From positions 25,110,001 to 25,174,000 of the forward strand of contig CM060734.1 in assembly GCA_030704615.1 (NCBI GenBank): DNA of 64,000 bases. The letters run 5' to 3'. Of the stretch, positions 1-64,000 are shown in pieces. This DNA comes from Takakia lepidozioides. Lineage: Eukaryota > Plantae > Bryophyta. Below the pieces are notes generated by a model. The model was not told the origin of the DNA, did not search any database, and was given only the letters and a program-made list of their open reading frames with translations. How positions within the stretch are numbered: the stretch's first letter is position 1; the number at the start of each line of letters is the position of its first letter. The position numbers and the translations under genes were made by a program.

Positions 1-51
1 ATTCGGAACAAAGCAAAACGTGTGGCACAACAAAGGCGGCAAAGGGTGTAC

Positions 52-5228
<5,177 letters not shown>

Positions 5229-5929
5229 GTCTCCCCGATCCCCGTGTCTTCTTCCTTACTATCGCAGGCTCCTTTCCTGAATGGTTCCTCTGTCTGCAAG
5301 GGATGGTAGGCTATAGGCAAGTCCCGTCCAGGACAGGCGGGCCCTATGAAGGTGCACAGATGCGATGCAGCAGCACAGCAACAGCAACACGCGCACGCAC
5401 GCGAGGAAGAAACTTGGCTTGGACTTGCATGCTCAGTCTCCTACCTCCCTGCCTATCTATATACCTCTCTTCCTATCTTATCATCCTACCTACCTATATA
5501 CTGTTGGATTGAAACTCGGATGAATGAGTAGATGATATATGGCATCGCATTTCTCTCACATCCATCCCTAATTCTGTTTTCCGATTAGAAATACCGGGGG
5601 TGCTATGACAAACATTTGTAACTAACGACAGCCGTTTCTAGGTAGGCACTTGTTGCATCGAGAGCCAGGGAAAGATTGAGGTTTGCAAACACAGCGATGG
5701 CAGGGGCATTGCACCTTTTGTTGTCACGTGCACTTGAATTTGTAAGCACCCCTTCAGTGTCTCCTTTCTACTCCGGTAGACCTAAGGGCACGCATAGTGT
5801 GAAATTATCTGCAGCTTCTTCAGACAATTGGGGAGTTGTTACACGAAGTGGACGTTTTGTAGAGGAAGGATAAAAAAGGAAAAAAAAAGATGGTTGAGGA
5901 GGCGACACCTATGAGGAGGGACGCCTACT

Positions 5930-6577
5930 CCACCACCAGCAAGAATTTGGGACACATTGCTTTGGAGTGTGCATTGGCAAAAATTTATTGTAGTATATGC
6001 AACATGACTAATCATAATACCGAGGAGTGTCGTTTCAACCTTCGAAATCGGAGAAATGATCGAGCGGGGCAAGTCAATGCTGCACAAGTGGAGGAGGAAG
6101 CCACCAAGGACATCCGCCAAGAAGGATAGGGCTACGGACAAGCCTACGGGCAAGGATATGGGCAAGGCTACGGCCAAGGTTATGGCCAAAACGATGGGTA
6201 TTACCGAGGACGCAGACGAGGTAGGGGCAGAGGCTGAGGCCGAGGACGGGGTAACCCCGGCGGCCCCAATGGTCCCTATCGAGTGACTTGTTTTTTCTGT
6301 GGAGAGGAAGGGCACTTTGTACGAGACTGCCCGATCAGGCAGAAGCTCGTACATGACCATAACGCCCAAACGGACACAGGAGTCAACATGGCAGTTCCGA
6401 AAGAGTCGGAAGCGTGCACACTGACCCGCAGTCAGAAGTAGAAAGGGAAGGGCATAATTGAGAAAGAACCGCAAGAGCCGCGACCGTCCAAGATGAAGAG
6501 GGCTCACTGGGCGGAAGAAGAGGAGTTAAGAAAGGAGATGGTGGAGTTGGTCCAGTCCGAACAAGCTAGGCTGACCG
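5930..6577 (+). pseudogene. Fragment of Ty3/gypsy gag (two zinc knuckles plus G/Q/Y-rich linker), related to the 30049-43051 element
   Basis: CSICNMTNHNTEEC, CFFCGEEGHFVRDC (~6288-6330) and WAEEEELRKEMVEL parallel CTICKMDNHSTENC, CYYCNQAGH and WRDEKELHKEV in ORF 39230-40795. Contains an in-frame stop. Confidence 0.75.
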
Positions 6578-8115
6578 TAGCTCAGGATGCAAGTCATAAC
6601 AATGGGCCTCTTCATGCCCATACTTGCTACAATGCCCACACTGTAGTTGTGTAGGTTGTGCCTGTGCCGGCCCTTTGCCTCTCTCCGGGCAATCTCTCTT
6701 AACATGGGTCCCCCATAATCCCAATATGTCACACCCGACTGTTGTTGGCCTGATAATGAAGGAAGTGACCTCTGCAATTGAGATCCTCTCTGTCCTTTCC
6801 TGGGCTTCGCCTGAGCCCCCTTGTAGCCTTGAGCACGTTGGGGTAGTGGTTGTTGTTGGCTAGGAGCCCCACTTTGTTGTGTCTCCTTACCAAACCCCAT
6901 CATGACCACTCGCTCCTCCACCATATTGAGCTCTATCCGCTCTGCCAGCAAAAACACGTTTGTTAAGGTGGGTTGGGCCACTTGTAGGAGAGTTGCATCC
7001 CGCACCCTTCTCCTCAGCTCCTTATCCAATATCCCATACTAGAATTGGACTGCTTGAGCTTCCGCAACCTCTTGGGTTACATTTATCAATCGTCTCATGC
7101 GCGTGTAAGCTTCCCTCAAACTCTTAGTAGGCTTGCGTTGGAACTCTTACAAGCTCCGCAATTTCTCCGTACTTATCCCCTGGTAGTTTCTCCTCAACTC
7201 CTCAAAAAACTCCACAACTGGGTTAAAGGCAAGCACGGGTGCTGGTGCTGCAGCAGAAGCTTAAATGGATTTCCCAGCTCCATCTTTACTTGTCCCACTA
7301 CTATTGCTTGTAGTTGGGGATGTTGGTGTAGCTGCTGGTGTCACCGCCCTTGTGCCTCTAGTGATGGAGACATAGTCAGGCGACCAATATTGTCGCCACT
7401 CCTCAATCTCCACCTCATTTCCCCGCCTAAACTCATGGTAGTCATCCATAGGCGGCCCTTCAAGATGCTGAAACAGCCCCTTCCACACCATAAAAGGCGT
7501 AAACAGTTGTGGATTGCGCATCTGCTGCAAATCACACCAACTATCAAACTCCTGTATGAAATCATCAAGCTTGATGGTGCCCACAGCTCCAGAGTACCGA
7601 CGTGGCCCCTTAGTAGCTCCATATATTTCCTCCATCGTATCCCACAACAATGGCACGGAAATGGCTTGCACCCTCGGCGAGAATCCTTCTGACTCCGAGT
7701 CTGAACCTTCCTCAGAAGACATTGAAGGTGAAGGTGGCCTAAACCGCACACCTCGTCTTGTATACCCACTAGTATCGCTGGTGCTCGTACCGGCACTCTC
7801 CTCAGCAACTGGTGGCACCTCCGTGATGAAAACTCACACTCAAACCGACTATCAACTTGTCTCTAATCCCCTTTTCCACAAGGTAACCGGGTAGAGAACC
7901 TGTTGCGGCTTATGGTTTGGAATATTATGTTCCTAACCTGAACCTGCACCTACATCCACTGCATGCACTCCTATGGTCTGCTGGTCATCAACCCAACCTC
8001 ACCATAAAAGAAACAATGATGGTCTGCTGGTCATCAACCCAACCTCACCATAAGAGAAACAATGATGGTCTGTTGGTCATCACCCCAGCCTCACCACCGA
8101 CAGCACGCTCTAGGG
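6578..8115 (-). mobile_element. Truncated, diverged relative (leader plus gag) of the methyltransferase-bearing element
   Basis: GVRFRPPSP, RRYSGAVGTI.LDD, QQMRNPQLFTPFM.WKGLFQHLEGPPMDDYHEFRRG and LAERIELNMVEERVV match 18290-19490; the leader matches 17983-18110. Confidence 0.9.
7973..8100. repeat. 46-bp tandem repeat (about 3 units) in the leader of the truncated copy
   Basis: Units start at 7973, 8019 and 8065 (atggtctgctggtcatcaacccaacctcacc...). The homolog at 18000-18080 has 2 units. Confidence 0.85.
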
Positions 8116-8409
8116 TTGGCCGGCCACAATATTTTCGGCACAACCACCTATAAAAATAAACGCCCAAACCAAACTAGCATGGCGCACAGTCAAGCATGCA
8201 TGTGTGGGAGGAGGATCCAAACACAGGAAACTCAAACAACAACACACCTTAAATCAATCGATCTCTTTGCGGCTCCAATAAACCTGCAAGATGGCCAAGT
8301 CTCTATCCAAACTAGCTCTGCCTCCACTTACGGAAAAGCCTTGGCCTACAAGAATGATGGAAGACTATAGAGAAGGCAAGCTAAAGCAATATCTAACCCC
8401 AGAATGCTC

Positions 8410-10383
8410 TCATCCCATTACTCCATCTATCTTCACACTCACTCTTGCTCGAGCAATAGATAAGACTATCTCAACCCATTGACCTCGATGAGGACAAGTA
8501 CACACCCCAAAACTCCCTACAATGTTCCTAGGCCATGGTGTATTGGTCGCTTCTAGCCTCTTGCCCAATGCAGTGATCCACTCTCCTTTGGCAGTATGGC
8601 AATAATCCTTCCGGGCATCCACAACAATGTGTCCCATCCAGGAATCACTCCGTCCTCTGAATCGAGATATACCCGGTTAGGATTGCCCACCAACTCTGAA
8701 AAATCCCAATTTACAGGAAAATGCCATCGCTCAAAAAAATTCAGCCCCACCTGAGAAATATCTGCTAGGGTAGGTCGATTGATGTACAGGTCAACCATCC
8801 AGCTCGTTGTCAGAACCTCCTTCCATGATTTTGCCTTCAACCACCGCGCCAATCGATTCTTGATGGCCGTTAACGTCCAGACATAGGCAGCTCCGTGCAT
8901 ATCCTGTCCATCTGTCGCACGATACCTGCGATAGGCCATATCGATCATGGACTGAAATTTCTCCTCATCCAACACAAAAGCCATAAGTGGCTGCACCATC
9001 TCCAAATAGTTACTCAAATACTTCTCTTCAGGCAAAGTGAGTGTGCTGAGGAACGCACAAGATGGTTGACGATTCCATGTCCGATTGTCAATCTGGTATC
9101 CCCGATAAGTGTCCAATTGTTTCTCCAACTGTTGGTAGTACAGGAAACAACGGCTGGCAGGATCACCCACCGCAAAAAGAAATTTTTCCGGATTGGCTAC
9201 CTCCAAATCCCCTCTTATAGCCATTTTCATTGCCAAGTTCTCCAAATGGTGCAAACATAGGAATTCCCACTTCTCCTCAAAATCTATGGGCTCTTCTGCC
9301 CCATTGAGAACTGCTTTCAAAATATCACCATCGTACAAGTACCCCTGACTAAGGCTATCGGCATGACAGACATCCACCCAATACACAAGGATATGACTCC
9401 TTAGCAAAAATAGAGCCTGCACCGAAACGTCCCTCAAATGATCTAACTCCTCCAATTGGGCATTTGCTGCATGAACTGCAAGGTCTCAAATTCTCCTTCT
9501 GCCATGGTCTTGTACTTATCAAATTCAGCCTCCAGCTTCACATATTGCGCCTCAGGGTCCACCATTGTAGGAGGTCGCTTCTCCAATTCAGCCTTTTGCT
9601 TCAGAGCCTCTGCCAATTGCTTTTCCAAATCCGCAATTCGAGCGTCTTTGTGTTGTGATCGCTCTGTCTGCATCGTAATAAGTGCATCTTTCTCTGTAAC
9701 AACTTTCAAATGTTGGGCCTCTCGTGCCTTCCACTGTTATTTCAATTTCTGTACCTCCCTAGAATGTGCCTCTGTCTTTTTCTTCAACTCATCCCAGCCT
9801 ATTTGCAATTGCTGACTGTGCGATAGAGCTACGGTATGGCTGGCTCGCAAATCGACCAACTCCTTGTGCACATCTTCATTATCGATGGCCTCTGCTGCTA
9901 TCACTTGCAAACCAGCAACTAAACCAAGAAGTCTGGCTGAAAAATAAGGGTTAGTCTAGCTTGCTACATCATTGCCCTTCAATGGAACTATCACATTACC
10001 CGCATTGGTTGTCGCTATCGTTGTCGCTGCAACCTTCTCTCTAGCAACGCTACTTTCTGCTTTGTCTTTTGGTGCCGCATTGAGTTCCTCAGTAGGAGGT
10101 GGTACTACCAATTGATGGTTAAGAATCATAGACAGGTAGGTCGCAGACATCAAACTATTCGTCTTTCTAGCTCTCCTCTTGGCCAGCATCTCCTCATGGA
10201 TCTTCCCGCACAAGAACACTGCCCAATTGATTCGCAATCCCTGAAACGTTGCCACCATGGAATGGAATTCAAGTGAGTCTTAGCCACGTACGTGGCCACC
10301 TTCTTCAAAACCAATCGACCGACTACAAATTTCATCCATTCCATTAGATCGGGCCTCTTTTCCTTCTGAATCTTCCAACCACC

Positions 10384-10419
<36 letters not shown>

Positions 10420-10883
10420 CCGGCCGAAGCCGGCGTAACTAAGAGCCACTTTGCCTCGCGGCTACTGCCCCCTTTCGGAGGTGGGCCCTATCCACCACTC
10501 AAAGTGTATGCAATAGCGCCCCTCGTGAAGTAATCATCTGGAGTAAAACTCGCATCTTTGAAGCCATCGACTTCCTACTCTGCTCCAGGCAATCGTAGAA
10601 CCTCTGTAATTGTCAACGCATCGACCACAATCTCCACTCCATTAACTATTCCGCTCCTCCTGAGATGATCATAAGAGCTATAGTACTGCATGACCACTGC
10701 CATGAGCGGTTTTGGCAAATCGTTAGACAAAATGAGGAAGTCAAATATCCCTGCATCCCTCCATTTCTTCTTGTGTTCTCCATCGCCCAAGAGTAAGGGA
10801 ATGTCACAAAGCTTCATCTTTGCCCCTATCATAGAAACTGCTAGAAACAATTTGCTATTCTTCGATCGCCCCATCGTGCTCAC
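8410..10883 (-). pseudogene. Disrupted env-position accessory ORF of the 8410-13610 remnant (N-terminal domain, coiled coil, C-terminal domain)
   Basis: Chain of same-strand ORFs 10575-10883, 10150-10449, 9956-10258, 9443-9709, 8553-9455. Motifs NGVEIVVDALTITEVLRLP and INWAVFLCGKIHEEM resemble those in 31027-34836. Confidence 0.65.
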
Positions 10884-13610
10884 ACGTATTGATACAACAA
10901 TCGCTCTTCCTCACAACCCTCACAACGCTTGTAAAACGCAAAGTTCTCACCTCATTTTGCTTACACTCTCAAGACACATGAGCAGAGAATGAAAATCGAA
11001 AAACGATGACAACTCAATGACAATAGCGGCCCCACTCCTATCCATTGAACAGGATGGCGTAAACCTAACAGCTGTCAATATCTGATACGATCACAGTTCC
11101 TAATTAATGCTACTAACTGTCTCTCATAACTGTCCTTTTCCGCCGGCTGAAACAAACGGCTCAACCTAACTTTCCATGATGACACTGTACTATTACCACT
11201 TCAAGAATGACCCCCCCCCCTCCCCCTCCCCGCCCGAAATAACCTAGATTCTGCCCACAGAATCGCTAGGTATAAATTAATTTGAGGCGATCGCCATTAA
11301 TATAAGTCGTCAATGGATCTCCATTAATTGTAGCTAATTGTATTGAGTACAACAGGCTTTATCCCATTTCAATTAGTTTATGGACAAGAGGCGATTTTGC
11401 CTATTGAATTAGAAATCCTTTCTTTGCATATAGCTATCGAGGACCGCCTCCAGGCGATACTGCTTCTCTATCGGCTCGTCTATTGCAATTGGTCAAGTTG
11501 GATGAACTTCGTCGACAAGCGTTACAGACAATTGAAGCTACCTAGTTTAGGCGAAAGGACTATTATGATAGTCGTCTTAAGTCCAAAACATTTAAGGCCC
11601 AATAGTTGGTGTTGCTCCATGACAGTCGATTCCAAAAATATCCAGGAAAATTGAAAATGTGATGGCTTGGTCCCTATCGCGTAGTGGAGGTTTTCCCCAA
11701 TGGCAGGCCCACAATGCTGAAAGTAATTTTGTATCTCAATCAGTACCAGAACCTGAAATGGTCTTCGTCAAAATTCCACATAAAAGCCCATTAGTCTTAT
11801 GAGTCTGCCTATTAGCACGGGGATGATAGGGTGTAGTCTTACGGTGTTTAATCACATACTTAGTAGTTAATTGCTCAATGGTAGAGTTCAAGAAATGGGT
11901 ACCACGATCGCTCACAAGTTCTTGAGGACACCCAAAGCGGGAAATAATGTTCTCATATAAAAATTGGGCCACTACGTTGATCAGTACGAGTGGCCATCGC
12001 CTTAGCCCACTTAGTGACATACTCTGTTGCAACATGAATGTAACGTTTTTGACCATTGCGAGAAGCAGGAGCAATAGGGCCCACAAAATCAATCCCCCAC
12101 TTCTCAAAAGGAGCCTGCGCCAATATAGGGACCAATGGCATCGAACTGGATCGAACCGGGTTGCCCAATCGCTGACATGCATCGCAACGACGAACGTAGG
12201 CAAATGAATCCTTAAACAAGGTTGGCCACCAATAGCCCGATAGTAAAACCTTCCGTCCCGTTGCATCGCCTACAAAATGGCCACCGCATGCATCGGCATG
12301 ACATCCCTCGAGTATCATGGGAATCTCGGCTTCAAGAATGCATCGTCGCAATACTCCATCTTTCCCAAGTTTATATAATGTTTCACCAATAATCGTGTAA
12401 GGAGCAGTCTTCTCCACCAATTGACACTTTTGTTTATCAATATATCCCTCAGGAAATTGCTGCAATGAAGGATAATTAAAAACAAGGGCATATTCACCCG
12501 TCATCACATCAATCACAAAGAGAGCGGCATCAGGAAAAGAATCGTCAATCGGCTTTATCCCCATCTCTTTCGATAATCGGCTTTAATGATCAGCATTAGC
12601 ATGCTTGCGCCCAGGGCGTACCATGATTTTAAAAGTAAATTCCTGCAATAGAATAACCCATCGAGCCACCCTTCCGCTCGATTGAGGTTCATTAATGAGA
12701 TACTTTAATGCGTCATGATCAACATGAAAAACAAAGGGATAGCCCAATAAATAATGGCGATACTTTTGAACAAAATAAATCATGCCCAATCCTTATTGTT
12801 CAGTGGTAGTATAATTAATTTCTGCAGCAGCCAATTGTCGACTAGCAAAATAAATTGGATGATCAAAGGACTTTTCATCCTTTTGGCTTAAAACACTACC
12901 AATTGCATAAATTGAAGCATCTACATAAACTTGAAATTCTTTCCTCCAATCGGGTGAAATCAAGATGGGTGCCTTTATCAATCATCCCTTCAGCTCGTTA
13001 AAGAAGTATTGACATTCTCTCGTCCACTACGGTTCAACATCGTGTTTTAACAATTGCGTCAAGGGCAAAGCAATCTCAGCATATCGGTGAATAAAACGAC
13101 GATGGTATCCCACATGACCCAAAAAAACCCGTATCTCTGTCACAGTAGTGGGAGTATGTAATTGAACAATGATTTCCACCTTGGTAGGATCAGTCGATAT
13201 TCCTCGGATTGACAGGATATGGCCCAACAGCTTGCCCTTAGTGACCAAGAATTGACATTTCCCCGCATTTGAGGAGATTCCATAAGCCTAGCATTTTTGG
13301 AAACACAACTCCAACATCTCAGCATGAGTGGCTTTATCACTGTAAACACATAAATTGTCCAGAAAATCTCTATGAACAATCGCAAATAATCTTGAAATGT
13401 TGCAGTCATCACCCATTGAAAAGTAGCAGGGTCGTTACATAACCCAAATGGCATGATCTTATAGGCATACATGCCCCAATCGGAGGTTAAAGTAGTCTTA
13501 GCACGATCCTCCTCTGCAATTGTTGTTTGATTGTAACCTGAAAATCCACCGAGGAATGAATAGCACTCATGGCCAGCAACTGCATCCAGGATAGTATCGG
13601 TAAAATTTGG
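8410..13610 (-). mobile_element. Degenerate non-chromovirus Ty3/gypsy remnant: RT-RNaseH-integrase followed by a same-strand accessory ORF
   Basis: RT (AGHECYSFL.GFSGYNQ, MPFGLCN), RNaseH (VYVDAS, YTTTE, HVDHDAL) and integrase (HADACGGH, C.AC, WGIDFVGP, SDRGTHF, YHPRAN). Many stops and frameshifts; no LTR pair found. Confidence 0.9.
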
Positions 13611-13944
13611 TCGTCTGGACAATTTCTCCTGTTGTTTACGATACATCTTCAGTGCTAGGACCTACTTTTCAAAGATCTGCGCCGTTGTTTCCGTTGCTGG
13701 GGCGTTTGTGGAGGGCATGGCTGTGACTTCCTGCTTTTGTTTTGTCCGAGCTTCAAGGGCTTGGTTCTTGTTCTGGGCATAATCTTCCTCTGCCCTTGTT
13801 AGCACCCTTTCTCCCTTGCTGTTTGGGTGAATGCAGGAATGATTGGACCAAAATGCACGTTACCGGCACAATTTTAGATTACTGCAATTGATGGTGTCAT
13901 CAAATTTTTTTTAATTAACCAGCAAATATTACACTAGGACGTAT

Positions 13945-14280
13945 CAGAGGGTACATTGAACACACTGGCCAAGTTTGAAAGCGAACGAAAATCATTTGGA
14001 TGGGCAACCATCCGTTGGCCCATTGAACGAATTTCGATTGATCTCATATTACTCTGGGGCCTCTTACATGGCACATTGAACATAGTGGCCAAGTCTCAAA
14101 GCGAACCAAAATCATTTTGATGGCCAACCATCCGTTGAGCCATCGAATGAATTTTCGATTGATCTGATATTAGTCCGGGACCTGTGAGAGGGTGTCTGGA
14201 ACGTGCTGGCAAAGTTTGGAAGCTAACAAAAATGATTTGGATGGGCAACCATCCGTTCACCCGTTGAATGTATTCTGTTG
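13945..14280. repeat. ~120-bp tandem repeats (3 units), probably subterminal region of a non-autonomous DNA transposon; target of the 14285 insertion
   Basis: Units begin near 13967, 14087 and 14207 (ggccaagtttgaaagcgaac...gatgggcaaccatccgtt). A related motif resumes after the insertion at ~26310 (gccaaatttgggagcgatcaaaattcatttgga). Confidence 0.7.
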
Positions 14281-14284
14281 GGGC

Positions 14285-14583
14285 TGTCAAGTTAAATAAG
14301 CACAGTGTGAAAACAGCTAGAATAAAACTAGTTATTTGTATTTAACACTTGGATTTAGGTCAAGTGTTAAATCAGGTGTCAAGTTTAGTTTGACACCTGG
14401 TCCGTCTTATCTTCACGAGAGCGGCAGTCGCGCAGCTCATCTCTCTCGAGTTGAGCCTGCGCGACCGAGCTCCTTCATCGCTTCAGATCTGAGTGTGCTT
14501 ATGATGAGAGTGTAGGTTGTTGTGGGGTGGAGTCCCCATAGCTTGGGGTGCCCCTGGCTCGACTATTATCTTAAAGAGTGATG
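14285..14583 (+). repeat. Terminal repeat A1 (299 bp)
   Basis: Near-identical to 25825-26122 (one 1-bp indel and two substitutions seen). Confidence 0.95.
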
Positions 14584-15331
14584 TTGTTGGATTCATGTTG
14601 TTTTCTTGTGTAAACAGTGTGTTTTTCTAGTTTTCTTATCACTCGAGAGAGATGATGCTACCTAGTTTTTAGTGCTAAGCTAGATACAATGTTTTTCTTA
14701 GCACTATTATAATATACATCTTGGGGCACATCTGGCCCTGCTGTTGCCATGGGCTGTGCGCGCAAATCTAGTTGTCGTCTCTGCTCGTGAGTTTTTAAAA
14801 AAAAAAACAAGAGGTGTGGAGGTTGGAGACTTTGATAGTTGGCCACAAGGTCTTGGTGATGGAGTCTTGCAGTGACCACTGAACTATCTGCCTGCGCGAT
14901 GGCGTGATGGGCCCATGGGAGGTGGCCAACATTAGCCATTTCTCTCATATCTGGGATAATGAGACACTGCTTTCTTCATCTGAAGCTACTCCTGCTCTCT
15001 CCCGGCGAAGGGCCCGCGCTGGCTGGGATTTGGTGACCAGCGATATTCCGCCAGCATGAGTGGGACTGGCTTCCATTCCATGCAATATTAGGTCTCTCCC
15101 GGCTTAAGTTAGTTCCATTTGCAGGGCAGCAAGTCTGCATTGTTTGCTGTCTCTCGCAATGGCCATTGCTGCAGGGTTGGAAGTTCAATGCACCAGTTAC
15201 CTTCGCCAATGTGAACGCATTTGACTTCCGGTCACAATGAAGGAGACGAACTTCTGAGGAATGCTGATGTCGCTGAGATTCTGCACCGGACCACTTTCCC
15301 TCGTTCAGTCAAGCTTTCGGGAACAGAGATC

Positions 15332-15523
15332 CCTGAGACATATCTGCACCGAATCGGTCGAAGCGGGCGGTTTGGTCGCAAAGGTGCTGCTTTCAATTTG
15401 TTGCTCACAGATCAAGATGAGCGAAACGTCACGAAGATTCAACGTCATTTTAACAAAGTGATTCCTGAGGTGGCATGGAATGATGATGTTGCAATAGAGG
15501 AAGTCTTGAGGGATGCAGGCCTT
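15332..15523 (+). pseudogene. Captured fragment: C-terminus of a DEAD-box RNA helicase (DBP5/DDX19, plant LOS4/RH38-like)
   Basis: [24 protein letters not shown] (motif VI HRIGRxGR) followed by KIQRHF...EEVLRDAGL. Motifs I-V absent. Confidence 0.85.
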
Positions 15524-16427
15524 GCAAGAGCCTCCCTACACAGGTCTGGTAAAACAAGGCTTTCATGTGGCAGATCTTGGAGAGGGTGAAGAGCAGACAC
15601 ACATGTGTTTGCTTCCATTCTTCTTGCAGACAAAGGTTCTCGAGTGGGCAAAAGAGGCTGCCAAAAAGTGGAAAGCAGCATTTCAGTAAGCGTTTTAATG
15701 TATCGGTGCACTCAACACAGTCATACTGGGTGACTGTCGCATTTCATACCACTCCATAAAGTCTTGATAGCTGGGAGTTTTCTATCCAAGACCACTTGAC
15801 GGCCCGTAAGGAGTGAGAGCAAATGGGCATGGAGTATTGAGCTGGAGCAGATCTCTTTGGATGAGTGTGCATCACAACGGTTCTTTTGCACACTCATGTT
15901 GCAGGTTAGATCCTAGAGCCTGGATTGTTGCCAAGAAGGTGGTCACAGGCTAAAAGGTGTAGAGAATACAGAGCCTTAGGACTGCCTGTGTGATGCACAG
16001 TTTATGTATGTTTATACTGTTTGAGAGCAGGGTCACAGCCATGGAGGTGAACTGGCAAGTACATGTGATAGAAAAGCTAAGTACATGAGAAGATTGAGAT
16101 AGGCCAACAGGCTTTCAAGGAAGACAGAATAAGCTCGGGATTGGTGGCACTTCCCTATATTGGTGGCAACATGAAATTGCGAGCACTGCGGGTGGCATTA
16201 GAAGGAATGCTGCACTGAGAGGGAGGTGAGCAGGCACATGAAAAGAGCGGGAGGCAAAGAAGATGGGGCCCATTGCAGAGCAAGGGAGCTCCCTGCTATG
16301 AGTCAGTTCTTGCCTCGTCCTGCTGCCGCTCACTGTTGCAAGCTCCATCTTCAGCCGCAGCGTGCAGGCCCAGTTCGAGGAAGAGGAGCAATAGCGCAAG
16401 AGCAGATCCGCCATCGCCAGAGCTCAG

Positions 16428-16520
16428 ATGCCCCCGCCATCGGAGAAGATTCACAGGCTAGTTGATGAAATCTCCAGCCTCACTCTACTTGAAGTTTCGG
16501 ATCTCACAACGCTGTTGAAC
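16428..16520 (+). pseudogene. Captured fragment: N-terminal dimerisation helix of an organellar ribosomal protein L7/L12
   Basis: Manual translation MPPPSEKIHRLVDEISSLTLLEVSDLTTLL matches the bL12 pattern KI..LVD.I..LTLLE..DL. Confidence 0.75.
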
Positions 16521-18279
16521 TCAAATGAAATGGAGGGGAACAGCAGGCACGTGGCCAGGGAACCTAGGAAACCATATAGAACTTAGGGAACCGGGAACCA
16601 GTTACCAGATATTTTGGGTGTAACTTTAAATTTTAAACTTGAAAACTTATTAAAAAAATAAAAAATAAAAAAAAAAAACCCTTTGATCTAATTTAAATGA
16701 TTTAGAGCCAAATTGGTCATATCTTTGTCAAATGGGCTCTGTTTGACTCAGTTTTTTTGAGGGGACAGCTGCAGAAAGGGGAAATCTACCTATCTAGACC
16801 TGGTTTTGTTTTTGGGACTCTGCTAAAAATCTATGGAATTTTTAGAGTGTGAGTGTGCATGAAAGATCCACAATTCTGTTTCTAGAACCTGTGCTGGTCT
16901 ATATGAGAGACAAATCTGTGGATGTACTCCTTGTATGGCTGGGGGAAATGAGGACGTAATTGAAGGGCAGGTCTCTTCTCTTAGCCTGTGCACACAAGGG
17001 GACAGGATTTATGTTTCCCAAGGAACTCAGACTGATTTGAGTGGAGAACAGTTGGACGAGTTGATTGCATACTGGGGTCAGGCATTAGCAGTAGACAACA
17101 AGACTGCTGTAGTTGGCGTTGAGGGCCTCAATATCGCCTTGGACAGTCAGAACTCTGTTGGAGCCAGCAGTTCTGCAGCTGTGTGAAATACCAAAGTGGG
17201 TGAAAGCTAGGCTTGGAACACAGCCAAGACAGCCCCGGGACCAAGGTGTTCAGCCACAAGGCCGTGGTGTACTGGAGCAGAGGAGCAGGAGCTACACAAG
17301 TTTGTGCAATCAGACAGCGTTGCAGCCGGACACGCTCTGCACAGGGCAACCACGAGCGGGGGTTCATTTGCAATGACATGTTTGTTGTGCGTGAAGGAGA
17401 TGCAGTCATTCGCAATGAGGACACCCGCAACCGTCTCAAAGCTTTCGAGTTGAGAGACTATCAGACCCTACCTTTGTTTTCTTTAGTGTTCAGTGAGCGG
17501 GAGATAGGGGAGTATTGCTTTGTCTCTACCTGGCAGAAAGAGGAGGAGGGTTGGTTAGAGCGAGCTACTGTAGCTTGGGACAAGGTTAGTGGCAGGTTTC
17601 TGGACATAGATATACCTCCTACACCTTACCATCATGCAGAGCGAGGCACTTTGAGAGAAGTCTGGCAGTTGATAGCATAGATCAGGATTAGATCTTGCTT
17701 GGTCGGGCTTCTATTCTTCCCCTCCATCTCTGTACTATTTTCATTACCTTGTACTTGTAGTTGCCAAAGCCTCTCTTGGTGGAGGCCAGTCAGTCCGGGG
17801 TTTTGGGCTGGGCTATTCTGCAGGATCAGCATTGCAGCTGGATTTTGGTGGGGGGTGTTGATGTTTTGATTTCTTGTGTTTGGATCCCCCCCAACACCTG
17901 CATGCTTGACTGTGCGCCATGTTGGTTTTGTGTGGGCGCTTGCTTTCATAGGGATTAGGCCGGATTTGATCACCGGTCAATCCTAGAGTATGCTGTCGGT
18001 GGTGAGGCTGGAGTGATGACCAGCAAGACCACCAGTGTTTCTTCTATGGTGAGGCTGGGTTGATGACCAGCCAACCATAGGAGTTCTTGCGGTGGATGCA
18101 GGTGCAGGTGCCCTGAGCCATTGGGATATGACCCTTAAACTGCAACAGGTGCCCACCCGTGTCACTATTAGATACTAGAGCCTTATAGTGTCACGTGGAG
18201 GAGGTGCACATTGTGAGTGTCATTACGGAGTTACCCAAGGGTTTTGAGGGGAGTACGGCTACAGGCAGTAACAGTGAGT

Positions 18280-20273
18280 GGGTTCACAAGACGAGGTATT
18301 CGGTTCAGACCACCTTCACCGCCACCCTCAATTACTGTAGAGTCAGACACAGACTCGGAGGCTTCATCAACAGGTGTGCACTTTCATTCGCCATTGTTGT
18401 GGGACGACATGGGAGATGTATGGAGCTACCAAGGGGCCTCGTAGGTACTCTGGAGCTGTGGGCACAATCGAGTTGGATGACTTATCCAGGAGTTCGACAG
18501 CTGGTGTGATTTGCAGCAGATGCGCAATCCACAGCTATTCACCCCATTCATGGCGTGGAAGGGACTGTTCCAGCATTTGGAAGGCCCGCCTATGGACGAT
18601 TACCACGAGTTCAGGCGAGGACATGAAGCAGAGATTGAGGAGTGGAGGATGTATTGGTCACCTGACTACGTCTCCATTACTCGAGGCACGACGCGACCAG
18701 TAGCTGCATCAGTACCAATAGCTCCCACTGCCAGCACTAGTAGTGGAGCAAGTAGTGCTGGTACTTCTGCAGGTGGTACCAGTTCAAAAGGTGCTACTAC
18801 TCCTCCTGCCACGACTACAACACATGTGCTAGATTCAACCCGGTGGTGGAGTTCTTCCAGGAGTTGCGGAGGAACTACCAAGGTGTACGGACAGAGAAGC
18901 TGCGAAGTTTGCAAGACTTCCAGCGCAAACCCAGTGAGAGCCTGCGAGAGGCGTACACTCGTATGAGGCGCTTGATAAGTGTGACCCAAGGGGTTACTGA
19001 AGCTCAGGCAATCCAGTTTTGGTATGGAATTCTGGACAAGGAGCTCAGAGAAGGGTGCGAGATGCAACCCTGTTACAAGCAGCCCAACCCACATTAGCAG
19101 ATGTGTTTCTGCTGGCTGAGCGGATTGAGCTCAACATGGTGGAGGAGCGAGTTGTTACAATTGGATTGGCAAGGACATGCCTGCACGGGCACAGCTGTCA
19201 GCCCACAGGCACAAGGGACTGCCCAACAGCGTGGTCAGGGGGGCAAGGTTGCCCAGCCCAAGTTCCATGGAGCTTACAGGGGACCTCAGGTGCAGAGGCC
19301 CGTGGCATCTTTTGCAGGCCAACAGCAACCAGGGGTGATATGTTGGACATGTGGAGGACCCCATGTCAAGAGAGATTGCCCAGAGAGTGGCAAAAGGCCG
19401 GCACAAGCACAGCCTGCACAGTTGCAGTGTGGGCATTGTGGCAAGTATGGGCATGGAGATGCCCAGTGTTATGACTTGCATCCTGAGTTGCGCCCAGGCC
19501 AGTTCCAAGGGAACAATGGTGGCCGGGGGCGAGGTGGACCAGCCCAAAGAGGACGAGGTGGTCGGGCACGAGGTGCAGGCCAAGGGCAAGCTCCACATGG
19601 CCAAGGACGCGGAGGTCAGGGTGTTGACCAAGGCATGGCCAATCGGCTTCAGCAGCTAGAGCAGAGGCTCGCTGCCATGGCTATAGCTCAGGGTACGGCT
19701 CCCAGGCGGGATGGTCCACCTCCTGCTCCTGAGGGAGGAGATATGGGAGGCATGGGATTCATGTGCGGAGCAGCACTACCACTAGAGCAGGTGGAGTCTG
19801 CTGCAGCCGTGACTCGAGGAGCAGCACGAGTTCCTGAGCCACGAGGTGCAGAGGTGGAATTGGATCCACAACGTGGGGAGGCAAGCCGTCAGGCAAGGCT
19901 GCCTCAGTCATTCACCTTGGCGGAGACAGTGTCAACGCCATCCATGGCACCTAGTTCTCGCCCGACTGTTACCGAGGCGGAGGTTACTATGCCATTGGGG
20001 AGAGCTACACGTGCAGCACTGACACCTGCTGCCAAGGCTAGTGCGGCCGGTGTGTTATTGGGGGCAGCCACCTCTGTGTGTCAGGCAACAATGATTGCGA
20101 CGCCGGGGGTGAGACCAGCTGCAGTGTTCAGACTAGCAGCAACACTCTGTGAGAGTGGGGAGGTCACTTCATCTTCTGCGGAGTTAGTGGAAGGTGTAGT
20201 GGCAGAGGGATCCTCGGATTTGAGGGTCAAGACTGCCACGGCTGCGCCTGGCAAGCTGCAGCTGCCAGGTTGA
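18280..20273 (+). pseudogene. gag: gag of the DNMT element (frameshifted); two zinc knuckles and RGG-rich segment
   Basis: FQRKPSESLREAYTRM capsid-like motif; CWTCGGPHVKRDC and CGHCGKYGHGDAQC. Confidence 0.85.
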
Positions 20274-20700
20274 CGGAGCTGCCAGCTAGGCCAGCCTTTG
20301 AGCGCGCCATGGTGACACCTGGAGTTGTCTTGTTAGACAACCAGGGAGGCATTTTCACTTTGAGTGGACCGGCAGGCAAGAAGTACCGGCCACTGCGGGT
20401 CTTGTTGGACTCAGGAGCTCAGCCACTGATGTTGGGCAGAGCTGCTATTGCAGGTTTGGGCCTCATGGAGGCGGATATGGAGCCTTGTCCTTTCCAGATA
20501 CAGACATCTCTGGGAGGATCAGAGCAGGCTCGGGGCATGACACGGCATCAGTTGGCCATTAGACTGCAGCCGGATCATCCTATCGATGGCTCAGTGATGC
20601 GAGCCAAGGCCATTGTGACAGACGCGGTCTCTTACGATGTCCTCGTTGGTGGGGCAGTGTTATACCCCATGGGCTTCACCCTGGATTTTGGGAGGAGTCA
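20270..20700 (+). pseudogene. Retropepsin-type aspartic protease domain
   Basis: VLLDSGAQ active-site motif and YDVLVGGAVL. Confidence 0.85.
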
Positions 20701-21115
20701 GCATCCTACAGGCCTGGATGGCAGTCAGGGATGGTCGCCGTGCACAGCTCCCTGTGACATTCATTGGGGGTATTGCGCTGCCCAGCGGGGCAAGATGCCA
20801 ACACTAGCCGCCTTTACAGCTGCAGTTAGTTGGCCTGGAGAGTTGCTGGAAGGCAATGCCCATGCAGAGGATGTGCCACCTCCAGCAGAGAGCAGGATGA
20901 CATGCATGGTATGGCGGAGTTGCCTGCCATGGTTGCTCACACTCCATTGTGGGGTACGAGCAAGGATTTGCAGCAGGTTGCTGATCGACGGGTGCAACAA
21001 GCCTTGGGTAGAGCTTTTGTACCGTCAGGAGAGGAGGAGAGTGGGTATTGCACCAGGACCACCTCAGTTGTCACCATTGGATACCACACCTATTGTGTGG
21101 CAGCCGGATGAAGGC

Positions 21116-22060
21116 ATTTGCCTTCTGGACTTGTTTGGCGGGATCAGCACCGGATTGGCTGCTGTGCTACAGGCAGGTGTACGAGTTCGACGTTACCTGT
21201 ATGTGGAGGGATGAGACTGCACGACGCGTCTCACTGCGCCATGTTGCTCAGTTGGTACAGCAGTACCCTGACTTGTTGCCAGTGTCTGCAGTTCGTGGAT
21301 ACCAACAAGCCTTGCCAGCAGACATTTCTTGCTGGGGGCGCAGGATTTGGAGCAGGTTGGCTCCATTGATCTGGTAGTGGCAGGTTGGCCCTGCCAAGGG
21401 CATTCATCAGCCGGGCATGGCAATGGATTGCGAGACTCGAGGACGGGTCTGTTTTGGGAGATGGTGCGGATTTTGCGCCACTTGCAGCTTCATCAAGCTG
21501 TATCTCCAGCATACATCTTGGAGAATGTACCACTGATGGGTGATTCTCGGGCCAGGGTGATGGCCAGTGTGCATCAAGTCCGGTCGTGGCTTGGGTCAGC
21601 AGTGTTGCTGGATGCAGCTGCAGTGGGGTCACGGGCTCATCGTCCACGGCTATGGTGGACTAACTTGATGCCACCCGCACTGCTCAAGCGTGCATTTGAT
21701 GGGGTGCAGCGGCCAGCACACCTCACCGTGGATGGCATTTTGGACACAGGGGGCAGTCTCAACGTGTGAGACACGATGACCGTTCGCCTTTGGCAGTGGT
21801 CAACAGGGTGGGTCAACCACGAGCAGCATTACCTACACTGCTCAGCTTCCCAGGATCCCATGCTTTTCGGGATGGTGGACCTGGCCTCCTGTGGGATGCT
21901 CAGTTGCAGCAGTTAGTGGAGCCTAATGCCGACGAGCGAGAGCGGGCTATGGGGTTTTCCACTGGGACCACGGCGGTGCCTTCTCTTTCTGAGGCATCAC
22001 GTCGTCAGGTGTTGGGGCAAGCAATGGATCTCAATTGCTTGACCTGGATTATCAGCTTGG
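21116..22060 (+). pseudogene. C5 cytosine DNA methyltransferase domain (DNMT3-like) inside pol, split by three 1-bp frameshifts
   Basis: Motifs in canonical order: I LDLFGGISTG (21125), II YLYVE, III ADI, IV DLVVAGWPCQ (catalytic PC, ~21390), VI ILENV (~21515), VIII AHRPRLWWTNL (~21635), IX ERERAMGF..GTT, X RRQVLGQAM (~22000). Confidence 0.92.
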
Positions 22061-22498
22061 CTATGGCTGAGCAACGTAGAGTGCGGAGTGCACTTCCCTT
22101 GATGGTCTCTCTGCCTACCGAGACGGTACAGGCAGCGAGTGGGGGCGAGCCGGTGAGGACCACGGGTGTAGACATCCATGGCACATGTGGGAGGTGCTCG
22201 AGGTTCAGAGGGAGTTGGCAGCCAAGGCAGCTGTGATGGATGAGGTTGGGGATTCTTCTCGGGTTGAGGAGGTTCTCAATGATGAGATGATGGGGCAGGA
22301 TGAGGCCTTGTCATTGACTGAGCAGGAAGGGAGTACTGCTCAAGAGGTTGCAGCATAGCAACCACGGGACGCGTCCTACCTCTAAGCCACTGGACTTAAG
22401 GTTGCAGTTACGGAGGACAATTGGGAGCCTGACATTGGACCCATTGTCACCGGAGGAGAGAGACGACGTATACGGCGGTTCCTGAGGGCTTACAGGAA

Positions 22499-23840
22499 TT
22501 GCTTTGCCTTCAGTTTGAAGGACTTGGGAGCACTGAGGGTCAAGAGATCCGTATTGAGTTGGCCACTGACACGCCAATCTTTCGGAGACCCTATAGATAC
22601 AGTGACATGGAGAGGTCTTTGATTCAGATGAGGACTCAAGATCTCTGGGAGGCAGGTTTGGTGGAGCTCTCTGGTGGAGAGTATGCTTCAGCCACAGTGA
22701 TGCCAGCTAAGAAGGATGTCTATGGCAATTGGACGGAGAGACGTATGTGCGGTGATTACCGGCCTGTAAATCGTCAGACCAAGTCCGATAGGTATGCCAT
22801 GCCGACACCAGAGGAGATCTTTGATGCCATTGGGCATTCCAAGGTCTTTAGCACGTTGGATTTACGATCCGGATATCACCAGTTGCCGATCAAGGAGGCG
22901 GATAAGCAAAAGACGGCATTCTGGGGGATCAATGAGCACGGGAAGGATTGCCTATACCAGTGGCGGTTCTTACCATTTGGGCTTAAAAACGCTCCCGCTG
23001 AGTTTCAAAGAGTCATGGACAGGATTCTAGCAGGGGTGGAGTTTGCTCGGTGCTACATAGATGACATCATCATCTTTAGTGCTACGGTGGAGGAGCATGA
23101 GAGACACCTTCAGGGGGTATTTGAGCGCTTGAGGACGCACGGATTGAAGTTACATCCGGGCAAGTGCAAGTTTTTTCCACAACCAGATTGAGTATCTGGG
23201 TCACATGATATATCCTGGAGGATTGGGGGTACAGCAGACTAAGGTAGAGTCCATTGCACAGGTTCCACGCCCCACGGATGTGAGCCGAGTTCGAGCTTTC
23301 ATGGGGTTAGCAAACTATTACAGACGGTTTGTTAAGGGATTTAGTGCCATTGCAAAGGCTCTAACCAAGCTGACCAAGGTGGACCAGGAGTGGCAGTGGG
23401 AAGATGAGCAAGAACAAGCTTTTCAAGAGCTCAAGGCGAGGTTGACCTCGGCGCCCATTGAGACGACCTATCAGGGGGCGTCTTTTCAGCTGCATACAGA
23501 TTGGAGCATGCTGGGGCTTGGAGCGGTGCTCACACAGGTGGATGATGAGGGAAGAGAGTTCGTAGTGGCTTATGCTAGCCGCTCGAACAATGCTGCAGAG
23601 TCTAAGTATAGCTCATATGAGGGAGAATGCTTAGCTGCAGTGTGGGCCGTGGCACACTTCAGGTGCTATCTATACGGCAATCTCTTCACCCTTGTCACGG
23701 ATCACCAACCACTCAAGTGGTTGATGGAGTCAGACAAGCTTACGGGGAAGCTTGCACGGTGGGCACTCATCCTTCAAGAGTATGACTTTCAGGTGGTGCA
23801 TCGACCGGGTTTGGTCAATCGCAATGCAGATGGGTTGAGT
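22499..23840 (+). pseudogene. pol: Reverse transcriptase and RNase H (Ty3/gypsy)
   Basis: RMCGDYRPVN, LDLRSGYHQ, LPFGLKNAP, YIDD (23054-23065), LHTDWS, YEGECLA, TDHQPL, NADGLSR. Confidence 0.95.
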
Positions 23841-24199
23841 CGCAATCCATGCACGAGCCAACAGGATGACACTGGAGCTCGGTGGCATGGTGAGACGGAC
23901 GAGGAGATGGTGCCCGGATGGCATGCATCTGCATTTCTGTGTATCTTGGCAGCGGAAGGCCAGGTTGGACCTGCAACAGGGATGACTGTAGATCAAGTGT
24001 CTGAGGACCCTGAGGCCAGCAATGAGCAAGGTGGCGCCAAAGATATACATGAGGATTCAGTTGTGTTGGACTACCTCCGCACTGGAGACACGGCAGCCAC
24101 TGTGACTGCCAAGGAGAGGGATCGGATCCTACAACGAGCCAAGAGGTTCAAGTGGGAGGGGACACACTGCTCCGAGTGTGGGAGGATGGTCGAGTGAGG

Positions 24200-25270
24200 A
24201 TTGTGCCTCACCAACACAGCGGGCACGGTTAGTGCGGCATGCCCATGAGGAGTTGGGGCATTTTGGGGTGCGACGCACTCATAGTCTACTGCAGGGGCAG
24301 TATTGGTGGCGTGGTATGCACACAGAGGTGCAACAATTTGTGGCTAGGTGCATGGTGTGTGACAGGGTGCGTGCTTCATTCAACGCCCCTACTCCACAAT
24401 TGCACCCTCTTCCGATCATGGGATTGGGCTACAGGTGGAGTCTTGACTTCGCAGGGCCGTTGCCACTGACCATGCGCCACAACAAGTACGTGTTGGTGAT
24501 GGTGGAGCACTTCTCCAAGTGGATTGAATTGGTTCCATTGCCTGATAAGGCTAGTGAGGGAGCTGCGTATGCATTCTTGGATTGTGTGCTTAGCCGATTC
24601 GGTGCTCCAGCTGAGGTACTCACGGACCAAGGGAGAGAGTTCTTGGGGGAGTTTCAGGCTTTGTGTGACAAGGCCTTGATAGACCACCGCACCACTTCTC
24701 GGGATCATCCTGAGGCCGATGGCTTGGCAGAGAGAGTTGTTCAGACAGTAAAGAGGGGTTTGCGCAAGTATGGCTTGCAGAAGGGACACCTAGGAGATTG
24801 GGACCTTCAGTTACCCTGGTTAGCCATGGGCTACAGGTTCAGCAAGCAAGCATCACTTGCCTCCTTCTCACCATACTTTCTCTCTTTGGCCGAGAGCCGG
24901 ATTTGCCTACATCCATTCGCAGAGAAGCTGCTACAGTTCTTAACCTTGACAATCCGGACGTGTGGGCACGTGCATGTGAAGCAGCGTGCAGAGTTGTTTC
25001 AAGAGAGTCGATGCCATGGCTTTCGATAACCTTGCATTGCACAACACCGTGATACGTTGAGGTATGCTACCATACGTGGTGGGGGCTATCGTCCTGGGGT
25101 TCGAGATTCAACCCTGGTGACTATGTCTATCTGCAGCAGACTACTCCTACGACCCTGATGAACTGCAGGACGTGTTATTTTGAGGGTTCGAGAGGTCTTG
25201 CCCTCAGGCGTCTTGGTCTTGGACGGTCAGGATGGCATAACTTGGAAGGGACCATGTGCGTAATTGTGCG
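24200..25270 (+). pseudogene. DDE integrase
   Basis: H-x4-H...CMVC zinc motif, SLDFAGP, TDQGREF, DGLAER. Confidence 0.93.
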
Positions 25271-25338
25271 CCATGTCACCTCCGAATGTCGATGGCAGGA
25301 TTGACCCAAACCTGGCAGTGGTATCTGTAGGTTTGAGG

Positions 25339-25473
25339 TGCATGTTGTGTGGGTCTGCTAAAAGGGGCAGCCACCATGCTGTGGTGTGATCGATGCTCTA
25401 GAGGTTGGCCTATGGGATGCTGACTCCACCTCTTGAGATGGTTCCAGATGGGGATTGGTTATGTCCACATTGC
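25339..25473 (+). pseudogene. PHD finger at the C-terminus of pol
   Basis: Manual translation across two 1-bp shifts: CMLCGS...MLWCDRCSRGWPMGC/LTPPLEMVPDGDWLCPHC. This is the C4HC3 pattern; the His position reads Pro here. Confidence 0.85.
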
Positions 25474-25737
25474 ATGGATAGTGGGAGTGGATACAACATG
25501 GAAGGCTAACAAGAAACGCAAGGCCCAACTACTAGGAGACCTTGAACACACGAGATCCTAGCTCAAGTTCACAGATTGCAAGACGGCGACTAACGATGGG
25601 GCTACTTTGTACCCGCCTCTTGGTCTAATAGATTTGAGTACAATAGGACAGTGATAGAGGACTTAGTACGGCTTGTGGCTATTACATCTTGTAGCTATCT
25701 GGAGGTAAGGGACCTATCCACCAGCTAAGGGGGCGAT

Positions 25738-25821
25738 TGTGGCAGACTACTTTATTGTGCATATATGTGTGGTGTGGTTTGGACAGCGATGTAGTTGTGT
25801 AGCGATATGTATGCGCACGAC
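25738..25821 (+). repeat. Terminal repeat B1, preceded by a PPT-like AAGGGGGCGA (25727-25736)
   Basis: tggcagactac...gcacgac identical to 26121-26202 except one substitution. Confidence 0.93.
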
Positions 25822-25824
25822 CGC

Positions 25825-26122
25825 TGTCAAGTTAAATAAGCACAGTGTGAAAACAGCTAGAATAAACTAGTTATTTGTATTTAACACTTGGATTTAGGTC
25901 AAGTGTTAAATCAGGTGTCAAGTTTAGTTTGACACCTGGTCCGTCTTATCTTCACGAGAGCGGCAGTCGCGCAGCTCATCTCTCTCGAGTTGAGCCTGCG
26001 CGACCGAGCTCCTTCATCGCTTCAGATCTTAGTGTGCTTATGATGAGAGTGTAGGCTGTTGTGGGGTGGAGTCCCCATAGCTTGGGGTGCCCCTGGCTCG
26101 ACTATTATCTTAAAGAGTGATG
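25825..26122 (+). repeat. Terminal repeat A2
   Basis: Copy of 14285-14583. Confidence 0.95.
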
Positions 26123-26203
26123 GCAGACTACTTTATTGTGCATATATGTGTGGTGTGGTTTGGACAGCGATGTAGTTGTGTAGCGATATGTATGTGCACG
26201 ACA
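26121..26203 (+). repeat. Terminal repeat B2 (element 3' end, ...GACA)
   Basis: Copy of B1, followed by TSD GGGC. Confidence 0.93.
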
Positions 26204-26767
26204 GGGCTGCTATTGCTTTGGGACCTGTTGGACTGTGTTTCGCGTGCTCACGATTTGTTTTTCATTCCGTTTTTGAATGGGGCGTGTAATGTAGCCATAT
26301 GCAATGTGCGTGCCAAATTTGGGAGCGATCAAAATTCATTTGGACCCAAAACCACAGTTTTTTCCCTGTTTTGCACTCCAAACTTGATTTGTGTTCTACT
26401 TCATGCACTCTTCATAGAGAGTTCTACAATAGTGAGTGAAGAAAACATTTTTTTGGGGGGCATTTTTTATTGGTCCAAATTTTGGCGGGGGAGTAGCCGT
26501 GGGATGCTGGAAGCCGCAGAACAAAATTGAGCCAAAAACAAAATCGATACGTGCCAGAAACCCCCACTGAAAGGCAGTGCAAACCTATTTATTGGTTTAA
26601 AATAAATTTAAATTCAATTAAATTGTGGAATGGCTTGAGGGGGGAGCGCGTCGATGGGGAGGCAAATGATTATTTTCTGTTGTGTCCCCGCACATGTGTC
26701 ACACACATGTTCAAGCACATGCGGGCAAAAGAGGGGCTTCAACCACAACCGTTCAATGGGTGCAATA

Positions 26768-27263
26768 TTAATGATCAATGAAGGTCACAGCAAGCAGCCA
26801 CAACACAGGTAGATCGCCCGCCAAGCATTATAGACAACCGCCACAGGGAAATTGCAGGTACTGCCGCCATTGCGCACCCCAAGAGGGGAAGAAGGTACTG
26901 AATCTTGCCAGAACACCTAAATGCCTTAATGGCGCAGCTCCATGGCATTCAAGGGCACCTGAATCGAGCTCCATGCGCCCCCCGCCGCCATCTCTCAGCT
27001 CCAGCCATCCCTTAAGCACGATCGTCGTGGAGAGGGTTAGGGCAGGGAGAGATGAAGCGCGATTTCCCGCGATTTCATCCACGTGATTTCCCACGATTTC
27101 ATCCATTCGGGATGAAATCCATCACACGGGATGAACTCTACCGCGCAGGATGAAATCTATCGTGATTTCATCCGCGTTGGATGAAATTGTCTCTCGATTT
27201 TTCATCTGTGTCATCCTCAGAGGATGACATCCATTTATGGATGAAAAAATTAAAGAATAGGAT
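26768..27263. repeat. Repeat X (~280 bp) plus GGATGAAA-rich segment, probable DNA-transposon terminus
   Basis: 26768-27048 recurs directly at 29764-30043 and inverted at ~45665-45945. 27049-27263 holds many GGATGAAA/TTTCATCC motifs in both orientations and recurs inverted at 45474-45662, ending at the same TAGGAT. Confidence 0.75.
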
Positions 27264-27637
27264 GGCTCCATTAGGATCCCGACCTTATACCAAAAATCCG
27301 GGTAATGTAAATAACCAAAATTAACCAAATTCCAAGAAGGTTAATTAGGGGTTAGGTAACATACCACTAGTCTTAAACTATCAAGTTTTAAAAGAACCAG
27401 CCAGATCCATGGAGGGAGGGAGAGAGAGGGAGAGAGAGGGAACCCACCAACCATCCCCTGGTATGGCAGCTCCTTATGGAGTGAGTGTGGTATGCACTCA
27501 CCCCGTAAGGGAGTGCATACCAGACCCCATCACATAAATGACCTCCCTCTTCTTTGTAGCTTTTACTTCTGGTTACAAAGGAACCATAGAAATAAACATG
27601 CCTACAATCTCAACTCTCCAAGGTCAAAAAACAAAAC

Positions 27638-28148
27638 AAGTCGTGACAAACAAAGGTACATCAACACTTACATCAGAATGTAGAGTTTTACCTTTTAGCT
27701 ACACATAAGCTCTGGTAATGGAAAGATGAGGCCAATGAAGGGACTTTAACTCCGAAATTCATGAAGCAACAAATAGGAAAGAAACTTTTATCAACCCTTT
27801 AGTGTCTACCTAGCCCATGTTTTTGGGTACCACAAGTGTACAAAACCAATGGGGGCAGGTTTAGGTAATGAATTTTCTGCCATTGGCATGTTCCACGTTG
27901 GCAAGTTGTGACAAATGAAGGTACATCAACACATGTACATCAAAATGTAGAGTTTTACCTTTTAGTTTATATATAAGCTCTGGTGACCGGAAGAAGAGGC
28001 CAGTGAAAGAACCCTCAATTCCCAAGGTCATAAAGTAACAATCGGGAAAGAATCTTATATCAAACTTTTAGTGTTTACCCACCCCTTGTTTTGGGTAAAA
28101 CATGTGTACAAAACCAAAGGGGGCAGGTATTGGGACTTAGGTAATGAA
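27638..28148. repeat. Diverged tandem duplication, period ~265 bp
   Basis: gtgacaaa...aaggtacatcaacac...atgtagagttttaccttttag...gggggcagg occurs at ~27640-27875 and ~27905-28145. Confidence 0.8.
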
Positions 28149-30048
28149 GTCTGACGCAGGGGTTTACCACCTGGTATTCAGACAAAACATCTACCAACAG
28201 CATATCAGAATTGGGTATTTTTTATGGTGCCTATAAAGAGCAAAGCCATAACCAGGAGAAACGATTTGAGCCAAAGAAATGGAACTCATTCTTATCATAA
28301 GGTATCTAAATCTGACATAAGGCATCGGCTACAGGGGACCGGCAAACAAGAGTAATGTGCATTGACCGGATCATGTATAAGGTGTACACGTCTACTCCAA
28401 CAAGCTGTCTTACCAAGGCCTAGCTCAAAATTTCAGCATTCAAAAGCCCTATAGATGTTCTGTGCTTATCTCAGGTACCTTCAAGGATGCCTTACTCTCC
28501 ATGCCCAATTAGCCAACGTATTTTTGCTGGAGAAGATCTTACCTTATGAAGGACTTGCTTGCTCCACACCATGGTCATGGCGGGAGAGGAGGCTGATATC
28601 TCATGGCTTTGGCCTTCCCATTGCCTTGGGTCCAGCCCTTCAATCAGGAACATATTTGATAACCTTTTGTCATGCTCAGACCAAGGTGTTAGTAAATCAA
28701 ACATAAAACTCAAAACAGAAGGGAGATTGGTTGATAATGTGTACAAGAACCACCAAGTACACTGGTCTAAATCAGAGAGGGAAGATACTTATGTCTTGTC
28801 GAGACATGGACAAAGACCTGACAAGGTCATTGTAAAATTAACGACAAATCAGCCTCATAACAAGGCATTGTCAACCATTCTTCATTCACAAGTCAGCTTT
28901 ATGACAAATCCCAGACTTCAAAGTCAATGAAGTCTCTGGGTGGGGGGGGCGGTGGGAAAAATTAGAGACTCAATTACCACTGTTTATAGCAGGAAACCAT
29001 TGTTCAGCATGCTAAAAAGTGCCATTCATGACATGCCATGTCATTCAGTCTCTATTTTTTGGTCAGCTTACATACCAAGGTATAACCACATCCATATCAG
29101 TTTGGCATGGTATCAAGTGTCCTAAAGTAACCAGCTTCTAAAAGAGGCTAAGTTTCCAATGCTTGTACATTCAAGAACACTGTCTGGTCATAAAAACAGG
29201 TATGCCCTACATTGTAGCATGTTACCAGATCTCTTTAATATCATTGCTCCATTGTCACATCAGTATGCCATAGGGAACAAGAGATAGTCGCCCTAATGAT
29301 TGATTGTCCACCATACTAGGTTAAACATAGGAGCCATCAAGATCAAAAGAAAGAGGAAGAAAGGATTGTTCTCCCCCAAAGATACAGATGGCGTCGCTTC
29401 TTCAACTCGATTCCAATCAACTTCAAGCTTTAAAATCCATGTTAAGTGAGGACCCTCGCCTGGTCCCATCACATGCAATCAGAAACAGTTAAGTTAGAGA
29501 CGATGTGGAACCCCGGGTGAATCGCAGGTCTCACGCTTGTTATCGTTGTACAACATGCAATACAAAGCAGGGGCAGAAAGGAAACAGAGCATATGCAAGC
29601 CAATACCTTGATGGCTTGTGGAAGAAAGGCCTGCGCCATAGCTCTCAAGACCAGCAAACAAGAATGCACAACAAAATGTACAAAGCATGCACAAAGAAAG
29701 TGAATCGCCCAAACTTAGAGAGTTCAGACACTTCCCTGAGGCCTTAAGATCGCCGCTTGTATCTTAATGATCAATGAAGGTCACAGCAAGCGACCACAAC
29801 ACAGGTAGATCGCCCGCCAAGCATTAGAGACAACCGCCACAGGGAAATTGCAGGTACTGCCGCCATTGCGCACCCCAAGAGGGGAAGAAGGTACTGAATC
29901 TTGCCAGAACACCTAAATGTCGTAATGGCGCAGCTCCATGGCATTCAAGGGCGCCTGAATCGAGCTCCATGCGCCCCCCGCAGCCATCTCTCAGCTCCAG
30001 CCATCCCTTAAGCACGATCGTCGTGGAGAGGGTTAGGGCAGGGAAGAG

Positions 30049-30987
30049 TGTCGAACGGCTTTTACTCACCCATCCCTTCGCTATCCGAGGTGGAAACTCC
30101 AAGATAGAAGAGTTGGATATCTTTAAGCACTCAGCCCGCTCAGTACAATCAGTCATGACCTGCAGCTAGTGAATCATGGTTGTGCTTCCCATTTGTATTC
30201 ATTCTTGCCTTCATGTTATCAATTTACCTTATTTGATACTGAAGCATCAGATTGCTTCAGTATCTTCTTAGTTCCAGTTAATCATGCATTCATTTCACAG
30301 CTTCACTCATGTCTCTCTACACAGTGTGCTTGTATCGAATAAGTATCATATTACAATTTATCAGGTACTAGGCCAATGTTAAGGTGACTCTAATCCGCCC
30401 TACAGTATCACTACAGCTCTGCATGAAATAACCTCCATCAAGTCATCATCTCCTCTTCTATGTAATCATCATCCCTGTGCTCCAAGATCGTGCCCTCCGT
30501 CTGACCTTCTCTCCTGATGTCTAAGAAGTGATTCCCAAGAAGTCCTCCCCAAAAAGTCCCCGCTCTTGGCTTTATCTACCTACATGGCTGTTCTAACCGC
30601 CTTCCTCACTAACCGTCACCCCTGAAGTAACATATTCCCTCTGCAGATGTTGTTCCCACACAGTCGTTCCCTGTCCATGTTAACCGTTCCCTCTGTACTG
30701 TGACAACTGTGCAAAATTGCGTTGGGCTGTGTGAAGCTATGACGGGCTGTGACTGGCTGTGCGAAGCTGTGGCGGCTGTGACTGGCTGTGTCGGCTATGA
30801 CTGACTGTGACGGGCTGTGTTGGCTGTGACTGGCTGTGACGGGCTGTGACGGGCTGTGTAATCCCCCCCCCCCCCTAAAGCCTGCTGCTGTCACCCCTAA
30901 GGCTCCTGTTGGTCTCAGTCTGTGTAAAAATTAAGGGTACCCCACAGAACCTGTAAAAGCGTCTAAGTCCCAAGCAGCCCTCTAACA
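30049..30987 (-). repeat. 3' LTR, containing a 10-bp GCTGT-based minisatellite (~30720-30860)
   Basis: tgtcgaacggct...ccctctaaca, adjacent to the PPT. Confidence 0.92.
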
Positions 30988-30991
30988 TTTA

Positions 30992-31005
30992 CCCCTCCCC
31001 CTCTC
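30992..31005 (-). promoter_or_regulatory. Polypurine tract
   Basis: GAGAGGGGGAGGGG on the minus strand just before the 3' LTR. Confidence 0.88.
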
Positions 31006-31026
31006 AAAAAGCCGTGTCCTCACGGT

Positions 31027-34000
31027 TTATTGTTTAGGATTAGCAAACCTTTGTGATCGAACACCCTTATGACGGTGAGAGTCTCGTGAAGGACTCCGTG
31101 TGCGAGCCCGAGTCTTGTCACTGGTTGACGGAGATGATTGAGCACTACCCGGAAATGTCTGACCCTCCTTTGGCTGATATCGAGGTAACCTCTCAGGCAT
31201 AGGAGATCCCCGTCGTTTCTTCTCTGCCATCTGAATTGCATAGTCCTCTGCCATGTCAAAAGAGTCCGCTGAAGAAACAGTAGTATCAGAATCCTCGTCG
31301 CCCCTCAGGTGTTTTAACGGCCGAACTTTAAGTGGAATCCTGTGTGACATACAATGTTGTCCAACCATATCTGGAAGTTTAAATTGCACAACTTGTTATA
31401 AGCACTGGCACGCAAAATTAGTGAACGTCCTGAACTCCTTATCTGTATAGGTAAGAGGTGTGCCAATGACTTGGGAACAGTGCAAGTATTTCCATGCCTC
31501 ATGTCCCTTAAAGAAAATATCGTCAGGGCCGAATTTCTGTGTTGTCAAATGGTTCCAAGCCGAATGAAACCATGAACGAAGTTGGGAATCCTTATGCATC
31601 ATAACTTTTGCATCATATAGGTACATATGAGGTGGCACTGAAGGTAAGACCCAATGATCCCCACTGGAATAACTCAGAAATCGCGATTGCATCTTCTGCT
31701 GCTCAATGTGATAACGTGCCAGAAAACAAGCAGCATAGTATAATCCACAGCCCATGACAATACTTGATACCTCCTTGGTTTTGGTATAAATGTACCCATG
31801 TACAACTTGGAAGGCAATTAATTCCTTCAACATGGTACCTGCTTCAGACCAGTACCTCGCAAAGTGATGATCCTCAATGGGTCGATTGTTCGGAAGAACC
31901 TTAGTCCTAGTCGCCACTGGCAGCCAAATGCGCATGATCAGGTAGTAATGAGCCAACGATTGTGGCGGACTAAATTCCTTCTAAGCCAAATCCAACACAA
32001 TGGGAATTTAGTTGAAGAGCATAATCATAGCCCGACTGTACTCCCGTGCAGTAGGAGTCTTAGGTGGGTTAAAAGCAGCATCCCCCCATACTTCAGGCTG
32101 TGGTGTGGCTGTAGTAACAACAGGGTCAGCTACCTGCATAGTCACTTGTTGTGGTATTGGTACCACTGACATCTCCTGCACCCCTTGCGTAGAAGACTGA
32201 AAAATTAGAGTTCTCGCCTGTAAATAAGTAGTCATTGGCTGCTCCTCAGGTACAAAGACTCTCTTGTCAATATTTGAACTCAGGTCATCCACCTGAGTCT
32301 GCAGGCCTTCTACAACCTCCTGTAGCTCCGTTATCCTACTATAGACATTGTCTATAGTAGTTGTGGCAATGTTCTGCACCTGCAGTCTGAGCTCATTCAT
32401 CTCGCCTTGGGTGAGCTTCCGTGGTGCTTTGCCTTCCACCGGCCCTTGTGCTAACCAGACCTGCATAAGGTGGTTATCCACTAAGTCGTGTGTGGCACTC
32501 CTGAGAGTCTGCTCCTTGGTGAGCCTGTACACATCTAACTGCTGCTGTAAAGCCTCCATGCGCTTCGCATGAGGTTCAACCAAACTCGCATAGGCAGCAG
32601 CCAGATTATTGGCTTCCTTCCAAGCCTTGTTAGCCACAGAGAGTTCATTTATATTGACCATGACTGTTTGTTGCAACTCCAAAATGTACCTCTCCTGGTC
32701 AGCCTCAACCTGTCTGTATTGCTTGAAAGTATTCTCATTGCGACAGATTGTATTCTTCATATCAACAATGAGTTTCGTCTGCTCTATTATCTCTGCCTCT
32801 GCCTTCATACATCTCTCCCCTTGTCTGTTAACTTCTAATGCAGTTTGCTCAAGAGTAGTTGTGAGTGTAGCACATTGTATGGTCATCCTCTCATGTACTG
32901 CCTGCAACTCCGTATGTAGTGCATTCACTTCTTGCAACTTGCCCTCATGCTTCACCTGCATTTGGTATAACTGTTGCTTATGTGCTTCATGCAACTGGTC
33001 CTGCTCGAGGCCGGCTTCAATTATGTGTCCCTTGGCCAACTGCAAAGCAGCCTTTGTGTCCTCTAACTCTTGCTGTAACTTGAGATTGACCTCCTCATCT
33101 ACCTTGTTAGCACACTCAGTGGCAAGTCGAGCCTCAAACTCTTTCCTGAGTTCCTCCTTCAAAGCTGCCAATTGGGTAGATGGAACATGGGATTTCACAT
33201 AAGTGCCCAACAAATTAAGTGTTCTGCTTATGGAACTCATAAGCATGGCCTGCTGAGGGTCATCATGGTAAGCTTGCTGCTGTTCTTCCTGATCCTCGAC
33301 AGTGTGATGCCTCACCAACCATTCAGGCCATTGCCCCACCAGATTTTCTTCTTGAACCACCTCATCCGCCACAGGTGCTGCAGTGTCTTGATATTCTACC
33401 CCTGGTACCTCCGTCACAGGTGTGGGTATTACATGCACAGCAGGGTTTTCCCTGGACAACCGCTACACCTCTGGAATCACTGATTCCCTTACCAAGCCAG
33501 AGTTTTCATAGAGAAGGTCACCCTTCTCAATTTCAGCCACGACCTGCTCTGTAGTGGGAATGTCCAACCTTTCTCTTTCCAGAGCAATTGGGGGTGATGT
33601 CACAGCATGTACGAACTGTGGAACCTCTAAAACAACTGAGTCAATTGGTTGTGGTGGCTGTGGTATCGAAGTGACTTCCTCTTCCATTTCCGAAGGCTGT
33701 GCTTCCAATAATAACAGCTCTCTGTGCTGCTGTGCCCCATCTTGCACAAGAGCTTGGGAAACATTATCGTGCGGTTTCCGTGAAGCCAGTGGATCCGCCA
33801 CTACAGTCATACCCCGCCTCTGTCTCTTAGATTGGTGTTGCCCTCCCAGTCCACCCTCACTGTGTGAAGAGCCCTGCTCTTCAATTGCAGTGGTTTCTGC
33901 CTCAAACACTCCCATCTCCTTACGTTCCCGAGTATCAAGTATGCAAGAATCAAGAATTATTTGGGCAATGACTGGACCAGACACAATGATTGGAGACTTA

Positions 34001-34836
34001 GCAGCAGTGCCCTGTAACCTCTTCATCTCGTCCACCAATTCATTGTACATTAACTCCGCCCAAGCGACATCCTCTCCCCTCAAAGCCTTCAGGATCTCCT
34101 CTGTGAATGACCTGCTCAAATACTGTTGGTTTTGTTTCATGGCAAACAGAACGTTCAGTATTTGGCCAACTTCCCTAAGCCCTGGGTACTCGGCTTTGGT
34201 ACAAGCGTGACCTTGAGTTTTAAAGAAACTCACTTCTTAGAACAAATTCCCTATCTGCAATCTTGCCATGTGCTCATCCACATCCACATGTCCTGATGGC
34301 AAATCAAACAATTGCTGCAGGTACTGGGGAGTAATTTCTATATCTACTCCCCTCACCTGAGTAACTCCCGTCCGAGGCTCAAAGTTCTGAAGAAATTGTA
34401 TCATGAACTGCCGATGATGCAAGGACCAGTCCTTGCGTAACAGCCCCTCCAATTCCAACTCCCTTAGCAACTGTACTGCTTGCGGTGCCGCAATTGTTTG
34501 CTTTTGCAGTATCGTGGTGCTCTTCACCCTAATATCCTCCATTCCCCTCACTCTCTTCATTCTAGACAAACAGAAAGGCTTTGTTTGAAACAGCTGAAGG
34601 AAAGCTTGCAGGGCACAGAGCATGAAGGTATGGTTGGCACAGAATGGAACAGGTAGGGCTTGCAAGTAACAAGTGAGAGAAAATATACTCTCAATGCGTT
34701 CGTCCTTGCGCCACTGCGTGAGAAGTAAAGCGAGTGTGTAATCGGTTACATCTGCCATAGCTACTAGGCTAGTGCTTTGATTACCCCTTTCGTCGAGAGC
34801 TTGGCTATTCAGAGCCACTCCGACTCTTCCGCTCAT
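31027..34836 (-). pseudogene. Long env-position accessory ORF, broken by point stops; central coiled coil
   Basis: ORFs 34237-34836, 33463-34233 and 32008-33459 are in one frame separated by single stops. 31396-31956 and 31027-31389 follow. Confidence 0.8.
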
Positions 34837-35375
34837 AACACTTCATATTTCTTGTTCTTGTTTCTTGGAGGGAACCACCTGCATGTAATTCTCACTCCTG
34901 ATTGGTTGTGGACTGCTTAGGTAATTTCTTAATTCCACCCCCCTCCATGGACTTTCCACCTGGAATGTCCAGTAGGACAGCACATGTGGCATAGGTTTCC
35001 CTTTTTTGAACTCGAAAAGGGTTCCGTTACCCTTACACTGAATGCATTAATGGGCCAACAATTAGTATTAGTTGTTGTACCGGGTAGGTACTTTGACGGC
35101 CCGATTTGTCCTCTTGCATGATGAAACTCACTTTTGCAATCGATGCAGCGCGGTGTGCTTCACCTTAGCCGCCACGTGTCCGTTTCTAAACATGCCCCCG
35201 TCTTCCCCTCTCCGTGTGGCACATTCTCCAAGTTTGACTTCCAAACTTTTTCTTCACTTGATGGCCACTTTTCTAACGTTAATTTGCGTCCACGTGTCAC
35301 TGACCCTATGGACTGTGTAATCTGTATGGGCTGTGATAGGCTGTGATAGGTATGCGAACACCTGTAGTTCCCGCC

Positions 35376-38300
35376 CTAGTCATATATGCTCGGCTTAGCG
35401 ACAACTGCTCCATACTCCGTTGGTATCACTGGCGCAGCCCGTGACTGCTTTTGCGTTTCAACATGCAAATCGTGCTGCAATGGTTTGTCATGGATACCAC
35501 TGTACCCCTTCAACTTATTGGCATTGACTCTTCCCAACATCTCCTTGTTAATGGTTTGTAACATGGCTGTGTTGTTATCATACATCTTCTGTATGACATA
35601 AGGTCCCTTCCATGGTGATTTAAGCTTAGAAGCTTTAATCTTCCCCTTCTTCTGCAACCAGAGAACCAAATCTCCCGTCTAAAAAATCCTAATTTTGCCT
35701 TCATCAAACTGTTCCTTCCTCTTCATCTGAATTCTGGTCATGTTATCAGCTGCATCAGCACGTACTTCTTCCACATGGTATAATTCATGTTTCCTGACCT
35801 TAATTGAATCTTCCAATTCCATTCTTTTTCCCCATTCAGTTCTCATGGTAGGTAACAAGAATTCCACTGGAAGTAAAGCTTCCATACCATAAACTAATTG
35901 GAATGGTGTATACTTAGTGGTGACTTTATATGAAGTCTTGTATGACCACAAAGCTGTCAGCAGCTTTGTATCCCAATCCGTTCTGTTTGCATTGACTATC
36001 TTAGCCAAGATAGTACATAGTATTTTGTTGGTAGCCTCTGCCTGCCCATTACCCTGTGGGTAATACGTTGTACTCTTCCTATGCACAATCATGAACTCTT
36101 TAGTCAATAGTTCAATGGTCTCATTAATGAAGTGACTTCCCTGGTCACTGATAAATTCCAAGGGACAGCCAAATCGTGTAAGTATGTTCTCATACAGGAA
36201 CCTTGCTGTGGACTTGGCTGTGTTGTCCCTCAGAGCTTTAGCTTCCACCCACTTCGTAGTATAATCAGTGGCTGTAATTATGTACTTGTTCTGTGTATTC
36301 TTGGCCGGTGGGTTAATTGGTCCAACAAAGTCTAGTCCCCATTTCTGAAATGGTTCAGTAGGCATCGTAGGATGCAAAGCCATCTTCCCAGATCTCTGCA
36401 AAGGTCCTAGCCTCTGACATTCATCACAACTCTGACAATACTTGTGTACATCTTTGAACAAAGTAGGCCACCAGTAACCTGCAAGTAGTATCTTCCTACT
36501 GGTAGTCTCTTCTCCAAAATGACCTCCAGCCACTCCTTTATGAACTTCCTCCAAAACTTTATTTACTTCATGGTGGTACAAACATCGTTTAAGTACTCCA
36601 TCAGGTCCTAGCTTATACATTCTGCCCTCTACCATAGTATAAGGTTAAGCCTTGATAGCGATTCTCTTCCTCTGCTCCTTACCATAACTAGGTGGGCACT
36701 GACCATGAGTAAGGTAGTATCTGATTGGCCACTGCCAATCTAACCATTCATCTGCACTTCCTTGCACCTCCATTGCAAATAAACTCGCATCAGGTAATTG
36801 GTCGTCTACTCCTGTGGCGGGCTCTCCTGTTGTTAGACGTGACAAATGATCTGCCACAAGATGCAAACGGCCAGGCTTGTAAACAACTTTGAACTCAAAC
36901 TCGTGCAAGATTATTAACCACCTTGCTATCCTTCCACTTATCAAAGGTTTGTTCACCACATATATCAGAGCTTGGTGATCCACATAAAACATAAACTTTC
37001 TTCCCTGCCTGAATTTCTTGACTGCATAAATCATTGCCAGTGCTTCTCTTTCAGTTGTGCTATAGTTCCTTTCAGCGCTGTTCATCAACATGCTAGCATA
37101 GTACACAGGTGAATCTATATTTCCTGTAACATTTTGGGCTAACACCGCTCCCAACGCTTCTCCTGAGGCATCACAGTGAACATGAAATACTACATGCCAG
37201 TGAGGGTTAATCAGCACAGTTGTTATTGACAATGTAAGTTCCTCAAAAGCCTGTTGACATTCAGCTGTCCATGCAAACACTGCATCTTTCTTCAGAAGCT
37301 TGCTCAATGGTGCTGCTATCTGTGCGTACCTTTTGACAAATCTTCTGTAATAACTGGTTTGTCCAAGGAATCTCCTTAGACTCTTAACATTTACTAGTGG
37401 TGGAGAGGCTTTAATGGCCTCCGTCTTCCTGGGATCCAGAAGAAGTCCCCTCTTACACACAATGTGTCCCAAAAGCACCCGTGAGTTCACACAGAAAGTA
37501 CACTTCTCTGGATTCAGGCCCAGACCTCTCATCCTGCATCTGGCCAAACATAACTCCAATTTATGCAAGTGCTCATTCTTAGAGCTGTACACACTGAAAT
37601 CATCCAAGAAACACCTGCATGAAATCATCCAGATACTCATGAAAATATTCACTTATCACTCTCTGAAAGGTTGCTGGTGCATTACAAAGTCCAAAAGGCA
37701 TGACTTTGTATGCATAAGCACCCCAGTCTGTGATGAAAGCTGTCTTTCCCTGGTCTTCTTCTGCCACTTGCACTTGATTATAACCATTGAAGCCATCCAT
37801 GAATGAGTACATCTCATGGCCTGCCACATTGTCCAATACCGATTCTGTGAATGGCAAAGGGAAATGATCTTTCTTCGTGCAAGCATTCAACTTCTTATAG
37901 TTCACACAAACTCTCAGTTTACCATTCTTCTTGGGAACTATCACAATGGGTGACAACCAAGTTGTATACTCTATCGGGTATATAAACTTAGCCTCAGCCA
38001 ACTTCTTGATCTCTTCTCCAACCTTCTGTGCATAGTTGGGATTCATTTGTACCTTGCCTATTTGATTGGTACTAACCCTGGTTCCAGTTCAATCTTATGC
38101 TGACAGATCTCAGGTGGTATCCCTTTTAGATCCTCGTAGCTCCAAGCAAATACATCTCTGTATTTGATGAACAAACTCTTAGCTTCCTCAAAGAATTCTG
38201 GCTCCAAATCAGCCCCTACCTTCACCATCCTCGGTTCCTCTTCAGTTCCCACATTCACTTCTCTCACGTGCTCATCAGCTGTGATTGTCCAACCAGTCAC

Positions 38301-41300
38301 CACTTCATCCTGTAAACTCACAGTGGCTGGTTCCTCTAGGATTTCCATTTCTCCTTCTCTTTCTTCATAGAATTGTGGTGGGTATCTGCTTGTTTCACCT
38401 TCAATTGGTGTTGTTGTCACTACACCACAACAGATACCCTTTAAACAACTTAGGCCTTCCAGCTGCATCTCTGCAACCTGCTCCCACTCTGGGTGTGCAG
38501 CGAACAGGGTAGCTTCCTGTTCCTCATCAAGTCCTCCCCTCCAGTCATACTCCGTGACCCCTCGAGGTCTTCTCTTAGCAGGTAATCTACTAGATTTCTT
38601 AGTGGTAATTTGTATCTTGTGCATCCCATCATGCACAGTTAGTAACTGGGAATTCCAGTCATGGAATACCCTGGCCTGTTTCAGCCACGGACGTCCCAAC
38701 AATAAGGAGTAAGCTTCCATGACTTCATCCATTTTCAACACAGTTACTGTGATCATAAAGATCATCTTTTGAATCTGTATCTTAACTCCTCTTATCAATC
38801 CCAGTGGCTGTACACTTCTTTGATCTACCATTGTAACTGTAAATGGGGCTGGCTTCATGTTACTTAGACCAAGCTTCTGCCTTAATTGGTCTGTCATGAT
38901 GTTCACTCCTGAGCCTCCATCAATGAGTACATCAGTTAGTTCTGTGCTTCCTATTCTCAATTGGATTATTGGCATGGAATCATCAAAGTCCATGACTGTT
39001 TCTCGCCCTTCTAGCTTCACATTATAACTGGTCACCTTGCTGTTCAGGTCTGTGTTCCCTGTCACATGGGCAATTCGATTGATTGCTTGATACAGCCTGT
39101 GTCTACAATAAGGTGCCACAGTCAATAGCTGTCCAATGGTAATCTCTGCTTTGGACTGACATATTACTTTAGCCAAAGTCCCTTCATTACTCTGCATGTC
39201 TGCAGCTTCTTTCTTCCCTTCATCCTCACTCACTTCCTCTTCTCTTCAGAATCAGAGGAATCTGCCATAGGAATATCAGTACTCTTCTGCATTTCCCTTA
39301 TGGTATCTGCCACTTCCTTGTGCAGTTCCTTCTCATCTCTCCAAGCCTCATCATCTTCAGGCACATCACTGCCATCTTCATTATCATCATCTTCCTCATC
39401 TACTAGAGGTATTAGTTTGGCTTTGCTTCTCGTTACTATCATTGTACTTACTTCTGGTACAACACATGGCCTAACCATGTGAGCCGCCACCACTGGCCCC
39501 TCATTCACAGGAGCTCTCATCTCATTCAGGTGTCTAATCCAGAATGGACTGGCTGCCTTGCGATGTCCTGCCTGATTACAATAGTAACATAGTTCTTTCC
39601 CATTAGGTCCTCGCCCTTGGTCTGTTCTGGAATTGTTTCTGTAATCCTGATTCCCTGGCTCGTAATTCCCTCTTGGATTACCCTGATAGTTGCCTCTGGA
39701 ATTTCCTTGGTAATTCCCTCTTGAATTACCTCTCCCTTCCATGCCATTGTTATAACCACCAGGCCTACCATAGTGGTCCTGATCATTGTTTCTTCTTGGC
39801 TGGGGCTGCACTTGATGCACCCTTACTTGCCTAGGTTCTCTAGCTGTTGTCCTTCTGTTGTAGTAACAATTCTCAGTAGAATGGTTATCCATCTTACAGA
39901 TAGTACAATGTTTCTCTTTCATGTGGCATTCAGTGGTGGTATGGCCTTCATTCTGGCACTTTGCACACCAAACACCCTTCCTCCAATGTGTTGCAGCCTC
40001 TGTGGCATACTTCTTCAAGATTTCTTCTAATCTTTTCTCATAGTTATCCCTCTTCAACTTTTCCTTTCTCTTACTCTTCCTTTTCAGCTCTTGCTCTTCT
40101 TCCTCATCTGACTCATCCTTAGAGTCCTCATCATCCCTTTTCTCCCTCCCGAGCATTCCCAATTGCTCAATTCTGTTCGCTGTTTCAAATGCCTCATCCA
40201 CTGTATTATGGGGTAACATATCCACTATCTTTTGCAACTCTGGTCTTAGTCCACTCACAAACCAAGTCTTATGTAAACCTGGTGCTGGTACAGCAGCCAG
40301 CTTTTTCATCATCAATTCCATTTTTTCCATATACTCCTCAACAGTTTCATGCTTCTTTTGCTTTAACTGTTGTAAACTTCCATACACTTTATCCTCAGTT
40401 TTACTTGTCCTGAACCTATTTCGGAATGTTGTATTCAAGCCATTCCAGGTTAGGAAATGATTATTAGGGAATCTTGCATACCATTCACTTGCTTTCTTGA
40501 TAAGTGAACAAAGAAATAGTCTCATCTTGGCATCATCGCCATTCTCATTGTTCACAATATACATGTGCTCAAATTGGCTAATGTGTACATCAGGATCCCC
40601 TTTTCCTGAATATATTGGTAAAGGTGGTTTTGCCCGTGTTGGTTGTAACGCCATCTGTGGCCCTACCTTCTGCCCACTGACAGATGCTGGCCCCCTTGCT
40701 GGTGCTGGTCCTTGAGGACCTGTTGTAGTTGTGGTGGATCTTCCACCCAGTGGTGGCCCCTGAGCACTCCCTGCTACCGGCCCCACGATATTCACAGTAT
40801 CCCAGCTCCAGTTGCATTACTTCCCACACTCCCTGTCCCCCCAGAGCCAAATCCAGGCTGCCCGCCTGATCCCTCTGAGCCGACACCTTCGTTGGCCTAT
40901 GGTCCAAGTGCTCGTCCTGGTTGTAGTCTCAACCTCAGCTGTTGGGTCTACTTCTTTATACTCTTCCTCTTCCAATTCCTCCCCTCTGTTTTCATCCTCC
41001 AAGTTCTGCCATTGGGTTTCTTCTTCACTCATGTAACTCAACTGCAATGGTGTTGGAGAGTCTGAACTCTCCGTTGGCTCTGCCACATCCTCTCCTCCTT
41101 CTTCACCTTCCCTTTCAGAAACTGGAGTTCTTGCTTTTGGTGTTCCATGCCAACTCTTATCAAAGATTTCTGTCAAATCTTTTATCCAGGGATGTACCTC
41201 AGATCTTTCACCTCGTGGTTGATCTTCTTCCCGTACCAATTCCCTTAATCTTTCTTCCAAAGAAAAAGAAGGAGTGGCTAGAGTCTAGTTCTTCCGGTAT

Positions 41301-41453
41301 GGGTGATGTACTCTCTGATCTTAATGGTGTGAGAGGTCCAGATGATTCCCCTATGTCTATTCCTCTCTCCCAAAGATATGGATAATTAGCTTTCAGATAA
41401 CTTTCTCTTTTTGCTGAATATCTCTGGAGTCTAGCTTCTCTTTCATCACTCAT
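35376..41453 (-). pseudogene. gag-pol: gag-pol with three zinc knuckles, protease, RT, RNase H, integrase; several stops and frameshifts
   Basis: CAKCQNEGH, CTICKMDNH, CYYCNQAGH; LIDGGSG; MPFGLCNAP, FLDD; HCDAS, TTERE; WGLDFVGP, SDQGSHF, GQAE; WKGPY. Confidence 0.93.
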
Positions 41454-42041
41454 GTCCCATGTCTTTCATTTCTTTAATGTGGCAATAACCAAAACTCTCT
41501 TCTGTAGTATCTCTCGTATATGCCTGGGTTTCTTTCAAGCTTCAATGCACCCTTGGCTATACTAGAAGTCTCCGTTACCATATAACCATATGGCAAACAA
41601 GTCTGGAAAGCTTTTCTTGGTGTGAGTTTGATCCACAGAATATCCTTTGGAATCCAATTCTTTACCAGTACAAGCTCTTCATGCATATGAGTATAAACAT
41701 TCACCTTCCTTTCCTCCTAGCCTTCAAACTCTACTCGCTTAATGGATAGCAACGCTATCACATAAACCAGTGTTGGTAACCAACGTGCTCTTCCTCTACA
41801 TGCCACGTGATAAATCATTATCACCCCTTTCTCCAGACCCCACTCAGGGTCAGCATCATGCACTCTCTTAAGAATGTTTTCTTTACAACCGTCTGGCAAT
41901 TCCAAGAACCTCTGAAAGAATTGTTTGGACAATCTTTCCTTCTCAGTTTCACAGGGAATTTGATTCACATCAAATTCTTTAATTCTCCATCCACCATGAT
42001 CCCACCAGATGCCTGTCACATCTGGCTGTTCATGACCCAGG

Positions 42042-42059
42042 TCCCCAGTATGGTCGCCA
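42042..42059 (-). promoter_or_regulatory. Primer binding site TGGCGACCATACTGGGGA (tRNA-Arg type)
   Basis: TGG-starting 18-mer 2 nt downstream of the 5' LTR. The tRNA assignment is from resemblance to Arg PBSs of plant non-chromoviruses. Confidence 0.8.
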
Positions 42060-42061
42060 AA

Positions 42062-43051
42062 TGTCGAGCGGCTTTTACTCACCCATCCTTTCGCTATCTG
42101 AGGTGGAAACTCCAAGATAGAAGAGTTGGATATTTTTAAGCACTCAGCCCGCTTAGTACAATCAGTCATGACCTACAGCTAGTGAATCATGGTTTGTGCT
42201 TCCCATTTGTATTCCTTCTTGCCTTCATGTTATCAATTCACCTTATCTGATGCTGAAGCATCAGATTGCTTCAGTATCTACTTAATTCAAATTAATCATG
42301 CATTCATTTCACAGCTTCACTCATGTCACTCTACACAGTGTGCTTATATCGAATAAGTATCAGATTATGATTTATCAGGTATTAGGCCAATGCCATGGTG
42401 ACTCTAATCTGTCCTACAGTTTCACTACAACTTTGCATGTAACAAGCATCTACTGTTCATCTCTCCTCCTTCTTCGTGCTCTCGTTCTTCATCTCCGTCT
42501 GATCTCCTCTCCTACATGACCAAGAAACGCTCCCCGTGAAGTGTCATCTTCCCGTTGCCGCTCTCCTTATCTGCCCGCAAGCTGTTCTAACCACCTAACT
42601 AATTAACCGTTATCCCTGAAGTAACACGTTCCTTCTGCAGATGTTGTTCCCTCACAGTCGTTCCCTGCCAATGATAACTGTTCCCCATGTACTGTGACAG
42701 GCTGTGTCAAGCTGTGCGAGTTGTGACTGGCTGTGTCGGCTGTGTCGGGCTGTGCGAAGCTGTGGCGGGCTGTGACTGGCTGTGTCCGGCTATGTCGGCT
42801 GTGTGAAGCTGTGGCGGGTTGTGTTGGCTGTGACGGGCTGTGTCGACTGTGCGAAGCTGTGACGGGCTAAGTCGGCTGTATTGGGCTGTGTCGGGCTGTG
42901 ACGGGCTGTGTAAAGCTGTGTCGGGCTGTGTAACCCCCCTAAAGCCTGCTGCTGCCACCCCTAAGGCTCCTGTTCGTCTCAATCTGCGCAAAAATTAAGG
43001 GTACCCCACAGAACCCGTAAAAGCGTGTAAGTCCCAAGCAGCCCTCTAACA
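42062..43051 (-). repeat. 5' LTR with expanded GCTGT minisatellite (~42700-42930)
   Basis: tgtcgagcggct...ccctctaaca; clearly homologous to, but visibly diverged from, 30049-30987. Confidence 0.92.
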
Positions 43052-44279
43052 ATCAGAGACTTAGCAGCAGTGCCCTGCAACCTCTTCATCTCGTCCACCA
43101 CTCCATTGTACATTAACTCCGCCGAAGCGACATCTTCTCCCCTCAAAGCTTTCAGGATCTTCTCTGTGAATGACCTGCTCAAATACTGTTGGTTCTATTT
43201 CATGGCAAACAGAACGTTCAATATTTGGCCAACTTCCCTAAGCCCTGGGTACTCGGCTTTGGTACAAGCGTAACCTTGAGTTTTAAAGAAACTCCCTTCT
43301 TGGAACAAATTCCCTATCTTCAATCTTGCCCTGTGCTCATCCACATCCACATGACCTGATGGCAAATCAAACAATTGCTGCAGGTACTGGGGAGTAATTT
43401 CTATATCTACTCCCCTCACCTGGGTAACTCCCGTCCGAGGCTCAAAGTTCTGAAGAAATTGAATCATATACTGCCGATGATGCAAGGACCAGTCCTTGCG
43501 TAGCAGCCCCTCCAATCGCAACTCCCTTAGCAGCTGTACTGCCTGCAGTGCTGCAATTGTTTGCTTCTACAGAATCGTGGTGCTCTTCACCCTGATATTC
43601 TCCATTCCGCTCACTCTCTTCATTCTAGACAAACAAAAAGGCTTTGTTTGAAACAGCTGAAGGAAAGCTTGCAGGGCACAGAGCATGAAGGTATGGTTGG
43701 CACAGAATGGAACAGGTAAGTGCGTGTAAGCCTGTGGGGCTTGCAAGTATCGAGTGAGAGAAAATATACTCTCAATGCGTCCGTCCTTGCGCCACTGCAT
43801 GAGAAGTAAAGCGAGTGTGTAATCCGTTACATCTGCCATAGCTACAAAGCTAGTGCTTTGATTGCCCCTTCCGTCGAGACCTTGGCTATTCAGAGCCACT
43901 CCGACTCTTCCGCTCATAACACTTCATATTTCTTGTTCTTGTTTCTTGGAGGGAACCACCTGCATGTAATTCTCACTCCTGATTGGTTGTGGACTGCTTA
44001 GGTAATTTCTTAATTCCACCCCCCTCCATGGACATTCCCACCTGGAATGTCCAGTAGGACAGCACATGTGGCATAGGTTTCCTTTTTCTGTACTCGAAAA
44101 GGGTTCCGTTACCCTTACACTGAATGCATTAATGGGCCCACAATTAGTATTAGCTGATGTACCGGGTAGGTACTTTGACGGCCCTATTTGTCCTCTTGCA
44201 TGATGAAACCCACTTTTGCAATCGATGCAGTGCAGTGTGCTTCGCCTTAGTGGCCACGTGTCCGTTTCTAAACATGCCC
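43052..44279 (-). mobile_element. Piece of a second copy of the same family (start of accessory ORF plus spacer)
   Basis: Direct duplicate of ~33990-35200. Confidence 0.92.
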
Positions 44280-44291
44280 ATCTGAATTCAG

Positions 44292-45474
44292 ATGGAATTG
44301 ATGATGAAAAAGCTGGCTGCTGTACCAACACCAGGTTTACATAAGACTTGGTTTGTGAGTGGACTAAGACCAGAGTTGCAAAAGATAGTGGATATGTTAC
44401 CCCATAATACAGTGGAGGAGGCCTTTGAAACAACGAACAGAATTGAGCAATTGGGAATGCTCAGGAGAGAGAAAAGGGATGATGAAGACTCTGAGGATGA
44501 GTCAGATGAGGAAGAAGAGCAAGAGTTGAGAAGGAAGAGTAAGAGGAAGGAAAAGTTGAAGAGGGATAACTATGAGAAAAGATTAGAAGAAATCTTGAAG
44601 AAGTATGCCACAGAGGCTGCAACACATTGGAGGAAGGGTGTTTGGTGTGCAAAGTGCCAGAATGAAGGCCATACCACCACTAAATGCCACATGAAAGAGA
44701 AACACTGTACTATCTGTAAAATGGATAACCATTCTACTGAGAATTGTTACTACAACAGAAGGACAACAGCTAGAAAACCTAGGCAAGTAAGGGTGCATCA
44801 AGTGCAGCCCCAGCCAAGAAGAAACAGTGATCAGGACCACTATGGTAGGCCTAGTGGTTATAACAATGGCATGGAAGGGAGAGGTAATTCAAGAGGGAAT
44901 TACCAAGGAAATTCCAGAGGCAACTATCAGGGTAATCCAAGGGGGAATTACCAGCCAGGGAATCAGGATTACAGAAACAATTCCAGAACAGACCATGGGC
45001 GAGGACCTAATGGGGAAGAACTGTGTTACTATTGTAATCAGGCAGGACATCGCAAGGCAGCCTGTCCATTCTGGATCAGACACCAGAATGAGATGAGAGC
45101 TCCTGTGAATGAGGGGCCAGTGGTGGCAGCTCACATGGTTAGGCCATGTGTTGTACCAGAAGTAAGTACAATGATAGTAACGAGAAGCAAAGCCAAACTA
45201 ATACCTCCAGTAGATGAGGAAGATGATGATAATGAAGATGGCAGTGATGTGCCTGAAGATGATGAGGCTTGGAGAGATGAGAAGGAACTGCACAAGGAAG
45301 TGGCAGATACCATAAGGGAAATGCAGAAGAGTACTGATATTCCTATGGCAGATTCCTCTGATTCTGAAAGAGAAGAGGAAGTGAGTGAGGATGAAAGGAA
45401 GAAAGAAGCTGCAGACATGCAGAGTAATGAAGGGACTTTGGCTGAAGTAATATGCTAGTCCAAAGTGGAGATTA
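44292..45474 (+). mobile_element. Inverted gag fragment of the same family (388-aa open frame)
   Basis: Reverse complement of 39140-40321; near-identical protein. Confidence 0.93.
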
Positions 45475-47140
45475 TCCTATTATTTAATTTTTTCATCCAT
45501 AAATGGATGTCATCCTCAGAGGATGACACAGATGAAAAATCGAGAGACAATTTCATCCAACGCGGATGAAATCACGATAGATTTCATCCTGCGCGGTAGA
45601 GTTCATCCCGTGTAATGGATTTCACCCCGAATGGATGAAATCGCGGGAAATCGCGCTTCATCTTTTCCCTGCCCTAACCCTCTCCACGACGATCGTGCTT
45701 AAGGGATGGCTGGAGCTGAGAGATGGCTGCGGGGGGCGCATGGAGCTCGATTCAGGCGCCCTTGAATGCCATGGAGCTGCGCCATTACGACATTTAGGTG
45801 TTCTGGCAAGATTCAGTACCTTCTTCCCCTCTTGGGGTGCGCAATGGCGGCAGTACCTGCAATTTCCATGTGGCGGTTGTCTCTAATGCTTGGCGGGCGA
45901 TCTACCTGTGTTGTGGTTGCTTGCTGTGACCTTCATTGATCATTAAGATACAAGCGGCGATCTTAAGGCCTCAGGGAAGTGTCTGAACTCTTTAAGTTTG
46001 GGCGATTCACTTTCTTTCTGCATGCTTTGTACATTTTGTTGTGCATTCTTGTTTGCTGGTCTGGAGAGCTATGGCGCAGGCCTCTCTTCCACAAGCCATC
46101 AAGGTATTGGGCTTGCATACGCTCTATTTCCTTTCTGCCCCTGCTTTGTATTGCATGTTGTACAGCGATAACAAGCGTGAGACCTGCGATTCACCCGGGG
46201 TTCCACATCGTCTCTAACTTAACTGCTTCTGATTGCATGTGATGGGACCAGGTGAGGATCCTCACTTAACATGGATTTTAAAGCTTGAAGTTGATTGGAA
46301 TCGAGTTGAAGAAGCGACGCCATCTGTATCTTTGGGGGAGAACAATCATTTCTTCCTCTTTCCTTTGATCTTGATGGCTCCTATGTTTAACCTAGTATGG
46401 TGGACAATCAATCATTAGGGCGACTATCTCTTGTTCCCTATGGCATACTGATGTGACAATGGAGCAATGATATTAAAGAGATCTGGTAACATGCTACAAT
46501 GTAGGGCATACCTGTTTTCATGACCAGACAGTGTTCTTGAATGTACAAGCATTGGAAACTTAGCCTCTTTTAGAAGCTGGTTACTTTAGGACACTTGATA
46601 CCATGCCAAACTGATATGGATGTGGTTATGCCTTGGTATTCATAGCTGACCAAAAAATAGAGACTGAATGACATGACATGTCATGAATGGCACTTTTTAG
46701 CATGTTGAACAATGGTTTCCTGCTATGAACAGTGGTAATTGAATCTCTAATTTTTCCCACCCCCGACCCAGAGACTTCATTGACTTTGAAGTCTTTGAAG
46801 TCTGGGATTTGTCATAAAGCTGACTTGTGAATGAAGAATGGTTGATAATGCCTTGTTATGAGGCTGATTTGTCGTTAATTTTACAATGACCTTGTCAGGT
46901 CTTTGTCCATGTCTCGACAAGACAAGTATCTTCCCTCTCTGATTTATTGGTGGTACTTGGTGGTTCTTGTACACATTATCAACCAATCTCCCTTCTGTTT
47001 TCAATTTTATGTTTGATTTACTAACACCTTGGTCTGAGCATGACAAAAGATTATCAAATATGTTCCTGATTGAAGTGACGAACCCAAGGCAATGGGAAGG
47101 CCAAAGCGATATCAGCCTCCTCTCCCGCCATGACCATGGC
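45474..47140. repeat. Inverted duplicate of ~28570-30048 plus the GGATGAAA segment; retains the empty LTR-insertion site
   Basis: Same short ORF translations appear on the opposite strand. The reverse complement reads gcagggaaaagatgaagcg across the point where the LTR starts at 30049. Confidence 0.9.
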
Positions 47141-47659
47141 ATTACTGACTGTTGCCATGGAGGTGTTGTCTCTTCAGGATGGCAACAGCAGGGACACAAT
47201 AATTATGTGCAAGGATCAACATGCAACAACTCTGCAAACTACACCTGGAGCTGCTCCAAAGGCAACATCAACCAGACTTCCGAATCACACCAACAATACA
47301 GTGGAGATAAAGCACATAGGACTCGTGACAAGTAAGCAGAGCTACAAGACAGCCAACACAGTGGAGGCTTCAGTATTCCACCATTTCAGACAATTGAATC
47401 TCTCAAAAGCTTCACTCAACTGCATAAACAAAGCACCAAATTAATGCAGATCCCTCGAAGAAATGCTCTTACTCTCTTCAACAACACCTGGATCCACCAT
47501 TGTAACTCAATCCTTCAAAACTATTTTTGCTAGACAGACATCCTGAACAGAGTGTGTTTCCACTGTGAGTCCATCCAAAAGTATTCTCCCCAATACAGAA
47601 AGCTCAGAACTGACCATGTAAGTTCAAAACTGAAGCCAAGACCCATAGAAGAGAGTAAG

Positions 47660-50600
47660 CTAGAGAGCTGCCAAGGAATGCATCACGTCACTGTAAATGT
47701 CTTCAAAATCTTCAATCCCGCAGCTGAATCGAACCAGATTATCCTTTATACCCAACCTTGCCCTCTCTGCAGGGGTTTGATCCCTGCTTCACACATCAGC
47801 ACAGTCAGTCTATCATTATGAACGCAGAAATTAAATGGGCAAACACCAAGGATGGAACATTTAGAGAGGTAAGAGCAAATCCTGATAAGGTGCATCAACT
47901 GTCCCTTTCTTTTAGCCATCCAACATAATAACTTACCAGTAAGAGATGATTGTGGGTTGCTCCACAAGACTTTCGCAGCCACCAAGAGATGGTGCAATGT
48001 AAGGGATTTTGAGTCCATCAATGAATTTTGATGTAACTTCCAGATCTCCAACTATCTGTTGAAGTGAAACAATTGAACATAAATTGATGAGAGGCCAACT
48101 GAATACATCGTTGTGTTGGCAACATGAGAGAAGAACACTCATCTGTACCACTGAATCACATTAAGAGTGAATTAAGTGGCACAAACCCTACTCAAGGAAA
48201 GACATCCAACAGATAGTCCAGTTGTTAGGGCATAATACCATTTCACTAGTGGTTGTGGGATCAAAACCACATATGTGTACATTGGATGTCATAAAGGTGT
48301 CCACCTTCCCATCGGAAGGCAGTAGCCCTTTTGGGTCAAGTGACACCATAAAATCCGCTTGCTTTGGCAGGAGTCCACATTGTTTCTTATACTCAAGGAA
48401 ATTGTGAAAAAAACTGAGGATGAGAGATCAATAGCAATCTACTAACATCCATCTACATACCCACCCATCCTTGCTTTCTTAACATGCATGCACAATATTA
48501 TTACAAGCAGAAAAACGGTGAGGAATTTGCATTGCATCAGCAAGTCTAAAATGCTCACCTCAAAAGTGATGACACCACCAAAACCACTCATCTGTCGCTT
48601 GGCAATGTCATGCTCTGGATGGCTCTCTAGACCTGGATAATGTACACGTGCCACCTGCAAACATTGCTCAAAATTATCCTTCACATCCCAAGTGAGACAA
48701 GTGGTCAATGGGATCAATTTGCCATTGTTGCCTCTTGCCTTAAGCATTGGCATGAAAACTTTAAGTCATTGATAACACACACAATATGGCCAGAGTTCCC
48801 TAACCACTGGGAAGCTTCTCTAAGATAGAATCTACACTATTGGAGAAGAAATTGACTACATTTCTGACATATTCTAGGTCAACAATGACCAGAAACAGGC
48901 ATATGAATGCAACCAACCTCTTGCTACAGAAAGATACAGTAAGTGTACCTTGGGATGAGCCTCCAACGATCGAGCTAGCTGGAGGGCAGTCTTGTTCTGC
49001 TGCCTGACACGGAGGTCCAGAGTCTTCAATCCTCGTAGAATGAGATATGCTGCATTCTGTTTACAGATTCACATATAGTCTTCCACTTAGAAAGCTGATT
49101 AAACAAGTGCTACCAACTGATGACATTGGTCCAAGATATGACCTCACGAGAACATGGACAGGACAAACACAAACCACAGACTTTCTATAGCTCCCTTTAC
49201 AGAAAAAGGGTCTATGGTCAGACCCAAAAACACATAGGATCTTACACCAAATTTGGACCTGATAATCCATTTCATAACTCCATCCGTCAACCCCTGATCA
49301 AACTGTTCCACTGACCTGCCCATATGATTATATGCATCTAGGTGTTCTCACAAGGAATAAGGCTTGAGTGGCAAGGCAATCAGAGCAGAATGTTCATCTG
49401 CAACAATGGATTTTCATGGAACTCAACACATCAAGCTCGATTCCCAAACACACTGTAAATCTCCACAGGCCTCTGCATTGAGTGCAAAAAGGAGTCCAGG
49501 TGACAAGGGACGTACTGCGTCAAGCACACCACCCAAGATGTTGTGCAGTGCTCGAACAGCAGCAATACATTTCTTGGACCCACTCAGGCTGCCTGCCAAG
49601 ACCTGTTCCAATGCACCATTAATACCAATGGTACCCTTCCAGCTTTCATTCGATCAGCTGTGCATTGCTGGCCTCCCAACTTTTCAAATATCCCGCAAGT
49701 TTAACCTACATATGCTACAGCTAAGCTACGAAACCAACGAACATTGAGAAATATCACAGATCACATCCTGGGCTTTGAGATGAAGTCCCAAAAGATAGAC
49801 AGGATACCACATTGGAAATAGAAGCGGTATAATATATTAGACCCTTTTGTTGTCAGCATCTGTCCATGTTTGGTTTGGGCTTTGAGAGGCTTTGAACAGC
49901 CTCTCAATCTTTGATCAAGGTTAAAAGATAGATGGAACTTCTAATCTCAGGAGATAGAACTGAGGGTTCTTCACTCACGTCATTGTGGCCGGCAAGATAT
50001 TTGGTTGCTGAATGTAGCACAAGATCTGCCCCTAAGGCCAATGCCTGCTGGTTGACAGGGGTTGCAAATGTGCCATCAATGCAAACCAGTGCCCCATGGC
50101 TATGGCACAGCTTTGAAACCATTTCAATGTCGATACACCGCAAATAGGGATTGGTGGGAGACTCCGAAAAAAATAATGATACCTGAATCCACACCCACAA
50201 CAGAAAAAGACAAATATGAGATAATTCACAAAATCTTGATGCATTGGAATTACATGCACAGCACCTTGAAACATGTACCTAAGGCTGTTTGTTGAAAGCG
50301 ACCTTCCACCATGGGAATCAGAACCTACAGGAATGCTTGGACAGAAATACATTTGTACTCCTTAAAGGGTGGATGCAATTCATTCCACAAGAAAACATTG
50401 CAGGAGCTGCATTCAAGGAAACCAACATCAAGACTTGAGTTTATAACAAAGGGCCACAAACAGACATGGTAACTGCATTGCAAGATGAAAGACCCGTTTC
50501 TAAAAGTACTAAGTTTTCATTATTGTGGCCTCTGAGATTCAAAGATAAAAAGGTTGCATCAGCAACAGTTCCCCTAGTAAAGTCAATACAATTCCAGAGT

Positions 50601-53420
50601 TGCACATGTTTACTGCAGTAACGCTTCAAAAACGTCGGCCAAACGCGACTTAAGAAGGTGAGACTCACATTGTTCTGTTCTACAGAACGCTGCAGGGAGA
50701 TTTTATCAGAAGGATCAACCACGCTTGTCTGTCCAACCAAACTGAATGTTAACTTCTCAAATTGAGACAACAAACTCAACTGACAAATTGAGACAGCAAA
50801 CTCAACTGACAAATAACAAGTATTGAAACTGCACTCAGGTGAGGAACCCAACTCACCAAAACACCAAATTATCTTTAGGACGTTGCCAGAATATGCCATA
50901 AGAAGCTTTCATGCCAAGGTCCAAAGGGTAGCAGAGAGACAACTCTTTTTTGTTCATGCTAAAATCACTTTTCTTCTCATCCAAATTGCCCCTGTCACCA
51001 ACATTTCAGGATACAAAAAAGAAGGACAAGTACCGTTATGCCCATTTTGGGGAGCACAGTCTGGATAAACTGTCGCGTCCTGCGATAGCAATCAGTAGTG
51101 GTGACAATGTGACCACCTGCCGGCACCAAGGCTAGCAGCATAGTGGTGGCTGCACACATGCCTGATGCAGACAAAAGTGTTGTTTCTGCCCCTTCCAAAG
51201 CACTGCACCGACCCACCCAAACCATGGTTTTACTCTTTCTCCCTCTCTTCTACTCGCACACACATGCGTGTATAGTCACATCCATGTCATAAGACACATG
51301 CAGACCACTCCTAGGCAGTGTGCATACTATAGAAGGGGATCCTCCACTGCATGCAAGGCTGTAACATAAATGCCCTTATGTACACTGTCAGCACATGTCT
51401 CAGTCTGTCAAGCTTCAGAAGTCAATAACACAATTGCCTTTTCCATGAAATGACAAATGCTTTGTATCAGAGGGCAGAAGAGAGAATTTCTAGAGGAAAA
51501 TCTTGCGGTAGCATCATTACCTGATCTTCTCTTCAGCAGCATTGGTGGTTGGGTTCCCATACCGCCCATATTCAAAGCTGGTGTGTTTTCCCTCCTACAA
51601 GTTAAACCCATTATGACAACATAGAAGCCTGCAGTGAGTACCCCAGACACACTCGACCAGAGAAACTGATCACTAAAAATACCGAAGGTAAATACTACAC
51701 ATGTAAAAAACCCTGTCTTAGTAGGATCTGACGAATTATTACTAGAATAAGGGAACCGTTACGTTGAGGGCATAGTGCAAAAGTTCTATTCCAAGGCATC
51801 AGAATCATTTAGCTTCCCTACTTTGTCTTGTGCCCACAACCAAATAAGGAAGCTTGAAGGAGAGGTGGATCCATCCTGACGGACGGATAGACAATTACAG
51901 TGAATTTTCTCCACTTTAAAGTACATAAAAGCATTGTTTGATCTTCCCCCAAATTGGTTAAGATAATCAGGAAAGTGGTCTTTGGTCTTTCACACTGCAT
52001 ACAATCATTCAATCTGTATAAATTCTCATGAACCGTGTGGGTCAGATCTATTCACTTAAATACCTGGAAAGCAATCAACTCAGCTGTATCCCTAAAAGTG
52101 TAAGTGGATGTCTGACAAATGGGAATTGTCAGAGTATCTGAAATACTTGGGCGTCCTGTTCTTTCACCTGCAACATGTACACAAAGAACAAGATTCAGCT
52201 ATGGGAATGACGAAGTACAGTTATCTTCAGACTGCCAATCAGTCTTCGAAAATATGAAAGGCGCAACAGCAAAATACATGATAGGTCAATTGAAAGAAAA
52301 TTTGAGTTTTGCATCGAGTGCACAATGTAGTACATATTATGTTAGCCCCAGCTAGTTGAGAATGGAAGCTCATATGTTTTGAAGACAGCATCATTCGCTG
52401 GCTAGTCAACTTCCTGACCAAAACCAAGCTTGGAATTTTAAAAGCTGAAAAGCTTTACTTTACTGAGGTCATGTCCTTCCTTGGATCTCCTCACGATGGG
52501 TGATCAGGCTCACACAGTTTGTATGCTATAACTCGTGTGTATAATCACAATGACCTCAAGAACAGACTTTTTCCTTTCATCTCACAAATACAGACACTTT
52601 GCATTTTCCAATGGATCTCTCTGTGCATCTGTGCTTCGATACTCAGCCCTCCTATGCACCTCCTGAATTCTCCCAGTGTGAGACGAAGGTAAGCACTGTA
52701 AATGCGCCCAAATTTCTTTCCAACAAACCCCAGAAGACATGAACACAATGGAAAATTCAAACTTTTCACAACATTCCCAACCTCTGTCCTCCCATCTCTG
52801 ACTGTCAGATGCAAACATGCTGTTTCCTCCATCTTACTGTCAGGAATATAAAGTGAACCCAACTCCATCTGGTAGTAAATGTACTAACCGCCATGGACTG
52901 CAAGAGTACTGCAAAATCTCGGTTTCATTTTCTCAATTGCCACATTCCCACCACAAGCAACAGGGGTGCCAAGTGACAGCGGCTCCGAGTCGATGAGAGC
53001 GCTCAAGTCTGATGGCGATGTCGCCACTGCGGCTACAGCACCTCCATTCACAGCTGGCGCCAGGGGTAAGCCCAAAGACAGCCCTTCACCGCCATCTGGC
53101 TGAGGCAAGGGTGACCCCATGCCAGCCGTGGCAGTGAGAGATGGCAGATCCGTTGCAGAAGCGGCCACCACTTGCGCTACACCAATGTTGCTACAGTTGC
53201 GGCGGGCCTTTATACTCAGCTGCCTCGCAAAGTTGGGAGGGAAGCGCAGAATGAAGGGCGGGGACACCCGACCCCTGCTCAGATTCAAGGTCGAGCTCTG
53301 CCCAACCGCCGGGGACGCCCCGGCCTTGTAATTAGATGACGCCCCTGACGCATCCGACCTGCAATCATGTGCTGGGGGCATGGCGTTCGCCCCCGCTTGC
53401 ACTATGCACACAGCTGCCAT
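47660..53420 (-). CDS. CGS1: Cystathionine gamma-synthase, plastid precursor, 11 exons
   Basis: GT-AG exons 53420-52889, 52167-52064, 51594-51521, 51202-51034, 50728-50669, 50182-49979, 49602-49516, 49056-48949, 48654-48559, 48055-47937, 47783-47660. Motifs [24 protein letters not shown]-lysine [26 protein letters not shown]. Confidence 0.96.
53157..53252 (-). promoter_or_regulatory. MTO1 region: SAM-responsive nascent-peptide ribosome-arrest element of plant CGS
   Basis: [32 protein letters not shown] in exon 1. Confidence 0.92.
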
Positions 53421-55635
53421 TCTGCTGTACTAAACACCGAGCCCAAACCCAAAAGGAGAATGAACTTAAGAAAAACACAGAGACAACCACGGAGACACCA
53501 CAGCTGCAACTTCACTCGCTAAAGACCCTGCAAGAAGAGAAACACCAGTCCACAGATAGAAACGACCCGAGCGGGGCGGAGAGAGAAGAAACGTGTGGCA
53601 CACTAGCCGAGGCAGGGTATAACCGTGACTGTTGGAAGCTTATTCACTTTTCCTTCAACAACTGTCAATGACCCACACTTTGTGCCTGCTCCTTTTCAAA
53701 AACTACTCCGCTTAATCTGATGCAGCATCATCAGTGAGGAATCCTAATTTGTACTACGAGCATCCTGACCGAGTCTTACTGGGACAGTAGCCTGTTACAC
53801 CGCCCACTGTGGATGCTACTAACACCCGCGTACTAATCCACATTGCAACGTGTAATACCCACATGCTAAAACACACATTCTCTCCCAGAAAACACCACCA
53901 ACCAGCCCCGAAGACAAAAAGACGAGACAATTCCTTGTTTCTTCTTTGTCTCGATCAAGAAAGATGAAGAAGCGTGAAAAGCAGGAGCAAAGAGAGTGCG
54001 AAACGCATGGGTGGCTGCATAGCATTGCCCTCGCGATTCGCCTCAACACTGAACAGGCCTACCATAACTTATTCCAAATATATTCTCACTGTAACCCAGC
54101 CTTCAACTCTAAACATTCCACATATTCCAATTACTTACATACCGCCCAGAATCTTTGGTGCTTTTACTTTCTGCCACTGCCGATTCTGCAGTGGGCACAA
54201 GAGAATCGTTAGCGACAGCTCCGTTGTCGGGTGCTGTAAGTAGTGATGAGTGGTGAGAGGGCGCGACTCGTTGTGTAGGTGCTCCATCACAAAAGTACCT
54301 ACTATTCTATTCAAAGTTGAATCGGCATAGGTAGTCTCAATCCTTTTAGAAAACAAAATAAAATATTTATTATAATGACATTGAAAGTATGCACATTCAA
54401 TGATTGATGATTTAATGCAAAAATAGTATTGAATCAAGAGTTGAAAACTCAACACTTTTTCAGCATTGATCCCACAGTTCATCAGTGAAACATTCAATAT
54501 CGAAACAACACAAATTCAATCCAACACTTGACTGTTGTAACAACTAATAATGAATTAATACTAATTCTATGCAAAATCAAATGCTGTTATAATTTATTAA
54601 GATATGTCCAAATTGATTCAACGTCGAAGCAAGACATACAATGAATTAAAATAGAAAAAAAATAAAAACAATAGCAAAACAACAAAACAAGGTGTGTCAT
54701 AAACTTAAGCCTTGCCATTTTTATATGATGAAGAGATAGTCTTATAATAATGTTTCATGATATTATGTATGCTTATCTGGCACAGGCTGAACCTTTGTGC
54801 TTAATGTCTTTGCCTCCTTTGCCCCTCCTCCAATCCTTCCATGTTAGCGTTCATCCGTACTTCAACTTCAGGTGGGTTTTGGACTTGGGTTATGGGGGGT
54901 TCAACCCAGGATTGCCCGGCACAGGCGCAGACTAAGAGCATCTTCACGGTGAGCACGACACATCAAACGCTATATGCCCTGGTTACAGGGGCAACGGTAA
55001 TTTTTGCAGGGACGGATTGGTTGGAACTCCACGGTTGGTGTCACAGACATAGCCTAGAGGAACTTACCAGGAATAAATACCTGAAAGTTATCAAGTTATC
55101 GAAAGTTACCATGATTTACCATGATTTATCAAGTTATCGGGAGTTTACCAAATTATCAAGAGTAACTTGGGAAATTGATCATGAAGCTTTCTTTGGAGGA
55201 AACTTCTCCATCAAGATACCTCTTTTGTTTAAGGAAGCTTCTCCATCAAGAAACATTTGTTTAATCTTGGAAACTTCTCCAGCAAAAAACCTCCATAGAG
55301 GAAGCTTCTTAGGGAAGCTTTTTAGTAGCCAGTATATATAGGAGGCGAGACTGGACACTCTTCAGTCTCGCCAACACCAGTTCAAGCTATTGTTGTTTCC
55401 AGTTCCCAGTACTTTAGCCCAGTTTCCAGTATCTGGTACTCTAGTCTAGTTTCCAGCATTCCAGTATTCAAGTCGTGTTCCAATATCTTGTACTCTTGTT
55501 CATTGTTATAAAGATCATCTTGATTCATATTTACTCATCGTGCATACGGCCACGCCGACCTTGACTTCTTGTCTAGTCTTGTACCTCTAGTCTGATCTCT
55601 TGTTTGTGTTCAGTCATGTTCTCGTCCTTGACAGT

Positions 55636-55650
55636 TTGGCGAGACTGAAG
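55636..55650 (+). promoter_or_regulatory. Self-priming PBS complementary to the LTR R region
   Basis: TTGGCGAGACTGAAG is the exact reverse complement of 55360-55374, ~20 nt downstream of the TATATATA box at 55333. Confidence 0.85.
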
Positions 55651-58600
55651 TTTGTTCCTTAGTTAGTTAAGATGGAAGGTACATTTGCGGAAATGATCGT
55701 CACATTGCAGAGTCGTCAGCTCCAGATGCAAGAACTTCGTGCCTCTACTGCCTAACTACAAGCTGATCAGTCTCAAGATCTTAGCAACGCTCTCAACAAT
55801 TTGCAACAACAAATTTCAGAGTTGAAGGAGTCGAACAATGGATCTTCAACCTTACGAGTCTCTACTACCACAAATATTATTGCCACGGTTTCTCCAAATC
55901 TTCAACAGATTATAAGGGAACCAAAGGTCAGCATGCCCGAAAAATTTGATGGGACGAGATCAAAATTTCGCGGTTTTGTTCAACAAGTATGATTGTTCCT
56001 ACGACTACATCCACAACAAGTGGGATTCGTGGGCACCCTTCTATCAGGCACTGCCCTATCTTGGTTTGCGCCGCTATTAGAGAAAAATTCGTATTTACTA
56101 TACAATTTTGAAGCGTTCATGTCCGAGTTTACTGCAACGTTTGGAGAGAATGATAGAGAGAGAGTTGCAGAGACAAAGATGCGAAATCTTCGACAAGGAG
56201 CACGTCCAGCTTCCGTTTATGCTGCCGAATTTTGACAACTTGCGTGCGACCTCGACTGGAATGAGAAGAGTCTCATTAGTCAGTTTTGATGTGGCCTAAA
56301 AGAGGATGTAAAATATTTGTTGTTGACGATGCCAAACGTGAGTACACTGAGCGAATTCAGCACCCAAGTCATTGCATGCGACAATCGTTTGTTCGAAAGA
56401 CGTCAAGAGAAGCGATCTGGATGGTCAACGACGCACCACGTCGATGCTACCACGGCACCAAACACAACGATCCATCAGATATCTGGTAATGATCATATGC
56501 AAATTGATGTTGTCCGATTCAAGCCATTGACGCCACAAGAAAAACAAAGACGGCGCTCAAATGGATTATGCCTTTATTGTGGAGAAGATGATCACATAGC
56601 ATTAAACTGCCCCAACAAGAGAAGATTCAAAGCTCGGGGCACAACTCAAGTGTTCGATACAAGGAGGTCGGAAAACGAAGATGTCCAGTCACAGTAGGGA
56701 CCATGCGGCTGGACACCCCAAATTCCTCACCAAAAAAAAGTTTATTTCTACCTCCAGACCTTGTACCTTGTTTCACAGTTCCAGTAAAGATCAAGATGCA
56801 AAATCGAGATATCTCCGTAGAAACACTTTTGGACTCGGGCGCTTTAGCGTGTTTTATTGACAAAGCCTTTGCAAAGCAACACCATTTAACGCTCGTAAGA
56901 AAGAAATTATCGGCCCCTGTTGAAGTCATCGATGGACGACCGTCAGCATCAGGAAATATTGACCATGAAACTCGACCCCTTGAAATGAAGCTTAAAAATC
57001 AAGCATCACAGATTGTTTTCAATGTCATCCAGTCTCCTACGAATCCTGTGATCCTTGGACTTCCCTGATTTGTATTTCATAATCCTGACATCGACTAGCG
57101 ATTACGAAAAATTTCGGCAAGACAAAAATGCAAAAGTACCAAAGGTATTCAACCCCTGTTTCTTGGAGCTAGAGCCTTCATGAGAGCTACGAAGAAGACG
57201 CGACATTTGCACTTTATGTGACTCCGATCAAAATACTCAAGGTACTTCGATATTACCCACTCAATATCAAGATTTCAAGGATGTATTCGAGAAGAAAAAT
57301 GCAGACATGTTGCCAGAACATCGACCTTATGATTGTGCAATTGAGTTGCAAAAAGAAGCTCAACCACCATTCGGCCCGATCTACAATTTATCTCAGGCGG
57401 AGCTGGCTGCTTTTCGCGAATACATTGATGAAAATTTGTCAAAGAATTTCATTCGACATTCGAAATCATCCGCAGGAGCACCTATCTTATTTGTGAAGAA
57501 GAAAGACGGATCGTTACACATATGTGTGGACTATCGTGGGCTCAACAAAATCACTATAAAAAATCGTTACCCACTACCGCTGATTTTCGGACTCATCAAA
57601 CAACTTGGACGAGCAAATTTTTTCACAAAGATCGACTTGAGATGAGCTTACAACCTTGTACGAATAAAAAAATGAGACGAATGGAAGAATGTTTTCGCAC
57701 AAGGTACGGACATTTCGAATACAGTGTTATGCCTTTCGGTCTTACAAATGCTCCAGCAATTTTTTAACACATAATGAATGACATCTTTCGAGAATTTTTA
57801 GATGACTTTGTAGTCATCTATGTGGACGACATTTTGATATTTTCACAGAATGAAGAAGAACATGGTCGTCATGTACGTCTTATCCTTGATAAATGGAGGG
57901 AAAAATGACTATATGTCAAGTTGAAAAAATGTCATTTCCACCAATCTGAAGTCGAATTTTTGGACTATATTATTTCCGACAAATGAGTCTTTATGGATCA
58001 GAAGAAAATACAAACCAACTTCGGTCCGAGATGTACAATGTTTTCTAGGATTTGCAAATTTCTATAGAATCTTTATCAATGACTACTCCAAAATTGCTGC
58101 ACCATTGACACGACTCACATGGAAGGACAAATTTGTATGGGACGAGAAGGCTGACCAAGCATTTGAAAGGCTGAAGCAGACATTTACAACGGCTCCAATA
58201 CTGGTACATGCAGACTCATCTAAACCATTCTTTTTGGAAGCAGATGCATCGGACTTTGCACTTGGTGCGGTACTCTCTCAATACGGTACAGATGGCCGAC
58301 TTCACCCTGTTGGTTTTCGTTCTCGCAAATTTTCCGCTGCGGAGATCAATTATGAAATCCATGACAAAGAACTTCTAGCGATTATCGATGTTTTTGAGGA
58401 GTGGCGTCATCTATTGGAGGGAGCTAAACATCAGGTCACAGTCTATACCGATCACAAAAAACTCGAGGTAATTACAAAATCAAACCTTGCTAGTGACATA
58501 TTCCATCTTGCTTGACGTCGATTCAAAACACGAGCATGAATTCTTCAAACATGTCATGATTTTCCGGCTGCAGGACATTTCGGCTTCAACAAAACAATGG

Positions 58601-59629
58601 AATTGATATTCAGGGACTATTGGTGGCCGCAGATGTGGAAACTCGTGAAAGAATTTATAAAATCTTGCGACACATGTGCTAGAGCGAAGGGACCACGACA
58701 TCGACCTTACGGCCTTCTTCAACCATTACCCATTCCCAAGGATCCATGGTCGTCCGTGTCTATGGACTTTATTACGGACCTTCCAATTTCCAAGACCACC
58801 GATTCAATCCTTGTTATTGTAGATCGTTTTACGAAGATGACAAACTTCATTCCATGTAATAAGACGGTTACCGGCGAGGAAACTGCAAGACTCTTCCTCA
58901 ATAATATCTACCGCATTCATGGACTCCCGAAGGACATCGTATCTGATCGAGGACCACAGTTCATATCAAATTTCTGGAAGGGATTATTTCACATATTGGA
59001 GACTAAGATCAACCTCTCTACAGCTAATCATCCACAGACTGATGGTCAAACCGAACGCGTAAACCTGATTTTGGAGCAGTATCTTCGCTGTACGATAAAT
59101 TATCACCAAGATAATTGGACGGACCTTCTGTCATTGGTTGAGTTTGCCTACAACAACACTATACATTCTTCGACCAAACAAACTCCATTTTTCTCCAATT
59201 ATGGTCATCATCCTCTAGCAAACCCTTTCCACATGAAGATTGTTAGAAGCCCTGCTACAGAAAACCTTGCTACTCATCTTGCTATGATTCGCAAGGAGCT
59301 TACATTCCACCTCATAGAAGCTCAAAAACAATACAAGGAGTATGCAGATCAACGTCGCCAACTCCAACCCCAGTTCAAGGTCGGAGATCGTGTGTGGCTT
59401 CTTCGACGGGACATACAAACCTCGCAACCATCAAGGAAGTTGGATTATCAACGCCTGGGACCATTCAAAATTATTCGACAAATAAATCCGGTGAGTTTTC
59501 GACTTGAACTCCACTGAAGTATGCGCATCCATCCAGTCTTTCATGTTTCATTATTGGAGTTGTATCATCCATCGAATATTCCAGGGAGAGTCTCCATACT
59601 ACCTCCACCAGTCGAAGTCAATCAGGAAA

Positions 59630-59790
59630 TTGAGTATGAAGTCGACGAAGTCCTAGACTCTCGCATCAAGTATAAACGTCTTGAGTATTTTGTACATTGG
59701 AAAGGCTACGACATCAACGAACGAACATGGGAACCTTCATCCAACCTCGCCAATGCATCTGACAAAGTCCAAGAGTTTCATCAACAATAT
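59630..59790 (+). other. Chromodomain (type I) at the integrase C-terminus
   Basis: EYEVDEVLDSR...YFVHWKGY...TWEP..NL with the aromatic cage intact. Confidence 0.92.
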
Positions 59791-61717
59791 TCAGCTAAGC
59801 CCCGAGCTACACGTCAATAAGACGTCATAACGATGATGTCAGCCAAGTTAGCTTCAAGGTGAAGACTTCACATTCAATGTACCTGATACACGCTAAGGAG
59901 GGAAGAGCACCACACATCAATATATATAGCTACACTTCCAACACTTCCAACACTTCCAGCACTTTTGCATCTTGTATTGGCAGTATGGAGTCACATGAAC
60001 CAGATACATTGGAGTTGTTGCTTACCCAGCTATCAGATCAGCCGTTCCGACTCTCACGACCTTCAACATCACGCCGATGCTCTCGAAACGATGGGCCATC
60101 AATGCGACGCGTACTTCCTCGTCTGGACCCCGTACGACGGCAAGTGGAGCCTACTCGAAGTCTGATAATTCTGTTGGAGGTTGAGGCTTCGAACCCAGAG
60201 GGCAACGAAATCATGTTTGAAGGCAACTTCGAAAATCAGAATGCTCAAATCACTGTGTGGTCCCAAGTTCAAGGTGTTGGACACTATCGATGGTTGCAGG
60301 GACCTATAAATCATTTGAGTCACGAAGAGCCGAATACTTGATAAGTACCATTCGTCAGATTTTGGATTTTCTCCAACTCTAAGCAAGTCCAAGATTTTAC
60401 CGCTCCTCGAGGAACTCAGCGCTAGAGGAGAGATGAGGTCACGGACATAGCCCAGAGGAACTTACCAGGAATAAATATCGAAAGTTACCAAGTTACCATG
60501 TTACCGGAAGTTACCATGATTTGCCGTGATTTATCATGATCTACTAATACTTACCAAGTTATCAGGAGTTTACCAAATTACCAAGAGTAACTTGGGAAAC
60601 TGCTCAGGAAGCTTTCTTTGGAGGAAACTTCTCCATCAAGATACCTCATTTGTTTAAAGAAGCTTCTCCATCAAAAAACCTTTGTTTAATCTTTGAAACT
60701 TCTCCAGCAAAAAACCTCCATATGGGAAGCTTCTTAGGGAAGCTTCCTAGTAGCCAGTATATATAGGAGGCGAGACTGGACACTCTTCAGTCTCGCCAAC
60801 ACCAGTTCAAGCTATTGTTGTTTCTAGTTCCCAGTACTCCAGTCCAGTTCCCAGTACTTTAGCCCAGTTTCCAGTATCTGGTACTCTAGTCTAGTTTCCA
60901 GCATTCCAGTATTCAAGTCGTGTTCCAATATCTTGTACTTTTGTTCATTGTTATAAAGATCATCTTGATTCCTATTTACTCATCGTGCATACGGCCATGC
61001 CGACCATGACTTCTTGTCTAGTCTTGTACCTCTAGTTTGATCTCTTGTTTGTGTTCAGTCATGTTCTCGTCCTTGACAGTTGGGACGGTACGAGACACAG
61101 CAGAGATAGCCCCGGGGCAGGCCCGCCGCTTGATCACAATCTGGGTGCGAAGACCGAGGACATCATATCGCATTAACTCCCAAATAACTCACAAGTTTAA
61201 TGTAGCGTGGTTGGCGGGGTCCCGGTATAATTGGCAAAAGCGTCGGGTAGGAGGCAGGATTAAGGCGGGGCTGGTAGTAAATCTATCGGGCTGAGCCAAC
61301 CGTGGAGCATTTTTTTGGACCCCGTGCCGGTAGATTGCCGTTTTGGGGCAAGTGTCGTAGCACCGTGGAGATGCTCTAAATTAACTTAACTAAACTAAAC
61401 TTTAGTTAGTGAACTTTAGTGAATCTAAAGATTCCTGAAATCTGATTTCTCTCTTGAATTGCGATCACTCGGACTCTAGAAGTGCGAGGGAGTGTGCAGC
61501 CTGCCTCTGAGAGCACTCCCTCATGTGTGCAGAGCTCTTCGTTTCTCTTATTAGTCATGCGATTTGCAACATTTGTGCGAGGAAGTGTGCGAGGAAGTGT
61601 GCGAGGGAGCGTGTGTGCGTAAACCTTGCTCTGCCATATTTCCTTTGTCGCTCTCTGGCCTTCCCGTGGAAGTTTTCTTGTTTCTACCTACTTGGCTGTA
61701 TAAAGTAGTATTTGTCC

Positions 61718-63925
61718 ATGGCTGGGGAACGCTCGCTCTTCACATCAAGAAGACACCAACATCGGGTTACAGCACCTTACAACCTTCCAACTGGCCCTGC
61801 GCGTCATGCAAATTCTACGCGTCATGTTCCAACTGGCTCTATCGGCCATGGTGCGCGTCATGCTAATTCTACGCGTCTTGGTGGATTCGGTGGTCTAGGT
61901 CAGCACACAGTCAACAACGTCCTACACGTCCGGAAGAAGACAATAGTACAAGTCGTCCAAGCCACCGAACGATCGCAGGAGGAGAAGGAGGGATCGTAGG
62001 AGGAATCGCAGGAGGGATCGCAGGAGGAGAAGGAGGGAGTCAAGCTGTAGAATATACTAGCTCGGTTGACAGGAGAAACTGCCAACAGCAAACTCCGGTG
62101 GAAGCCCCAAATGCACAGGAGCGGCTCCTCTTAAAAAAACTGCGAAACGATAATGCCGCTTTCAAAAAACAAATTGGGAGCCTGACGGAGAGTTTGCACC
62201 TTGCTTTGAAAAATGGGGCCGAGAAACCGGCTTGCATAAATTGGGATTGTGTGAAGGTTTTTTCCTAGCCTTCAATCTGATTCCATTCTGATTCTCTTAT
62301 TGTGTTTGTTCTATTGTGAGGTTAGAGGAAGATGTACTATTCTCTTGAAGGCGTTCCCTCATTCTTGCTCTTGCCCTACTGCTACTGTGGACCCTACACA
62401 CTGCAATAATTTAGACATATTTATCTGACATGTTTTCATGATAGAGTAAGAGAAGGAAAGAAGCTATGGGGTAGAGAGATAAAGAAAGATTAGTCAGAAT
62501 ATATCACAGGTGGTGTCCTAATGTAGAAGAGCTTCCTGTGACAATCTAGTATGGAACCACCATAGGGTTTCTATGATGCTTATGACAGTGTTGTTGTACA
62601 GATGATAGTGCAAGTGTTATACCCGAATGCAGGATAGCCAGATCTTATTATAAGGAAAAGCTGGTAGGGCTCAAGAAATAGCAACAAAATTGAAATAGAT
62701 CAGCAGAGAGGATGTTGTAGTTCCACAGGAGGTGAGGTGGATAGAACAAGCAATTTCTATGTTGCAACACACAAGATGATCAATTCTGGTGTAATGTGTG
62801 CAATTTAATTTTTGTATGTGCAGAACAAACATAGAATGTTGTGTTGCTGGAAAAATTAAGCACTGGAAAATGGAATGTGTACAAGTATATCCGTGATTTC
62901 TGATGGTTGGTCATTTTCCTTTGTAGATGAAAATGGTGATGATTACCATAGAGATCCTTTTAGGAAAGGATAGCTCTGTCCTCTTTCCAGATGAAGGAAA
63001 TGTAAAAGAAACTATCTTGACAGCATACGGTGTTCATGAAGATGACAGCATACGGTTTACCGTTGTACGGGACTTGATGAATGTTGAGTGGGGACCACAA
63101 AACCCAAAGGAAGGAGGTTTAAGACGATATGCAATGTCCCACATCCGTATGACCCGAGGTCATTACACCCGCTTGGCCAAGGACGAGCTTTACAGGATCT
63201 TGCAAATTCCCAAGCCTCCTCTTAACGCATCTACAAGCGACAAGGAGGCCTGGAAACTCAAACTTTCAGTCTTGAGGGAAGGTATTATCATCTCCTAAAG
63301 CTCTTGAATCTCTTCGAAATGACTATGTTGTTGCACATGATTTTTTTGCTTGCAATCTGACTTGTTTGTGGATTGACTGGCGCTTTCAAGTTTGAAGACT
63401 TACTAGTTCGCAGGTGAGAAATGGTGCATCCGGAGGCTTGAGGACGGTGTTGAAGATCCCTACGGATCTTCAGCATTGCATGGGGCAATTGTGAAGGTGG
63501 TTTTTGGAGAAAACTATGATCCTGACAAACCAATCGAGTTGACCTTGGAGCAGGTAGCTTTCTTCCTACATGTGGTGAGTTTCTGTAAGCTCTGTAGATT
63601 ATAAGACTTGACTACAAGATTTCATTATAGTGCTGGAAGCTTACATCAAACAATCTAAGTCATGAACACATGAAGAATGTTTGAAGATGATCTGAAGTAG
63701 TTTGTAGTTCTTGATAACTATTTATTAGATATTGGTGGTACTAGCGTTCAGCTTAACCTTGCGATGAGAGATGAGAACCTGACCCATGGAGATGCACGTT
63801 ACCATCAACGTGCCATGGAGAAGGAAGAAGACCTGCTTGTGGAAGCCCTACCACGTTTCACAAGACTAATCATCCTTGATCCCTCCCTTCCTTTGGATGA
63901 GGGTTCAGCACACTGGGATGACTGA
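61718..63925 (+). CDS. Spliced gene of unknown function (4 exons; one frameshift in exon 1)
   Basis: Phase-compatible GT-AG junctions at 62256/62927, 63281/63414 and 63574/63752; stop-free spliced frame from ~61870 to TGA 63923-63925. Confidence 0.65.
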
Positions 63926-64000
63926 TTCAGCAAGCCATGAAATGAAATATTGATGACATGCCATGAGATGATAATTGAGACAGGGTTGTAGCAATCAGAG

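Follow-up and report, generated by a model that had tools for sequence, protein, structure and literature searches.

Architecture of the element

The 64,000-nucleotide stretch of Takakia lepidozioides contig CM060734.1 analysed here, hereafter the window, carries on its plus strand an 11.9-kb Ty3/Gypsy retrotransposon that extends from a TG at 14285 to a CA at 26203 and lies between the two copies of a 4-bp target-site duplication (14281-14284 and 26204-26207), a duplication of the same length being found at the related locus L003. The coding domains occur in the order Gag-like region, protease (PR), C5 cytosine methyltransferase (DNMT), reverse transcriptase (RT), RNase H (RH), integrase (IN) and PHD finger. 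The Gag-like region (18416-20216), delineated by tblastn of the Marchantia protein P0137 and others and by translation, is frameshifted and contains zinc-knuckle-like Cys motifs. It is followed by an aspartic protease (20387-20668), detected with its own profile and by Pfam in the intact relative L018, and by a frameshifted DNMT3-like enzyme (21101-22068) with the catalytic Pro-Cys, the ENV and motif VIII. A conserved in-frame amber stop with CAA CCA behind it (22356-22364), that is, a leaky-stop context of the CAR-YYA kind, closes this Gag-PR-DNMT frame. Downstream lie the reverse transcriptase (22706-23176), the RNase H (23481-23783) and a DDE integrase (24211-25280, the 3' limit being approximate) composed of an H2C2 domain, a core reaching to about 24882, a long helix and a beta-barrel C-terminal domain; the PHD finger (25339-25473) terminates the integrase.

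The ends of the element are not ordinary LTRs and show split repeats of the DIRS-like kind, with repeat A1 (14285-14583, starting with TG) at the left and, at the right, the succession of B1 (25740-25822), A2 (25825-26120) and B2 (26121-26203, finishing in CA). A purine-rich tract before B1 (25727-25736), likely the polypurine tract, occupies the same place in L003, L030 and L064. The same three loci display the A1...B1-A2-B2 order, and B1/B2 pairs occur in 24 of the 56 loci with at least 700 nt past the finger. Because of this recurrence in L003, L030 and L064, we rejected the possibility that the 300-bp A repeats form a small element of their own, with the 82-bp B repeats as a long target duplication. 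The internal B1/A2 junction (25819-25829) consists of the right end of the element, 2 nt and its left end; the pattern CA-NN-T(G/A)TCA comes up as the first match in 14 of 20 loci inspected and can be seen in a further 3, the junction being a perfect 12-nt palindrome in L003 and recurring in L017, L023, L080 and others. Judged from its letters, it would seem to resemble an end-to-end circle junction, which raises the prospect that elements with a DDE integrase may pass through circular cDNA, as DIRS-like elements do. DIRS, PAT and Ngaro elements are defined by a tyrosine recombinase instead of a DDE integrase, and what we find here is an rve integrase together with TG...CA ends and a 4-bp target duplication.

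Between A1 and the Gag-like region lies a 5' region with host-gene fragments (14584-18400), about 1.4-3 kb longer than its counterparts in L003, L030 and L064. It includes an N-terminal piece of ribosomal protein L7/L12 (16395-16541, PF16320, E 7e-6) and a helicase-like piece at about 15250-15540 that has no Pfam match but resembles a DEAD-box helicase C-terminus.

The named proteins that come nearest among the matches listed belong to two liverworts, Riccia sorocarpa (85%) and Calypogeia fissa (86%), and further relatives are found in Marchantia, Klebsormidium, Closterium, Tetrabaena and Haematococcus. The element is a member of the Gypsy-DNMT3 kind with the layout of KnitGypsy-Dnmt3. Indeed, the window element and its family combine the PR-RT-RH-IN order with a DDE integrase, a non-rearranged DNMT3-like enzyme with its catalytic residues and DIRS-like repeats.

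Condition and surroundings of the window copy

A1 and A2 are set apart by 2 substitutions and 1 gap over 297 nt, B1 and B2 by 1 mismatch over 82 nt, and because both pairs are nearly identical we regard the insertion as young. In this copy, 21 frame switches were called between the protease and the PHD finger. Comparison of one 1205-nt contig with the window yielded 24 substitutions and 22 gaps, and most of the listed indels alter the length of a base run, which suggests that the frame breaks probably stem from long-read assembly error; the compared contigs are collapsed, however, and the copy may instead be truly damaged. Other repeats of the window align gap-free over 500-1000 nt. Summed contig depth, which is not a copy number, suggests a high-copy family.

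The window is dense in transposons. A second, partial member of the family on the minus strand (6572-8248) comprises a Gag region with 72% DNA identity to 17852-19487 and includes a 46-nt triple tandem repeat (7973-8110). Other Gypsy-type elements or fragments, with gag, protease, RT, RNase H and integrase and one with SH3_Tf2-1, lie at 35679-41284 (minus), 57925-59517 (plus) and 11953-13661 (minus). A 120-nt tandem repeat (13912-14273) adjoins the insertion site on its left, and 10-nt tandem arrays (30718-30867 and 42692-42949) are located inside a long repeat pair (30049-30987 and 42062-43051).

A PHD finger at the end of the integrase

The integrase of this Gypsy-DNMT3 retrotransposon ends in a PHD finger, encoded by the stretch 25339-25473. 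An earlier note on this DNA, made from the sequence alone, had proposed here a frameshifted C4HC3 finger in the integrase tail, and its limits proved exact, as the first Cys codon begins at 25339 and the last spans 25471-25473. The sequence of the window likewise shows the frameshifts within the finger, two breaks near 25360 and 25421 dividing it into three frame pieces. A profile built from 100 homologous fingers gives the window finger, with X placed at both breaks, 60 bits (E 6e-21 in a search of this one sequence). When the profile was run over all six frames of the 64-kb window, nothing other than the two frames of the finger itself (8e-6 and 5e-4) fell below E 0.2.

The C4HC3 pattern holds for the family and not for the window copy. 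The zinc-ligand columns of the 100 homologous fingers contain, in order, 100 Cys, 99 Cys, 100 Cys, 100 Cys, 100 His, 98 Cys, 98 Cys and 87 Cys plus 10 His, whereas the fifth-ligand codon of the window copy (25409-25411) reads Pro instead of His, leaving it with seven of the eight ligands. At position 25410, however, essentially all of the depth gives a His codon in all four runs compared (5796/5796, 415868/415969, 490/490 and 34/34), so that the His ligand, which the note had singled out for checking, is secure at the level of the family.

The finger of the intact relative L018 matches PF00628 (E 2.6e-10), as befits a canonical PHD, and shares a single frame with the integrase, a frame that is broken in the window copy. 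An in-frame PHD is carried by 100 of the best 120 of 253 integrase homologues, and it is present in 64 of the 65 loci with room for it. Its position is also remarkably constant, since it begins 130-159 residues past the integrase core in 86 of the 92 proteins with room, a spacing that points to one old capture. The L018 integrase as modelled by AF2 (65 sequences, pLDDT 82) starts with a zinc-binding NTD and continues with the catalytic core, a long helix, the beta-barrel C-terminal domain (305-355) and, past a short linker, the PHD, an order that bears out the location proposed for the finger. The best fold matches of this model are foamy-virus and Ty3 integrases (Z 20.6, rmsd 2.3, 187 aligned), in a search that barely tested its PHD part. 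The region between core and PHD has no sequence match in the PDB and is, according to the fold comparison, the integrase C-terminal barrel. No Chromo family was detected in 29 relatives or in L018.

Predicted specificity of the finger

Among the best 60 of 96 PDB matches of a homologue's finger are CHD4, PHF12, PHF21A, ATXR5, KDM5 PHD1, UHRF1, BAZ2 and AIRE, and none of the 60 is an ING, BPTF or TAF3 finger. The residue two positions before His, presumably the place of the cage Trp in H3K4me3 readers, is Gly in 96 of the 100 homologous fingers. The family is thus without the aromatic cage of the ING/BPTF/TAF3-type readers, and a conserved cage Trp is needed for reading H3K4me3 by a PHD finger (PMC3214078). 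The Trp directly before Cys3 in the window finger was ruled out as a cage residue, other copies differing at 25382-25383 and the column being L/F/I/V in 99 of the 100 homologues.

The contacts of the opposite class are present. The Asp after Cys3 is retained in 91 of the 100 fingers and the late Pro, Gly and Trp in 97, 77 and 84, with a spacing (19, 2, 2) identical to that of D328, P347, G349 and W351 of KDM5B, the residues that contact H3R2 and H3A1 (PMC4225485). The family consequently possesses the H3R2 Asp and the H3A1 Pro/Gly/Trp pocket of the KDM5 PHD1/UHRF1/BHC80/AIRE type. The absence of the cage combined with the preservation of these contacts argues against a K4me3 reader and for a finger that most likely binds the H3 N-terminus when it is free and unmodified.

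Its avoidance of K4me3 may be weak. An acidic residue reads unmethylated K4 in AIRE, BHC80 and KDM5B, while UHRF1 does without it (PMC3214078, PMC4225485). In the 100 homologous fingers such a residue before Cys1 is not conserved, no column exceeding 37% Asp, and at the spacing of KDM5B D308 the homologue P0010 has Asp and the window Val. The finger may for this reason ignore the K4 state, as that of UHRF1 largely does (PMC3214078).

The methyltransferase and its two positions

The methyltransferase section of the element (METHYLTRANSFERASE) has DNMT3A/B as best PDB matches (E 5e-6) and matches PF00145 (E 1e-13), so that the DNA-methylation writer announced by the earlier note appears genuine by sequence. 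All 60 aligned proteins retain its catalytic Cys, Glu-Asn and Arg. At least part of a DNMT was found in 40 of the best 120 of 253 integrase homologues, and it was present in 23 of the 24 judgeable proteins from the integrase query, a set biased towards presence. Among loci found by RNase H/integrase patterns, 25 of the 29 with room have it upstream of RT.

Two places for the DNMT are seen across the clade, PR-DNMT-RT and RH-DNMT-IN, and they form separate branches of the DNMT tree (FastTree, with local supports, several deep nodes being weak). The complete RT-RH-DNMT-IN-PHD layout is found in 18 of the best 120 of 253 proteins. P0040, P0107, P0103 and others have the DNMT between RNase H and integrase; in many proteins of this layout the catalytic motif reads Glu-Cys where Pro-Cys would be expected, and many are missed by Pfam. 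Either domain may also occur alone, P0071 having a PHD without DNMT and P0151 and P0152 a DNMT without PHD.

The finger lies about 1,100 codons from the DNMT and, in L018, in a different frame, and no ADD family was detected at E <= 0.05 in either L018 frame. The Marchantia polymorpha proteins P0137, P0141, P0145 and P0148, annotated as hypothetical, are Gag-PR-DNMT frames of the family, and counts of DNMT3-like genes in bryophytes may therefore include transposon copies.

A conserved stop between DNMT and RT

The intact L018 comprises a 1369-residue Gag-PR-DNMT frame, one amber stop and, in the same phase, a 1047-residue RT-RH-IN-PHD frame. The stop site is covered by 33 loci (the whole set of 80 loci probably goes back to a small number of host genomes, so that its members do not count as independent), 25 of which group with the window by integrase score while 8 form a second subfamily. 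On the window side, a stop followed by CAR-YY occurs in 19 of the 25 loci, in four sequence contexts counting that of the window; it was not found in the other 6, and in none of the 25 is a sense CAR codon present in the stop motif. As background, only 8 of 636 random premature stops of the same loci have such a context. We rejected chance deamination as the origin of the stop, since it recurs at one place with one context. In the second subfamily the stop is absent from all 8 loci, and the proteins P0018, P0019, P0113, P0147 and others are fused without it. Given its absence from the second subfamily, from 6 of the 25 window-side loci and from these fused proteins, production of the DNMT at the level of Gag is not a clade-wide need.

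The contexts are TAG CAA CCA in the window, TAG CAG TTA in L018 and TAA CAA TCA in the L042 group. In the largest context group (16 loci), 15 finish in CCC (CAA CCC, one base off YYA) followed by ATG, which makes re-initiation possible in these 15; no such ATG follows the stop in the window, in L018 or in the L042 group. CAR-YYA after UAG is the readthrough signal of TMV and is active in plant cells (PMC2754532), and the window element indeed has a stop with CAR-YYA in frame between two frames, as in leaky stops of this type (type I). No RNA fold common to the loci was found after the stop (z -1.8, -2.7, 0.8 and 0.05). Among the best 40 of 46 read-variant rows for 20900-22700 none falls at the stop, which does not directly show the state of the stop in the other copies of the host. 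Furthermore, of 42 new proteins that the DNMT search brought in, 22 terminate 75-169 residues past the DNMT, lengths that the query length filter favoured. From the conserved context, we infer that the stop would be read through at a low rate to give RT-RH-IN-PHD.

Discussion

We lean towards a reading in which the PHD finger, as a tether, directs integration to nucleosomes that lie at a distance from H3K4me3 promoters. The DNMT, encoded on the other side of the stop, would act separately and most likely on new cDNA. The steps that we infer would run as follows. The leaky stop would cause the DNMT to be made together with Gag, at the level of Gag, and the integrase-PHD to arise only from the readthrough minority. 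The protease would then free the domains, the finger staying on the integrase, where it could bind the free H3 N-terminus, tether the integrase to nucleosomes and bias insertion away from active promoters. The abundant DNMT would meanwhile methylate the new cDNA inside the particle, a role already proposed for such enzymes (PMC5890265 section 11). The net effect would be the arrival of methylated new copies in quiet chromatin, achieved by two independent devices and not by one ADD-like module, so that the outcome may look coupled even if finger and DNMT need not touch. Regarding insertion, intergenic copies of the Chlamydomonas element Gypsy-7a, which has a PHD in its Gag-Pol, exceed the chance expectation 2.6-fold (PMC9940879 section 13), a bias that may come from selection according to its authors. 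Regarding methylation, the isolated KnitGypsy DNMT gave none in yeast, a result that its authors call inconclusive (PMC5890265 section 10).

The earlier note had gone further and interpreted finger and DNMT as a reader-plus-writer pair coupled in the manner of the ADD domain of animal DNMT3. As one unit, the finger would dock on H3K4-unmethylated nucleosomes and bring or activate the DNMT, which would then methylate the chosen site. The pairing itself is largely borne out. Indeed, both domains are retained from chlorophytes to liverworts and are usually kept where there is room for them, the integrase-query proteins with their bias towards presence giving the same picture. Moreover, ADD domains recognize the same H3 tail state as PHD fingers of the unmodified-H3 class, to which the present finger would belong. 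The coupling, on the other hand, finds no support in the comparison, for L018 gave no ADD match, about 1,100 codons and, in the subfamily of the window, a conserved stop separate the two domains, the DNMT has two positions on separate branches of its tree, each domain has been lost alone, and a PHD is found in other Chlamydomonas transposons. We consequently judge the one-unit reading unlikely as a whole. It is most plausible for the RH-DNMT-IN-PHD layout, in which the DNMT directly precedes the integrase and an uncleaved DNMT-IN-PHD would be possible, and not for the layout of the window.

It appears quite unlikely that the finger does no more than hold on to nucleosomes in general or serve the integration complex as a structural component, which would raise efficiency or keep the complex on chromatin without choosing a chromatin state. 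Such a role would agree with the conservation of the H3A1 and H3R2 contacts without the K4-reading acid and with the finger of UHRF1, whose binding drops only 3-fold from unmodified H3 to H3K4me3 (PMC3214078); most of the close solved relatives are nevertheless described as preferring unmethylated K4, and the intergenic bias of a PHD-bearing Gypsy element (PMC9940879) likewise speaks for a choice of target. Finally, an action of the abundant DNMT in trans on host chromatin or resident copies, as self-restraint or manipulation of host silencing with no role in integration, could account for an output that would far exceed what few cDNA molecules need and has a parallel in the slowed transposition raised as an option in section 11 of PMC5890265, but it is very improbable in view of the ordinary, plant-like methylome of K. 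nitens (PMC5890265) and of the CpG o/e of the element (0.45-0.54), which is like the window average (0.50).

Returning to the reading with separate tethering and cDNA methylation, we tentatively propose a wider version of it, which may well be wrong in its full extent. A Gypsy clade spanning the green plants would practise a "silent landing", in which methyltransferase made at Gag stoichiometry fully methylates the cDNA before integration, and the rarer readthrough integrase-PHD docks on H3K4-unmethylated nucleosomes and may cut circular cDNA, this last step being suggested by the palindromic end-to-end junction within the split repeats. New copies would then already be marked on arrival, in chromatin that maintains the mark.

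PMC5890265 (section 11) leaves open why retrotransposons keep a cytosine methyltransferase of their own. The conserved leaky stop predicts many methyltransferase and few integrase-PHD molecules per particle, a ratio that would fit methylation of cDNA in the particle and would fit poorly with a one-to-one reader-writer, and it thereby offers a testable handle on this question. Relatives in Marchantia polymorpha, a tractable model, and L018, an intact natural copy, are at hand for this purpose.

Comparison with known systems

Gypsy elements with a DNMT3 and DIRS-like repeats have been described in K. nitens (de Mendoza et al. 2018, PMC5890265), and the name Gypsy-DNMT3 is used in a bioRxiv preprint (10.64898/2026.05.21.726589). 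KnitGypsy-Dnmt3 shares with the window element the Gypsy domain set, a DNMT3-like methyltransferase in the polyprotein region and the DIRS-like repeats (PMC5890265); K. nitens proteins appear among the integrase homologues at 53-56% identity, and P0030 has the order PR-DNMT-RT-RH-IN. The window element differs in that its closest named relatives are liverworts (Riccia, Calypogeia, Marchantia) and that, in its subfamily, the DNMT ends the Gag-PR-DNMT frame, which is closed by the conserved stop. The term PHD is absent from the main text and three text supplement files of PMC5890265 (KnitGypsy also scoring 0 in the supplements), of which the domain drawing in Fig. 4c may show one.

Taken by itself, the finger is an addition of a familiar, ordinary sort. 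PHD fingers are common additions to green-algal transposons (PMC9940879 section 13, PMC8557442) and are called widespread on transposons (PMC6673714, PMC8557442, 10.1101/2021.11.30.470311). In Chlamydomonas, Gypsy-7a_cRei and REM1 are Gypsy elements with a PHD proposed to limit harmful insertions (PMC9940879 section 13); no DNMT is listed there for Gypsy-7a, and the legend places its PHD before INT, so that the position may differ from that in the window family. The plant LTR survey PMC6317226 does not use the word methyltransferase in its main text. Among the full texts searched, which were largely without subscription papers, Repbase and theses, we found nothing on PHD plus DNMT3 as a rule of a clade, on bryophyte members, on two DNMT positions or on a leaky stop.

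In chromoviruses such as MAGGY, as in the window family, the integrase ends in a domain that reads histone tails and follows the beta-barrel, and targeting guided by their chromodomain has been stated (PMC6673714, 10.1101/2021.11.30.470311). In the window family, the reader is a PHD finger predicted to recognize the unmodified tail and not methyl-K9, and split repeats take the place of ordinary LTRs. If confirmed, a PHD-guided integrase would represent a second histone-reading strategy of targeting beside the chromodomain. In the EpiLTRs of Cymbomonas and Euglena a single LTR element encodes both a reader of histones and a cytosine methyltransferase, and the reader-plus-writer theme is thus already in print (10.64898/2026.05.21.726589); there it involves a chromodomain, a DNMT4-related enzyme and an adenine methylase, here a PHD and a DNMT3-like enzyme. 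Animal DNMT3A/B share with the family a DNMT3-like catalytic domain and a zinc finger of the class reading unmodified H3, their ADD being an adjacent regulatory domain, whereas the canonical C4HC3 finger of the family belongs to the integrase, a stop and a long distance separating it from the enzyme. As the PHD and DNMT add-ons were already known from related elements, the novelty of the window element resides mainly in the leaky stop that separates writer from reader.
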